From: an uncultured Verrucomicrobiae bacterium
GTDB taxonomy: Bacteria > Verrucomicrobiota > Verrucomicrobiia > Chthoniobacterales > JAFAMB01
Direction: 5' to 3'
NCBI GenBank assembly: GCA_963813025.1
Contig: CAWEXO010000005.1
Coordinates: 1 to 64,000, forward strand
Length of the DNA: 64,000 bases
Position numbers and translations under genes: made by a program. Every line of letters begins with the position of its first letter. Position 1 is the stretch's first letter. Shown here piece after piece: positions 1 to 64,000 of the stretch. The notes under the pieces are model-generated. The model had not been told where the DNA came from, ran no database searches, and saw only the letters and a program-made list of their open reading frames with translations.

Positions 1-2
1 GC

Positions 3-848
3 GTACTCGATGATCTTCGCACTGGCCGTCAACGTAACTTGGCCGGGCTCGACGTCGAATATGTCCATGGCTCAATCCTTGATCGTGTTATCCTACGCTC
101 GGCGATGCAGGACGTCGACTCTGTATATCACCTTGCCGCATTGGTAAGCGTGCCGGAGTCTATAGAGCAGACTCATGCGTGCGTCGAACTCAACGTCATC
201 GGCTTTCTTAATGTTCTCGAAGCTGCCGCCGCCGCCGGCGTGCGTAAGCTCTGCTTTAGTAGTTCCGCTGCCGTCTATGGAAATAATCCGATTGTGCCGA
301 AACGAGAGGATATGTGCCCGGAGCCGCGCAGCCCGTATGCTGTGACAAAGCTCGACGGCGAATTTTACTGTCGGCAGTTTAGTGAAGCTGGCCGTCTCGA
401 GACGGTAGCATTGCGGTTCTTCAATGTCTTTGGGCCGCGCCAGGATCCAGGTGCAGCGTACGGGGCCGCTATCCCAACGTTTTTTCAAAAAGCGCTCAGC
501 GGCAGATCATTAACCATCTTTGGCGCCGGCACTCAGACGCGGGATTTCATCTTCGTCAAAGACATTGTAGCCGCGCTGGAGTTCGTGACCAACACGCCCG
601 GTCTGACAGGCGTCTTTAACGCTGGTTATGGTGAGCAGATCACGATCCTCGATCTTGCTCAGCGCATCATTGCACTCACAGGTTCGCGTTCCTCGATTCA
701 GTTTGCGCCGGCCCGTGCTGGCGATGTCCAGCACTCGCGAGCTAGTGTCGAGAAGTTGCAAAATGCTGGTTTTCGTCCAACAGGTACGCTGGACATCGGC
801 CTGGAAGAAATGTTTTGTGCGCTGCGTGCCGGCTCGGTTGGCGGTTAG
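3..848 (+). CDS. NAD-dependent epimerase/dehydratase (UDP-glucose 4-epimerase-like), 5' end outside window
   Basis: Frame is open back to the window edge (VLDDLRTG...); HLAA, SSSAAVYG, YAVTK (YxxxK), RFFNVFGPRQ and TRDFIFV motifs of extended SDRs. Confidence 0.93.
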   Translation, partial: VLDDLRTGRQRNLAGLDVEYVHGSILDRVILRSAMQDVDSVYHLAALVSVPESIEQTHACVELNVIGFLNVLEAAAAAGVRKLCFSSSAAVYGNNPIVPKREDMCPEPRSPYAVTKLDGEFYCRQFSEAGRLETVALRFFNVFGPRQDPGAAYGAAIPTFFQKALSGRSLTIFGAGTQTRDFIFVKDIVAALEFVTNTPGLTGVFNAGYGEQITILDLAQRIIALTGSRSSIQFAPARAGDVQHSRASVEKLQNAGFRPTGTLDIGLEEMFCALRAGSVGG

Positions 849-938
849 CCCGCAAAAACACTCCGCGAGAATCGATGAGTTCATTAGAGTTAAAAGGCTC
901 AACAGAACAGTCCGGCGTAGCCGGAGGATTCTGCTGCC

Positions 939-1235
939 CTAGTGCACCGTCTCTCATATGATGGTGCCATCGCCGCAGGTCAGCTGGCTGTTTTTCAAGG
1001 CGCGAGCGAAGCGCCCACATCTGAATCATACGGGTCGAGCGAGCAACGTCGAAAAACAGCCAACTGGCCGCGGCCCAAAGGGTTGCGTTGAAAATGGGTC
1101 GGCGGCTGCGTTGCTCGTCGGTTACGTATCGATTCAGATATGCGACCTCCTACTGCCAGTCCGGCTCGGACCGCCTGGCCGGCGGCCCATTTTGAACGCA
1201 ACGATAGCACGAGTATATGAGAGACGGTGCACTAG
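939..1235. mobile_element. ~297-bp non-autonomous MITE-like element
   Basis: Perfect 21-bp terminal inverted repeat ctagtgcaccgtctctcatat (939-959) / atatgagagacggtgcactag (1215-1235) with CTAG at both ends; two internal hairpin arms; partial copies at 15033 and 56690. Confidence 0.85.
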
Positions 1236-1353
1236 CAGCCAGAGCGCGGGTCATCCTGCGAGGCTATTGTTTGAGAGCAGCGGCTGGCTTTCGTGCTCAA
1301 GCTAAACATCTACGTGTCGATGGTTTTAAGAGATTGCCCAGGCTTTTCGCTTC

Positions 1354-2490
1354 ATGAAGATTGCGTTTCTGACTACTGATAATCGCGAAACTTACCGGCG
1401 CTATGAATTACCGGAGCCATACTTCCACCCTGCTCGCGAAGCTTTGCTTGCCGGGTTTCAAAGCTTTCCTGAACTAGAGGTTCACGTTCTCTCGTGCGTT
1501 CAGCATCCTGTTAAGTCGCCGGAAAAGTTGGCTCCAAACATCTGGTTTCACCCGCTTCATGTGTCAAAATTTGGTTGGCTGCGCACCGGTTACCAAGGCT
1601 GTATCCGCGCCGTTCGCTGGAAGCTCCGCGAACTGCAGCCTGATCTTGTCCACGGTCACGGCACCGAGCGTGATTGCGCGATTAGCTCCGTTCTCAGCGG
1701 CTTCCCAAATATCCTCACGATCCACGGAAACATGCGAATTATTGCGAAGCTGATGCAGGCTCCGCCGTGGTCCTTCCACGGGATCACGGCGACGCTGGAA
1801 CGCTTTACTTTGCCCAGAACCGATGGCGTGGTCTGCATTAGCCGCCACACTCAGCAGGCTGTGAGGACCCTTGCAAAAAAGACATGGCTGATACCAAATG
1901 CGGTTCACCCGGCTTTTTTTCAAACGCAGAATAATCCCATCAATCCGCCGGTATTTGTCTGTATCGCCGATATTACGCCCATAAAGAATCAAGTGTTTCT
2001 CCTTGACGCGCTCGAAGAACTTGCGCGGACGGACGATTTTCGTGTCGTTTTTGCCGGCGGCGTACGGGAGGACCATCCTTACGGAGCTCTTTTTTTACAA
2101 CGAATCAAGTCGGCTCCATGGGCCGAGTATCATGGATTCGTCGATCGCAGCAGACTCATTAAATTGCTCCAGATAGCACGGGCTCTGGTCTTACCCTCAA
2201 GAGAGGATAACTGTCCGATGGTCATTCTTGAAGCAGCTGCTGCCGGAGTTCCGACTCTTGGGGCCGCGGTGGGGGGAATTCCGGAATTAATTCAAGACGG
2301 GCGGACCGGTTTTCTCTTCCAACCAAACGATGCGGTCCGATTCAAAAACTTGGTTCGGGATCTACTCCGAGACGAAAAGATCCTCGAACGGCTGGCTGCC
2401 AACGCGCGAGCGGAAGCGCAAGAGCGATTTTTGCCGCGGGCAATTGCGGAGCAGCACATCGAAGTTTACGATGGTATGATTGCCGGCTAA
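1354..2490 (+). CDS. Glycosyltransferase family 4
   Basis: GT-B features: PDLVHGHG, IPNAV, KN, and LPSREDNCPMVILEAAAAGVP (Ex7E), VGGIPELI. Confidence 0.92.
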   Translation: MKIAFLTTDNRETYRRYELPEPYFHPAREALLAGFQSFPELEVHVLSCVQHPVKSPEKLAPNIWFHPLHVSKFGWLRTGYQGCIRAVRWKLRELQPDLVHGHGTERDCAISSVLSGFPNILTIHGNMRIIAKLMQAPPWSFHGITATLERFTLPRTDGVVCISRHTQQAVRTLAKKTWLIPNAVHPAFFQTQNNPINPPVFVCIADITPIKNQVFLLDALEELARTDDFRVVFAGGVREDHPYGALFLQRIKSAPWAEYHGFVDRSRLIKLLQIARALVLPSREDNCPMVILEAAAAGVPTLGAAVGGIPELIQDGRTGFLFQPNDAVRFKNLVRDLLRDEKILERLAANARAEAQERFLPRAIAEQHIEVYDGMIAG

Positions 2491-2648
2491 GGTTCTGGCA
2501 CGGGTGCGTGCATATTGAATCCTGATCAAGGCCCGGTTTGCGCTCCGGAGTTCCGGAAGCCATGTAGTACTATGTGTTCTTCGGTACAGACCAAAAGGTT
2601 GGACTTGCTGGAATAAATTCCCGCTGGTCGCTGAGTATCGAAACAAAT

Positions 2649-3416
2649 ATGCTGACGAAACCTACTTTTTCCTTTCCCGGGAGTTTTTGCCCGGCCGATG
2701 ACCGGGTGCTGACAATGCTTTCTGGCTGCGCACATTATCGCAGGTCCGATCGGCCGTTGTTTATTTCTGCTTACAATGAGCTCTGCCGGGTCGAGTTAAA
2801 GGGCGCCAGGATATTGGAAGTTTGTTGCGGAGCGGGTGTCTTGGCCCGGGAAGTTGCACGCGCCTTTCCGGAGGCACACGTCGTCGGCTTGGATCGCTAT
2901 CCGGATTCCGGGCAAGCCATCCAGGAAGCCCGCAGCAAGGAGGGTCTAACAAATGTAAGCTATCATCGCGGCAACGCGTTGCAGCTCGATGGATTTCCTG
3001 ATAGCTCCTTGGATTTGGTGTATGGTCAAGCCACTCTGCATCATTTAGCCAATGACTTGGATGCGGTTCGGGTGGAGTTTTCGCGGGTCTTAAAGCCGGG
3101 CGGACGGCTAATTTTCATCAATGAGCCCCTCGGGCACAACTACCTGTGGGCCATCGTCCGCGCCTGCCAGGTTACTCGGGGACGCATGTGGGACGAAAGT
3201 AATCTCTTTCTGGATTTTCTGGAGGATATCGCCAGGGATTTCTCTCGGTGCGAGGTGCAGGTGTTCAACCTGCTGGGTTATCCTTTGAAAGCCTTGGGGC
3301 GTCTAGCTACCCGGCCTTTGGTCGACTACGTGGCCCGTTTGGATTCGGCGCTGATGCGTCGCTACCGCGCCTTCGCGCCGCTGGGAGCGAATTTCAACGT
3401 ATTTTTTTATAAATAG
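2649..3416 (+). CDS. Class I SAM-dependent methyltransferase (alternative start 2574)
   Basis: ILEVCCGAG motif I, DSSLDLV, LHH, RVLKPGGRL. Confidence 0.88.
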   Translation: MLTKPTFSFPGSFCPADDRVLTMLSGCAHYRRSDRPLFISAYNELCRVELKGARILEVCCGAGVLAREVARAFPEAHVVGLDRYPDSGQAIQEARSKEGLTNVSYHRGNALQLDGFPDSSLDLVYGQATLHHLANDLDAVRVEFSRVLKPGGRLIFINEPLGHNYLWAIVRACQVTRGRMWDESNLFLDFLEDIARDFSRCEVQVFNLLGYPLKALGRLATRPLVDYVARLDSALMRRYRAFAPLGANFNVFFYK

Positions 3417-3677
3417 GATTGCTTCTTTGGCGCACCTCGACGCGCGGGCTGGCTTAGGCGCGAAAGCCCGCCTCGAAAGCTGATTTTTCAGGCCCGCGAG
3501 GAAACTTCTCTTCCGATTGCTCCAGCAGGAGAGCCCAATCCGATTCTTTTTTCACTGTGTTCTTCAGTTTGAAACGGAGTGGTCAATTCTAGCTCCGAGC
3601 GCTGGTAATTCCATTGCCAGCAACCGCCGCGTCGTCCTTGTCCGCAAAATCCTTCATTCAGCGGCACTACCGGCCCG

Positions 3678-3704
3678 GGAGAAAAGTTCTTTCCCGATCA
3701 TTGC
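3678..3704 (+). pseudogene. Relic of the 3' end of the SH3 lipoprotein gene 8837-9376
   Basis: ggagaaaagttctttcccgatcattgc matches 9343-9369 ggagaaaggttctttcccgatcatcgc (EKSSFPIIA vs EKGSFPIIA) and lies in the equivalent position upstream of the STAND paralog. Confidence 0.7.
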
Positions 3705-3844
3705 TTCGCTGGTAAAGGAAGATACGATCGGAAGCGCAAGGACAGAGCCAGATTCTGAGCGATCGTTCGTTCGGGTGGCTGCAGAGTTTAACATTCCAAG
3801 AAGTGCATCCGACCTGAATACGTGTAGGAGGTTGGAAAGATAGG

Positions 3845-6800
3845 GTGAAGTCAGCATCTATACCGCAAACTGATCGCGAAATTGCCACGCCGAGACCGCC
3901 GCGCAAAACGCCTTATTTTGAATCGACGCCCTTTCGCGGACTGAATTTCTTTGATTTCGAACACGCGGCGATTTTTTACGGCAGAATCAAAGCCGTTGGA
4001 GAAGTGCTCGATGCGTTGAAAAAACAGGCAAAGGCCTTACAGCGCTTTGTCTTGGTGCTGGGCGACAGTGGTTCGGGAAAGAGTTCTTTGGTTCGAGCCG
4101 GTGTTCTGCCGCTTTTGACCGAGGTTACCACCCTCGAGGGAAGCGGCCCGTGGCGTCGCGCAGTGACCCGACCGGGAGCCGGTGGCGCCGGGTGGGATCC
4201 GCTTGATGGACTTGCCGCTGCCGTTCTCGAACAATCGGCGGTGCCAGAGCTTCGGATTTCAGCGTCGCCCCACGAATGCCGAAATCTAGCCACCGTGCTT
4301 CGAACACATCCGGAGGGCGCCGCACTGCGGGTCAAGCATGCGCTGGATCGTCTCAGTCGGCCGGAGCTCGAGCCTCGCCTGGATGAGCAAGAGAGCGAGT
4401 TGCCCCTGCCACGGAAAGGCGAAGACGCTGAGCTTGCCGGACAGCAGACACTGAGCGGGGTGAAACCGCAGGCGCAGTTCGCGCTGGTCGTGGACCAGTT
4501 GGAGGAGCTCTTTACGAGCGGGTTTCCCTTCGAGCTCCAGCAGCGATACCTCGCCGCTCTCAGTGCTTTGGCTGGTTGCGAACGGGTCTTTGTCATCGCG
4601 ACCTTGCAAAGCGATTTCTTCGCCCGTTACCAACAATCTGTCGGCACAGTCGATTTCCCGGCGTCCCTCAGCACATGCGAGCCTGAGCAGCCAACACCGC
4701 GCGAGATCGGGAAAATGATCCGCTTGCCCGTCGAGGCAGCCGGTCTGCGCTTCGAGCGCGACCCCAAGACGGGACGCAGCCTGGACGAGATCTTGGTGGA
4801 GGCAGCGGCGGCTAGTCCCGAGCCCCTCCCCTTGCTCGAACACCTGCTTTTGCAGTTGTACCACAAACAACGTGAGCGAGAAGACGGTTTTCTATGCTGG
4901 TCTGATTATTACGAATTGGGCGAACTTGAGGGGGCCCTGGCCCATCATGCAGAGAGCGTCTTCTCGATGCTCAAATCGGAGGAACAGGCAGCGCTTGGAT
5001 GCGTGATGGGGCATCTGGTTACGCTCGGCTCGGGCCAGGAAGACGTCGTCAATCCCCGCACCGTCCCTTATCGTGACCTTGTTTCCTGTCCTGGATTGGA
5101 GAATGGCCAACCGGAAGGGGCGAAAGGCCTGGTTGATCGTTTGATCGAAGAAGGACTGTTGCGTGCCGAGACTGGTCCCACCCAAGAGGTGGTTGTCAAC
5201 GTTGCCCACGAGGCGCTTCTGCGGGGATGGCCACGAGTTTGGCAATGGTTTTCTGAGAACCAGGAATTTCTTCGCATGCGCGATCGGCTCGATGCCAACC
5301 TCAAGCTCTGGCTGAGTCGAGGCTGCCAAACCGAGGACTTGCTCGATCCCCGGACCAGCCGTGCTGAAGCGAAGAAATTGGCCAAAGATTTCGGATCCTC
5401 ATTAACTGAGACGGAATTCGACTACATTCAAAAGAGCCTTGCCTACCAAAACCAACGCTGGGGGGTGCGCCGTGCCATCGGGCTGGCAGTTCTCGGAGTG
5501 TTGGCTGTTCTGGCAACCAGTGCGGCGGTTATCTGGCCTCAGGCACGAATCGTGCGCAACGCGACGAAAGCCTATGCGAAACTTCAACACGGGATTGCTC
5601 ACTTGGCACCGGATGCGCACGAGGCGGCAGAGATCCAGCCGAAGAGCCCGGAACAACAAGACGCCGCACTGGTAGCAAAGAAAGCCGAACTTGCCGCAAG
5701 TCAGCGTGACGCGCTGCAGGCCCAGCTCAAGGAAATCGAAGCCCAGACGCGACCGGCCCAAAAGAATACGGACCCCGCCGCAAACCAGCGTGACGCGCTT
5801 CAGACCCAGCTTAGGGACACCCAGGCCAAGGAACAACAGGCCCAAAAGGAAGCCGAGCTTGCCGCCAGCCAGCGCGACGCGCTCCAAACCCAGCTCAAGG
5901 ACACCGAAACCAAGGCCCAACAGGTCCAAAAGAATGCCGAGCTTGCCACAAGCGAGCGAGACGCGCTCCGGGCCCAACTCAAGGACACCGAAAAGGCGCA
6001 ACAGGCCCAAAAGAATACGGAACTTGCCACAACTCAGCGTGACGCGCTTCAAGCCGAGTTAAAGGACGCCGAAACCAAGGTGCAAGCCGCTCAACAAACC
6101 GCCGAGCTTGCCACAAGCCAGCGCGACACGCTCCAAACCCAGCTCAAGGATACCGAAACCAAGGCCCAACAGGCCCAAAAGAATGCCGAGTTTGCCGCCA
6201 GCCAGCGCGAGGCGCTCCAAACCCAGCTCAAGGATACCGAAACCAAGGCCCAACAGGCCCAAAAGAATGCCGACTTAGCCGCCAGCCAGCGCGACGCGCT
6301 CCAAACCCAGCTCAAGGATACCGAAACCAAGGCCCAACAGGTCCAAAAGAATGCCGAGCTTGCCACAACTCAGCGTGACGCGCTCCAAACCCAGCTCAGG
6401 GGCACCGAAACCAAGGCCCAACAGGCCCAAAAGGATGCCGAGTTTGCCGCCAGCCAGCGCGACGCGCTCCAAGCCCAGCTCAAGGAAACCGAGGCCAAGG
6501 CACAACAGGCCCAGAAGGATGCCGAGCTTGCCATACCTCAGCGTGACGCGCTCCAAACCCAGCTCAGGGGCACCGAAACCAAGGCTCAACAGGCCCAGAA
6601 GAATGCCGAGCTTGCCACAACTCAGCGTGACGCGCTCCAAACCCAGCTCAAGGAAACCGAGGCCAAGGCACAACAGGCACAGAAGGATGCCGAGCTTGCC
6701 ACAACTCAGCGTGACGCGCTCCAAACCCAGCTCAGGGGCACCGAAACCAAGGCTCAACAGGCCCAGAAGAATGCCGAGCTTGCCACAACTCAGCGTGACG

Positions 6801-7744
6801 CGCTCCAAACCCAGCTCAAGGATACCGAAACCAAGGCCCAACAGGCCCAAAAAAATGCCGACTTAGCCGCCAGCCAGCGTGACGCGCTCCAAACCCAGCT
6901 CAAGGATACCGAAACCAAGGCCCAACAGGCCCAAAAGAATGCCGACTTAGCCGCCAGCCAGCGTGACGCGCTCCAAACCCAGCTCAGGGGCACCGAAACG
7001 AAGGCCCAAAGGAGTGCCGAGCTCGCCGCAACCCAGCATGACGCGCTCGAGGCCCAGCTCGAGGACGTCGAAGCCAAGGCGCAAAAGAATGCCGACCTGG
7101 CCGCAACCGAGCGAAGCGGGCTGGAAACCCGGCTGAACAAGGCCGAAGAGAGGGCGCAAACGGCAGAAAAGAATGTCGACCTTGTTACAAATCAGCGCAG
7201 CGTTCTGGAAACCCAGCTGAAGAAAGAAGAGGAGCAATTGCGGGCAGCGACACAGAATGGCGTTTTGGTTCAGACGCAGCCTCGCGTTGCCGAGTCCCCC
7301 GTGACAAACGGGGAGCCGGCCCAAAAGAGTGCCGACCTCACCGCAGACCAACCTAAATTCGAACAAACTCAACCACCAGATGCCCATGGCGGGCCGGCCG
7401 CTTTAACTCAACCGTCGAATGCGTCACCCCAGTCCGCCGCAACGCCCGCAAACTCCGAGTCGGCACCCGGCGGGACTCCATCTGCCGTGGAGATTCCGGA
7501 CGAAGAGCACAACGCGACAGGTTCGGACGAAAGTACACTTCGATCGCCGCCGAAGTCGCCCCGGCCCCAAAAGAGGAGCCATTCAGGGGAGCTAAAGAGC
7601 GCACGCAACGTTCCCAAATCAAGCAGAGCCAAGCGGCTGTCCGACCACCAACTCCGTCAGCCGCCGACTCCGTTGGGTCGACTGCTCCTGAAGCTTAAGG
7701 CAAAACTCAAAGCGATAACGACACCAGCGTCTTCTAACCCTTGA
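3845..7744 (+). CDS. nSTAND1-family P-loop NTPase + TM helix + 28-aa-repeat coiled coil + low-complexity basic tail
   Basis: PFRGL..F..F.GR, Walker A GDSGSGKSSLVRAG, Walker B LVVDQLEELFT, LPLL, AHEALLRGWPR; TM AIGLAVLGVLAVLATSAAVIW; ~19 repeats. Confidence 0.85.
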   Translation: MKSASIPQTDREIATPRPPRKTPYFESTPFRGLNFFDFEHAAIFYGRIKAVGEVLDALKKQAKALQRFVLVLGDSGSGKSSLVRAGVLPLLTEVTTLEGSGPWRRAVTRPGAGGAGWDPLDGLAAAVLEQSAVPELRISASPHECRNLATVLRTHPEGAALRVKHALDRLSRPELEPRLDEQESELPLPRKGEDAELAGQQTLSGVKPQAQFALVVDQLEELFTSGFPFELQQRYLAALSALAGCERVFVIATLQSDFFARYQQSVGTVDFPASLSTCEPEQPTPREIGKMIRLPVEAAGLRFERDPKTGRSLDEILVEAAAASPEPLPLLEHLLLQLYHKQREREDGFLCWSDYYELGELEGALAHHAESVFSMLKSEEQAALGCVMGHLVTLGSGQEDVVNPRTVPYRDLVSCPGLENGQPEGAKGLVDRLIEEGLLRAETGPTQEVVVNVAHEALLRGWPRVWQWFSENQEFLRMRDRLDANLKLWLSRGCQTEDLLDPRTSRAEAKKLAKDFGSSLTETEFDYIQKSLAYQNQRWGVRRAIGLAVLGVLAVLATSAAVIWPQARIVRNATKAYAKLQHGIAHLAPDAHEAAEIQPKSPEQQDAALVAKKAELAASQRDALQAQLKEIEAQTRPAQKNTDPAANQRDALQTQLRDTQAKEQQAQKEAELAASQRDALQTQLKDTETKAQQVQKNAELATSERDALRAQLKDTEKAQQAQKNTELATTQRDALQAELKDAETKVQAAQQTAELATSQRDTLQTQLKDTETKAQQAQKNAEFAASQREALQTQLKDTETKAQQAQKNADLAASQRDALQTQLKDTETKAQQVQKNAELATTQRDALQTQLRGTETKAQQAQKDAEFAASQRDALQAQLKETEAKAQQAQKDAELAIPQRDALQTQLRGTETKAQQAQKNAELATTQRDALQTQLKETEAKAQQAQKDAELATTQRDALQTQLRGTETKAQQAQKNAELATTQRDALQTQLKDTETKAQQAQKNADLAASQRDALQTQLKDTETKAQQAQKNADLAASQRDALQTQLRGTETKAQRSAELAATQHDALEAQLEDVEAKAQKNADLAATERSGLETRLNKAEERAQTAEKNVDLVTNQRSVLETQLKKEEEQLRAATQNGVLVQTQPRVAESPVTNGEPAQKSADLTADQPKFEQTQPPDAHGGPAALTQPSNASPQSAATPANSESAPGGTPSAVEIPDEEHNATGSDESTLRSPPKSPRPQKRSHSGELKSARNVPKSSRAKRLSDHQLRQPPTPLGRLLLKLKAKLKAITTPASSNP
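5684..7258 (+). repeat. Intragenic 84-bp tandem array (~16 conserved + 3 degenerate units)
   Basis: Consensus peptide AELAASQRDALQTQLKDTETKAQQAQKN, equal to four heptads. Confidence 0.95.
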
Positions 7745-7950
7745 CCCTGAGCCCAGACGGATAAGCCAATGATTGACTAGCGAAGAACGCAACGTGGCAT
7801 TGCGGTCGAACGAGCTTACGCCGAGCTCCGCAACCAATCCTTCTCGTGCTCCTGCATGAATCGCACTGGACCTCTCCCGTGTCCGTGTTTTTCGGAGGAA
7901 GTACACCTGCTCACTCCCGCTTGGCGGATTTATCCAAGATGTAAAGCTGG

Positions 7951-8622
7951 CTAAGAGCGCTGGCGAACCGTTCCCATAAAGTCAAACTGGCTAACCGCTA
8001 ACGGTAAAGGCGCAGTCGTTGCGACCGCCGCGGCAAAACCGTCCATGGTTTTAAGCGGTCGAACGGGCAGGTCATCAGCGTCGATGCTGGTCGGACTTAA
8101 ACTAAAGCCGGTACCGAGCGCCTTCAGGTACGCCTCTTTGGCCGCCCAGGTTGCAAAGAACTTCAATCGTTGGGCATCACTCGGCATTGTGTAAAATTGC
8201 TTCAGTTCGCGCGCCGAAAACACGTCGCCCGCGACATCAACTACGGAAAAATCGTACCGAATCGCTTCAACATCTACGCCAACCGGATCGCCCTGCGTCA
8301 CCGCTATCAATCCAATGTGGCGCGAATGAGAAACATTGAACTCGAGAGGAGCGGGTAACTCTTTCAACGCAGGCTTCCCCTGGGCGCTAAAGACGAATTC
8401 CAGCGACTCTGGCGATGCGCCAAGGTAGCCGCCAAGGATTCTGCGGAGGCTTGAGCGGCATACACCGAACTGAACCCCATCGCGTTTAAAATGAAAGCGT
8501 TTAACATGCTCTCGCTCTTCCGAGGACAGCGTCAGAAAATATGGCCCAGGAGCGAGAAGATCGATATCGATATGCCAGATGTGCACCTCGCCCCTCCCCA
8601 GCGTTGGCCACTTTGTTCGCAT
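7951..8622 (-). CDS. Sfp-type 4'-phosphopantetheinyl transferase
   Basis: GKPAL, FNVSHS, VGVDVE, WAAKEAYLKALGTG motifs; near NRPS genes. Confidence 0.93.
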   Translation of the reverse strand: MRTKWPTLGRGEVHIWHIDIDLLAPGPYFLTLSSEEREHVKRFHFKRDGVQFGVCRSSLRRILGGYLGASPESLEFVFSAQGKPALKELPAPLEFNVSHSRHIGLIAVTQGDPVGVDVEAIRYDFSVVDVAGDVFSARELKQFYTMPSDAQRLKFFATWAAKEAYLKALGTGFSLSPTSIDADDLPVRPLKTMDGFAAAVATTAPLPLAVSQFDFMGTVRQRS

Positions 8623-8836
8623 TTTCAGTCCGGCTCCCGCAAAGATCTTCGGCTGGTTTCATTTCTCGATCAACGCGCATCCGGCGGATTCACCGACAAG
8701 AAAAGAGCGTTGCTAAAGGACTGATGAACGTTATAGTGCCGACCTCAATGAAGTAACGATCGGAGGATGCGGGCCGCTACGGCGTCGGGTTTTAGCCGGT
8801 CGAACGGCTCTTTCCTTGAATCCCTGACTCAGAGGT

Positions 8837-9376
8837 ATGCGAGCGATTCTTTTCCCAACGTTAATTCTGTTCAGTGCTGCGACGGTCTTCAGCGCATGCC
8901 AGAGCCGAAAAGCGAACGCAAGCGCCGCGGCTCATGCCAACATCGCATCAGCTAACAGCGGAGATCTTCGGGTAGCAGTTCGGGACGACGTTGGCGTATA
9001 CCAGTATGGTCCACAGCAGCTGACCAAGCCGAACACGACTCTGAACAAGGGAGACTTGGTGCGAGTCGTTCGGAAAGGGTTTGGCTATACCCTGGTTGAG
9101 ACCGCCGAAGGAAAACGACTAGGCTGGGTAGCAAGTGAAGACCTTGGCGCCGCCCCGCCCGAAAGGACCCCGGACCAGCCTGCGGCGGTGGATAACAGCA
9201 TTCCCATTCCCGCTCCCGTTGGCATGGCTCCTACCGAGGCGCCGCCTCAAGGCACAAACGAGAATTCTGCCGCCGGGGCACCGTCTCCTGTGCAAACCCC
9301 GAACAATCTGGACGAGCAAAAGCCGCTCCCGGCGGTGTCGCCGGAGAAAGGTTCTTTCCCGATCATCGCGCCGTGA
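8837..9376 (+). CDS. Predicted lipoprotein with SH3b-like domain and Pro-rich tail
   Basis: Signal peptide ending VFSAC; LNKGDLVRVVRKGFGYTLVE...GWVASEDL; paralog at 56838-57200. Confidence 0.75.
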   Translation: MRAILFPTLILFSAATVFSACQSRKANASAAAHANIASANSGDLRVAVRDDVGVYQYGPQQLTKPNTTLNKGDLVRVVRKGFGYTLVETAEGKRLGWVASEDLGAAPPERTPDQPAAVDNSIPIPAPVGMAPTEAPPQGTNENSAAGAPSPVQTPNNLDEQKPLPAVSPEKGSFPIIAP

Positions 9377-9572
9377 CGCCGCGAGTTGGGGCGTCGCACC
9401 GATAAAGCGCACTGGATATTTTTAATTTCTCAGGAGGAGAAAAGCCACATCGGCTACAGAAATGCCGGCGACATCCGTCTTATTACGTGAGCGGTCGACG
9501 TTCGGTGGCTGTAGAGTTTAACATTCCAATAAGTGGATCCGATCCGATGCGCTTAGGAGCTGGAAAAATAGG

Positions 9573-12500
9573 ATGAAATCAACGTTCGCACCGCAAACTG
9601 ATCGCGAAATTGCCACACCGAGACCGCCGCGCAAGGGGCGCTACTTTGAGTCGACCCCCTTTCGCGGACTGGACTTCTTTGATTTCGAACACGCGGCGAT
9701 TTTTCACGGCAGAACCAAAGCCGTTGGAGAAGTGCTCGATGCGTTGAAGCAACAGGCCAAGGGCGCACAGCGCTTTGTCCTGGTGCTGGGCCCCAGCGGT
9801 TCGGGAAAGAGTTCTCTGGTTCGAGCCGGTGTTCTGCCGGTTTTGACCGAGGTTGCGGCGATCGAGAGAAGCGGCCCGTGGCGTCGTGCCGTGACCCGAC
9901 CGGGAGCCGGCGGCGCCGGCTGGGATCCGCTCGATGGACTTGCCGCTACCCTTCTCGATCAATCCGCGCTGCCAGAGCTTCGGATTTCAGCCTCGCCCCA
10001 GGAATGCCGAAATCTAGCCACTGTGCTTCGAACACATCCGGAGGGTGCTGCACTGCGGGTCAAGCATGCGCTGGATCGTCTCAGTCGGTCGGAGTTCGAG
10101 CCTCGCCTGGATGAGCAAGAGAGCGAGTTGCCACTGCCCTGGAAAGGAGAAGACGCTGAGCTTGCCGGAAAACAGTCACTGGGCGAGATCAAACCCCAAG
10201 CGCAGTTCGCGCTGGTCGTTGACCAGTTGGAAGAGCTCTTTACGAGCGGCTTTCCCTTCGAGCTCCAGCAGCGATACCTCGCCGCTCTCAGTGCTTTGGC
10301 TGGCTGCGAACGGGTCTTTGTCATCGCGACCTTGCAAAGCGATTTCTTCGCCCGTTACCAACAATCTGTCGGCACGATCAATTTCCCTGCGTCCCTCAGC
10401 ACATGCGAGCTTGACCAGCCAACACCGCGCGAGATCGGGAAAATGATCCGGTTGCCCGTCGAAGCAGCCGGTCTGCGCTTTGAGCGCGACCCCAAGACCG
10501 GACGCAGCCTGGACGAGATCCTGGTGGAGGCAACGGCGGGTAGTGCCGAGCCACTCCCGTTGCTCGAACACCTGCTTTTGCAGTTGTACCACAAACAACG
10601 TGAGCGAAAAGACGGCTTTCTCCGCTGGTCTGATTATTACGAATTGGGCGAACTCGAGGGGGCCCTGGCCCATCATGCAGAGAGCGTCTTCTCGATGCTC
10701 AAAGCGGAGGAACAGGCAGCGCTTGGATGCGTGATGGGGCATCTGGTTACGCTCGACTCGGGTCAGGAAGACGTCGTCAATCCCCGCACCGTCCCTTATC
10801 GTGACCTTGTTTCCTGTCCTGGATTGGAGAACGGCCAACCGGAAGGGGCGAAAGGCCTGGTTGATCGTTTGATCGAAGAAGGACTGTTGCGTGCCGAGAC
10901 TGGTCCCACCCAAGAGGTGGTTGTCAACGTTGCCCACGAGGCGCTTCTGCGGGGATGGCCACGAGTTTGGCAATGGTTTTCTGAGAGCCAGGAATTTCTT
11001 CGCATGCGCGACCGGCTCGATGCCAACCTCAAGCTCTGGCTGAGTCGAGGCTGCCAAACCGAGGACTTGCTCGATCCCCGGACCAGCCGTGCTGAAGCGA
11101 AGAAATTGGCCAAAGATTTCGGATCCTCATTAACTGAGACGGAATTCGACTACATTCGAGAGAGCCTTGCCTACCAAAACCGACGCTGGGGGGTGCGCCG
11201 TGCCATTGGGCTGGCAGTTCTCGGAGCGTTGGCTGTTCTGGCAACTCTTGCGGCGCTTATCTGGCCTGACACGCAAATCCTGCGAAACGCAACGAAAGCG
11301 TATGCGAAACTTCAACACGGGATTGCTCACTTGGCACCGGATGCGCACGAGGCGGCAGAGGTCCAGCCGAAGAGCCCGGAACAACAAGACGCCGCACTGG
11401 TAGCAAAGAAAGCGGAACTTGCCGCCAACCAGCGCGACGCCCTGCAGGCTCAGCTCAAGGACACCGAAGCCCAGGCGCAAACGGCCCAAAAGAATACAGA
11501 GCTCGCCGCAAGTCAGCGTGACGCGCTTCAGGCCCAGCTAAAGGACACCCAGGCTACGGCGCAACAGGTCCAAAAGAATGCCGAGCTCGCCGCAAGTCAA
11601 CGCGACGCGCTCCAAACCCAGTTAAAGGACATCGAAGCCAAAGCGCAAACGGCTCAAAAGAATGCAGAGACTGCCGCGAGCCAGCGTGACGCGCTGCAAA
11701 CTGAGCTTAAGGACACGCAGGCCAAGGCGCAGCAGGCTCAACAAAACGCCGACACGGCGGCAAGCCAGCGTGAAACGCTCCAAGCCCAGCTAAAGGATAC
11801 TGAAGCCAAGGCGCAACAGGCTCAACAGAGTGCCGAGCTCGCCGCCAATCAGCGCGACGCGCTGCAGGCTCAGCTCAAGGACACCGAGGCCAAGGCGCAA
11901 ACGGCCCGCAAGGATGCTGAGGTCGCCACAACTCCCGGTGGTGTGCTCCAAACCCAGCTAAGGGACGCTGAGGCGAAGGCGCAACAGGCCCAAAGGAATG
12001 CCGACGTGGCCGCAAGCCAGCGTGACGTGCTTCAAGCCCAGCTCAAGGACTCCCTGGCCACCGCCCAACAGGCCCAAAAGGATGCCGGCCTCGCCGCAAG
12101 TCAGCGTGATACGCTCCAGGCCCAGCTCAAGGACACGCAGGCCACTGCCCAACAGGCCCAGAAGAATGCCGAGCACGCCACAACTCAGCGTGACGCGCTC
12201 CAAGCCCAGCTCAAGGAAACCGAGGCCAAGGCACAACAGGCCCAGAAGAATGCCGAGCACGCCACAACTGAGCGTGACGCGCTCCAAACCCAGCTCAAGG
12301 ATACCGAAACCGAGGCACAACAGGCCCAGAAGAATGCCGAGCACGCCACAACTCAGCGTGGCACGCTGCAGGCCCAGCTCAATGACACCGAAGCCAAGAT
12401 GCAACAGGTTCAAAAGAATGCAGGGCTTGCCACAACTCAGCGTGATGCCCTTCAAACCCAGCTAAAGGACACTGAAGCCAAGGCGCAACAGGCCCAGAAG

Positions 12501-14354
12501 GATGCCGAAGTGGCTAAAACCGAACGCGACGCGCTGCAGACCCAGCTCAAGGACACCGAAGCCAAGATGCAACAGGTCCAAAAGAATGCCGACGTAGCCG
12601 CAAACCAGCGTGAAGCTCTCCAAGCCCAGTTAGTGGACACTGAAGCAAAGGCGCAACAGGCCCAGAAGGATGCCGAAGTGGCTAAAACCGAACGCGACGC
12701 GCTGCAGACCCAGCTCAAGGACACCGAAGCCAAGATGCAACAGGTCCAAAAGAATGCCGACGCAGCCGCAAGCCAGCGTGAAGCTCTCCAAGCCCGGTTA
12801 ATGGATACTGAAGCCAAGGCGCAAACCGCACAAAAAAATACCGAGCTTGTCACAAGTCAGCCTGACACCCTCCAGGCCCAGCTCAAGGACACCGAAGCCA
12901 AAGCGCAAGCGGCCCAAAAAAATGTCGAGCTCGCAGCGAGCCAGCGTGACGCGCTACAAAACCAGCTCAACGACGCTGAAGACAAGGCGCAAACCGCGCA
13001 AAAAAATACCGGGCTTGTCGCAAGTCAGCGTGACGCGCTCGAAAACCAGCTGAAAAGCGCAGAAGGGAAACCCGAACAGGCCGGGCAAGGAGCTAATCCG
13101 ACCCCAAAAAATGAACCGCTCACAGGGGCTCGGGAGTCCGTGAACCTGGCCTCGATCAATCAGAACCAGGCTGCCGTCTCTCCACCGACTCCGTCAATTG
13201 CCGCACCCGCAAATGCCGGCGCTGTGGCCGCTCAGACCGACAAAAAGGGTTCGGCGGAAGAACAGTCCTTAAAGCAGTTCGTTCGTGAGTATATTCGAAG
13301 TGTCGCCAGCAATGACCTCTCCGCGCAGGAGCGCTTTTTTGAACACCGAGTGAACTATTATGGCGAGGGACTCCTCTCGCGCGAGCAGGTTCGGGCGTCT
13401 CTGGTGCGTTACGAGCGGGAATGGCAGGTCCGGAACTGGGAACCGCGCGGAGAACCTGAATTACCACATGTTCTTCATTCGAAGAATCCGAGGCTTTACG
13501 AAGTTATTCAGCCTTTTACTTGGACGATCTCGAACGGCGCAAAGCACGAGGAGGGAAGTGGAACGCTCTACGTCCGGCTTTGGAAGAATGATAAAGGCGA
13601 ATTTCACATCATTTACGTCAGGCACAACGATACCGATCTTGCTTCAATAAGATCCAAATCCGGGGAAACTCAGCCCTCGAATGTTCAGAGCAAGGTGGCC
13701 ACGGCGGCTTCAACTCTGCTGTTCGATTCGTCGGCTCAAAGAAATGAGCCAGCTCCGCCGGGTCAAAAGTCCGGGAGACTCGCCCCGGTCGACCAAAGTC
13801 AAGCCGCTGTCGCTGTTCCGACGCCTTCAGTTTCGCCGTCCGCGGAATCGATATCTCCCGAGCCTCAAACCAATAAAAACGCCGAAGCTCCGGAGGACGT
13901 AACATCCTTAAAGGGGTTCGTTCGCGATTATATTCGAACTGTAGAGCGCGACGACGTTTCCGCACAGGAGCGCTTCTTCGCTCCCCAGGTGAACTTTTAT
14001 GGTGAAGGAGTCCTCTCTCTGCCGAAAGTTCAGGCGGTCACGGAGCATTACCATCGTGAATGGCCAAATCGGAAATGGGAACCCCGAGGGAACCCCAAGG
14101 TTGTCCCCTCGGCTGAACCTGATCAATACGAAATTCTTCAGCCTTTCACCTGGAGTGTCTCAAACGGCATACGGCACGCGGAGGGAAGTGCAACGCTCTA
14201 CGTCCGGGTCTCGAAGGATGGTAAAGGTGAATTTCACATTGTGCACGTGGCGCAGCAGCAAAGCGGTCCCGCCGAGAGCCGATCTAGCGCCAAGGAATTT
14301 CAACCACCCCACTCAGGCCAGAACGCGGAATCTCGAGTTAGACAGCCGCACTGA
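9573..14354 (+). CDS. nSTAND1-family NTPase + TM + 28-aa-repeat coiled coil + two NTF2/SnoaL-like domains
   Basis: Highly similar to 3845-7744 over the first ~610 aa (GPSGSGKSS, LVVDQLEELFT); 20 repeats; duplicated domain LK.FVR.YIR.V...D.SAQERFF...VN.YGEG.LS...Y.REW..R.WEPRG at ~13260-13630 and ~13900-14260. Confidence 0.85.
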   Translation: MKSTFAPQTDREIATPRPPRKGRYFESTPFRGLDFFDFEHAAIFHGRTKAVGEVLDALKQQAKGAQRFVLVLGPSGSGKSSLVRAGVLPVLTEVAAIERSGPWRRAVTRPGAGGAGWDPLDGLAATLLDQSALPELRISASPQECRNLATVLRTHPEGAALRVKHALDRLSRSEFEPRLDEQESELPLPWKGEDAELAGKQSLGEIKPQAQFALVVDQLEELFTSGFPFELQQRYLAALSALAGCERVFVIATLQSDFFARYQQSVGTINFPASLSTCELDQPTPREIGKMIRLPVEAAGLRFERDPKTGRSLDEILVEATAGSAEPLPLLEHLLLQLYHKQRERKDGFLRWSDYYELGELEGALAHHAESVFSMLKAEEQAALGCVMGHLVTLDSGQEDVVNPRTVPYRDLVSCPGLENGQPEGAKGLVDRLIEEGLLRAETGPTQEVVVNVAHEALLRGWPRVWQWFSESQEFLRMRDRLDANLKLWLSRGCQTEDLLDPRTSRAEAKKLAKDFGSSLTETEFDYIRESLAYQNRRWGVRRAIGLAVLGALAVLATLAALIWPDTQILRNATKAYAKLQHGIAHLAPDAHEAAEVQPKSPEQQDAALVAKKAELAANQRDALQAQLKDTEAQAQTAQKNTELAASQRDALQAQLKDTQATAQQVQKNAELAASQRDALQTQLKDIEAKAQTAQKNAETAASQRDALQTELKDTQAKAQQAQQNADTAASQRETLQAQLKDTEAKAQQAQQSAELAANQRDALQAQLKDTEAKAQTARKDAEVATTPGGVLQTQLRDAEAKAQQAQRNADVAASQRDVLQAQLKDSLATAQQAQKDAGLAASQRDTLQAQLKDTQATAQQAQKNAEHATTQRDALQAQLKETEAKAQQAQKNAEHATTERDALQTQLKDTETEAQQAQKNAEHATTQRGTLQAQLNDTEAKMQQVQKNAGLATTQRDALQTQLKDTEAKAQQAQKDAEVAKTERDALQTQLKDTEAKMQQVQKNADVAANQREALQAQLVDTEAKAQQAQKDAEVAKTERDALQTQLKDTEAKMQQVQKNADAAASQREALQARLMDTEAKAQTAQKNTELVTSQPDTLQAQLKDTEAKAQAAQKNVELAASQRDALQNQLNDAEDKAQTAQKNTGLVASQRDALENQLKSAEGKPEQAGQGANPTPKNEPLTGARESVNLASINQNQAAVSPPTPSIAAPANAGAVAAQTDKKGSAEEQSLKQFVREYIRSVASNDLSAQERFFEHRVNYYGEGLLSREQVRASLVRYEREWQVRNWEPRGEPELPHVLHSKNPRLYEVIQPFTWTISNGAKHEEGSGTLYVRLWKNDKGEFHIIYVRHNDTDLASIRSKSGETQPSNVQSKVATAASTLLFDSSAQRNEPAPPGQKSGRLAPVDQSQAAVAVPTPSVSPSAESISPEPQTNKNAEAPEDVTSLKGFVRDYIRTVERDDVSAQERFFAPQVNFYGEGVLSLPKVQAVTEHYHREWPNRKWEPRGNPKVVPSAEPDQYEILQPFTWSVSNGIRHAEGSATLYVRVSKDGKGEFHIVHVAQQQSGPAESRSSAKEFQPPHSGQNAESRVRQPH
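11412..13090 (+). repeat. Intragenic 84-bp tandem array (~20 units)
   Basis: Same 28-aa consensus as 5684-7258; includes a 168-bp higher-order duplication (AEVAKTERD...MQQVQKN twice). Confidence 0.95.
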
Positions 14355-14495
14355 AAAACGATGGAAATTGAAAAAGCATTGAAGGGAGCTGCTCCGTCCC
14401 CAATGTCCTTTTATGTCCACAGCAACCCTCTTTCGACTCAAAAGCTGTGAATAAATCCAGATAGTTTGGGGTCCAACGAGTTCTAGAAAACTGTT

Positions 14496-14912
14496 ATGTT
14501 CCGATATTCCAGAAATCACCAGCATGAGCCACCGTCCGAGCGGCGTCCAATCCGGGTCCGTTCTCGAAAACTGCCCCGGGTGCAGCTTTTCCTTTGTATA
14601 ATCGGCGTCGGCAGTTTCGTTAGCGCGTTTTCTGCGGGTGCAGAATTTTTTCAAATGAACGCGAGTGTGGCGCACGCCAACCATCCGGATAGGGACAGCG
14701 GGCAGGGCGCGACGTTGATGGCCCAAAACGGAAGCTACGTGGAGAAGTATGAGAGGACGGCCACCATGACCTCAATTACAGATGCGACAAAACCCGCAAA
14801 TGTGATTACGAGAGGGCAAGCTGCCGCGGCTGAACCGAATACCGGTATCCTGATCCTGGGCGGTCTCGCTCTTTTACTTTGGATCCAGCGTTTTCGCAGG
14901 AATCGGATTTAA
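14496..14912 (+). CDS. Small PEP-CTERM-like sorting-signal protein (start uncertain)
   Basis: C-terminus AAEPNTGILILGGLALLLWIQRFRRNRI: EP motif, TM helix, Arg cluster; hydrophobic N-terminal segment. Confidence 0.65.
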   Translation: MFRYSRNHQHEPPSERRPIRVRSRKLPRVQLFLCIIGVGSFVSAFSAGAEFFQMNASVAHANHPDRDSGQGATLMAQNGSYVEKYERTATMTSITDATKPANVITRGQAAAAEPNTGILILGGLALLLWIQRFRRNRI

Positions 14913-15032
14913 GTGGCAGGTTTATCATCTGGTGAGATCCCAGCTTGTTCTCCCGAACGGCAAGACTTGCGATTTACTCTGCCCATCATCAGCTGAGAAA
15001 ATGTCGCAATTTCGGTAGGGGCAACTGCTAGA

Positions 15033-15125
15033 TTAGTGCACCGTCTCGCATAATATGCTCTCGCCGCAGGTCAGTCGGCTGTTTTTCAAGACGCGAGAAG
15101 GCCCATATCTGGATCATACGGTCGC
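15033..15125 (+). mobile_element. Truncated left end of the 939-1235 MITE
   Basis: tagtgcaccgtctcgcata...tcgccgcaggtcagtcggctgtttttcaagacgcgag...gatcatacgg aligns to ~940-1035. Confidence 0.8.
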
Positions 15126-15134
15126 GATGCTGTG

Positions 15135-15250
15135 TCGCCGGCTTGAGAGTCTTCCTTGTACCGTGTTCCAAGCTCCTCTTGAGAGGAATTAAAACGGCCA
15201 ATTTTATTGCAGAACCGTAACAAACTGCTAATAAGCAACAAGCATTGCCT
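15135..15250 (+). promoter_or_regulatory. Conserved upstream module, copy 1
   Basis: ttccaagctc...aattttattgcagaaccgtaacaaactgctaataagc, homologous to copies at 16378, 21870 and 29845. Confidence 0.65.
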
Positions 15251-15276
15251 AACCCCGTAACGACCTGCCCTGGAGC

Positions 15277-16203
15277 GTGAACAAGTCCGAAAGATGGGTT
15301 CAATTCCCTCGTCGCTTGAAGCATATCAGCGTGCCGACATCATCTCGCAAAGCCGCTCTAGCCGGGATTGCCATGTATGCGCCCTGCCGTCGCCAGACCG
15401 CCTTGATGCTCCGGGCAGCCTGGCTTGCGACTTCCTTTGCCGGACCGTGTCTGCTTCCCGGGCATCGCTTCTTGTGGCAACCGCCGGTTGGTGTTGAGAC
15501 GTGGAATGGCATTCTCGAGCAGTTGAGCGCGCGGTTCGGTCCATTTGACACGTGGGCCCTGTACAATCGAACGCAAGCCGGGCGGCCTGGAATCTCGGCA
15601 TTGCTGTTGCGCAACGGCAAGCCGCTCTGCTTCTTGAGAGTGACATCGGCCGCCGATCCTGGACCCGCGCGGGAATTTAACTGTCTGAAAATGGTCTCGT
15701 CCTTTCGACCACGATCTTTCGCTGTCGTCGAGCCACTGCTGCTCGAGGATTATGGTGAATTGAAACTTCTTGCCCTATCGCCCCTGCCCAGCCGGCCGCA
15801 TTACGTTGCCAAACACCCGCCGATCGAGGTGATCGCCCAGGAGATCGGTGCGGCGCTCTCGTCATTTCCGCGGTCGAATGGCGTCCCGAGCGATTGGCGC
15901 CCAATGCACGGCGATTTTGCCCCCTGGAACCTTCGGTCTTTCGGGCGCGCCGGCCTGTTTCTGCTAGACTGGGAGAGTGTTGGATGGGCACCGCCGGGGG
16001 CCGATGAGGTCTTTTACAGGGCAGCCGCAGCAACACTGGGATTCAAGGAACCAGGCGGCAACCAGTTTGTCGAGGCAATTGATTTTTGGGCGAAAAGGTT
16101 TGCCGGGCCAAATTCGGAAATCGGTCGCGACCGGGAATTGGAAGGCGGCTTCTCGCGCGCGCTCGCCAATATGCTCGGCCCTGGGGGGGTATCGACGGAT
16201 TAG
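15277..16203 (+). CDS. APH/choline-kinase-family phosphotransferase
   Basis: Brenner motif PMHGDFAPWNL and LLDWE. Confidence 0.8.
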   Translation: MNKSERWVQFPRRLKHISVPTSSRKAALAGIAMYAPCRRQTALMLRAAWLATSFAGPCLLPGHRFLWQPPVGVETWNGILEQLSARFGPFDTWALYNRTQAGRPGISALLLRNGKPLCFLRVTSAADPGPAREFNCLKMVSSFRPRSFAVVEPLLLEDYGELKLLALSPLPSRPHYVAKHPPIEVIAQEIGAALSSFPRSNGVPSDWRPMHGDFAPWNLRSFGRAGLFLLDWESVGWAPPGADEVFYRAAAATLGFKEPGGNQFVEAIDFWAKRFAGPNSEIGRDRELEGGFSRALANMLGPGGVSTD

Positions 16204-16377
16204 TTTACAGGTTTTCAAACGCTGCCGCGTGAGGTTCCCCGCAGACAAGGCCCAACTTTTTTGTCACGCGTTTTTCGCTCAGTGATCTGACGCTGTTGTT
16301 GGCGAACCAAGTCCTCAAGCACCTCGACTTCCTCCAGTGGGCACGCAGGCCATCGAAGTCGCACTCAGTCCGCTAAT

Positions 16378-16478
16378 CGCAGGCTCTTCCAAATCGGAAT
16401 CTGGATTGCAATTTTGTTACGAAAACGTAACAAAATTGCTTAAACTTGGGCAAAGATTTGCCGATGAACTTCGCTGTC
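16378..16478 (+). promoter_or_regulatory. Conserved upstream module, copy 2, with perfect 14-bp palindromic operator
   Basis: gcaattttgttacg-aaaa-cgtaacaaaattgc at 16408-16439, followed by gatttgccgatgaacttcgct. Confidence 0.75.
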
Positions 16479-16549
16479 CTCGTCGACTTAACGGATTAAG
16501 ACCAGATGCCTGTGGTGTCGCGAGTGAACTCCAAAAAGGCGCGCGCAAG

Positions 16550-19531
16550 ATGTCTCTAAACGAACTGGCCTATGTTTCTCCCTCCGTTGAGTGTTGGCCG
16601 TCGGAAGGATCGACCTCATTAAGCGTTGCGGAAGCACCACTCCAAGGCACCGTGCGCGACGCGGAATTTAGTTTCTACAACGACTACCGGTGGTGTCTGA
16701 ACCCTTTCCTGACCGTCGATGACGCTATCGGACGCCTGCGCCGAGAACTCGACCAGGTGGGCTCGCTCCGGGAAGAATGGCAGGCCGCGGAACTAGAGGG
16801 AAATATTTTTCTGCTCTCTTGTACCCTGCTGAACTCGATCGACGATTACCTGCGTATGCCTGGCCTGCGCCTGCCAGAAAAGTTGGAGGCGGTACTTCCA
16901 TTTATCGGGAGGGCGTTCGCGGCAAGCGAGAAACTCGTTGCGATTGCCCAGCAGCGGCGCGCCTTACGGGTCTGGCGATGGCGAGAGGAATTGCAGGCTT
17001 GCCTGGATGCGTTTCTCGAGGTCTCGGTCCTCGGCGGTGCGCCGGAACCGGCCGCGCTCGCAGGCGCCGTAAATAAAATAAGATCATCTCTGCAGCCGCT
17101 GCTACCGTCTAACCTAAGGGCCCGGCACACGGATATGGCCTCGGCGTTTCGCAAACAAGACTTGACACCTTGGGATGTGCTCACTCTGGGAAGGGAATTC
17201 ATGACCAGGTTCCCGGATCGCCAGCAACCGCTCCTGGTCATAGGACTCCGCACGGCTGGTTCGTTCTTTGCTCCCCTGCTCCGTTCGTTTCTCACGAGAC
17301 AAGGCTATGACGTTGTAGACACTGTGACGGTGCGACCGAATAAGGGCTTGGGGGAGTGGGAACGGGCAAAACTGACCGCCTGCGCCAGAGGCGGTCACAT
17401 GGCCGTGATTATCGATGATCCACCCGGCACCGGTAACACAATTGTCAAAGCAATTGAGCTCGTCAGGGAAACGGGTTTTCCAACCGAGAGACTGGTTGTC
17501 CTTTTCCCCATTCATCCGAGGAGGCGAGAATGGGTCAACCCGGGGCAGAGTAAATCGTTTTCTGGAATTTTTATGCTGACCCTTGAGCCGGAACGCTGGC
17601 ACAAGTACCAGTTGCTCGAGCCGAAGGCAGTAGAAGCTCGATTGGCTGAATACCTACAGAAGGGCAGCTATTCGAGCATTCGTGTCGTGGCTAGTCCGAC
17701 AGCCGACCGGCTCAATGCGCAACTGGAAGGTTATGCCGTTGACTCTCGCCGCACCCGGCTCAAGCGCGTCTACGAGGTCCGTCTGGAAACTCCGGACGGT
17801 CGAATCGAAACCCGGTATGTGCTGGCCAAGAGCATCGGTTGGGGATGGCTGGGGTATCATGCGTTCATCACGGGGCATCTGCTCACCGATTTCACGCCTC
17901 CAGTTTTCGGTTTGCGCGACGGGATCCTTTACACTGAGTGGCTTCTGCAGTCCGAGGACGCTTCAATCTTTGGCGAGGTTCGAAGTCGCTGGATCCAGAC
18001 TACGGCGTCTTATGTAGCGGCACGGGTCCGGTCGCTCCGTCTGCCGCAGAGCTCTTTGTCCAACTTTTATCTGAGTGGGCACCACGAAGGGCTCGAGCTG
18101 CTCGCCAAAGTTCTCAGTCGAGCCCACGGCGGGCGGGTGATTGCTGGGTTAATGCGGGGTCGCCTTCGGCGGCGGCTGTCCAAACAACCCTGCTCAGTTC
18201 CGACTTTGATCGACGGAAAAATGCAGCGAGCGGAATGGATCGCGGGGCCCTCCGGGCTGCTTAAGACGGACTTCGAGCACCACGGCATGGGAAAAAACGA
18301 GTTGAACGTTGTCGACCCCGCTTACGATCTCGCCGACGCAATTCTGCATCTCGCCCTTTCGAGAGAGGAAGAGGCTCTCTTGATCAGTCGTTACATCGAG
18401 GAATCCGGCGATGCGGATGTGCAACAGCGGCTTTTCCTACACAAATTCCTGGCCGGAACCTGGGCGATGGTTTCCGCGCTGCGCCTGCTCGAAAAGGAGG
18501 AAGCGGCGAACCGGCAAAGCGAAGGCCACCAGCAGTATGTGAGCGCTTGGAGTTTCCTGGTCACTCATACGGCGCGGTTCTGCGGCGCCATTTGTCGGCC
18601 ACCAAAGACCATCTCCTGGCGGTCGCCTCTCGTCGTGCTCGATATCGATGGCGTCCTGGACAGGCGGTTTTTCGGTTTCCCTTGCACGACCGCCGCTGGC
18701 ATTCGTGCCATCTCCCTTCTTCACGCCCACGATTTTCCTGTCGTTATCGATTCGGCCAGGCATGCTGTAGAAGTTCAGGAGTACTGTACGGCATACGGAT
18801 TTGTCGGCGGTGTCGCCGAATATGGCAGTTACATTTGGGACGCTGTTGGCAACCGTGGTCGCGTTCTGGTAACTCCGGAGTCTCTATCTCAGCTGGAACG
18901 AATCAAGCAGGCATTAGAGCGGCTTCCGGGGGTTTTCGTGAACCCTGCGTATCGCTACTCTCTCCGGGCTTACTCGTTTGAGAATGCCAGGCCGGTGCCC
19001 CTGTCTTTGCCAGTAATCCAACAGCTAATGGCGTCCCTGAGAGTCGACCGGCTCTCCTTTCATCAAACGACAATCGACACCACAATCTTGGCGCGGGAAG
19101 TTGATAAAGGGCGTGGCTTATTGGCGCTCCTAGAATGGATAGGCCAGCCTCAAATCGAGACTGTAGCCATTGGCGATTCCGAGCCGGACCTGCCCATGTT
19201 TGCCGCGGCGAACCGCAGCTTCGCTCCGGCCAACATCAGCTGCGATCGCCGTGCACGTTCCATTGGATGCCAGATCGATGGCCATCTGCACCAGCAGGGA
19301 CTGCTTAGCATCGTACGCAACCTGGTACACCCGAAAGACGGCCGCTGCGTGCGCTGTGGGCCTTGTGAGGGATCCTTAATCAAGGACCAATCCCTGTTTC
19401 TCGAGGCATTAGAGGCCGCAGACCGGAACCGATACGCCCGACTTTTACGCGCGCTCCTTCATCCCGACGCGGTCAAAGTTTTGCGGCCAACTCACAAAAC
19501 CGGCGTCTATGCCCCGCCTCCCAAATTGTAA
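16550..19531 (+). CDS. Multidomain protein: PRTase-like + kinase-like + HAD (Cof/IIB-like) phosphatase
   Basis: AVIIDDPPGTGNT (PRPP-loop-like); LKTDFEHH...DPAYDLA (APH-like); VVLDIDGVLD, DKGRGL, GDSEPD (HAD motifs). ATG 16550 preferred because the GTG 16337 extension spans the regulatory module. Confidence 0.7.
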   Translation: MSLNELAYVSPSVECWPSEGSTSLSVAEAPLQGTVRDAEFSFYNDYRWCLNPFLTVDDAIGRLRRELDQVGSLREEWQAAELEGNIFLLSCTLLNSIDDYLRMPGLRLPEKLEAVLPFIGRAFAASEKLVAIAQQRRALRVWRWREELQACLDAFLEVSVLGGAPEPAALAGAVNKIRSSLQPLLPSNLRARHTDMASAFRKQDLTPWDVLTLGREFMTRFPDRQQPLLVIGLRTAGSFFAPLLRSFLTRQGYDVVDTVTVRPNKGLGEWERAKLTACARGGHMAVIIDDPPGTGNTIVKAIELVRETGFPTERLVVLFPIHPRRREWVNPGQSKSFSGIFMLTLEPERWHKYQLLEPKAVEARLAEYLQKGSYSSIRVVASPTADRLNAQLEGYAVDSRRTRLKRVYEVRLETPDGRIETRYVLAKSIGWGWLGYHAFITGHLLTDFTPPVFGLRDGILYTEWLLQSEDASIFGEVRSRWIQTTASYVAARVRSLRLPQSSLSNFYLSGHHEGLELLAKVLSRAHGGRVIAGLMRGRLRRRLSKQPCSVPTLIDGKMQRAEWIAGPSGLLKTDFEHHGMGKNELNVVDPAYDLADAILHLALSREEEALLISRYIEESGDADVQQRLFLHKFLAGTWAMVSALRLLEKEEAANRQSEGHQQYVSAWSFLVTHTARFCGAICRPPKTISWRSPLVVLDIDGVLDRRFFGFPCTTAAGIRAISLLHAHDFPVVIDSARHAVEVQEYCTAYGFVGGVAEYGSYIWDAVGNRGRVLVTPESLSQLERIKQALERLPGVFVNPAYRYSLRAYSFENARPVPLSLPVIQQLMASLRVDRLSFHQTTIDTTILAREVDKGRGLLALLEWIGQPQIETVAIGDSEPDLPMFAAANRSFAPANISCDRRARSIGCQIDGHLHQQGLLSIVRNLVHPKDGRCVRCGPCEGSLIKDQSLFLEALEAADRNRYARLLRALLHPDAVKVLRPTHKTGVYAPPPKL

Positions 19532-19614
19532 GTAGGGCGAGCAGTTGGAGATATGATTCTACCGTTGACAATCTCGAAAAGCGAAACAGCCAGCGCTAAC
19601 GTGTAAGATTAGAG

Positions 19615-21555
19615 ATGTCGGTAATGCAAAATCAAATATGCCACCGGCTGTTGGAGATGCAGGCAGCGCAAGCGCCCGGCAGGGTGGCGGTCATCTGCAA
19701 AGACCAGCAACTGACTTTTTCCCAACTGAACACTCGTGCGAATCAGTTGGCGCGTTTCTTACGGGCGATGGGCGTGGGACCGGAGGTCCTGGTAGGGGTT
19801 TACCTGGAGCGATCGCTGGAAGTCGCGGTGGCCATCTACGCTGTGCTTAAGGCGGGCGGAGCTTATTTACCGCTGGATCCAGAATATCCGCAAGATCGCT
19901 TGACATTCATGGCAGAGAACGCCCAAACGGAAATACTCTTGACCCAGGAACGGCTGTCTTCATCCCTGCCTAAATACCAGGGCCGGGTAATCTCTCTGGA
20001 TACGGCGTGGCCTTCGATTGCCCACCAGAGCGAGACGGACCTAAATGACACTGTTCAAGGGGAAGCGCTCGCCTACGTGATCTATACGTCCGGATCAACG
20101 GGACAACCGAAAGGCGCCATGCTCACCCACGCCAATCTGTCCCATTACGTGTGTGCTCTCCAGGCAGAGTTAGGCGTTACTCATGAAGATGTATACCTGC
20201 ATACCGCTTCGATGGCCTTTTCATCTTCTCGGCGCCAGTTAATGCTGCCGCTTTCCCAAGGCGCGACGGTCGTTATGGCTACCGCCGACCAGAGGAAAGA
20301 CCCATTGGCATTGTTTTCTTTAGTCAAACAGCGCGGCGTGACGATTATGGATGCCGTCCCTTCCTTCTGGCGCACCGCTACCCACCTCCTCGCTAGTCTG
20401 GAGCCCGAGGTGAGACGCAATCTTTTGGACAATCGATTGCGCCTGATCCTGTCCGCCAGTGAACCGCTACTGTCCGATGTGCCCAGAACCTGGACTCATG
20501 AGTTTCGGCATCCGGCGCAGCATATTCACATGTACGGGCAAACTGAGACTAGTGGCATTGTCTCTCTCTACCGAATTCCCGTCGAAAACGACGAGTCGAT
20601 CAAGCCCGTTCCCGTCGGCCGCCCCATCGCCAATATTCAGATTCATTTGCTAGGCTCTGATGGTCAGCCGGTAAAGGTTGGTGAGCCAGGGGAAATCCAT
20701 ATTGGCGGGGCGGGCGTAGGTCGTGGCTATCTCAGACACCCGGAATTAACTGCAGCGAAATTTATTCCCGACCCATTTAGCAGCCGGCAAGGCGAACGTC
20801 TCTACAAGACAGGCGATTGGGCTCGCCATCTGCCCGACGGCAATCTCGAATGCCTCGGCCGGCAAGATCATCAGATAAAAATTCGCGGCTTCAGGGTCGA
20901 GTTGGGAGAAATTCGAGCCGTATTGGCCCGACATCCACGTGTACGGGAAACCGCGGTTATTGTGCGCGAGGACGTTTCGGATGAGAAGTGTCTGGTAGCC
21001 TACATTGTTCCGCACCAGGTCCAGCAAACGACAACCGAAGAACTCCGCCGGTTCCTCAAGCAGAACCTGCCGGACTACATGGTGCCAGCGTTCTTCGTCC
21101 TGCTGGAAAGACTGCCCTACGCCCCCAATGGCAAAGTCGATCTCCATGCTTTACCTGCTCCTGACCAGTCGCAGCCTGACCGGTCAAGCACCTATATTGC
21201 TCCCTGCTCTCGCATCGAAAAGCAAATTGCTGATATCTATGCGCAAGTCCTCAGTCTGGAACGGATTGGGATCACCGATGATTTTTTTGAGCTTGGCGGC
21301 GATTCGCTCCTCGCGGTGCGTGCGATGAATCGGGTGCAGAAGTTAATCGGGAGACAATTGCCGCTCGTCTTAATCTTTGAAGCACCGACGATCGCACAGC
21401 TGGTGGAGTTACTGGAAAAAGCTTATGTCGTCGACTGGGAACACGACAAGGGGCGCCCCGACGACAAGAACGTTACGCAGGTGCGCACCGCTTCGGCCTC
21501 CGCGCGGATAGACCCGATCAGGGTTTTACCTCGTGTGCGCCAGTGTGCGAAGTAG
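19615..21555 (+). CDS. Stand-alone NRPS A-T didomain (NRPS-A) with non-canonical pocket
   Basis: YTSGSTGQPKG, YKTGD, KIRGFRVELGEI, PNGKVD; T motif FFELGGDSLLA; AFSSSRRQ replaces FDxSxxE. Confidence 0.93.
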   Translation: MSVMQNQICHRLLEMQAAQAPGRVAVICKDQQLTFSQLNTRANQLARFLRAMGVGPEVLVGVYLERSLEVAVAIYAVLKAGGAYLPLDPEYPQDRLTFMAENAQTEILLTQERLSSSLPKYQGRVISLDTAWPSIAHQSETDLNDTVQGEALAYVIYTSGSTGQPKGAMLTHANLSHYVCALQAELGVTHEDVYLHTASMAFSSSRRQLMLPLSQGATVVMATADQRKDPLALFSLVKQRGVTIMDAVPSFWRTATHLLASLEPEVRRNLLDNRLRLILSASEPLLSDVPRTWTHEFRHPAQHIHMYGQTETSGIVSLYRIPVENDESIKPVPVGRPIANIQIHLLGSDGQPVKVGEPGEIHIGGAGVGRGYLRHPELTAAKFIPDPFSSRQGERLYKTGDWARHLPDGNLECLGRQDHQIKIRGFRVELGEIRAVLARHPRVRETAVIVREDVSDEKCLVAYIVPHQVQQTTTEELRRFLKQNLPDYMVPAFFVLLERLPYAPNGKVDLHALPAPDQSQPDRSSTYIAPCSRIEKQIADIYAQVLSLERIGITDDFFELGGDSLLAVRAMNRVQKLIGRQLPLVLIFEAPTIAQLVELLEKAYVVDWEHDKGRPDDKNVTQVRTASASARIDPIRVLPRVRQCAK

Positions 21556-21869
21556 ATCGTACGATGCAATGAACGGGGATTTTTCCCAAAGGTCTCAGGT
21601 CATTGGCGTCTGCACATCGGCTATCACTCCAATCTCTTCGACGTTATAAGAACTGCCCGAGCGAGAGATGGTTTGGGTCGAGCTCCTACGCGTTCGTACG
21701 CGATGCAATGCAACCTGGTGCTTTTCGCGCAGATGCATTTTCCCGTGTTGCTTTATCAAGAAAGAATCATGGACATGCTAGAGCAACGATGGCTCAAGTC
21801 GGCTGAAGATTCTGAGCAAGCAAGAGGACGCAACGCCTTTCACCGCGTCTGAAGGCAGCCTCGCAAAGT

Positions 21870-21968
21870 ATTCCAGGCTCTTCCTGATCGAATTTGGTGC
21901 CCAAATTTTTGTTAAGATTTCGTAACAATGTGCTAATAAGCGGCAAGGATTGGCCGATTAGCTTCGCT
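21870..21968 (+). promoter_or_regulatory. Conserved upstream module, copy 3
   Basis: ttccaggctc...tttttgttaagatttcgtaacaatgtgctaataagc...gattggccgattagcttcgct, ending 22 bp before NRPS-B ATG. Confidence 0.75.
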
Positions 21969-21990
21969 ACTTCTTTGGATCGCTGATTTT

Positions 21991-24900
21991 ATGAATGGAG
22001 TCATTGGGCAAGGTCAGGTGGCTGAACTTGAAGCGACGGAGGATGTCTTTGTTCTTCCGACTTCCTTTGCTCAGCAAAGGTTGTGGCTTCTCGATCAGCT
22101 CAATCCGCAAGCTGCCGCTTACAATATGCCCACGGCGCTCCGCCTTATCGGGGACCTGGACATTGAAGCCTTAGAGCAAAGCCTCTCTGAAATCGTCCGG
22201 CGCCACGAGATATTGCGCACGACGTTTCGGGCGGTTGACGACGAGCCGATGCAAGTCATCGCACCAGCCCGGGCGGTGAGGCTGCCCATCACCGACTTAC
22301 GCGAACTGGAGCCTGGCGCGCGTGCACAGGAGGAGCGCCGACTGATCAATGAGGAAGCTTGGACCCCATTTGATCTTTCGTGCGGACCTTTACTGCGCAC
22401 ACGCTTGTTCCGCACGGGCACGGCGGAACACGTCTTGGTGATAGTCCAACACCATATTACCAACGACGGGTGGTCCAAAGAGGTGTTCATGCGCGAGCTG
22501 ATCATTGCGTATGAGGCGTTCAGCGAAGGATGCGAGCCAGAACTGCCGGAGTTGCCAATCCAGTATGCGGACTTCGCGCAGTGGCAGCGCGAACTGCTCC
22601 AAGGCGAGACGCTGGAACAAGAGCTGGAATACTGGCGAAGCCAGTTGGCGGATCTGCCCGGCTCCGAACTGCCCACCGATCGTCGGCGCCCACCGATCCA
22701 AACTTTCGCCGGCGCCACCGAATCATTCACTATAGCGCCTGAGCTCAGCAACGCGCTGAAGAACTTGAGCAAGCGCGAGCGCGCAACATTGTTCGCGACC
22801 CTGTTAACTGCGTTTAAAGTGTTAACCGCACGCTACTGCGGCCAGGAAGATATCGTCGTCGGGACTCCCAGCACAAACCGCACCCGTGCAGAGTTCGAAC
22901 CGCTGATTGGATTTTTCGTTAACACGCTCGTGATCCGCACCAAACTGGATGCTGATCCAACCTTTCGGGAGGCGCTCCGGCGTGTACGCCAGACGGTGTT
23001 GGGCGCCCTGGAACACCAGGATTTGCCCTTTGATCGGCTCGTCCATGAGCTGGCTCCCACGCGGAATGTCAATCAGACCCCCTTCTTTCAGGTCATGTTC
23101 GCCCTGGCCGAGGCTCATTCCAAGACGCGAAGAATGGCTGATTTGCAAATGGTTCCGATCGAAATCAAAGACCGCTTCGCCAAGTTCGACCTCCTGCTGG
23201 AGGTTACCGATGAGCGTGATACTTTACGCGGCTCGCTGAACTATAATGTCGATCTGTTCGACGCCGCCACCATCCGCCGGATGGCCGGCCATTTTTGCAC
23301 CCTGCTCGCCGGGATTGTGGCGAACCCGGAGGCACGCCTCTCAGAGCTGCCGCTGCTTGATGATGCCGAGCGGCAGCAAATTCTGGTAGATTGGAATGAC
23401 ACCGGGCGGGAGTATCCCGCCACCAACATTTGTCTCCACGAGTTAATCGAGAAGCAGGTCGAGCGGACTCCGGATGCGGTTGCGCTGATTTTCGAAGAGG
23501 AGCCTCTTACTTACAGAGAACTGAACCGGCGCGCGAACCGGCTGGCGCATCGGCTGCGTCAGCTCGGCGTCGGCCCTGAGGCAATCGTCGGCGTTTTCGC
23601 TGAACGCTCGCTCGAGATGGTCACAGGCCTGATCGCCACGCTTAAGGCTGGCGGGGCGTATCTGCCACTCGATCCCACCTATCCGGCCGATCGACTCGCA
23701 TTCATGCTTGGCGACGCCAAGCCGGCCGTTGTGCTCATGCAACGCCGCCTGGCTGCGCAGTTGCCTGCGCACGACAAAAAAGTCGTTTTCCTCGAGGACG
23801 ATTTGGCTGGGGAGAGCGATACCAATCCCCCCAACCGGACGCAGCCGGAGAATCTCGCGTACGTGCTCTACACGTCTGGTTCAACGGGTCAGCCAAAGGG
23901 AGTACTCATTGAGCAAAGGGCGATTGTAAATCAGTTGTTGTGGAGAATCGAGCAGTACGGCCTGGATAGCCGAGACGTTTTCTTACAGAAGACCACCTTC
24001 ACCTTTGACGTCTCTGTTTGGGAACTCTTATTACCGCCGATGCTGGGTGCCAGGATGGTGCTGTTGCGTCCCGGAGCGGAGAAAGAGCCCTTGGAATTGG
24101 CTGCAGCGATCAAACGCAACCAGGTTACGGTGATCCATTTTGTGCCTTCGATGTTGACTGTGTTCCTGGAATCCCTGGAGGCCAAACGATCGTTGGGAAC
24201 TCTGCGGCGTTGTTTTTGCGGGGGAGAATCCCTGACGCCAGAACTGACGAAAAGATTCTTTGATCAGTTTGGGGATCGCACCGAACTGCATAATCTTTAC
24301 GGCCCGACCGAGACTGCCATCGACGTGACCTTTTATCCGGTGAGTTCGCCCGAGGACACAATCCCGATCGGACGACCCGTTGCCAATACCAGCATCTATC
24401 TCCTGGACAGGAATAAACGGCCGGTACCCATCGGGGTAGCCGGGGAATTGTGCATCGGCGGGGTCCAGGTCGCACGCGGATACCTGAATCGGCCGGAACT
24501 GACGGCCGAACGTTTCATCGCTAACCCGTTTAAGGCTGGAGAACGGCTCTACCGGAGCGGCGACCTGGCACGATGGCGCGCCGACGGCAATATCGAGTAC
24601 CTCGGACGAATGGATCATCAGGTCAAGGTTCGCGGCTTTCGCATCGAGCTCGGGGAGATCGAGGCAGCACTGCTTGGCGATGGTGGCGTTGCCCAGACGG
24701 CTGTTCTTGTCCGTGAGGATCATCCAGGTGAAAAGCGGCTGATTGGCTATGTTGTGCCTGCGATTGCTCAAAGTATCGATCCTGCAGCGTTACGCGCCCA
24801 TCTGAACAAAAGCCTGCCTAACTACATGGTGCCGGTGGCGATTGTCGTGCTGGAGAAGTTGCCGCTCAATGCCAATGGCAAGCTGGACCGCAAGGCGCTG

Positions 24901-27900
24901 CCCGCCCCGGATCTGAGCACAGCGAGCAAGAACTATGTGGCGCCACGCAACGAACTCGAAGAGCAACTGGTCAAAGTGTGGCAAGAGGTGCTCGGCGTTC
25001 AGCCAATTGGTGTTACCGACGATTTTTTCACGCTGGGCGGTCACTCGCTACTTGCACTGCGAGTCGTGAGTCGCTCGAATGCCTTGAGCGGTAAACAGCT
25101 CTCCCTCTCGGCGATCTTCGAGGCAAAGACCATCGCCCAATTGGCGCAACGGCTGCAGGGAAACGATTTAACAGCCGGTGCGTCGGACCAAGACCCCACA
25201 AACCAAGAGAAGGGCAGCATGCCTATCGCGCGCCTGCCTCGGGCCGAAGGAGCGGCTGAGCTTGTTTTTCCTACCTCGTTTGCACAGCAAAGGCTCTGGT
25301 TCATCGATCAGCTCGAGCCGCAAAGCACCGTTTACAACGTGCCTGCAGCCGTGCGCATCGTCGGTGAACTGGACATTGCGGCATTTGAGCAGAGTTTCTC
25401 TGAGCTTGTGCGGCGTCACGAAGTTTTGCGCACCACGTTTCGCGCGATCGATGGTCAGCCGATACAGGTCATCGCTCGCCCCAGCGAACTAAGGCTGCCC
25501 ATCACGGACTTGCGCGGACTGGAGCCCGTCGCGCGTGCAGAGGAGGAGCGCCGCCTCATTGCCGAGGAAGCAGGGACACACTTTGACCTGGCCCGCGGCC
25601 CGCTGCTGCGGGCCAGATTGCTGCGCACTGGCGACCAGGAACACGTGCTGGTCACTACCTTGCACCACATCATTACTGACGAGTGGTCAAATGACTTGTT
25701 CCTGAGCGAGTTGATCGCGGGCTATGAGGCATTTGCCGAAGGCCGCCAACCCAATTTGCCTGAGTTATCAATCCAATACGCCGATTTCGCCCACTGGGAG
25801 CGCGCATCTTTACAGGACGGTGCACTCGAAGAGCAACTCGGCTACTGGCGGGAGAAACTGGCCGATCTACCGGTTCTTCAATTACCCACCGATCGTCCGC
25901 GGCCGGCGGTGCCAACCTTCCGCGGTGGGTCTGAATCGATCGAACTGCCAGCCGAGCTGGCCGATGCGCTGAAGGCACTGAGCCGGCGCGAGGGCGCCAC
26001 GGTTTTTATGACGCTGCTGACGGCGTTCAAAGCCTTGCTGGCTCGTTACACCAGTCAGGAGGACGTCGTCATCGGCTCTCCGATTACAAACCGCACCCGT
26101 TCGGAAACCGAAAACCTGATAGGGTTTTTCCTCAATACGCTTGTGCTGCGAACCGCGCTTGACGGCGAGCCCAGCTTCCGTGAGGCGCTGCACCGGGTGA
26201 GTGAGACGGTTCTCGGCGCGTTCGAACATCAGGGGATGCCATTTGACATGCTCGTCCAGGCGTTAGCTCCCGAGCGGCACTTGAACCAGAATCCGCTGTT
26301 CCAAGTCTCCTTAGTGGTGCTGAACACCCGTTCCCAGGCGCTTCGGATGGGCGATTTGATCCTGGATCCGATCAAGACCGATCGTCACTCCGCAAAATTC
26401 GATCTGACGATGTTTTTGTTTGACGGGCCGGAGGGCATTCGTGGATCGCTGGCCTATAGCGCCGATCTGTTTGAGGCGGCAACCATACGGCGCATGGTCG
26501 AGCACTTCCACATGTTACTGGAAGGGATCGTCGCCCATCCGGAGGCGCGGCTCTCGCAACTGCCAATCCTCACCGGCGCTGAGAAGGACCAGATCGTTGT
26601 TCAGTGGAACCGAACACAAACGCAGTTCCCTCACGAAGCCAGTATTAGCGAGCTTTTCGAGCAGCAAGTCACCCAGACTCCGGAGGCAATCGCGATTGAG
26701 CATGGCACGACTCGTTGGACCTATCGCGAACTCAATGAGCGAGCCAACCGGCTGGCGCACGCCCTCCGCGACGCAGGCGCAAGCGCTGAAACGCTGATCG
26801 GCATTTGCCTGGAGCGATCTGCCGAGATGATTGCCGCAATGCTGGCGATCCTGAAAGCCGGGGGTGCTTACGTGCCGATCGATCCGGCCTATCCGGCCGC
26901 GCGACGATCGCTGATGCTTGAAGGTGTTTCATTCTTAGTGACCACCAGGCAGCTTGCTCACGAATTTGCCGACTGCACGGCACGCGTGGTTCGCGTTGAC
27001 GACAAAGGTGACTCGGCCGCGAACAAGCAAAATCTCCCGTGCCCGTCCAACGGCGGCAGTCTTGCCTATGTGATCTACACTTCGGGCTCGACGGGCCAGC
27101 CCAAAGGCGTCGCCATTGTGCACCGCGCGGTGAATCGGCTGGTCATCAACACTAACTACATTGCTCTCGACCAATCGGACGTAGTTGCCCAAACCTCCAA
27201 CTGTTGTTTTGACGCGGCGACCTTTGAAATCTGGGGTGCGCTGTTAAACGGCGCGCGTCTGGTCGTGCTCAGCAAGGATCTCACTCTGTCGCCCGCGAGC
27301 TTTCTGAAAGAAATCAAACAGCGTGGGATCACTACCCTTTGGCTCACGACCTCGCTCTTTAATCTGATGGCTCAGCACGAGCCGCGTGCTTTTGCCGGGC
27401 TGCGCAATGTCCTCTTCGGTGGGGAGGCCGCGGACGCGCGCAGTGTGGCTGCGGTACTGAAACAAGGCGCGCCCGGGCGTCTCATCAACGGCTATGGGCC
27501 GACCGAGACAACGACATTCGCGATCTGCCACGAAGTCCGTTCTGTGCCCGAAGAGGCGGCATCTATCCCCATTGGACGACCGATTTCCAATACGACGATT
27601 TACATCCTCGATGCCCACCAAAACCCTGTGCCGATTGGGGTTGCCGGGGAAATCTACATCGGCGGGCCGGGTGTCGCACGAGGCTATGTCGGCGCGCCGG
27701 AACTAACGGCCGAGCGGTTCCTTCCTGATCGGTTTTCGAGCGAACCCGATGCGCGTCTCTACAGAACGGGCGATCTGGCGCGCTGGTTACCCGATGGCAC
27801 CATCGAGTACCTGGGCCGCATTGACCAGCAGGTCAAAATCAGGGGCTTTCGCATTGAACCTGGCGAGATCGAAGCGGCCTTAAAGCAGCACCCGGCAGTA

Positions 27901-29265
27901 CGCGATGCGGTGGTCGTGGTCGGCGAGCATGCCTCGGGTGATAAGCGTCTGGTGGCCTATGTCGCGGGCGAAGTCTCGGCACTGAATGACACCGCGTTAC
28001 GTGATTTTTTAAAAGCGAAATTGCCCGACTACATGGTGCCTTCGGCCATTGTGGCTTTGGAGAAATTCCCGCTCAACGCCAATGGCAAGCTGGACCGCCA
28101 TGCGCTGCCCGAGCCGGATCAAAGCGCCGCGAGCGAGCACTATGTGGCGCCGCGCAACCAACTCGAAGAGCAATTGGTCAAACTGTGGCAAGAGGTGCTC
28201 GGGGTCCAGCCCCTCGGCGTCACCAACGATTTCTTTGCGCTGGGGGGCCACTCGCTGCTGGCGGTGCGGATCTTTGCGGAAATCGAACGCATTTTTGGAA
28301 AGAAACTCCCCTTGGCGACCCTATTCCAAAGCCCGACCATCGAAAAGCTGGCGGCGGCTCTGCGGGAGCAAGGCTGGCAACCGAGCTGGTCGCCCCTGGT
28401 GGCAATCCAGCCGCGCGGACTGCGGCCGCCCTTTTTCGCGGTACACGGCGGCTATGGCGAAGTGATGTTTTACAGCGAGCTGGCGCGGTGCCTGGGGGAG
28501 GATCAACCCTTTTACGGCCTTCAGGCCGAAGGCCTGGACGGCAGTCCGATCCGGCATACTTCAATAGAAGCGATCGCGCGCTATTACCTCCAGGAGATTG
28601 GTCGAGTCCAGGCGCACGGCCCCTATTTTTTGGGCGGCTATTGTACGGGAGGCCTGGTCGCCTTGGAGATGGCGCAGCAACTCCGCGCAGCCGGGGAGGA
28701 AGTAGCTCTACTGGCGCTCTTTGACACAACCCATCCAAAGGAGCGGAACCTCCGATATCCCATTAAGAAGCGAATCCAACTCGCGTTAGACGAAGCCCGG
28801 GCTCTACCCTCGAGCGAGAAGATGCGCTATATCGCGCAGCGCGCGGAGCTCAGACTGAGATGGGAAATCTCTAAGCTGCAGAAGGCGGGCTACGATCTGA
28901 AAGAGCTGCTTTACAGGATGCAAAAGCCTGACAAGGAAAACACTAACGGTGGGCCCTTGCCTCTCAAAATGCCGGTCTGGCTGATGCTCCACCGCGCGCA
29001 GTCAGCCTATAAGCCGCACGCTTACCCTGGGCGCATTGTTCTGTTTCGGGCAATAACCTCCGATGGCCGCCAGCGGGCTGATGATCGCGGCTGGACCGGG
29101 ATCGCCGAAGGCGGCCTCGAAATTCACGATATGCCAAGCAAGCATGGAACGCTTTTTGACCCACGGTACATGGCGGCGTTTGCGGAAAAATTGGATGCCT
29201 GCATCCGAAGGGCGCGCACCAGCGAGTTGGCGTTTAACGACCGACGAGCGGAAAAGGTGCGCTGA
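21991..29265 (+). CDS. NRPS-B: C-A-T-C-A-T-TE
   Basis: C motifs HHITNDG and HHIITDE; A codes by eye DVWHFGLIDK (Ser/Glx-like) and DAFWLGGTFK (Val-like); T GGHSL twice; TE GYCTG. Confidence 0.95.
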   Translation: MNGVIGQGQVAELEATEDVFVLPTSFAQQRLWLLDQLNPQAAAYNMPTALRLIGDLDIEALEQSLSEIVRRHEILRTTFRAVDDEPMQVIAPARAVRLPITDLRELEPGARAQEERRLINEEAWTPFDLSCGPLLRTRLFRTGTAEHVLVIVQHHITNDGWSKEVFMRELIIAYEAFSEGCEPELPELPIQYADFAQWQRELLQGETLEQELEYWRSQLADLPGSELPTDRRRPPIQTFAGATESFTIAPELSNALKNLSKRERATLFATLLTAFKVLTARYCGQEDIVVGTPSTNRTRAEFEPLIGFFVNTLVIRTKLDADPTFREALRRVRQTVLGALEHQDLPFDRLVHELAPTRNVNQTPFFQVMFALAEAHSKTRRMADLQMVPIEIKDRFAKFDLLLEVTDERDTLRGSLNYNVDLFDAATIRRMAGHFCTLLAGIVANPEARLSELPLLDDAERQQILVDWNDTGREYPATNICLHELIEKQVERTPDAVALIFEEEPLTYRELNRRANRLAHRLRQLGVGPEAIVGVFAERSLEMVTGLIATLKAGGAYLPLDPTYPADRLAFMLGDAKPAVVLMQRRLAAQLPAHDKKVVFLEDDLAGESDTNPPNRTQPENLAYVLYTSGSTGQPKGVLIEQRAIVNQLLWRIEQYGLDSRDVFLQKTTFTFDVSVWELLLPPMLGARMVLLRPGAEKEPLELAAAIKRNQVTVIHFVPSMLTVFLESLEAKRSLGTLRRCFCGGESLTPELTKRFFDQFGDRTELHNLYGPTETAIDVTFYPVSSPEDTIPIGRPVANTSIYLLDRNKRPVPIGVAGELCIGGVQVARGYLNRPELTAERFIANPFKAGERLYRSGDLARWRADGNIEYLGRMDHQVKVRGFRIELGEIEAALLGDGGVAQTAVLVREDHPGEKRLIGYVVPAIAQSIDPAALRAHLNKSLPNYMVPVAIVVLEKLPLNANGKLDRKALPAPDLSTASKNYVAPRNELEEQLVKVWQEVLGVQPIGVTDDFFTLGGHSLLALRVVSRSNALSGKQLSLSAIFEAKTIAQLAQRLQGNDLTAGASDQDPTNQEKGSMPIARLPRAEGAAELVFPTSFAQQRLWFIDQLEPQSTVYNVPAAVRIVGELDIAAFEQSFSELVRRHEVLRTTFRAIDGQPIQVIARPSELRLPITDLRGLEPVARAEEERRLIAEEAGTHFDLARGPLLRARLLRTGDQEHVLVTTLHHIITDEWSNDLFLSELIAGYEAFAEGRQPNLPELSIQYADFAHWERASLQDGALEEQLGYWREKLADLPVLQLPTDRPRPAVPTFRGGSESIELPAELADALKALSRREGATVFMTLLTAFKALLARYTSQEDVVIGSPITNRTRSETENLIGFFLNTLVLRTALDGEPSFREALHRVSETVLGAFEHQGMPFDMLVQALAPERHLNQNPLFQVSLVVLNTRSQALRMGDLILDPIKTDRHSAKFDLTMFLFDGPEGIRGSLAYSADLFEAATIRRMVEHFHMLLEGIVAHPEARLSQLPILTGAEKDQIVVQWNRTQTQFPHEASISELFEQQVTQTPEAIAIEHGTTRWTYRELNERANRLAHALRDAGASAETLIGICLERSAEMIAAMLAILKAGGAYVPIDPAYPAARRSLMLEGVSFLVTTRQLAHEFADCTARVVRVDDKGDSAANKQNLPCPSNGGSLAYVIYTSGSTGQPKGVAIVHRAVNRLVINTNYIALDQSDVVAQTSNCCFDAATFEIWGALLNGARLVVLSKDLTLSPASFLKEIKQRGITTLWLTTSLFNLMAQHEPRAFAGLRNVLFGGEAADARSVAAVLKQGAPGRLINGYGPTETTTFAICHEVRSVPEEAASIPIGRPISNTTIYILDAHQNPVPIGVAGEIYIGGPGVARGYVGAPELTAERFLPDRFSSEPDARLYRTGDLARWLPDGTIEYLGRIDQQVKIRGFRIEPGEIEAALKQHPAVRDAVVVVGEHASGDKRLVAYVAGEVSALNDTALRDFLKAKLPDYMVPSAIVALEKFPLNANGKLDRHALPEPDQSAASEHYVAPRNQLEEQLVKLWQEVLGVQPLGVTNDFFALGGHSLLAVRIFAEIERIFGKKLPLATLFQSPTIEKLAAALREQGWQPSWSPLVAIQPRGLRPPFFAVHGGYGEVMFYSELARCLGEDQPFYGLQAEGLDGSPIRHTSIEAIARYYLQEIGRVQAHGPYFLGGYCTGGLVALEMAQQLRAAGEEVALLALFDTTHPKERNLRYPIKKRIQLALDEARALPSSEKMRYIAQRAELRLRWEISKLQKAGYDLKELLYRMQKPDKENTNGGPLPLKMPVWLMLHRAQSAYKPHAYPGRIVLFRAITSDGRQRADDRGWTGIAEGGLEIHDMPSKHGTLFDPRYMAAFAEKLDACIRRARTSELAFNDRRAEKVR

Positions 29266-29844
29266 AACCATCGCCCTGAGACACAAAGAAAAATACCCAC
29301 TGAAAATCCTTCTCGCTTCAGCGTCCGACGGAATAGTGTGAGGTGCACTAGCCTCTAACCTGGATCTCGCAGTTCCTAACTAACATAGATTTGTCGTCAG
29401 CTGCGATTTGAGGTCTTTTTCGAGAGGCGTCAGATCGTTGCGTCTGCACATCGACTATCACTCCGATTTTCCCGAGCTTCTTTCAAAGCTGCCCCAAGCG
29501 AGAGACGGTTGGTAGAGCTCATATGCCTCGATGTCGCAATGATATGCAGCTTGGCGTTTTTAGTATCAAATGCATTCCTCTGTGTTGAATTGTTATATAA
29601 TTCATTTCATGGCGCCTACGTCGAGCCGTAGACCTTTCCGTTAGGCGGTAACAAATGGGGATTTGATTCTCGTTTTGTCGTTTGAAAGGAATATCAATAC
29701 CGAAACCCTCGGCTGGTTAGTTGGCTTGACCGATACTAAGTCGCGCGAAAGGCGGTACAACAATCGCTCAAATCGGTTGAAGATTCTGAGCAAGCAAGGG
29801 AACGCGCCACTTCTCGCCACTGTTTCAAGTCGTCCTCGTATAGT

Positions 29845-29946
29845 ATTCCAGGCTCTCCTTGAGCCTAGTTTGCCGACGCAAATTCTTCTTAGATATCGTA
29901 ATAAATTGCTAATAAGCGTCAGGGATCGGTCGATTAACTTCGCTGT
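29845..29946 (+). promoter_or_regulatory. Conserved upstream module, copy 4
   Basis: ttccaggctc...agatatcgtaataaattgctaataagc...gatcggtcgattaacttcgct just before NRPS-C ATG. Confidence 0.72.
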
Positions 29947-29963
29947 CTTGACCGACGATTTTT

Positions 29964-32900
29964 ATGAAGGCAGTCTCTGTGCAAGCCAACACGGCAGAGG
30001 TTGAAGCGGCGGAAGATGTCTTTGTTCTTCCAACTTCGCTTGCACAGCAAAGGTTGTGGCTTCTCGATCAGCTCAATCCGCAAGCTGCCGCTTACAATAT
30101 GCCCACGGCGCTCCGCCTTATCGGGGACCTGGACATTGAAGCCTTAGAGCAAAGCCTCTCTGAAATCGTCCGGCGCCACGAGATATTGCGCACGACGTTT
30201 CGGGCGGTTGACGACGAGCCGATGCAAGTCATCGCACCAGCCCGGGCGGTGAGGCTGCCCATCACCGACTTACGCGAACTGGAGCCTGGCGCGCGTGCAC
30301 AGGAGGAGCGCCGACTGATCAATGAGGAAGCTTGGACCCCATTTGATCTTTCGTGCGGACCTTTACTGCGCACACGCTTGTTCCGCACGGGCACGGCGGA
30401 ACACGTCTTGGTGATAGTCCAACACCATATTACCAACGACGGGTGGTCCAAAGAGGTGTTCATGCGCGAGCTGATCATTGCGTATGAGGCGTTCGGCGAA
30501 GGATGCGAGCCAGAACTGCCGGAGTTGCCAATCCAGTATGCGGACTTCGCGCAGTGGCAGCGCGAACTGCTCCAAGGCGAGACGCTGGAACAAGAGCTGG
30601 AATACTGGCGAAGCCAGTTGGCGGATCTGCCCGGCTCCGAACTGCCCACCGATCGTCGGCGCCCACCGATCCAAACTTTCGCCGGCGCCACCGAATCATT
30701 CACTATAGCGCCTGAGCTCAGCAACGCGCTGAAGAACTTGAGCAAGCGCGAGCGCGCAACATTGTTCGCGACCCTGTTAACTGCGTTTAAAGTGTTAACC
30801 GCACGCTACTGCGGCCAGGAAGATATCGTCGTCGGGACTCCCAGCACAAACCGCACCCGTGCAGAGTTCGAACCGCTGATTGGATTTTTCGTTAACACGC
30901 TCGTGATCCGCACCAAACTGGATGCTGATCCAACCTTTCGGGAGGCGCTCCGGCGTGTACGCCAGACGGTGTTGGGCGCCCTGGAACACCAGGATTTGCC
31001 CTTTGATCGGCTCGTCCATGAGCTGGCTCCCACGCGGAATGTCAATCAGACCCCCTTCTTTCAGGTCATGTTCGCCCTGGCCGAGGCTCATTCCAAGACG
31101 CGAAGAATGGCTGATTTGCAAATGGTTCCGATCGAAATCAAAGACCGCTTCGCCAAGTTCGACCTCCTGCTGGAGGTTACCGATGAGCGTGATACTTTAC
31201 GCGGCTCGCTGAACTATAATGTCGATCTGTTCGACGCCGCCACCATCCGCCGGATGGCCGGCCATTTTTGCACCCTGCTCGCCGGGATTGTGGCGAACCC
31301 GGAGGCACGCCTCTCAGAGCTGCCGCTGCTTGATGATGCCGAGCGGCAGCAAATTCTGGTAGATTGGAATGACACCGGGCGGGAGTATCCCGCCACCAAC
31401 ATTTGTCTCCACGAGTTAATCGAGAAGCAGGTCGAGCGGACTCCGGATGCGGTTGCGCTGATTTTCGAAGAGGAGTCTCTTACTTACAGAGAACTGAACC
31501 GGCGCGCGAACCGGCTGGCGCATCGGCTGCGTCAGCTCGGCGTCGGCCCTGAGGCAATCGTCGGCGTTTTCGCTGAACGCTCGCTCGAGATGGCCACAGG
31601 CCTGATCGCCACGCTTAAGGCTGGCGGGGCGTATCTGCCACTCGATCCCACCTATCCGGCCGATCGACTCGCATTCATGCTTGGCGACGCCAAGCCGGCC
31701 GTTGTGCTCATGCAACGCCGCCTGGCTGCGCAGTTGCCTGCGCACGAGACAAAAGTCGTTTTCCTCGAGGACGATTTGGCTGGGGAGAGCGATACCAATA
31801 CCCCCAACTGCACGCAACCAGAGAATCTGGCCTACGTGATCTACACTTCGGGATCCACGGGTCAGCCGAAGGGTGTAATGATCACGCACCGCGGCGTCTG
31901 TAACCGGTTGCGGTGGGTGCAGGAGAGCTTTCCTCTGGACTCGAGCGATTGCATGATGTTGAAAGCACCCTTTACCTTCGATGTGTCGGTGAGTGAACTG
32001 TTCTGGCCGCTGATCGCCGGAGCGCGACTTGTCGTAGCGCGGCCTGGCGTGCAGGGGGACAGTCGCTATCTGATAGACACTATCTGCAAGCAGGGTATTA
32101 CGGTCTTGGAGTTCGTACCTGGATTGCTCTCAGCGCTCCTTGAGGATAAGGACTTTCTGCGTTGTTTATCGCTGCGGCTTGCATTCTGCGGCGGCGAGTG
32201 GCTGCCTGTCGATCTGCCGGAGCGCTTTTTCGCGGCGCTACCGCATGCCGAGTTGCATAACGCCTTCGGCCCGACCGAAACGACCATCGACGTGACATTT
32301 TGGAAATGCGAGCCCGGGGCGCGCGACAGCAACCCACCGATTGGCCGGCCGATCGCCAACACGCAAGCTTATATTCTGGATCGGGCCATGCAGCCGGTCC
32401 CAGTGGGTGTCGCGGGCGAACTCCACATCGCTGGGCTACAGCTCGCACGAGGCTATCTCGGAAGGCCTGACCTAACTGCCGAGAAATTTGTGCCGAATCC
32501 ATTTGCGGCGGGACGGCTCTACAAAACCGGCGATCTTTGCCGTTTTCGTTCTGACGGAGCGATTGAATTTCTGGGACGGATCGATCATCAGGTGAAGCTG
32601 AGAGGCTTCCGGATTGAGCTGGGGGAGGTTGAGGCCGTGCTCAAGAGACATCCCGCCGTGCGCGAATGCGTCGCAGTGGTGCGAGAGGATGGTACCGAGG
32701 CCAACAAGCGTCTGGTAAGTTATGTCGTGGCTAACGGCGTCAGCCCAGAGGAATTTCGCCGACACGCACAAGAGACTCTGGCCGGCTACATGGTACCTTC
32801 CGCGTTTGTGTTTTTGGACAAAATCCCCCGGACTTCGAGTGGCAAAGTCGACCGCAAGGCGCTGCCCGCACCGGACTTCGCGGCAGCGGCGAGCGCCTGG

Positions 32901-35900
32901 CGTGGGCCACGAACACCGCGCGAAGAGATTCTTTGCTCGCTTTTCAGGGAGATTCTTGGGCTGTCCCGGGTGGGGATTGATGACAACTTCTTTAATCTGG
33001 GAGGGGACAGCATCGGCTCAATTCAACTAGTCAGTCGTGCGCGCAAAGCCGGGCTGCTCATCACTCCGCGCGATGTGTTCGAGCATCAGACAGTGGAGGC
33101 GCTGGCTGCAGTGGCGAGCAGGATCAAAGACAGCGAGACACCGGCCCTGACCGGCCCTGAGAGCGGAGCAGGAGCGCTGCCGCCAACCCCGATCATCCAC
33201 CAGCTTTTAGAGCAGGGCGGACCGATCGGGCGTTTCAGCCAATCGATGCTGTTGCAAGTTCCGGCCAACCTTGTTCAGGAGCACCTGGTTGGCGCCTTAC
33301 AGGCTTTGCTCGATCATCATGACGCCTTGCGGCTGCGCCTGGTGCGAGCAGCCGGCTCAGGGGCTGGAAATTGGAGCCTGGAGATTCCGCCGCCCGGGGC
33401 GATCAGGGCGGCAGAGTGCCTTCGCCGGCTCGATGTATCGGGACTGGAAGAGCCCGCGCGCCAAGTGTGTATCAGGGCACAGACGGAGCCGGCCGAGGGC
33501 AGGCTTGCGCCTGAGGCCGGCATCATGGTCCAGGCCGTGTGGTTCGATGCCGGCCCGACTCGGCCGGGGCGGCTCTTATGGGTCATTCACCACCTGGCCG
33601 TTGACGGCGTGTCCTGGCGCATTCTTTTGCCTGATCTGGCTGCGGCCTACCGGGCGATTGAGACCGGTCAGCCGCCAAGGCTGACTCCGTGCGGCACCTC
33701 TTTCCGGCACTGGGCCCAACGGCTCAATGCTCAGGCTAAAGACCCGGCCCGGCTGAGCGAACTCTCCTTCTGGCAAGCAACACTGAGTGCACCAGATTTG
33801 CCGCTGAGTCTCCAAGCCCTCGATCCGGAGCGCGACACCCTCGGTACGGCAGGACGCATTTCCCTGACGTTGCCGGTCTCGGTGACCAGCCAGCTGCTGA
33901 CTGCGGTGCCGGCCGCCTTCCACGGCCGCATCAACGACGTGCTGCTGTGCGCATTAGCGCTGGCCGTCGCTGATTGGCGCCGGCGTCAGCAGCACTCCCA
34001 TAACGGCCATGGTGCCTCACAGAACGGCCACAGTGCCAGTAATACCGTACTGATTGATCTGGAGGGACATGGCCGCCAGGAGGAGAGCTTCGCTGGGGTC
34101 GATCTCTCGCGCACCGTGGGCTGGTTTACTTCCCTGTTCCCGGTTCGTCTCGATCCCGGTACGCTCAATTTGACTGAAGCTTTGGCTGGAGGACCGGCCT
34201 TGGCTCAGGCCCTCAAGCGCATTAAAGAACAGTTGCGCACCCTGCCCGACAACGGCCTTGGCTACGGCTTGTTACGGCATCTTAACCCGGAGGCCGCCGC
34301 CAGCCTTAGTGGACTGGCCACGCCCCAGATCTGCTTTAACTATCTGGGCCGCTTCAGCGTGCCCCAAGCCGCGGACTGGGCGATTGCTCCGGAGGCGGCT
34401 GAACTCGGGGCCGGCGGGGATCCCGCCATGCCTTTTAATTATTGCCTCAGAATTAATGCGGTCACCCATGATCTGGCGGCAGGTCCCCAGTTGACGGCCA
34501 GATGGTCCTGGCCGGGCGCACTATTGTCCAAGGAGGCGGTCAGTGATCTGGCCCAGAGCTGGTTTAGTGCGTTGCAAGCCCTGGTTGATCATGTCGCTCA
34601 GCCGGGAGCCGGCGGACACACTCCTTCGGACTTCCCCCTGGTAGCGCTTACTCAGGTTGAGATTGAACGCCTGGAGGCCGAGCATCCGAAACTGGAAGAT
34701 ATCTGGCCGCTGGCACCTTTGCAGCAAGGCTTACTCTTCCATGCCCTTTATGATACCCAAGGACTCGATGTTTACACCGTCCAAGTGGTGCTTGGGCTGG
34801 AAGGGTCCCTGCAGGAACCAGTACTCCAAGCAGCCGCAAACGCTCTTTTACAGCGCCATGCCAACCTGCGCGCCAGTTTCCAGCATAGCTTTAACCAACC
34901 GCTCCAACTCATCCACTCGGAGGTGTCTTTGCCCTGGCGCACGGTGGATCTTTCGACGCTTGAGCCGGCAGCTGCACGCGAGGAACACTTTGCCCAGCTC
35001 CTGGCCCAGGATCGCGCTCAACACTTTGATCTGAGCGCTGCTCCCCTCCTGCGCTTTACCCTGGCCCGTTTCGGGCCAGACCAGCATCGGCTCATCCTAA
35101 CCAAGCATCACATCCTTATGGACGGTTGGTCGGGGCCCATCCTGGTTCGGGAACTGTTCACTCTCTATGCCCAAAATGGCAAGAGCAGTGCTCTGCCGCG
35201 AGTGACCCCCTATCGGGATTATCTCGCCTGGCTCGCCGCCCAGGATCAGGCTGCGGCCAGAGCTGCCTGGCAGGCTCAATTGGCTGGGCTCGAGGAGCCG
35301 ACCCGGCTGGCTGCCCCTCACTCGGGACGCGCCCCTGCTGCTCCGGAACGGATCATCCTGGATCTGCCCAAACCACTGACTGAGGCCCTTACCCGGCAGG
35401 CTCGTTCCAACAGCCTGACGCTTAACACCATTTTACAAGGCGCCTGGGCCATCCTCCTGGGGCGTCTGACGGGCCGCGACGATGTGGTCTTTGGCGTCAC
35501 CGTGAGTGGCCGGCCGCCGGAGATCCCCGGCATCGAGTCCATGGTCGGACTCTTCATTAATACTCTCCCCTTGCGCGCTCGATTGCGGTGGAGCGATTCG
35601 CTGATCGAACTTTTCACTCACCTGCAGCAGAATCAGGCTCAGCTTCTGGCCCATCAGCATCTGGGACTGCATGAGATCCAGCGCTTGGCGGGTTTGCGCG
35701 AACTGTTCGATACACTGCTGGTCTTCGAAAACTACCCCATTGAAGGCAGCGCCAAGGGAAAATCCTTTGCCGGCTTACGCCTGACCAGCGCCAAAGGAAC
35801 AGATGCCAGCCACTATCCTCTGAGCCTCGTCGTGGCGCCCGGGGAACGTTTGCGTCTGCGACTCGATTATCGTCCCGATTGCTTCGAGCCCAGCAGCGCT

Positions 35901-38789
35901 GAAGCGATCGCTCAACGCCTGGCGCGTTTACTGGAGGCCGTTGTCGCTGATCCGGACCAGGCAATCGGCACGGTGGATCTCCTTGCTCCCCAAGAACGTC
36001 AGCAAATTTTGGTGGACTGGACCCGCACCGAGACCCAATTCCCGCGCGACGCCAGCATTAGCGAGCTTTTGGAGCAGCAAGTCGCCCGGACCCCGGAGGC
36101 AATCGCGATTGAGCATGGCACGACTCGTTGGACCTATCGCGAACTCAATGAGCGAGCCAACCGGCTGGCGCACGCCCTCCGCGACGCAGGGGCAGGCGCA
36201 GAAGCGCTGATCGGCATTTGCCTGGAGCGATCCGCCGAGATGATTGCCGCAATGCTGGCGATCTTGAAGGCCGGGGGTGCTTACGTACCGATCGATCCGG
36301 CCTATCCGGCTGAGCGACGTTCGCTGATGCTTGAGGGTGTTCCGTTGTTAGTGACCACCGGGCAGCTTGCTCAAGAATTTGCCGACTGCACGGCACGGGT
36401 GGTTTGCGTCGATGATCAACGGGTCTTAGCGGCCAGCAGGCAAAACCTGCCCTACGTGACTAACGGCGGCAGTCTCGCCTATGTGATCTACACTTCGGGC
36501 TCGACGGGCCAGCCCAAAGGCGTCGCCATTGTGCACCGCGCGGTGAATCGGCTGGTCATCAACACTAACTACATTGCTCTCGACCAATCGGACGTAGTTG
36601 CCCAAACCTCCAACTGTTGTTTTGACGCGGCGACCTTTGAAATCTGGGGTGCGCTGTTAAACGGCGCGCGTCTGGTCGTGCTCAGCAAGGATCTCACTCT
36701 GTCGCCCGCGAGCTTTCTGAAAGAAATCAAACAGCGTGGGATCACTACCCTTTGGCTCACGACCTCGCTCTTTAATCTGATGGCTCAGCACGAGCCGCGT
36801 GCTTTTGCCGGGCTGCGCAATGTCCTCTTCGGTGGGGAGGCCGCGGACGCGCGCAGTGTGGCTGCGGTACTGAAACAAGGCGCGCCCGGGCGTCTCATCA
36901 ACGGCTATGGGCCGACCGAGACAACGACATTCGCGATCTGCCACGAAGTCCGTTCTGTGCCCGAAGAGGCGGCATCTATCCCCATTGGACGACCGATTTC
37001 CAATACGACGATTTACATCCTCGATGCCCACCAAAATCCTGTGCCGATTGGGGTTGCCGGGGAAATCTACATCGGCGGACCGGGTGTCGCACGAGGCTAT
37101 GTCGGCGCGCCGGAACTGACCGCCGAGCGGTTCCTTCCTGATCGGTTTTCGAGCGAACCCGATGCGCGTCTCTACAGAACGGGCGACCTGGCGCGCTGGT
37201 TACCCGATGGCACCATCGAGTACCTGGGCCGCATTGACCAGCAGGTCAAAATCAGGGGCTTTCGCATTGAACCTGGCGAGATCGAAGCGGCCTTAAAGCA
37301 GCACCCGGCAGTACGCGATGCGGTGGTCGTGGTCGGCGAGCATGCCTCGGGTGATAAGCGTCTGGTGGCCTATGTCGCGGGCGAAGTCTCGGCACTGAAT
37401 GACACCGCGTTACGTGATTTTTTAAAAGCGAAATTGCCCGACTACATGGTGCCTTCGGCCATTGTGGCTTTGGAGAAATTTCCGCTCAACGCCAATGGCA
37501 AGCTGGACCGCCATGCGCTGCCCGAGCCGGATCAAAGCGCCGCGAGCGAGCACTATGTGGCGCCGCGCAACCAACTCGAAGAGCAATTGGTCAAACTGTG
37601 GCAAGAGGTGCTCGGGGTCCAGCCCCTCGGCGTCACCAACGATTTCTTTGCGCTGGGCGGTCACTCGCTGCTGGCGGTACGGATCTTTGCCGCGATCGAA
37701 AGCATTTTTGGAAAGAAACTCCCCTTGGCGACCCTATTCCAAAGCCCGACCATCGAAAAGCTGGCGGCGGCTCTGCGGGAGCAAGGCTGGCAACCGAGCT
37801 GGTCGCCCCTGGTGGCGATCCAGCCGCGCGGACTGCGGCCGCCCTTTTTCGCGGTACACGCCGGCTTGGGCGAAGTGATGTTTTACAGCGAACTGGCACG
37901 GTGCCTGGGTGAGGATCAACCCTTTTACGGCCTTCAGGCCGAAGGCCTGGACGGCGGTCCGATCCGGCATACTTCAATAGAAGCGATCGCGCGCTATTAC
38001 CTCCAGGAGATTCGTCGAGTCCAGGCGCACGGCCCCTATTTTTTGGGCGGCTATTGTACGGGAGGCCTGGTTGCCTTGGAGATGGCGCAGCAACTCCGCT
38101 CAGCCGGTGAGGACGTAGCTCTACTGGCGCTCTTTGACACCATCCATTCAGAGCAACCGACCCTCCACTCCAGCATTAGCAAGCGAATCCAACTGGCGTT
38201 AGAAGAAGCCCGAGCTCTGCCGCCAAGCGATAAGATGCGCTACTTCGCGCAACGCGCCGCGCACCGGCTGAAATGGGAAGTCTCTAAGCTGCAGAAGACC
38301 GGCTACGATTTGAAAGAGCTGCTTTACAAGATGCGAAAGCCTGACAGGGAAAAAGCTAACGGTGGGCCCTTGCCTCTCAAAATACCGGTCTGGCTGATGC
38401 TACGCCGTGCGCAGTCAGCCTATAAGCCACGCCCTTACCCTGGGCGCATTGTTCTCTTTCGGCCAATAACCTCCGACGGCCGCGAACCGGCTGAAGATCG
38501 CGGCTGGACCGAGATCGCGGAAGGCGGCCTCGAAATTCACGACGTGCCGGGTAAGCATGGAACTCTTTTTGAACCACGCTATGTGTCGTCGCTTGCTGAA
38601 AAATTGGACGCCTGCATCCGAACCGCACGCAACAGCCAGTTGACGTTTTGCAAGACCGACGAGTCGAAAAAGTGCGCTGAAACCATCACCCTGAGACACG
38701 AAGCAAAATTAATCTCTGAAAAAATTCTTTTACCGGCCTACACATCTTCAGCATCCAAGGGATCCTCCGAGTGCGGCTCATCCGAATAG
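29964..38789 (+). CDS. NRPS-C: C-A-T-E-C-A-T-TE
   Basis: A codes by eye DVSEFGAIDK (Orn-like) and DAFWLGGTFK (Val-like); T GGDSI before E (HHLAVDGVSW, EGHGRQE, RTVGWFT); C HHILMDGWS; TE GYCTG. Confidence 0.95.
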   Translation: MKAVSVQANTAEVEAAEDVFVLPTSLAQQRLWLLDQLNPQAAAYNMPTALRLIGDLDIEALEQSLSEIVRRHEILRTTFRAVDDEPMQVIAPARAVRLPITDLRELEPGARAQEERRLINEEAWTPFDLSCGPLLRTRLFRTGTAEHVLVIVQHHITNDGWSKEVFMRELIIAYEAFGEGCEPELPELPIQYADFAQWQRELLQGETLEQELEYWRSQLADLPGSELPTDRRRPPIQTFAGATESFTIAPELSNALKNLSKRERATLFATLLTAFKVLTARYCGQEDIVVGTPSTNRTRAEFEPLIGFFVNTLVIRTKLDADPTFREALRRVRQTVLGALEHQDLPFDRLVHELAPTRNVNQTPFFQVMFALAEAHSKTRRMADLQMVPIEIKDRFAKFDLLLEVTDERDTLRGSLNYNVDLFDAATIRRMAGHFCTLLAGIVANPEARLSELPLLDDAERQQILVDWNDTGREYPATNICLHELIEKQVERTPDAVALIFEEESLTYRELNRRANRLAHRLRQLGVGPEAIVGVFAERSLEMATGLIATLKAGGAYLPLDPTYPADRLAFMLGDAKPAVVLMQRRLAAQLPAHETKVVFLEDDLAGESDTNTPNCTQPENLAYVIYTSGSTGQPKGVMITHRGVCNRLRWVQESFPLDSSDCMMLKAPFTFDVSVSELFWPLIAGARLVVARPGVQGDSRYLIDTICKQGITVLEFVPGLLSALLEDKDFLRCLSLRLAFCGGEWLPVDLPERFFAALPHAELHNAFGPTETTIDVTFWKCEPGARDSNPPIGRPIANTQAYILDRAMQPVPVGVAGELHIAGLQLARGYLGRPDLTAEKFVPNPFAAGRLYKTGDLCRFRSDGAIEFLGRIDHQVKLRGFRIELGEVEAVLKRHPAVRECVAVVREDGTEANKRLVSYVVANGVSPEEFRRHAQETLAGYMVPSAFVFLDKIPRTSSGKVDRKALPAPDFAAAASAWRGPRTPREEILCSLFREILGLSRVGIDDNFFNLGGDSIGSIQLVSRARKAGLLITPRDVFEHQTVEALAAVASRIKDSETPALTGPESGAGALPPTPIIHQLLEQGGPIGRFSQSMLLQVPANLVQEHLVGALQALLDHHDALRLRLVRAAGSGAGNWSLEIPPPGAIRAAECLRRLDVSGLEEPARQVCIRAQTEPAEGRLAPEAGIMVQAVWFDAGPTRPGRLLWVIHHLAVDGVSWRILLPDLAAAYRAIETGQPPRLTPCGTSFRHWAQRLNAQAKDPARLSELSFWQATLSAPDLPLSLQALDPERDTLGTAGRISLTLPVSVTSQLLTAVPAAFHGRINDVLLCALALAVADWRRRQQHSHNGHGASQNGHSASNTVLIDLEGHGRQEESFAGVDLSRTVGWFTSLFPVRLDPGTLNLTEALAGGPALAQALKRIKEQLRTLPDNGLGYGLLRHLNPEAAASLSGLATPQICFNYLGRFSVPQAADWAIAPEAAELGAGGDPAMPFNYCLRINAVTHDLAAGPQLTARWSWPGALLSKEAVSDLAQSWFSALQALVDHVAQPGAGGHTPSDFPLVALTQVEIERLEAEHPKLEDIWPLAPLQQGLLFHALYDTQGLDVYTVQVVLGLEGSLQEPVLQAAANALLQRHANLRASFQHSFNQPLQLIHSEVSLPWRTVDLSTLEPAAAREEHFAQLLAQDRAQHFDLSAAPLLRFTLARFGPDQHRLILTKHHILMDGWSGPILVRELFTLYAQNGKSSALPRVTPYRDYLAWLAAQDQAAARAAWQAQLAGLEEPTRLAAPHSGRAPAAPERIILDLPKPLTEALTRQARSNSLTLNTILQGAWAILLGRLTGRDDVVFGVTVSGRPPEIPGIESMVGLFINTLPLRARLRWSDSLIELFTHLQQNQAQLLAHQHLGLHEIQRLAGLRELFDTLLVFENYPIEGSAKGKSFAGLRLTSAKGTDASHYPLSLVVAPGERLRLRLDYRPDCFEPSSAEAIAQRLARLLEAVVADPDQAIGTVDLLAPQERQQILVDWTRTETQFPRDASISELLEQQVARTPEAIAIEHGTTRWTYRELNERANRLAHALRDAGAGAEALIGICLERSAEMIAAMLAILKAGGAYVPIDPAYPAERRSLMLEGVPLLVTTGQLAQEFADCTARVVCVDDQRVLAASRQNLPYVTNGGSLAYVIYTSGSTGQPKGVAIVHRAVNRLVINTNYIALDQSDVVAQTSNCCFDAATFEIWGALLNGARLVVLSKDLTLSPASFLKEIKQRGITTLWLTTSLFNLMAQHEPRAFAGLRNVLFGGEAADARSVAAVLKQGAPGRLINGYGPTETTTFAICHEVRSVPEEAASIPIGRPISNTTIYILDAHQNPVPIGVAGEIYIGGPGVARGYVGAPELTAERFLPDRFSSEPDARLYRTGDLARWLPDGTIEYLGRIDQQVKIRGFRIEPGEIEAALKQHPAVRDAVVVVGEHASGDKRLVAYVAGEVSALNDTALRDFLKAKLPDYMVPSAIVALEKFPLNANGKLDRHALPEPDQSAASEHYVAPRNQLEEQLVKLWQEVLGVQPLGVTNDFFALGGHSLLAVRIFAAIESIFGKKLPLATLFQSPTIEKLAAALREQGWQPSWSPLVAIQPRGLRPPFFAVHAGLGEVMFYSELARCLGEDQPFYGLQAEGLDGGPIRHTSIEAIARYYLQEIRRVQAHGPYFLGGYCTGGLVALEMAQQLRSAGEDVALLALFDTIHSEQPTLHSSISKRIQLALEEARALPPSDKMRYFAQRAAHRLKWEVSKLQKTGYDLKELLYKMRKPDREKANGGPLPLKIPVWLMLRRAQSAYKPRPYPGRIVLFRPITSDGREPAEDRGWTEIAEGGLEIHDVPGKHGTLFEPRYVSSLAEKLDACIRTARNSQLTFCKTDESKKCAETITLRHEAKLISEKILLPAYTSSASKGSSECGSSE

Positions 38790-39048
38790 TCTCGGTAAAA
38801 GAGTTGTAAACATGTTTTCTGAAGTGGGCCCGGGCGGGAGACGGTTTTGAGTCGGATTCCTTGTGCGTCGAACGCGCAACAACATTCACCGGGCGTTCCT
38901 AACTCCTGCGCATTTCTCACCGTTTATCCAAAGAATCGCGCGTCCGGAACAATACGCCACCTTCGTGCGGAGAGGAAAAATATGGCGGAAATGTCACGCG
39001 AATTCGCTCAGGTTGTCCTGCAGCAGACCGTAAATTCAGGTTAGCCAT

Positions 39049-40980
39049 ATGACAATGCTAAGTCGCACGAAAGGCGGTGCAACGACCGCCGAAGCTGGTG
39101 GTGACGTGAAAATCTCAGAGCTGCCGCTGCTCGATGAGATGCTGTTCGAGTGGAACAAAAACTCACGCGACTATCCCGCGGACGTCTGCTTGCACGAATT
39201 GATCGAGGCGCAGGTCGAACGAACTCCCGACGCGATCGCGCTGGTCTTCGAGGATGAATCGCTCAGTTATAGAGAGCTGAACCGGCGCGCGAACCGGCTC
39301 GCCTATCGCTTGCGGGAGGTTGGTGTCGGACCCGAAGTAATCGTCGGAATCTTCGCCGAGCGCTCGCTAGCGATGATTGTCGGCCTCTTGGCTACGTTAA
39401 AGGCCGGCGGCGCCTATCTGCCGCTTGATCTCGATTACCCGCTCGAGCGTCTGGCATTTATGCTTGGAGACGCAAAGCCGCTGCTTGTGCTCACGCAACG
39501 CGACCGGCAAACAGCGTTTCCGCCGCATACCGCCGGGATTATTTGCCTGGATGAAGATTTCGACGCTGCTAACGAGGCAAATTTGGCCAGCGGCGTCCGG
39601 GCCGAAAACCTGGCTTATGTGCTCTACACTTCCGGGTCAACAGGTCAGCCAAAGGGCGTAATGATCACGCACCGAGCTATCTGTAACCGGTCACTCTGGG
39701 TTCAGGAGAAATTTCATCTTACCTCTGATGATTGCATGATGCTAAAGGCGCCGTTGACCTACGATGTGTCCGTCAGCGAAATATTCTGGCCGCTGAGCGC
39801 GGGGGCGCGGCTTTTGCTGGCGCGGCCTGGCCTGCAGGGGGACAGCCGGTACCTCATCGAGACGGTTTGCAAGAACACTGTTACCACCTTGAACTTCGCA
39901 CCGGCAATGCTCGCGGCGCTTCTCGAGGATAAAGAAGTCGGGCGGTGTTTATCGCTGCGACGAGTTTTTTCCGGCGGCGAAAGACTGCCGTTCGATCTGC
40001 CGGAGCGCTTTTTCGCGGCGCTACCACATGCCGAGCTGCATAACGCCTACGGTCCGACCGAAACGACCATCGACGTGACATATTGGAAATGCAAACCCGG
40101 GACGCGTGACAGCAATCCGCCGATTGGTCTCCCGCACGCAAACACGCAAACTTACGTTCTTGATCGGGCTATGCAGCCGGTTCCAGCAGGTGACGCTGGC
40201 GAACTCCACATCGGCGGCGTGCAACTCGCGCGAGGCTATCTGGGCAGGCCCGAGCTGACTGCCGAGAAATTTGTGCCGAATCCATTCGACGAAGGACGAC
40301 TTTATAAAACGGGTGACCTCGCGCGCTATAGGTCCGATGGCGCAATCGAGTATCTGGGGCGCATCGATTCTCAGGTGAAATTGCGCGGATTTCGTATCGA
40401 GCTTGGCGAGGTCGAGGCGGTGCTCAATGCACATCCCGCCGTGCGTGATTGCGTGGCGCTGCTGCGCGAAACCGGGTCAAGCAGCCGGTTGGTCGGATAC
40501 ATTGTAGCCAGCGGTGTCACGTCTCCTGATTTGCGGCAGTACGCGAAAAAGAGTTTACCCGATTTTATGGTGCCTTCGGCGTTTGTTTTCCTTGAAAAGC
40601 TACCGCTGATGGCAAACGGAAAACTTGATCGGCGCGCGCTGCCAGAACCCGAGCAGCGGAGTCAGCCATTTGTCGAGCCACGCACGCCTTTAGAACAGAA
40701 AGTGGCGAAAATCTGGGAGGATGCCCTGGGCATCGACAGTGTGGGCGCACACGACAATTTCTTCGAACTCGGTGGCCATTCCCTTTCCGCCCTTGGTGTG
40801 GCGAATCAGTTACGCGATTTGGCTGGCGGTCAAGTGTCGTTGGGGTTGGTCCTCCGGGCACCTACCGTCGCGCAGCTCGCGGAACTGCTCGAACAAAAGT
40901 ACTTCGGTAAAACGGCGTCAAAGCTCACCATTGCGACGAAGCAAGGGAATGACCGAAAGATCATGAAGTTGCCCCGTTAA
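39049..40980 (+). CDS. Stand-alone NRPS A-T didomain (NRPS-D)
   Basis: All A core motifs; code by eye DVSNFGAIDK; T FFELGGHSL; close paralog of the first A domain of NRPS-C. Confidence 0.93.
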   Translation: MTMLSRTKGGATTAEAGGDVKISELPLLDEMLFEWNKNSRDYPADVCLHELIEAQVERTPDAIALVFEDESLSYRELNRRANRLAYRLREVGVGPEVIVGIFAERSLAMIVGLLATLKAGGAYLPLDLDYPLERLAFMLGDAKPLLVLTQRDRQTAFPPHTAGIICLDEDFDAANEANLASGVRAENLAYVLYTSGSTGQPKGVMITHRAICNRSLWVQEKFHLTSDDCMMLKAPLTYDVSVSEIFWPLSAGARLLLARPGLQGDSRYLIETVCKNTVTTLNFAPAMLAALLEDKEVGRCLSLRRVFSGGERLPFDLPERFFAALPHAELHNAYGPTETTIDVTYWKCKPGTRDSNPPIGLPHANTQTYVLDRAMQPVPAGDAGELHIGGVQLARGYLGRPELTAEKFVPNPFDEGRLYKTGDLARYRSDGAIEYLGRIDSQVKLRGFRIELGEVEAVLNAHPAVRDCVALLRETGSSSRLVGYIVASGVTSPDLRQYAKKSLPDFMVPSAFVFLEKLPLMANGKLDRRALPEPEQRSQPFVEPRTPLEQKVAKIWEDALGIDSVGAHDNFFELGGHSLSALGVANQLRDLAGGQVSLGLVLRAPTVAQLAELLEQKYFGKTASKLTIATKQGNDRKIMKLPR

Positions 40981-41058
40981 CCGGTACAGGCGCAACTGGG
41001 ATATCTTCCCCGCGCTCCACCGGCCGTGCCTTGATAGATGATGTAATTACACAACTTT

Positions 41059-44000
41059 ATGAACGCCTCCCTTCAAGATCAGCAACACGCCGAAGCTGAC
41101 CCTGCAGACAAAGTCTTTTTTTTCCCTCATTTGCACAAGAAGGGTTGTGGTTCGTTAACCAGCTTCAGCCGCATAGCGCAGCCTATAATCTGCCCTCTGC
41201 AATGCGAATCGTGGGAGAGCTGAATCTCGAAGCATTAGAAAGTAGTCTAAACAAGATCGTCGAACGTCATGAGACTCTGCGCACTACGTTCCGCGCAATC
41301 GACGGTCAGCCGATGCAGGTAATCGCGCCGGCGCGCGAGCTGAGACTGCCAATTACTGATTTGCGCGGATTGGAACCTCTTGCGTGTGTGGAAGAGGAGC
41401 GTCGCCTGATTGCTGAGGAAGCAGGGACGCCATTCGACCTGGCGCGCGGTCCGTTGATGCGGGTCAGATTGCTTCGCAGCGGCGACCGAAAGCACCTGCT
41501 GGTTACCACCCTGCACCACATCATTACCGATGAGCGGTCGAATGACTTGTTCATGCGCGAGTTGATCGCGGGCTATGAGGCATTTGCCGAAGGCCGCGAA
41601 CCGGATTTACCTGAGTTACCAATTCAGTATGCCGATTTCGCCCAATGGCAGCGGGAGTTCTTGCAAGACGGTGTACTCGAAGACCAGCTCGGGTACTGGC
41701 GAGAGAAACTGGCCGATCTACCGGTCCTTCAATTACCCATCGATCGTCAGCGTCCCCCCGTGCAGAGCTTCCGCGGGGGATCTGAATCAATCGATCTGCC
41801 AATCGACCTAACCAATGCGCTGAGGGCATTGAGCCGGCGGGAGGGGGCCACGGTTTTTATGACGTTGCTGACGGCATTCAAAGCATTGCTGGCGTGTTAC
41901 ACTAACCAGGAGGACATCGCAGTAGGCTCTCCGATTACAAATCGCACCCGTGCAGAGACAGAAAACCTGATTGGATTTTTCGTAAATACGCTCGTTCTGC
42001 GAACCGCCCTCGACGGGGATCCCAGCTTTTGCGAGGCCCTGGGACGCGTACGCGAAACGGCGCTTGACGCGTTCGAACATCAGGAGGTGCCATTCGACAC
42101 GCTCGTCCAGGCGTTAGCTCCTGAGCGACATTTCAACCAGAACCCGCTGTTCCAGGTGATGTTTGTGGTGCTGAACACCCGTCCCGAGAGGCTGCGGATG
42201 CACGATTTGATCCTGAGTCCAATCCCAATTGAGGATCCCTCTGCAAGATTTGATCTGACGATGTTTCTGTTTGAGGGGCTGGAGGGCATTCATGGATCGC
42301 TGGCCTATAGCGTCGATCTGTTTGAGGCGGTCACCATCCGGCGCATGGCCGGCCATTTCCGGAAGTTGCTGGAAGGGATCGTCGCCAATCCGAATGCGCG
42401 GCTTTCGGAACTGCGAATCCTCACGGTGGCTGAGGAGGAACAAATCGTTGTTCAGTGGAACCGAACCCAAACGGAGTTTGCTTGCCGGGCCAGCATTGAA
42501 GAGCTTTTTGAGGCAAATGTAAGCAAAACCCCTGAGGCCATCGCGCTCGAGTATGGAACCACCAGTTGGACCTATCGCCAATTGAACGAGCGCTCCAATC
42601 AACTCGCACATTATCTTCGCTCATTGGGTGTAGGTCCGGAGGTTTTGGTAGGAATCTGTGTCGAGCGCTCCCCGGATATGGTGGTGGGGCTGCTTGCTAC
42701 ACTCAAAGCCGGCGGCGCCTATGTGCCCTTGGACCCCGCCTATCCCCAAGAACGATTGGCATTTATGCTCCAGGACAGTCGAGCTCCTGTGCTCCTCACC
42801 CAAGCCCGCTTGATCGAGCGTTTGCCCTCGCACCAGTCGCGAGTTGTTTGTCTTGATTCCGATTGGCCCCAAATTGCCCAACACGGTACAGCAAATGTCG
42901 CCGTCGACACGCATCCCGAGCACTTGGCCTATGTGATCTACACTTCCGGCTCGACGGGCAAACCGAAGGGTGTACTAATCGACCGGAGGGCGATTACAAA
43001 TCAGCTGTTGTGGAGAATCGGGCAGTACGGTCTGGATTCCCGAGACGTTTTCTTACAAAAGACCACCTTCACCTTTGATGTCTCTGTTTGGGAACTGTTA
43101 TTGCCGCCGATGCTGGGCGCCAGGATGGTTCTGCTGCGGCCCGGAGCGGAGAAAGAGCCCTTGGAATTGGCTGCAGCGATCGAACGCAGTCAGGTTTCGG
43201 TGATTCATTTTGTGCCTTCGATGTTAGCTGTGTTCCTGGAATCCCTCGAGGCCAAACGATTGTTGGGAACTCTGCGGCGTTGTTTTTGCGGGGGAGAATT
43301 CCTGACGCCAGAGCTGACGAAAAGATTCTTTGATCAGTTTGGGGATCGCACCGAACTGCATAATCTTTACGGCCCGACCGAGACTGCCATCGACGTGACC
43401 TTTTATCCGGTGAGTTCGCCCGAGGACACAATCCCGATCGGACGACCCGTTGCCAACACCAGCATCTATCTCCTGGACAGGAATAAACGGCCGGTACCCA
43501 TCGGGGTAGCCGGGGAATTGTGCATCGGTGGGGTCCAGGTCGCGCGCGGATACCTGAACCGGCCGGAACTGACGGCCGAACGTTTCATCGCTAACCCGTT
43601 TAAGGCTGGAGAACGGCTGTACCGGAGCGGCGACCTGGCACGATGGCGCGCCGACGGCAATATCGAGTACCTGGGACGAATGGATCATCAGGTAAAAATT
43701 CGCGGCTTTCGCATCGAGCTCGGGGAGATCGAGGCAGCACTGCTTCGTCATGCTGATATTACCCAGGCGGCTGTTGTTGTCCGTGAGGATCATCCGGGTG
43801 AAAAGCGGCTGATTGGCTACGTTATACCCGCGAATGCTCAAAGTATCGATCCTGCGGCGTTACGCGCCCAACTCGGCAAAAGCCTGCCCAACTACATGGT
43901 GCCGGCGGCGATTGTCGTACTGGAGAAGTTGCCACTCAATGCCAATGGCAAAGTCGACCGCAAGGCGCTGCCCGCACCGGACTTCGCGGCAGCGGCGAGC

Positions 44001-47000
44001 GCCTGGCGTGGGTCACGAACACCGCGCGAAGAGATACTTTGCTCGCTTTTCAGGGAGATTCTTGGGCTATCCCGGGTGGGTATTGATGACAACTTCTTTG
44101 ATCTGGGAGGAGACAGCATCGGCTCGATTCAACTAGTCAGCCGTGCGCGCAAAGCCGGGCTGCTCATCACTCCGCGCGATGTGTTCGAGCATCAGACAGT
44201 GGAGGCGCTGGCTGCAGTGGCGAGCAGGATCAAAGAGAGCGAGACACCGGCCCTGACCGGCCCTGAGAGCGGAGCAGGAGCGCTGCCGCCAACCCCGATC
44301 ATCCACCAGCTGTTAGAGCATGGCGGACCGATCGGGCGTTTTAGCCAATCGATGCTGTTGCAAGTTCCGTCCAAACTTGTTCAGGAGCACCTGGTCGGCG
44401 CCTTACAGGCTTTGCTCGATCATCATGACGCCTTGCGGCTGCGCCTGGTGCGAGCAGCCGCCTCAGGGGCTGGAAATTGGGGCCTGGAGATTCCGCCGCC
44501 CGGGGCGATCATGGCGGGAGAGTGCCTTCGCCGGATCGATGTATCGGGACTGGAAGAGCCCGCCCGCCAAGTGTGTATCAGGGCACAGACGGAGGCGGCC
44601 GAGGGCAGGCTTGCGCCTGAGGCCGGCATCATGGTCCAGGCCGTGTGGTTCGATGCCGGTCCGACTCGGCCGGGGCGGCTCTTATGGGTCATTCACCACC
44701 TGGCCGTTGACGGCGTGTCCTGGCGCATTCTTTTGCCTGATCTGGCTGCGGCCTACCGGGCGATTGAGACCGGTCAGCCGCCAAGGCTGACTCCGTGCGG
44801 CACCTCTTTCCGACACTGGGCCCAACGGCTCAACGCCCAGGCTCAAGACCCGGCCCGGACGAGCGAACTGCCCTTCTGGCAAGCAACACTGAGTGCACCA
44901 GATTTGCCGCTGAGTCTCCAAGCCCTCGATCCCAAGCGCGACACCCGCAGTACCGTAAGGCACCTCAGTCTGACGCTGCCGGTGGCGGTGACCAGCCGGC
45001 TGCTCACTGCGGTGCCGGCCGCCTTTCACGGCCGCATTAACGACGTGCTGCTATGTACCTTGGCGTTGGCCATTGCTAACTGGCGCCGGCGCCATCACTC
45101 CCAGAACGGCCACAGTGCCAGTAACGCCGTATTGATTGATCTGGAGGGACATGGCCGCCAAGAGGAGAGCTTCGCTGGGGTTGATCTCTCGCGCACCGTG
45201 GGCTGGTTTACTTCCCTGTTCCCGGTTCGTCTCGATCCCGGTACGCTCAATTTGACTGAAGCTTTGGCTGGAGGACCGGCCTTGGCTCAGGCCCTCAAGC
45301 GCATTAAAGAACAGTTGCGCACCCTGCCCGACAACGGCCTTGGCTACGGCTTGTTACGGCATCTTAACCCGGAGAGCGCCGCCAGCCTCACTGGACTGGC
45401 CACGCCCCAGATCTGCTTTAACTATCTGGGCCGTTTCAGCGCGCCCCAGGCAGCGGACTGGGCGATAGCTCCTGAGCGGGCTGAACTCGGGGCCGGCGGG
45501 GATCCCGCCATGCCTTTTAATTATTGCCTCAGAATTAATGCGGTCACCCATGACCTGGCGGAGGGTCCCCAGTTGACGGCCAGATGGTCCTGGCCGGGCG
45601 CACTATTGTCCAACGAGGCAGTTAATGATCTGGCTCGAAGCTGGTTTAGTGCATTGCAAGCCCTGGTTGATCATGTCGCTCAGCCGGGAGCCGGCGGACA
45701 CACTCCTTCGGACTTCCCCCTGGTAGCGCTTACTCAGGTTGAGATTGAACGCCTGGAGGCCGAGCATCCGAAACTGGAAGATATCTGGCCGCTGGCACCT
45801 TTGCAGCAAGGCTTACTCTTCCATGCCCTTTATGATACCCAAGGACTCGATGTTTACACCGTCCAAGTGGTGCTTGGGCTGGAAGGGTCCCTGCAGGAAC
45901 CAGTACTCCAAGCAGCCGCAAACGCTCTTTTACAGCGCCATGCCAACCTGCGCGCCAGTTTCCAGCATAGCTTTAACCAACCGCTCCAACTCATCCACTC
46001 GGAGGTGTCTTTGCCCTGGCGCACGGTGGATCTTTCGACGCTTGAGCCGGCAGCTGCACGCGAGGAACACTTTGCCCAGCTCCTGGCCCAGGATCGCGCT
46101 CAACACTTTGATCTGAGCGCTGCTCCCCTCCTGCGCTTTACCCTGGCCCGTTTCGGGCCAGACCAGCATCGGCTCATCCTAACCAAGCATCACATCCTTA
46201 TGGACGGTTGGTCGGGGCCCATCCTGGTTCGGGAACTGTTCACTCTCTATGCCCAAAATGGCAAGAGCAGTGCTCTGCCGCGAGTGACCCCCTATCGGGA
46301 TTATCTCGCCTGGCTCGCCGCCCAGGATCAGGCTGCGGCCAGAGCTGCCTGGCAGGCTCAATTGGCTGGGCTCGAGGAGCCGACCCGGCTGGCTGCCCCT
46401 CACTCGGGACGCGCCCCTGCTGCTCCGGAACGGATCATCCTGGATCTGCCCAAACCACTGACTGAGGCCCTTACCCGGCAGGCTCGTTCCAACAGCCTGA
46501 CGCTTAACACCATTTTACAAGGCGCCTGGGCCATCCTCCTGGGGCGTCTGACGGGCCGCGACGATGTGGTCTTTGGCGTCACCGTGAGTGGCCGGCCGCC
46601 GGAGATCCCCGGCATCGAGTCCATGGTCGGACTCTTCATTAATACTCTCCCCTTGCGCGCTCGATTGCGGTGGAGCGATTCGCTGATCGAACTTTTCACT
46701 CACCTGCAGCAGAATCAGGCTCAGCTTCTGGCCCATCAGCATCTGGGACTGCATGAGATCCAGCGCTTGGCAGGTTTGCGCGAACTGTTCGATACACTGC
46801 TGGTCTTCGAAAATTACCCGATTGAAGGCAGCGCCAACGGAAAATCCTTTGCCGGCTTACGCCTCGCCAGTGCCCAAGGAACAGATGCCAGCCACTATCC
46901 TCTGAGCCTCGTCGTGGCGCCCGGGGAACGTTTGCGTCTGCGTCTCGATTATCGTCCCGATTGCTTCGAACCCAGCAGCGCTGAAGCGATTCTCCAACGC

Positions 47001-49783
47001 CTGGTGCGTTTACTGGAGGCGGTTGCCGCTGATCCGGACCAGGCAATCGGTGCGGTGGATCTCCTTGCTCCCCAAGAACGCCAGCAAATCCTGGTAGATT
47101 GGAATGAAACCCGGCGAGAGTATCCCGCCAAGGTCTGTCTCCACGAATTAATCGAGACGCAGGTCGAGAGGACTCCGAATGCGGTCGCGGTGGTTTTCGA
47201 GGAGGAGTCTCTTACTTACAGAGAACTGAACCGGCGCGCGAACCGGCTGGCGCATCGGTTGCGTCAGGTCGGTGTCGGCCCCGAAGTAATTGTCGGTATT
47301 TTCGCCGAGCGGTCTCTGGAGATGGTCACAGGCCTGATTGCCACGCTCAAGGCTGGGGGGGCATTTTGCCGCTTGACCCCACCTATCCTACCGATCGACT
47401 TGCATTTATGCTCGGCGATGCGCAGCCGGCCGTCGTGCTGGCGCAGCGCCGTCTCGCTGGGCAGTTCCCTGCGCACGACACAAAACTCGTTTTCCTGGAG
47501 GACGATTTCGCCGCCGAGAGCGACGTCAATCCCCCCAACCGCACGCAGCCGGAGAACCTCGCCTACGTGATCTACACTTCGGGGTCGACCGGACAGCCGA
47601 AGGGAGTGTTGATCGAGCAGAAAGCGATCGTAAATCAGTTATTGTGGTTACGCGACCAGTACCAGTTCGACAGCACCGACGTGCTCCTGCAAAAGACGGC
47701 CTGCATCTTTGATGCTTCGGTTTGGGAACTGCTCTTATCACCGATTGTCGGTGCGAAAATGGTGTTGTCGCCTCCGGGAGCTGAAAAAGATCCGGCAGCA
47801 TTGGCAGAGGCTATCGTTCAGAAGCGGATCACCACGATTCAATTGGTGCCTACAATGTTAAGGGCGTTGTTACTATCGCTTCGACCGGGGCAATCGTTTA
47901 ATAGTCTTCGCCGCTGCTTTTGCGGGGGAGAATCCCTGACGCCAGAGCTGACGAAAAGATTCTTTGATCAGTTTGGGGATCGCACCGAACTACATAATCT
48001 TTACGGCCCGACCGAAACGGCCATTGACGCGGCCTTTTATCCGGTGAGTTCGCCTGAGGATGCAATCCCGATCGGACGGCCGGTCGCCAATACCAGCATC
48101 TACATTCTGGACAGGAATAAACGGCCGGTACCCATCGGGGTAGCCGGAGAATTGTGCATCGGCGGAGTCCAGGTCGGGCGCGGATACCTGAACCGGCCGG
48201 AACTGACGGCCGAACGCTTCATCGTTAACCCGTTTAGGGCTGGAGAACGACTATACCGGAGCGGCGACCTGGCACGATGGCGAGCCGACGGCAATATCGA
48301 ATATCTCGGACGCCTGGATCACCAGGTCAAAATCAGAGGCTACCGGATTGAGCTCGGGGAAATCGAGGCGGTGTTAAGTCAGCACGCTGAGATTGGGCAG
48401 GCGGTAGTGGTAGCCCGCGAGGAGAAAAGCGGGAGCAAAGCATTGTGCGCCTACGTGGTCGGCAAGGAATCGAGTCTGGAGACGGAAGAACTGCGCAACT
48501 ATCTGAACGGGAAACTGCCCAAATACATGGTGCCCACCTCCTTTGTGAAGCTGGAAAGCTTTCCTCTGACCGGCAGTGGCAAAGTCGACCGCAAGGCGCT
48601 GCCTGCACCTGATCTACGCACAGCGAGCAAGCAATACCTGGCCGCGCGCAATGAACTCGAAGAGCAACTGGCCAAACTGTGGCAAGAGGTGCTCGGGGTC
48701 CAGCCCATTGGTGTCACCGATGATTTCTTTGCGCTGGGCGGTCACTCACTGCTGGCGGTGCGGATCTTTGCCGAGATCGAACGAATTTTTGAAAAAAAAC
48801 TCCCATTGGCGACACTGTTCCAAAGCCCGACCGTCGAAAAACTGGCGGCGGCTCTGCGGGAGCAAGGCTGGAAACCGACCTGGTCGCCCCTGGTGGCAAT
48901 CCAGCCGCGCGGACCGCGACCACCCTTTTTTGCGGTACACGGCGGCTATGGCGAAGTGATGTTTTACAGCGAGCTGGCGCGGTGCCTGGGGGAGGATCAA
49001 CCTTTTTACGGCCTTCAGGCCGAAGGCCTGGATGGCAGTCCGATCCGGCATACATGCATAGAAGCGATCGCGCGTTATTACCTCCGGGAGATTCGTCGCG
49101 TCCAGGCGCACGGTCCCTATTTTTTGGGCGGTTATTGTACTGGGGGCCTGGTTGCCTTGGAGATGGCGCAACAACTCCGCGCGGTCAGTGAGGATGTAGC
49201 TCTACTGGCGCTCTTTGACACAACCCATCCAAAAGAGCGGAACCTCCGTTATCCCATTAAGAAGCGAATCCGACTGGCCTTAGACGAAGCCCGGGCTCTG
49301 CCTCCGAGCGAGAAGATGCGCTATTTCGCGCAGCGCGCTGCGCACAGACTGAAATGGGAAGTCTCTAAGCTGCAGAAGGCCGGCTACGATCTTAAAGAGC
49401 TGCTTTACAAGATGCAAAAGCCTGACAGGGAAAGCACTAACGGCGGTCCCTTGCCTCTCAAAATGCCGGTCTGGCTGATGCTCCACCGCGCGCAGTCAGC
49501 CTATAAGCCGCACGCTTACCCTGGGCGCATTGTTCTGTTTCGGGCAATAACCTCCGACGGCCGCCAGCGAGTTGACGATCGCGGCTGGACCGGGATCGCC
49601 GAAGGCGGCCTCGAAATTCACGATATGCCAAGTAAGCATGGAACGCTTTTCGAATCCCGTTATATGCCGGCGTTTGCGGAAAAATTGGATGCCTGCATCC
49701 GAACGGCGCGCACGAGCCAGTCAGCTGAAATCTCCCGATTCCTCGCTCAGACCGCTTTGGGCCAACGAAACCCGAGTTTTTGA
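41059..49783 (+). CDS. NRPS-E: C-A-T-E-C-A-T-TE, interrupted by two apparent 1-nt frameshifts (~41120, ~47364)
   Basis: ATG 41059 (MNASLQ...DKVFFFP) joins ORF 41145-47570, which joins 47366-49783 at KAGGA(Y)LPLDP; A codes by eye DVWHFGLIDK and DAWQFGLIDK (Gln-like); TE GYCTG. Confidence 0.88.
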
Positions 49784-50601
49784 GTTCGGATTGTCCGGCG
49801 TGTTTCTGGCGATTGGCGGGTGAATATTTTTATTTCGACATTCCTCGCCTGATAAGCACCGCCAATTAATTTGCGGAGCCGGTGCTGAGCCGCCAGAAAT
49901 GGGGGAAAATCGAGAGGCCCCAAAGAAGCCTGTGATCGCATCCGGGCTCCCTCCTCGCGAGCCTCCGAACCTGTGAACATGTTCACGCCGGTGAAAGTGA
50001 ACACAGCCAAAGGAAGAGGAATGGTGGCCATTTTGACACCCGCATTCAACCATCTCAGAACCAATGCAGCATCACCAATCTGCCTCCATTCCGAGGTGTA
50101 ACTCAACCCGCGGTCTACCAAAGTCCGACGGAAGAAGGTGCTGCAAGTCAAAGTACAAAGATGACACGCGCTGGTATGCGACCGAAGCGGTGCGACAATC
50201 CTCCTGTAACTTAAGGGTTTGCCGTCCGCATCGATGAGGACCGCGTCACCGAAGAGCACCTCTACGTCCGGGTGGGTATGAAAAAACTGCTTCACCAATT
50301 TCAAGACGCCGGGTAGATATTGTTCATCAGAGTTCAGGTGGGCGCAGATTGCTCCCGTGGCCTTAAGCATTCCTTTCGCGATTGCGTCATACATTCCGCG
50401 ATCTTTTTCGACAAAGACGCGGGCTTTTGACTCACGATTCAACCACTCAAGACCTTGTCCGTCACCGCCATCCTGGATGATGTGCTCCACACTCACTCCT
50501 TCCTGGTCCAGGACGGAACCAGCGCACAGCCGCAGCCATTCGGGTTGTTTAAACGTTGGAGTTACGATTGAGAAATCTATGGGAGCTCCGTTGAAAGACA
50601 T
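49747..50601 (-). CDS. Glycosyltransferase family 2
   Basis: FSIVTPTF, IIQDGG, EKDRGMYDAI.KG, LNSDEQY. Confidence 0.9.
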   Translation of the reverse strand: MSFNGAPIDFSIVTPTFKQPEWLRLCAGSVLDQEGVSVEHIIQDGGDGQGLEWLNRESKARVFVEKDRGMYDAIAKGMLKATGAICAHLNSDEQYLPGVLKLVKQFFHTHPDVEVLFGDAVLIDADGKPLSYRRIVAPLRSHTSACHLCTLTCSTFFRRTLVDRGLSYTSEWRQIGDAALVLRWLNAGVKMATIPLPLAVFTFTGVNMFTGSEAREEGARMRSQASLGPLDFPPFLAAQHRLRKLIGGAYQARNVEIKIFTRQSPETRRTIRTQKLGFRWPKAV

Positions 50602-50821
50602 ATTTAAGCTGTGCGAAATGTAAAATGCGACGCGGAGACAAAGTCCTTTAGCAAATTTTACTCGTCTTTATGCGCGGCAATGAGTATCTGGGTCGTTCGT
50701 GGGATCTCCTAAAACGAAGCAGATTGAACCAGAACTGCTGCTTGGAGTGAAAATGTCGCGACTGAATCGCGGCGCTTCTGATCCGGTCGAAATGCCTTCC
50801 TGACGTTTTGGATTCAACGCT

Positions 50822-52069
50822 ATGCCCATGAGCAAGTTTCAAAGCCCCTTGACTATTCTTGCCGCTTTCATAGTTACCGGTTTTGTAGCCCGTGCGCAAG
50901 AGGTTGGCCTTGAGGTCCCTGACCTTGGGCTTACCGTCCCCGGCAGGCTTACCTTGTACAGGCCGATAACCGGTATCTATCAGGGCGAGTTCGTCCAGCG
51001 CCCGCTCACATTAGGTCTTGCGGCAGCGATTGGGTACGACGATAACGTCGATACCTCTCATAACGAGCGCGTTGGCAGCGGATTTACGGCGCCTCGACTA
51101 GAGATAGCATCAAGCATTGGGAGCGAGCGCACTCGACTGAGGGCTGATCTGCGATTGGGATTCGTCGGCTATTGGGATATTCCCGGCGCAGCGCTCCAAC
51201 CTGATATTTCGTTCGACCTGACTTTCACGCACCAATTCAGCCCCCGCCTTGTGCTCGGGTTCTCCTCTTTCGTAACTTATCAAGGCCAGCCGAACTTCGC
51301 TTTCGGCATCGGGAAAACGACCAACGTTGGCAATTACGTCTACAGTACGAATAGCGTCGTGCTTGGCTATCAGTGGACTGAACGGTTTTCCACTGCTACC
51401 AGCTATACGCTGAATGCTGCTTATTACGAATCCAGCACCGTCGGGAGCACCTCGAACCTGCTTGAGCATGTGATTGCTCAGCAATTTCGATACCTGGTTC
51501 TGCCGACTATTGCGGCGGCGGCTGAATATCGATTTAGCTACGAACAATACGTCAACACAAATCTTAATTCGTACTCCCACTTCGTTCTGGCTGGAGCCGA
51601 TCTCACGCTCACCCCGCGGTTGCAGTTCACCTTTCGCGCTGGTGCCGAATTCCAGACCGATCTTTTCCATGGAGGAACGAGTCCGACCTCCCCATACTTT
51701 GAATCCACGCTGACCTACGCTTATCGACGCAACTCCTTCATTCAGTGGTACAATCTTTATGATTTGGAACGATCCGATATCAACACCGCCAATACCAAGG
51801 ACGTCTACCGGACTGGATTAAAGATACTTCATTCGTTTGGCGCAAGGTTGCAGCTGGGCGGTGGCCTCTACTATTCGTACAACCACAATGAGGGCCCGCC
51901 ATCCTCGTTTGATGAGCATCAGGTAGAGGCAACGGCGACAGCGAGTTACCAGCTCACGCGTGCGTGGACGCTCCAAGCCGGTTATACCTTTACCGATGTC
52001 TTGTCGGATATCAATTCGCGAAGCTATTATCGGAACAGGGTTTTTCTCGGGGCAGCCTTCACCTACTGA
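50822..52069 (+). CDS. Outer-membrane beta-barrel associated with EPS export
   Basis: Signal peptide, GYDDNV, alternating aromatic beta strands, C-terminal YYRNRVFLGAAFTY; directly upstream of wzc/wza. Confidence 0.8.
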   Translation: MPMSKFQSPLTILAAFIVTGFVARAQEVGLEVPDLGLTVPGRLTLYRPITGIYQGEFVQRPLTLGLAAAIGYDDNVDTSHNERVGSGFTAPRLEIASSIGSERTRLRADLRLGFVGYWDIPGAALQPDISFDLTFTHQFSPRLVLGFSSFVTYQGQPNFAFGIGKTTNVGNYVYSTNSVVLGYQWTERFSTATSYTLNAAYYESSTVGSTSNLLEHVIAQQFRYLVLPTIAAAAEYRFSYEQYVNTNLNSYSHFVLAGADLTLTPRLQFTFRAGAEFQTDLFHGGTSPTSPYFESTLTYAYRRNSFIQWYNLYDLERSDINTANTKDVYRTGLKILHSFGARLQLGGGLYYSYNHNEGPPSSFDEHQVEATATASYQLTRAWTLQAGYTFTDVLSDINSRSYYRNRVFLGAAFTY

Positions 52070-52163
52070 AAGAAGCGCTGGTCCAACTGCAGAATTCGTG
52101 TCAAGTTCTCGGCTTAAGCGCCGATATTAGGGATCTGCGTACCGATATTCTCAGGTTGTCTTC

Positions 52164-54263
52164 ATGAAGCATCATCAAGAGGTTCATTTTTTCGATTACT
52201 GGCGGGTTATTCGCGTCCGCTGGGGGCTGGTCTTGGGGGTGTTTCTGCTGGTGGTAATGGCCGCCGGCATTTTCACCTACTTGTCCCCTCGCCAGTATCG
52301 ATCCTTCGTAACGCTGGAAGTGCAGCCCGACCTGACCCCGGTCCGCATCTTCGAGCATCAGACCCAAGCTGAGGCCAGCGATGACCGGAAATTCAGCCCG
52401 ACCCAATTTCAGATCCTCTCGCGCAAAGGGGTGCTTTATCCGGTCATCGATCGGCTGAACCTTCAAGCCAAATGGGGTTCAAAGGGAGAAGCCCTACCCA
52501 GGGAGATTGCCTACACGAAGCTGCTGCGGATGTTAACGGTCGAAGAGATCAGAAACACCAATCTCATTCAGATCAACGTTGAGAGCCCCGACCCCCGAGA
52601 AGCTGCGCTCCTGGCCAATACGATTGCCCAGGTGTACATGGAGCAGCGGATTGCCGAGCAGCAGAGCATCGTTTCCCAAGGTCTGGACCAGTTGCGCGAT
52701 GAAGTAAAGCAAAAGGAAGAGGCCGTGCGACAGGCCTATGCGGAAGCATCCCGGCTGCGGACCCAGGCCAACATTATCGATCCCAATCCCGACAGTCTGG
52801 AGGCCGGCGGTGGCGGCCGGGTGGAAGATACCAGCGTGATTTCTAATGAGGAAAAGGTTAACCAGGCCAGATCTCAGGTCGCCCAGTTGCGCAGTCGGGT
52901 AGCCGAGCTCGAGCAGGTGAAGTCCGAAGATTTAATGCGCGCGGGCGGGCAGCTCGATCTAAACGATCCCATCATCGCGTCCACCTTACCGACCTACCAA
53001 ACTGCCCAGGCCGAGAAAGCCAGACTGCTCCACGCAGGTCTGGGCCCGAATCATCCAGACGTCAGAGCTGTGCAGGCTCAAATCGACACAATCGCAAAAC
53101 AGTTGCAGCAACAGATTGATAGCATTCGTAAAGGGCTTACTGCGCAGCTGGCCATTGCCGAGGCTTCGCTCAAAGGCCTGGAGACAAACCTTCACACAAG
53201 TCAGAGCGAGCAGCAGGCCACGAAAACCGTGGGCGCTCAATACCAGGATGCCAAATACAGATATATCCAGGAGCGCAATCTATTGGAACAGGCCAAGACC
53301 CGGCTCAGCACCGAGTCGATGGAGCGCACGATGCCTCGAATAGCAGCCTTTATTCGCGATCGGGCCGAACCGGCCCTGTTTCCGAGCAAGCCGAGCCTGG
53401 TGAAGAACATGCTTCTGGGCATGGCCGCTGGCCTCGTACTGGGGATTGGCTTGGCCTTCCTGCTAGACTACCTCGATATCAGTGTAAGAACCATCGACGA
53501 TGTGGAGGAGTTCTTAGAGCTCCCCGTTCTGGCCATCATTCCAAGAGGGATTAAGCTGCTCCCACGGGCGGACGAAGATTCCTCGGACGCGGAGGCGTAT
53601 CGAATCCTCAAGACCAACGTCGATCTGAGTGCCAAAAGGACTCATGCGACGGCCTTCAATGTGATCAGTGGTGGCGCTTCGGAAGGTAAATCGACCACCG
53701 TGTGCAATCTGGCCACCAGCTGGGCGGCCAGCGGTCAACGGGTTCTGGTGATTGACGGCGACATGCGTCGTCCCTCCCAACATCACCTCCTGGAAATGGA
53801 TAACCATGTGGGCCTGGGTGAATACCTGAAGGCCACGGCCACCTTGGATGAGGTGATTCAGCCCACCAACGTGGGCAACCTTTATCTTGTGGCGGCCGGT
53901 TCGCGCTCGACCGACGTCGTCAGCCTCCTGAGCTCAGAAGCCATGGTGCAGCTGATCAAGGAGGCCAGGGAGCGATTTGATGTTATCCTGATCGACTCGC
54001 CCCCTCTGCTGGGAGTAAGCGACGCCTCAATTCTTTCCAGCCTGGTGGATTATTCGATCATCGTCATTGAACATCGGCGTTTCCCTCGCTCGGTGCTGCT
54101 GCGGGTCAAGAAAACCATCGAAAATATTGGCAGCCGCAGTTTGGGCGTGGTTCTGAACAAGGTCGATGTTCGTCACGATCAGAACTATCCCTTCTATACG
54201 AGCTACAATCAGTACTACACCAAACGGAACAAGGCCAAGAAACCGATGGCGCTTTTGAAATGA
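52164..54263 (+). CDS. wzc: Polysaccharide co-polymerase / BY-kinase (Wzc-like)
   Basis: Two TM helices, periplasmic coiled coil, SGGASEGKSTT, IDGDMRRP, IDSPP, Tyr cluster NYPFYTSYNQYY. Confidence 0.9.
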   Translation: MKHHQEVHFFDYWRVIRVRWGLVLGVFLLVVMAAGIFTYLSPRQYRSFVTLEVQPDLTPVRIFEHQTQAEASDDRKFSPTQFQILSRKGVLYPVIDRLNLQAKWGSKGEALPREIAYTKLLRMLTVEEIRNTNLIQINVESPDPREAALLANTIAQVYMEQRIAEQQSIVSQGLDQLRDEVKQKEEAVRQAYAEASRLRTQANIIDPNPDSLEAGGGGRVEDTSVISNEEKVNQARSQVAQLRSRVAELEQVKSEDLMRAGGQLDLNDPIIASTLPTYQTAQAEKARLLHAGLGPNHPDVRAVQAQIDTIAKQLQQQIDSIRKGLTAQLAIAEASLKGLETNLHTSQSEQQATKTVGAQYQDAKYRYIQERNLLEQAKTRLSTESMERTMPRIAAFIRDRAEPALFPSKPSLVKNMLLGMAAGLVLGIGLAFLLDYLDISVRTIDDVEEFLELPVLAIIPRGIKLLPRADEDSSDAEAYRILKTNVDLSAKRTHATAFNVISGGASEGKSTTVCNLATSWAASGQRVLVIDGDMRRPSQHHLLEMDNHVGLGEYLKATATLDEVIQPTNVGNLYLVAAGSRSTDVVSLLSSEAMVQLIKEARERFDVILIDSPPLLGVSDASILSSLVDYSIIVIEHRRFPRSVLLRVKKTIENIGSRSLGVVLNKVDVRHDQNYPFYTSYNQYYTKRNKAKKPMALLK

Positions 54264-54832
54264 TGATGAGTACGAAAGTTTGGCTGTTGCGGGCGGCTTG
54301 GCTGCTGAGTTTTGCTTGTGCCACCAGTGTCGCGGTGGCCGACGCCATTTTACGTCCGGGCGATCAGATTGAGCTGAAACTAGGTGGTGTCCCCTCGACC
54401 GAGAGCACGTCGGTCAGCGGTACCTACACCATTGATGGCGGCGGAAGTGTGAACCTCCCCTATATTGGCCGGGTAAAGATTGCTGGGCTTGCTCCAGGGA
54501 CAGCTCAATCCACCATCGAGAGTGTTTATAAGGGGCGCGCTATCTACACAAATCCTACTGTCGTCATCACAATGCAGGAGAAATCGCGCTACGTGAACGT
54601 CGGCGGAGAAGTCAAAACACCCCAACGTGTCCCATATACTCCAGATTTAACGGTGCTGAGTTCGATCAATGCCGCGGGCGGATTTTCGCCCTACGCTGAT
54701 CAACGCAAAGTTCGATTGTTGCGTGGTAAACAGTCTACGATCGTCGACGTCAAGAAAATTCGCACCAATCCATCGCTCGACCTGCCATTGGAGCCGGGCG
54801 ATCGCATCGACGTGCCGATGTCGATTTTTTAG
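54260..54832 (+). CDS. wza: Short OPX/Wza-family polysaccharide export protein
   Basis: LRPGDQI, IDGGGSVNLPYIGRVKIAG (Poly_export), VGGEVKTP...AAGGF...LEPGDRI (SLBB). Confidence 0.88.
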   Translation: MMMSTKVWLLRAAWLLSFACATSVAVADAILRPGDQIELKLGGVPSTESTSVSGTYTIDGGGSVNLPYIGRVKIAGLAPGTAQSTIESVYKGRAIYTNPTVVITMQEKSRYVNVGGEVKTPQRVPYTPDLTVLSSINAAGGFSPYADQRKVRLLRGKQSTIVDVKKIRTNPSLDLPLEPGDRIDVPMSIF

Positions 54833-54991
54833 GCAGCTTGAGGCTAAAATTAGCGCAACCGGAGCAGATCAGGTGCGTCAGTAGAAGTTGTCTTTACGGT
54901 TGGAGCGGCATGGAAGGGTTTTGATATATGGAAGGTGCAATTGAATTCACAATGAGAGGGGCTTTGGACCAGTTGATTTTCGTCTAATCCC

Positions 54992-56455
54992 ATGAGCAAA
55001 CTTGATCTCGTAATGGTCGCTGCGGATCGTGAGGTGCCAAGAGCAAAGGGCCCGCGCCAAACAGTCGCACTCGGTCGTAAACAACAGTTGAATTTACAAC
55101 TCAACCAAGTGATCGACGCGGTGTTGCTGGTCTTTTCGCTGTGGAGCGCCCACCTCTTGCGTGAGTACACTGGCCATTTCGACGGAATCGCGAAGATCGA
55201 GCCTTTCGAAGCGTATCTTTGGCTTATTGTGGTCATTATGCCGGTGGGCCCGCTGCTCTTAGAATTTCAGGGATTTTACAATTTTCCATTGCAGAAAAGC
55301 CCCTGGAAATCTCTGAGCCAGGTAGCTCAGGCATTGCTTTGGTTGGGCGTATTGATCGCTGGGTGCGCGGTTTTTTTTCGCCTGAATATTGAAAGCCGAT
55401 CGGTCCTGATACTGTTTCCGCTAATCAGCGCGATCGTTCTGCTGACCAAAGAACACGTTGCTGTTGCGTATCTTAAATCGCACGTTCGCAGCGGACAGTA
55501 TCGAGAAAAGGTTATCTTGGCGGGCTCTGCGGAGGAGATCCTCCAGCTCTCGCGCCGGTTCAGAGAGGATGAATTCGCTCAAATTGACATCGTTGAGCGC
55601 ATCAACATCTCCTACCAACCCGTCTCTGATCTGGTCAAAGCAATACACGAGCATTCTGTCGGCCGCGTGATCTTCGCGAGTGCAAAGACCGAATTGCGAC
55701 TCGTGGAAGAAGCGATCGCGGCGTGCGAGATCGAAGGGGTTGAGGCGTGGCTCATGGCCGATTTTATCCGGACTTCGATTGCTCGACCGGCTTTTGACAT
55801 GTTTGGCCCACAACCGATGCTTGTCTTCCGTTCTACTCCAGAGATCTCCTGGGCGCTCCTAGCGAAGAGAATGATTGATCTCATCGGCTCAAGCATTGGA
55901 ATTCTGCTCCTGTCACCTTTGATGCTCATCGTCGCTGTCGCCATCAAGATCTCCTCGCCAGGATCAGCTGTGTTCGTCCAAATGCGCAGCGGCCAATATG
56001 GCCGGCCTTTCCGGATGTTTAAGTTCCGGTCGATGTATTCGGATGCCGAACAGCGGCGGCAGGAACTTGATGCCCTTAATCAGATGAGTGGACCGGTATT
56101 TAAACTTGACCGCGATCCGAGGATCACACCACTCGGGCGCTGGATACGGAAGTGCAGCATCGACGAATTACCTCAACTTTTTAACGTCTTCCTTGGCCAG
56201 ATGAGCTTAGTGGGTCCCCGGCCTCTCCCGGTCTACGAAGTAGAAAATTTCGCAAATCCGGCGCAGCGCCGCCGCCTGAGTGTCAAACCGGGTCTGACTT
56301 GTCTCTGGCAAATAAGTGGGCGCAATAATGTAAAAGAATTTGAGACCTGGGTAAAACTTGATCTGCAGTACATCGACGGTTGGTCGATTTGGCTGGACCT
56401 CAAAATTCTTTTGTGCACAATCCCTGTGGTGCTCTTCGGCTATGGCGCCAAGTGA
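54992..56455 (+). CDS. Priming polyprenyl glycosylphosphotransferase (WcaJ/WbaP-like)
   Basis: N-terminal TMs; KRMID, FKFRSM, DPRITPLG, DELPQL.NV..G.MSLVGPRP, KPGLT..WQ. Confidence 0.93.
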   Translation: MSKLDLVMVAADREVPRAKGPRQTVALGRKQQLNLQLNQVIDAVLLVFSLWSAHLLREYTGHFDGIAKIEPFEAYLWLIVVIMPVGPLLLEFQGFYNFPLQKSPWKSLSQVAQALLWLGVLIAGCAVFFRLNIESRSVLILFPLISAIVLLTKEHVAVAYLKSHVRSGQYREKVILAGSAEEILQLSRRFREDEFAQIDIVERINISYQPVSDLVKAIHEHSVGRVIFASAKTELRLVEEAIAACEIEGVEAWLMADFIRTSIARPAFDMFGPQPMLVFRSTPEISWALLAKRMIDLIGSSIGILLLSPLMLIVAVAIKISSPGSAVFVQMRSGQYGRPFRMFKFRSMYSDAEQRRQELDALNQMSGPVFKLDRDPRITPLGRWIRKCSIDELPQLFNVFLGQMSLVGPRPLPVYEVENFANPAQRRRLSVKPGLTCLWQISGRNNVKEFETWVKLDLQYIDGWSIWLDLKILLCTIPVVLFGYGAK

Positions 56456-56531
56456 GCCGACCTCCGGGGTCCAGACGCCTTCGGCCCATTTATCAAAGAA
56501 TGTCTCGCAAGATCCCGCTGGCGCACGGCCC

Positions 56532-56654
56532 GTAGGGCGAAAATTCATTCGAGCGTCAGCGAGAACTTGTTTGAGCCGCGTTGGAGGTGTGGCACATGCC
56601 TTATGTCCGGCTCAAACGAGTCCTCGCTAAAGCTCGGATAAATTTTCGCCCTAC
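56532..56654. repeat. GTAG-type REP doublet / long hairpin
   Basis: gtagggcgaaaatt...gtttgagccg pairs with cggctcaaac...aattttcgccctac; lies between convergent genes. Confidence 0.75.
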
Positions 56655-56689
56655 CGGAGCAGGGCCGAGGCTAGATTGCGAGACAGCCT

Positions 56690-56823
56690 CTTCAACCCAA
56701 CCCTTTGGGGCGCGGCCAGGTGGCTGTTTTCGACGTTACTACTGCCAGTCCGGCCCGGACCGCTTTGGCGGCGATCCATTTGAACCCAACGACGGCACCG
56801 GTATATGCGAGACGGTGCACAAG
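56690..56823. mobile_element. Rearranged relic of the 939-1235 MITE
   Basis: 56690-56737 is the reverse complement of ~1045-1092; 56739-56823 matches the right end (ctactgccagtccgg...gtatatgcgagacggtgcac). Confidence 0.75.
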
Positions 56824-56837
56824 GATTTTGCTTCCAA

Positions 56838-57200
56838 TCACTGTCCGCTGGTGGCCTGATCCGGCGTGACCTCAAACGGGGCAACAGTAAGGTCTTCGTT
56901 GGCTACCCAGCCTAATCGGCTTCCAACGGCGGTCTCAACCAAGCTGAAGCCAAACTGTTTCCGGACGACTCGCACCAAAGTTCCTTTTCGCAGTGTGGCG
57001 TCAGGCATCGTGAACTGTTGCGGACCAGTACCGTACAACGGCACATTGTCCCTAACAGTCACCTGCAAGTTCTCCTCGGTAATAGCCGGCAAGACAGCCG
57101 CATAAGCCGCGGCCGCTGGATCCGGCTTTCCAGCCTGGCAAGCGCTGAGAATCGTGGCAGCACCGACTAGAACAAAAATTTGAGCTGACGTTGCTTGCAT
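56838..57200 (-). CDS. Predicted SH3b-like lipoprotein, paralog of 8837-9376
   Basis: ILSAC lipobox-like; GPQQFTMPDATLRKGTLVRVVRKQFGFSLVE...GWVANEDL. Confidence 0.75.
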   Translation of the reverse strand: MQATSAQIFVLVGAATILSACQAGKPDPAAAAYAAVLPAITEENLQVTVRDNVPLYGTGPQQFTMPDATLRKGTLVRVVRKQFGFSLVETAVGSRLGWVANEDLTVAPFEVTPDQATSGQ

Positions 57201-57459
57201 AAACTTATTCAGTCGAGATTGCTTCGGTCAAAGCGATATGAGCGATGGTATGCTACGCGAGGTCCGGTGGCGAAAGCTGGCGTGGCGTGGTGGGGGTGTC
57301 TTCGGATTCCCAACCTCTATCCATAGATTCGTCCGAGCGCCGTTTTAAAAATCTATAACGCCATAAGGCCGGCAAGCAAGCCCAGGGTCACGGCCATCCT
57401 GGGACCGCTTATAATGGACTTGCCGGTAGCCAGCGAGCCGGAATAGGTTTCCCGGTTTT

Positions 57460-58938
57460 ATGCCAGCTACACCCTACGACCAACTTCTGGCTCGGGCCCG
57501 CGAGGTTTACCTGCTCCGCTCCTCCTACGCTATTCTTCAATGGGACGAGGAGACTTATCTTCCTCCAAAAGCTGTGCCGTTTCGGGCCGAGCAGCTCAGC
57601 TTTCTCGAAGGGAAGGCACATGTTCTGGCCACCGATCCGCAAGTGGATGATTGGTTGAAGGTATGTGAAGACCATGGCTATTCGCCGGAGTCCGATGAAG
57701 CAGCTAACCTCCGGGAGTGGCGCCGCGAATACGAACGCGCGACCAAACTTCCGGTCGAGCTTGTCGAAGAGTTCGAACGTGTTTGCGCCTTGGCTCGCAA
57801 CGCCTGGAAGCAGGCGCGCCGCGAGTCTGATTACTCGATTTTTGCTCCGCATCTTTCGAAGATTCTCGAGCTATCACGGAAGCGCGCCGATTTATGGGGT
57901 TACGCCGATTCACCTTACGACGCTTTACTGGAAGGGTATGAACCGGGAGCTACCGTGAAAAGCGTCGGCCCCGTTTTCGCCGAGTTGCAGCCGGCACTCC
58001 GTAATCTGCTTGACCAGATAGGCGATCGCTCCGTTCCCGAAGATTTCCTCAAAGGCGATTACCCAACAAGCGGTCAACAGTCTCTGAACCATCGGCTTGC
58101 CGCCGCTTTCGGTTACGACTTTGAGGCTGGCCGTATTGACGAAACCACCCACCCGTTTATGACGACCTTGGGGCCGTCCGATCAACGGGTGACGACCCGC
58201 TACGATGTGCGGATGTTCCAAACGTCTTTCTATGGTGTCCTCCATGAGGTCGGTCATGCGCTCTATGAGCAAGGACTTAGTAAGGATGACGCCGGCACGC
58301 CGATCGGTACGGCGCGTTCGCTGGGAATTCACGAATCACAATCGCGGCTTTGGGAGAATCATGTCGGACGGTCACCCCAGTTCTGGAACAAATGGCACGG
58401 CACCGCCGTCGAGCATCTTCCAGCGCTGGAACGCTTTACGCCGGACGACCTCGCCCGCGGTGTGCAAAGGGTCGCTCCCTCCTTCATCCGCGTGGAAGCA
58501 GATGAAGTCACGTACGATCTCCACATTCTACTGCGTTTCGAGATCGAGATCGATCTCATCGAGAACAGACTTGGTGTGAAAGATCTTCCCGCGCGCTGGA
58601 ATCAGCGGTTCAAAGAGTTGTTCGGTTTGGTGGTCCCGACCGACAGTCTGGGACTGCTGCAGGATATCCACTGGAGCATGGGCGGCTTCGGCTATTTCGC
58701 TACCTACTCTTTGGGCAACCTCAACGCAGCGCAGCTCATGGCCGCAGCGGAAAGATCGGTGCCGAATCTTCAGCAGTGTCTCTCGGCGGGCGACTATGGT
58801 CCCCTTCTCCAATGGCTGAGGAGCAACGTTCACCAGCACGGTCAGCGATTTTCTCCCAGCGAGTTGATGAGGCGAGCGACGGGTGAACCGACCCAGGCAA
58901 AATACCGCATCGAGTATTTGAGAAACAAATACCTCTAA
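57460..58938 (+). CDS. Carboxypeptidase Taq (M32 family)
   Basis: HPF, HEVGH, HESQSR, IRVEADE, QDIHW, GYFATYSLG. Confidence 0.95.
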   Translation: MPATPYDQLLARAREVYLLRSSYAILQWDEETYLPPKAVPFRAEQLSFLEGKAHVLATDPQVDDWLKVCEDHGYSPESDEAANLREWRREYERATKLPVELVEEFERVCALARNAWKQARRESDYSIFAPHLSKILELSRKRADLWGYADSPYDALLEGYEPGATVKSVGPVFAELQPALRNLLDQIGDRSVPEDFLKGDYPTSGQQSLNHRLAAAFGYDFEAGRIDETTHPFMTTLGPSDQRVTTRYDVRMFQTSFYGVLHEVGHALYEQGLSKDDAGTPIGTARSLGIHESQSRLWENHVGRSPQFWNKWHGTAVEHLPALERFTPDDLARGVQRVAPSFIRVEADEVTYDLHILLRFEIEIDLIENRLGVKDLPARWNQRFKELFGLVVPTDSLGLLQDIHWSMGGFGYFATYSLGNLNAAQLMAAAERSVPNLQQCLSAGDYGPLLQWLRSNVHQHGQRFSPSELMRRATGEPTQAKYRIEYLRNKYL

Positions 58939-58954
58939 CGTATCCTCCTCGCGC

Positions 58955-59764
58955 GTGTATCGGTGTGCAGGAGTCGCGACAACTTTTTCTCCCCGTTTCC
59001 TGGCGGTTCTCGCAGAAGCCGCTCGGATCAGCCGGGTGGCCAACTTGCCTCTAGAGCTGATCCACGCGGACGTATTTGATGCGGAAAAGAACGAACGTTT
59101 TCGCACCGCTCTCGCACGCCTGGGCCTAGGTGGAGAAACTCCGGTTCACTTCCAGGCCGGCGAACCGGCCGAAGCGATCCTTCGTGTACAAGCGGCGACG
59201 GGAATGGACTTGATCATTGCCGGCGCTTTGGAGCGGGAAAGCGTTCATCGAAATTTTACCGGAAACGTCGCGCGTGAACTCTTGCGGCGTGCTTCTTGCG
59301 ATCTAATTCTCTTTGTTGACCCAAGTGAAAGGCCCAAACCGCTCGGCAGATTTTTTGTCCTGCTGCCGGACTTCAGCGCACCCAGCCGGCGAGCTTTTCA
59401 CCGCGCACTCGACCTGGCCGAGCTGGTGGATGCGGTGCAGCTTTCGGCCATTCACGTGCAAACGACCTTTGCCGAAGCCAAAGAGAAGGTCTCAGGGAGT
59501 TCCTGCTCGCCCGAGCAGAGCTTGGAAGCGTTGGTGAACGAGCGCCGGGAAAGTCCGGTTGAGCTGGACTATCATCTTCTGCGCGGCAACACCGGATTCA
59601 ACGCGTTTGAATACATTCAGTCGAGCAAGGCAGACCTGCTGGTCATGCCGTCCCAAATCGATCCGTCTGGCCGGCCGGTCTTTGCTCCGGTTCTGGATTG
59701 GGTGATTCAGGTTATCCCGAGCAACCTGTGGGTTATCCGCGAGCCTGCATCGGCGGAGCCGTAG
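58955..59764 (+). CDS. Universal stress protein family (two USP-like domains)
   Basis: GEPAEAIL...DLIIAG...GNVARELLRRASCD; second ADLLVMPS segment. Confidence 0.78.
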   Translation: MYRCAGVATTFSPRFLAVLAEAARISRVANLPLELIHADVFDAEKNERFRTALARLGLGGETPVHFQAGEPAEAILRVQAATGMDLIIAGALERESVHRNFTGNVARELLRRASCDLILFVDPSERPKPLGRFFVLLPDFSAPSRRAFHRALDLAELVDAVQLSAIHVQTTFAEAKEKVSGSSCSPEQSLEALVNERRESPVELDYHLLRGNTGFNAFEYIQSSKADLLVMPSQIDPSGRPVFAPVLDWVIQVIPSNLWVIREPASAEP

Positions 59765-59867
59765 CGCCGACGGCCTCGTCGGTATCTCTCGGAAGCGCGC
59801 GAAGCCGCTCTTTGTTTTAAGAGCGGGCGGCCCCATCAGAGGTACCGACGAGGCCGTCGGTGCTACG
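59760..59867. repeat. GTAG-type REP doublet, possible bidirectional terminator
   Basis: gtagcgccgacggcctcgtcggta ... taccgacgaggccgtcggtgctac; each arm has an internal ccgacg/cgtcgg palindrome; between convergent usp and acnA. Confidence 0.8.
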
Positions 59868-59883
59868 CCCGAAAGCTTCCACG

Positions 59884-62617
59884 CTACGCGCTCAGCAACT
59901 GACGCAAGACGTACGGCAGAATCCCGCCATGCCGATAGTACTCGACTTCGATGGGCGTATCGATACGCAAAGTCAGCGGTACATTTTCTTCCTGTCCGCT
60001 CTGACGCTTAATCCGTAAAGTGACTTCCTGCTGAGGACGGAGATCGTTGCTCAGCCCGATCACACTGTAGACTTCCGATCCATCCAAACCAAGGGTCTGG
60101 GCATCCACGTTCTCGGCGAACTGCAAAGGCAGAACCCCCATCCCGACCAGATTCGATCGATGAATTCGCTCAAAACTCGTGGCAACGACCGCTCTAACAC
60201 CAAGCAACCGGGTGCCTTTGGCGGCCCAGTCGCGGCTTGAACCGGTGCCATACTCCTGCCCGGCGATCACCACCAGAGGCACTTCTTCCTTTTGGTAACG
60301 ATCGCGGCATCAAAGATCGAGAGTTGCTCTCCGCTCGGTTGATGGATCGTTACCCCGCCTTCGATCGCCGGGCACCATCAAATTTTTGATCCGAACGTTG
60401 GCAAACGTTCCGCGCGTCATGACCCGATCGTTACCCCGTCGGCTGCCGTAGCTGTTGAAGTCGATCGGCTTGACCCCCCGATCGATCAGGTATCGTCCGG
60501 CCGGTGAACGTCTGTTTGATCGCTCCCGCCGGCGAGATGTGATCGGTCGTGACCGAATCGCCAAAAATCCCGAGCGGGCGCGCATTAAGGATGTCGTGGA
60601 TGTCTTCCACCTCCATCGAAAAGTCATCGAAAAAAGGCGGCTCCTGGATGTAATCGCTTGTCTCGTCCCAAGCGTAGAGATCGCCGCCCGCTGGTCGAGA
60701 TCTCGTTCCATTTCGGATTCTGACTCGCGAAATCCCGGTATAGCTCTCGAAAAATCTCCGGCTTGAGAGCTGAAGCCATCGCATTCTGGATTTCCTCCAT
60801 CGTCGGCCAGAGATCTTTCAGATAAACGTCGTCGCCATCCTTGTCTTTGCCCAGAGGCTCATGAGCCAGATCGATATCAACTCGTCCGGCCAAGTGCAAA
60901 AGCGACCACCAGCGGCGGAGACATCAGGAAGTTCGCGCGGATATTCTGATGAATACGGGCTTCGAAGTTACGATTGCCGGAAAGCACAGCGGCTGCCACC
61001 AGGTCATGCCCGGTGACTACTTCTTCAATCTTGGGATGCAACGGTCCGGAATTACCGATGCAAGTTGTGCAACCGTAGCCAACAATCCCGAAACCCGAGT
61101 TGATCCAGGTAAGGTTGCAAGCCGGTCTTGGCCAGATAATCGGTCACCACTCTTGAACCGGGCGCCATGGAAGTCTTACGGTCGGATCAACTGTCAATCC
61201 ACGCTCAACCGCCTTCTTGGCGAGTAAACCTGCGCCGAGCATAACACTGGGGTTACTCGTATTGGTGCAGCTGGTGATCGCCGCAATCAACACGCTGCCG
61301 TGTCCGATCCGGCCGCTCCGAGCTTCCGGCGTCGAGCAGCAGCTTCTTTTCCGTTCATTGAGACATCGAACCGTTCGGGAAGCTGTGCTTTGTCCTTGCC
61401 GTACCCTCCATTTGCGACTGGCTTGGCAAAGAGCGTCCGGAAAGTCGTGCCAACCTCTGCCAGGTTGATCCGGTCCTGGGGCCGTTTCGGTCCAGCACGG
61501 ATGGCTGGACCTCGCTCAAATCCAGGTCCACTCCGACGCTGTAATCGATTAGCCCGGCTTGCGGCATTCCGAAAAGTTGTTGTGCCCGGAAATATTGTTC
61601 AAACGCACTCGCACTGTGCCTCCGACCGCCCGGTTAGACGCAGATAGTTAACCGATTCCTCGTCGACCGGGAAGAAACCCATGGTCGCCCCGTACTCGGG
61701 CGCCATATTCCCGATCGTCGCCCGGTCCGGCAAAGTCAGAGAAGCGGCCCCTTCTCCGTAAAATTCAACAAACTTCCCGACCACCTTTTTCGCCCGCAAG
61801 AGTTGAGTCACGTGGAGCGCCAGGTCGGTCGCCGTAACGCCTTCGCGCAACCGGCCGGACATATGAACACCAACCACTTCCGGCGTTAGAATGTAGACTG
61901 GTTGCCCCAGCATGCCCGCTTCGGCTTCAATCCCGCCGACACCCCAACCCACGATCCCAAGTCCATTAATCATGGTGGTGTGTGAATCGGTGCCCACCAG
62001 TGTATCGGGAAAAAGAGCTCGCCCGCATCAGTCTGCCGGCTGAGCACTCCTTTCGCCAGATATTCGAGATTGACCTGATGAACGATCCCGATCCCCGGTG
62101 GAACGACTCCAAACGTCTCGAAGGCTTGTTGTCCCCACTTCAACAGCTCGTACCGTTCCCGGTTCCGCTTGAATTCCATGTCGAGGTTCAGCGCCAAAGC
62201 TTCGGGAATGCCGGCGAAATCAACTTGTACGGAGTGATCCACCACCAAATCTACCGGCACGAGCGGCTCTATCAGTTTCGGATCCCGTTTGAGCCTGGCT
62301 ACCGCCGCGCGCATCGCCGCCAGATCGACCAGCAAGGGTACGCCGGTGAAATCCTGCAGGACAATTCGAGCGACCACAAAGGGCACCTCTTCGGCCGCGG
62401 GGTTGCTCGCTGACCAACCTGCTAACGCTTTGACATTTTCTTCGGTGACCTTCTTGCCGTCGCAGTTCCGCAGCACCGATTCCAAGACGATGCGAATACT
62501 TACCGGCAATCGGGAAATCTTTCCGTAGCCGGCCTCTTCCAAAGCCGGCAAAGAATAGTAAATACCTTTTCGCCCATCCTCTAGATCGAGTGGGCGAATC
62601 ATTTTCTCAGAAAACAT
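59884..62617 (-). CDS. acnA: Aconitate hydratase A, split by multiple apparent indels
   Basis: [58 protein letters not shown] distributed over at least seven ORF fragments. Confidence 0.93.
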
Positions 62618-62628
62618 ACCCAGATAAC

Positions 62629-63117
62629 TTATCCAAGTTCCTCCAGTTTTGCCCGGATCGCATCGAAATTCGGTACTTGCTTCGGATCATCCGAACTTTC
62701 CGCGTATTGAATAACTCCGTTGCGATCGATCACGAAAGCCGAGCGTTTGGCTATGCCGGCCAATGGCAGCTTGCCCTGCAGAAAGCTTTCATAGGCGACA
62801 TCATAAAGCCGGGCGACGGAATGATCATAATCACTGAGCAAGGGCAGCTTGATCGATTCTTTCTTCGCCCATTCTTCCAGGGCGAACGGACTGTCCCCGC
62901 TGATTCCAAGAACGGTCGAATTGGAATCATATCGCTGAATTGAATCAGAGACGCTGCACATTTCCGACGTACACACGCCGGTGAAAGCGGCCGGAAAAAA
63001 CAGCAACAGAACTTTGTTCTTACCGAATTGATCGCTCAGCTTCACCAATTCAAATCCACTGGACGACTTGGTGGCCAAGGTGAAATCTGGTGCTTTCGAG
63101 CCGACAGGGAGAGCCAT
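62629..63117 (-). CDS. Peroxiredoxin (AhpC/TSA, AhpE/BCP-like)
   Basis: [24 protein letters not shown] (PxxxTxxC), LLSD, RSAFVID. Confidence 0.9.
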
Positions 63118-63275
63118 AAGATCACGTGGGAAAAGGTGAAATCCGTTCAAATGACGGCAATAAACAAAGGTTATAAGTGCGATGCTTCCGGGTCAACGAG
63201 TGTTTAATCCACGCGGGCGAGTCCGGCGCTGAACAATGCTTCGCGCGAAACGTGAAACGTCAAACGTGAAATGCT

Positions 63276-64000
63276 ATGGCCAGCCGGATCATTGACTTGG
63301 ACGGAGCTTGGAGCCCCGATGCCATTCGCGGTGCGGCCTATTACAACTACCTTGCCTGGGGTCCGCAACTCCGCTACTGCGCGCCACCTCGAGTTATGGA
63401 AAGGTTTTTTCGAGAAATACGCGCGTATCCGGCGGCCTTTACCCTCGTTGGCTCGGGCGATTTTCATCACCTGAGCGCTCTGTGGCAGCGATCCCTGAGT
63501 GAGCCCTATGTCTTGATCTCCTTCGATAACCACCCAGACTGGGACACCCGTCCACCCTCTTGGTGTTGCGGCACCTGGATCTCGCGCGTACTGGAAACCC
63601 GCAACTTGAAGCGAGCCTGTATCTGGGGTTGTGGAAATTTCGAACTGGATGCGCCACATCGCTGGTTCGCAAACTATCGGGGAATGCAGACCAACCGGCT
63701 CCGAGTGTGGCCCTGGAGTGAGCGGTTAAGTCGATCGGCGCAACAGCGCTGGCCGGGCATTACCCCGAGTGATTGGCGGGAAATTTTTACCGACTTTGCC
63801 GAGACACTTCACAGCGAAGCTGTTTATGTAACGGTCGATCTCGACTGCCTCGATGAAGAAAGCGCGGTCACCGATTGGGAGCAGGGAATGTTTCTTCCCG
63901 GTGACGTCGCTTGGGCTATCGAGAAGGTTCGACAGCGTGCCCGGATCGTCGGTGGAGATCTCTGCGGAGCGCATTCTACGGCATACTATCGACGCTGGAC
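63276..64000 (+). CDS. Arginase/ureohydrolase-family protein, runs off window (absent from ORF track)
   Basis: Manual translation MASRIIDLDG...GSGDFHH...FDNHPD...VYVTVDLDCL...GGDLCG with no stop. Confidence 0.8.
   Translation, partial: MASRIIDLDGAWSPDAIRGAAYYNYLAWGPQLRYCAPPRVMERFFREIRAYPAAFTLVGSGDFHHLSALWQRSLSEPYVLISFDNHPDWDTRPPSWCCGTWISRVLETRNLKRACIWGCGNFELDAPHRWFANYRGMQTNRLRVWPWSERLSRSAQQRWPGITPSDWREIFTDFAETLHSEAVYVTVDLDCLDEESAVTDWEQGMFLPGDVAWAIEKVRQRARIVGGDLCGAHSTAYYRRW

Follow-up and report, generated by a model that had tools for sequence, protein, structure and literature searches.

Probably membrane-anchored nSTAND1 ATPases with long predicted coiled-coil stalks and a deleted DUF4062-like domain in an uncultured Verrucomicrobiae bacterium

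The window, a 64,000-nucleotide stretch of contig CAWEXO010000005.1 (assembly GCA_963813025.1), carries two paralogous genes, P0001 and P0002, with two further genes between them, and the following features were assigned:

3755..3867, + strand: remnant DNA from the start of the lost DUF4062-like domain, paralog 1 (nhmmer E 8.5e-4, profile 71-183); overlaps the new start codon and is not read in frame
3845..7744, + strand: paralog 1 (P0001), 1299 aa; nSTAND1, TM, 19 x 28-aa repeat, low-complexity linker, basic tail with amphipathic helix
3929..5326, + strand: nSTAND1 NTPase module, paralog 1; Walker A K79 and Walker B D217/E220 intact, with Gln255 at the position of the Arg of WD40-type relatives
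5477..5533, + strand: predicted single TM helix, paralog 1 (aa 545-563), from hydropathy and family pattern; preceded by an Arg-rich stretch
5684..7255, + strand: predicted coiled-coil stalk, paralog 1; 19 four-heptad repeats, ~78 nm if extended
7256..7741, + strand: C-terminal part, paralog 1; Pro/Ser-rich linker, basic stretch and C-terminal amphipathic helix (about 7673-7720)
7951..8622, - strand: 4'-phosphopantetheinyl transferase gene lying between the paralogs, as it does in the sister genome G001
8837..9376, + strand: probable lipoprotein between the paralogs (SH3_2 E 0.003, under the cut-off); 87% identical in G001
9489..9601, + strand: remnant DNA from the start of the lost DUF4062-like domain, paralog 2 (nhmmer E 1.1e-7, profile 73-189 then 652-755); holds the new start codon
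9573..14354, + strand: paralog 2 (P0002), 1593 aa; nSTAND1, TM, 20 x 28-aa repeat, two NTF2-fold domains
9657..11054, + strand: nSTAND1 NTPase module, paralog 2
11205..11261, + strand: predicted single TM helix, paralog 2 (aa 545-563), from hydropathy
11412..13088, + strand: predicted coiled-coil stalk, paralog 2; 20 four-heptad repeats, ~84 nm if extended
13257..13634, + strand: NTF2-fold domain 1, paralog 2, from structure prediction and fold matches
13902..14273, + strand: NTF2-fold domain 2, paralog 2; 58% identical to domain 1

Both proteins match the Pfam nSTAND1 family PF20703 over aa 29-494 (E 4e-77 and 3e-77; 261 bits against a curated cut-off of 27.1, covering profile positions 1-376 of 379), and each carries a hydrophobic 19-mer, bearing out the original prediction of two paralogs that share an nSTAND1 NTPase and a TM helix. 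Their first 620 residues are identical at 565 of 620 positions (93% at the DNA level). Since the match begins at aa 29, just 28 residues stand ahead of the NTPase, close to the effector-free leader of ~25 aa that had been described. No TPR, WD40, LRR or FGE Pfam match was obtained for either protein at E 0.01, a 28-aa heptad repeat being present instead, and no kinase or methyltransferase Pfam domain was detected. The assignment of P0001 and P0002 as probable membrane-anchored STAND proteins with a putative extracytoplasmic stalk and two kinds of tip is supported.

The repeat occurs 19 times in P0001 (aa 614-1137) and 20 times in P0002 (aa 614-1172), with Ala, Leu, Thr and Arg at the heptad core positions and three Pro in each. 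We infer a coiled-coil state from this pattern; complex prediction with two copies of P0002 aa 540-790 scored 0.00 and was uninformative on the oligomer state. At 0.1485 nm per residue, the stalks of 528 and 563 aa would reach 78 and 84 nm if extended, in agreement with the 19-20 four-heptad repeats and ~80 nm proposed initially. The syntenic genes of G001 contain 12 and 13 repeats versus 19 and 20 here, and the stalk spans 222-770 aa across 93 homologs. This variability argues against a fixed ruler and weakens the suggested analogy to WbdD, while an envelope-spanning receptor or scaffold, the other part of that proposal, is still the best reading.

The hydrophobic 19-mer at aa 545-563, one per paralog, has Kyte-Doolittle values of 2.51 and 2.61 (next best 1.71, within the NTPase) and is preceded by an Arg cluster and followed by Trp-Pro. 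Basic residues also lie C-terminal of it in both proteins, so charge bias alone is insufficient to fix the topology. The repeat together with the basic amphipathic tail is also appended to HlyD/AcrA adaptors (10 of 120 among the matches listed), four of these ten being fused to GT2 glycosyltransferases; the adaptor ortholog in the pair's own genome has no stalk. HlyD/AcrA adaptor bodies are periplasmic, which supports a periplasmic location of the P0001 and P0002 stalks. Hydropathy and the modules shared with exported proteins agree in predicting a single-pass inner-membrane protein with its C-terminus out.

The C-terminus of P0002 comprises two ~125-aa domains, as had been proposed. Structure prediction covered the first, giving an AlphaFold pLDDT of 92.6, a Foldseek TM of 0.81 and a best structural match (Z 16.7, rmsd 1.9 over 121 residues) that places it in the NTF2-like superfamily, with its three helices against a curved sheet; the second was assigned by its 58% identity to the first. 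NTF2 domains of this kind also occur C-terminally on exported proteins with PG_binding_1 (3 of 50 scanned) and in TIR-TM-linker-NTF2 proteins (4 of 50 scanned). The domain resembles Cds6_C Atlas clusters (score 0.91, 147-152 shared features), and a Pfam scan of P0002 gave no match to Cds6_C PF24125. It aligns to Csd6 and Bd1075 (Z 14.4 and 14.5), yet these rank only 16 and 19, many NTF2 folds having higher Z, so that peptidoglycan binding by the tips is a lead only. According to the accessible part of PMC8938487, the NTF2 domain of Pgp2 binds peptidoglycan fragments; Csd6, Pgp2 and Bd1075 share with P0002 an NTF2 fold placed C-terminally on envelope proteins, with Cds6_C among the Atlas neighbours, whereas the P0002 domains are 12-13% identical to them, have no Pfam match and are borne by a STAND stalk in place of an L,D-carboxypeptidase. 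The C-terminus of P0001, described earlier as a disordered basic tail, is indeed basic but not wholly disordered, for it ends in a basic amphipathic helix that is kept in the G001 ortholog (tail region dN/dS 0.44 against that ortholog).

The absence of an effector holds for this pair but not as the architecture of the family, as an N-terminal DUF4062-like domain is present in 93 of 118 stalked relatives. In both window genes its DNA remnant sits immediately 5' of the start codon. In paralog 2 the remnant of the domain's start is joined directly to its end, with a ~465-nt deletion between them, and the same junction is found in three G001 genes. The lack of an effector in P0001 and P0002 is therefore a derived deletion of the DUF4062-like domain and not the design of the family. 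Assembly error was rejected as a cause, as the gaps to the upstream neighbours (428 and 196 nt) are too small for ~210 codons and the three G001 genes share the junction. An amyloid-type signalling motif in the leader was set aside as improbable, the Pro/charge-rich leader being explained as deletion-junction sequence. The relatives were placed on a quick tree, and in a topology test on 17 rows a single clade of effector-less ("disarmed") genes was rejected (p-AU 2.7e-50), giving at least two losses. Genomes hold up to four disarmed copies, and G001 and another genome, G010, have effector-bearing ("armed") stalked paralogs alongside the disarmed kind. Neither an armed stalked paralog nor a stand-alone DUF4062-like effector was found in the pair's own genome, which is 80% complete, so an effector partner may be absent from the assembly. 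That genome does encode a DUF4062-like-nSTAND1-TM-WD40 paralog on C8, frameshifted as are ordinary genes of the assembly, together with a TIR_2-TM protein whose tail is likewise basic and amphipathic.

The likeness to DUF4062 comes from Atlas comparison, in which 22 of 30 matches were DUF4062 clusters (top score 0.95); PF13271 itself matched 0 of 15 members at E 1, and the C8 copy was not recovered with that family either. A model of the domain, cut without its first strand, reached a pLDDT of 47 and gave no match in a fold search, nor did a PDB sequence search. Of the 93 effector-bearing stalked relatives, 88 retain a putative catalytic Glu, as do a further 16 of 18 relatives, suggesting that the majority of the subfamily may have kept an armed, defensive role. 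In Avs proteins DUF4062 acts as an antiphage NADase, as stated in the accessible portions of two preprints (bioRxiv 10.64898/2026.09.04.749371 and 10.64898/2026.05.01.722283), and the domain of the relatives is probably an NADase too.

The Walker A Lys and Walker B Asp/Glu are invariant in 147 of 147 cores. R255 and H455, which by position we take to be the sensor-1 Arg and the winged-helix His and hence probable switch residues, occur together in 9 of 118 stalked cores versus 17 of 18 of the WD40 type. The window pair keeps His455 and has Gln for Arg255, a replacement seen in five of the eight members of its clade, and the other disarmed clade retains Arg in 16 of 16. The dN/dS of the NTPase is 0.28-0.35 in disarmed genes (9 pairs among five G000/G001 genes) and 0.13-0.38 in effector-bearing ones (5 pairs), that of the NTF2 domains is 0.22 and 0.26, and the tips, at about 0.2-0.3, are not diversifying. 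The disarmed genes stay under purifying selection, with ATPase, TM helix, stalk and tips all kept. Gene conversion is evident (51 genome-grouping versus 13 position-grouping sites), and a third G001 copy, L038, ends at 692 codons and lacks a stalk.

The pair adjoins polysaccharide export genes both here and in G001, where it lies directly upstream of outer-membrane barrel and Wzc genes; Wzc also follows L088, an independent disarmed gene. The original prediction had placed the genes in a capsule/NRPS locus, but the NRPS cluster is missing at the corresponding place in G001, and only the adjacency to polysaccharide export is common to both genomes. On this synteny, the idea that the pair and the NRPS cluster work together was rejected. 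The neighbours of stalked members in general are genes for transport, metabolism and the envelope, and no defence gene recurs in the fetched flanks. PADLOC returned no match, no effector gene adjoins the pair in its own genome or in G001, and a promoter/terminator scan gave nothing informative.

No description of this STAND-TM-stalk architecture was found in the literature on nSTAND1, DUF4062-STAND, bacterial NLR and Verrucomicrobia STAND proteins; supplements of bioRxiv preprints might list DUF4062-STAND-TM architectures, and those of PMC13581612, whose tables may list accessions only, gave 0 matches. The nSTAND1 conflict-system NTPases, named in the accessible part of PMC8195603, share the full module, with relatives arranged as effector-NTPase-WD40/TPR and some with a protein kinase in front; the pair differs in having neither effector nor WD40/TPR/FGE sensor but a TM helix, a ~550-aa coiled-coil repeat and an NTF2 or amphipathic tip. 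Avs and NLR-like STAND proteins with a DUF4062 (NIR) NADase resemble the ancestral form in the N-terminal domain with its conserved Glu and in the central STAND (10.64898/2026.09.04.749371 and PMC13581612, in their accessible parts), but Avs proteins are cytoplasmic, sense phage proteins via TPR-like repeats and need their effector, whereas the pair's effector is deleted and its C-terminal part predicted periplasmic. STAND proteins with predicted periplasmic domains and without an identified effector have been described (bioRxiv 10.1101/2023.09.22.558884, accessible sections); the membrane-anchored NACHT/nSTAND1 proteins with CLec (FGE) have, as far as those sections go, no long stalk, a DGR-diversified lectin sensor and partner effectors nearby. 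iSTAND ternary systems, in the available text of PMC7159879, likewise contain a STAND-derived component with altered catalysis and are in part membrane- and wall-proximal, but iSTAND is catalytically inactive and accompanied by MoxR and vWA, whereas the pair keeps intact Walker A/B motifs, with no MoxR/vWA genes found in its vicinity.

We tentatively favour, at somewhat short of even chances, a reading in which the pair is an NLR-like receptor reused as a tether or sensor between inner membrane and wall. The ancestor would have been an NLR-like receptor of the order DUF4062-like NADase, nSTAND1, TM and sensor. From the anatomy of the proteins, the nSTAND1 module would remain in the cytoplasm as an oligomerising anchor that still binds nucleotide, the stalk would cross the periplasm, the NTF2 tips may bind peptidoglycan and the basic amphipathic tip may attach to an anionic surface, for instance the inner side of the outer membrane. 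More speculatively, the pair, without a killing output, might act as tethers or as strain or spacing sensors from the inner membrane to the wall or outer membrane, beside the machinery for polysaccharide export; the stalk would then extend their reach flexibly and not be a calibrated ruler.

It is unlikely, though worth serious attention, that the pair is instead the sensor-only subunit of a defence system, whose tips detect a periplasmic invader or wall damage and whose disarmed STAND co-oligomerises with an armed nSTAND1 paralog, or else enlists a TIR protein in the membrane, so as to deplete NAD+ in the manner of sensor/helper NLR pairs. The coexistence of armed and disarmed stalked paralogs in G001 and G010, the C8 paralog and the TIR_2-TM protein of the own genome, the TIR-TM-linker-NTF2 proteins and the Avs role of DUF4062 (from the preprint portions cited above) are consistent with this, but no effector gene or defence neighbourhood accompanies the pair, its tips are not diversifying and its switch residues are degenerate. 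A small chance is given to a decoy or brake, in which effector-less copies poison the oligomers of armed paralogs or soak up ligand and so prevent self-killing; repeated effector loss with the rest retained, the Gln255 of the window's clade and the same two genomes with both forms fit this, against which stand the up to four disarmed copies per genome, the lack of an armed stalked copy in the own genome and the intact Arg of the other disarmed clade. Equally improbable is a ruler or scaffold for capsule or exopolysaccharide export, associated with WbdD or Wzc. The Wzc genes beside the G001 pair and L088 and the stalked adaptors fused to GT2 glycosyltransferases point that way, but the fetched flanks of most stalked loci lack polysaccharide genes, congeneric orthologs differ by half in their number of repeats, the tip has no catalytic terminator domain and the own genome's adaptor is stalkless. 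WbdD is cytoplasmic, with a kinase/methyltransferase tip and a much shorter stalk; the pair shares with it a long coiled coil separating two functional ends, and differs in its non-catalytic NTF2 or amphipathic-helix tip and variable repeat number. Decaying relics, with frames kept open by chance and gene conversion after effector loss, are very unlikely: dN/dS at the upper end of the family range, the truncated L038 and the conversion itself would fit, but two disarmed clades of independent origin show dN/dS of about 0.3 at dS 0.2-0.4, frames of 1.3-1.6 kaa have stayed open in two species, and the Walker motifs are invariant. Hardly credible is a cytoplasmic filament or scaffold without a true membrane span, given the Kyte-Doolittle values of 2.5-2.6, the flanking Arg cluster and Trp-Pro and the stalk and NTF2 modules on periplasmic and exported proteins, even if the equivalent helices of WD40-type relatives are shorter and frequently below the hydrophobicity threshold.

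A broader idea, which we hold to be rather improbable, is that the family evolved its own class of STAND receptors spanning the envelope. In these, a coiled coil of 30-110 nm in the periplasm would link the wall or outer membrane mechanically to an NAD+-destroying switch in the cytoplasm, and the signal sensed would be a breach or separation of the envelope instead of a phage protein; the repeatedly evolved effector-less paralogs would be sensor, brake or purely structural subunits, and the stalk cassette would have been shuffled onto further periplasmic machines among bacteria whose periplasm is enlarged. To our knowledge, the bacterial STAND receptors characterised to date recognise phage proteins inside the cytoplasm, whereas the business end of the stalked subfamily would lie tens of nanometres past the inner membrane, with the usual nucleotide switch relaxed. 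The NADase-like effector was shed at least twice under continued selection, a traceable case of disarming and putative reuse with its deletion scar still readable, and the matched natural pairs (armed/disarmed, WD40/stalked) allow one to ask how a STAND ATPase is signalled across a membrane.

The stalked subfamily looks confined to one family of Chthoniobacterales-like genomes, the 28-aa repeat being matched in 31 of 43 family genomes versus 0 of 150 other genomes of the class. Among the 12 family genomes without a match is one assembled into 2 contigs at 95% completeness, and such absences speak against an essential structural role. The mobile stalk and tips may serve as markers of envelope architecture in this abundant, mostly uncultured soil lineage. 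One soil DNA run yielded only short, partly divergent pieces, on which none of these conclusions draws.

Two open reading frames in the window encode the paralogous STAND proteins:

3845-7744, plus strand: P0001 (paralog 1), 1299 aa
9573-14354, plus strand: P0002 (paralog 2), 1593 aa

In both, Pfam places nSTAND1 at residues 29-494, and the hydropathy profile gives a single hydrophobic helix at residues 545-563, followed by 19 (P0001) or 20 (P0002) copies of a 28-aa repeat with a core of Ala, Leu, Thr and one Arg at heptad spacing; the predicted layout of NTPase, one transmembrane (TM) helix and 19 or 20 repeats was thus recovered. Fully extended, the stalks would reach 78 nm (P0001) and 84 nm (P0002), so that the 80 nm of the original prediction holds as an upper bound only, because the Ala-rich core could permit bending or folding back. 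P0002 ends in two domains sharing 58% identity, the first with an NTF2 fold (confident model, pLDDT 92.6; structural matches); P0001 closes with a Pro/Ser linker, then a basic stretch and lastly an amphipathic helix. The two genes are separated by a PPTase gene (minus strand) and by one for a small probable lipoprotein.

P0001 and P0002 belong to the nSTAND1 NTPase clade named in passages of PMC8195603. Unlike Avs/NLR-like receptors, whose sensors are TPR-like, WD40 or FGE in the relevant sections of PMC13581612, they carry neither effector nor such a sensor. The concept is not categorically new, because STAND proteins whose sensors are predicted to be periplasmic, and for which no effector was identified, have been noted (bioRxiv 10.1101/2023.09.22.558884, in part) and defence and non-defence STAND clades interleave (sections of PMC13581612). 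No description of a STAND with TM helix, tandem coiled-coil stalk and NTF2 tips was found in the literature searched. The observation is real, with a well-documented disarming history and a predicted function.

At E 1e-10, a search with the first 616 aa hit 31 of 36 further genomes in the same family and, among the order's other families, 1 of 24. The repeat was matched in 31/43 family genomes and in 0/150 other genomes drawn from the class, and the NTF2 domain in 41/43 family genomes. Sixty loci were fetched as the best matches of the 616-aa search, pooled with protein matches and leaving out weaker and fragmentary ones.

Survey of 147 distinct NTPase cores, each at least 480 aa (rows related, not independent)
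N-terminal domain with stalk and/or NTF2: 93
N-terminal domain with WD40: 18
N-terminal domain with other or cut ends: 8
Without N-terminal domain: 24, in two groups of 8 and 16
Apparently truncated: 4

A quick tree (62 rows) united the WD40/TPR forms in one clade (support 99), with stalked forms outside. Seven members (L050, L049, L055, L062, L072, L075 and L076) have a Ser/Thr kinase, Pfam-confirmed in the four scanned, fused ahead of the N-terminal domain and nSTAND1, and their sensors are WD40 or TPR.

The N-terminal domain of the relatives (~210 aa) had no Pfam match; its nearest Atlas clusters were DUF4062 in 22 of 30 matches (top 0.95, 198 shared features), and Glu occupies the expected site in 88/93 stalked and 16/18 WD40 members. 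DUF4062 is presented as a TIR-like NADase requiring such a Glu, and as an Avs effector, in portions of bioRxiv 10.64898/2026.09.04.749371 and 10.64898/2026.05.01.722283, supporting assignment of a putative DUF4062-like NADase rather than an established membership. Searching with a DNA profile built from this domain revealed remnants at both window genes:

3755-3867: effector DNA remnant, P0001 (E 9e-4)
9489-9601: effector DNA remnant, P0002 (E 1e-7)

At each, the domain's first part (profile positions ~70-189) lies directly before its last part (652 onward) and the new start codon sits within the remnant; an internal deletion of ~465 nt took out the Glu-bearing core. In the sister genome G001, two of three genes gave strong matches (E 1e-10 and 4e-10) and the third E 0.42; 8 control intergenic regions gave none. 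The second effector-less group has a different leader and is sister to an effector-bearing gene. A single origin of effector-less genes was rejected (p-AU 2.7e-50, 17 rows).

Simple Nei-Gojobori dN/dS over 510 NTPase codons was 0.28-0.35 among five genes of G001 and the window's genome (G000), 0.28-0.38 in the other disarmed group and 0.13-0.38 in five effector-bearing pairs; the NTF2 domains gave 0.26 and 0.22, and the P0001 tail 0.44. The disarmed genes are thus maintained. None of the 147 cores varies at the Walker A Lys or at the Walker B Asp/Glu. Arg255 and His455, whose positions suggest the STAND sensor-1 Arg and winged-helix His, occur together in 17/18 WD40 members versus 9/118 stalked cores (Gln255 and His455 in the window pair), suggesting a relaxed switch throughout the stalked subfamily, armed or disarmed. 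In G001 the pair is syntenic, with 12 and 13 repeats and both of the tips seen here. The NTPase parts nonetheless cluster by genome: 51 sites favour that grouping, 13 favour grouping by position and 6 another, a pattern suggestive of gene conversion between tandem copies.

Three indirect lines favour a periplasmic stalk. Family-wide, a cytoplasmic-type ATPase without signal peptide precedes one strong TM helix with an Arg-rich inner flank. The repeat and basic amphipathic tail also stand C-terminal to the HlyD/AcrA adaptor domains of 10 among the 120 matches listed (membrane fusion proteins P0158, P0176, P0193, P0194, P0199, P0200, P0201, P0206, P0209 and P0264; 8-20 copies, four fused to a GT2 glycosyltransferase); the own-genome adaptor ortholog (G000:C9:5700-7075) has no stalk, and the stalk is therefore an optional cassette. 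Finally, the NTF2 domain terminates exported proteins: among 50 scanned, 3 carry PG_binding_1, 2 carry trypsin domains and 4 are TIR-TM-linker proteins. According to PMC8938487 (in part), Bd1075 and Pgp2 have NTF2 domains that target or bind peptidoglycan. Wall binding by the NTF2 tips is a lead, since peptidoglycan-linked structures rank only 16th and 19th among structural matches. By analogy with the visible ribosome-free outer compartment of Chthoniobacter flavus (excerpts of PMC2647929), a wide periplasm is plausible.

TIR_2-TM-linker proteins (P0018, P0024, P0029, P0032 and an own-genome member) end in NTF2 or a basic amphipathic tail, mirroring the STAND pair's two tips. The own-genome gene adjoins an L,D-transpeptidase-like gene:

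L097:781-1869 (G000:C13:525024-526112), minus strand: TIR_2-TM protein, similar basic tail

Another TM-linker-NTF2 group (P0049, P0053, P0062, P0065, P0067, P0076 and P0091) opens with a cytoplasmic leader rich in Cys and matches nothing in Pfam.

Given the observed architecture, deletion, selection and module sharing, we tentatively favour, at less than even confidence, an effector-free tether or strain sensor: the STAND would be a cytoplasmic nucleotide-bound anchor, the stalk would span the periplasm, NTF2 tips would hold the wall and the amphipathic-helix tip an anionic membrane face. Twelve of 43 family genomes lack a repeat match, which counts against an essential structural role, and retention of the putative NADase Glu by most members counts against full repurposing of the subfamily. 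A sensor subunit working through an armed partner is rather unlikely. The sole N-terminal domain that the own genome yielded sits on a frameshifted paralog:

L001:5500-10625 (G000:C8 ~224500-229625), minus strand: third nSTAND1 paralog (DUF4062-like N-terminus, TM, WD40 repeats), broken into many frameshifted pieces

This paralog may be intact in the cell, because several ordinary genes of the assembly are also frameshifted. A decoy is improbable. We likewise give little credence to a ruler or scaffold for polysaccharide export. The G001 pair directly precedes outer-membrane barrel and Wzc genes, found in the window at 50822 and 52164, and a Wzc gene follows one gene in the other disarmed group; however, repeat spans of 222-770 aa (93 homologs, long proteins being over-represented) and repeat numbers differing by half between congeneric orthologs argue against a calibrated ruler. 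Decay, set beside the dN/dS values, is very unlikely, and a cytoplasmic filament, set beside the lines favouring a periplasmic stalk, about equally so.

The window block at ~15277-50601 (~35 kb, NRPS included) is absent at the G001 site, where its flanks are adjacent. It holds a kinase-like gene, a PRTase/HAD fusion, five NRPS ORFs and a glycosyltransferase; near-identical domain starts in the NRPS genes at 21991 and 29964 suggest duplication. Indel errors in the assembly are suggested by ORFs that are split or truncated (NRPS, aconitase-like, GT2, adaptor) at window 41145-49783 and 61970-62617 and at G000:C9:2002-2972. Beside stalked members no defence gene recurred (166 neighbouring ORFs, 51 scanned for families). 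Eight armed stalked genes adjoin a large, exported PstS-like/sugar-binding/OmpA-like fusion, convergent with the STAND genes (L079:224-3460, minus strand, and 7 related loci; also L039). WD40-type nSTAND1 genes repeatedly neighbour one for an exported YHS-domain protein (12 neighbours: L052:7436-8104 and 11 related loci) and also what we presume from its motif to be a SLOG/SLATT-like gene; such a gene is convergent with the C8 paralog, near an IS630-like transposase. At 14496-14912 the window encodes a small exported protein that has no Pfam match but whose C-terminus shows, by eye, a PEP-CTERM-like motif, and G001 has two related copies at the corresponding site.
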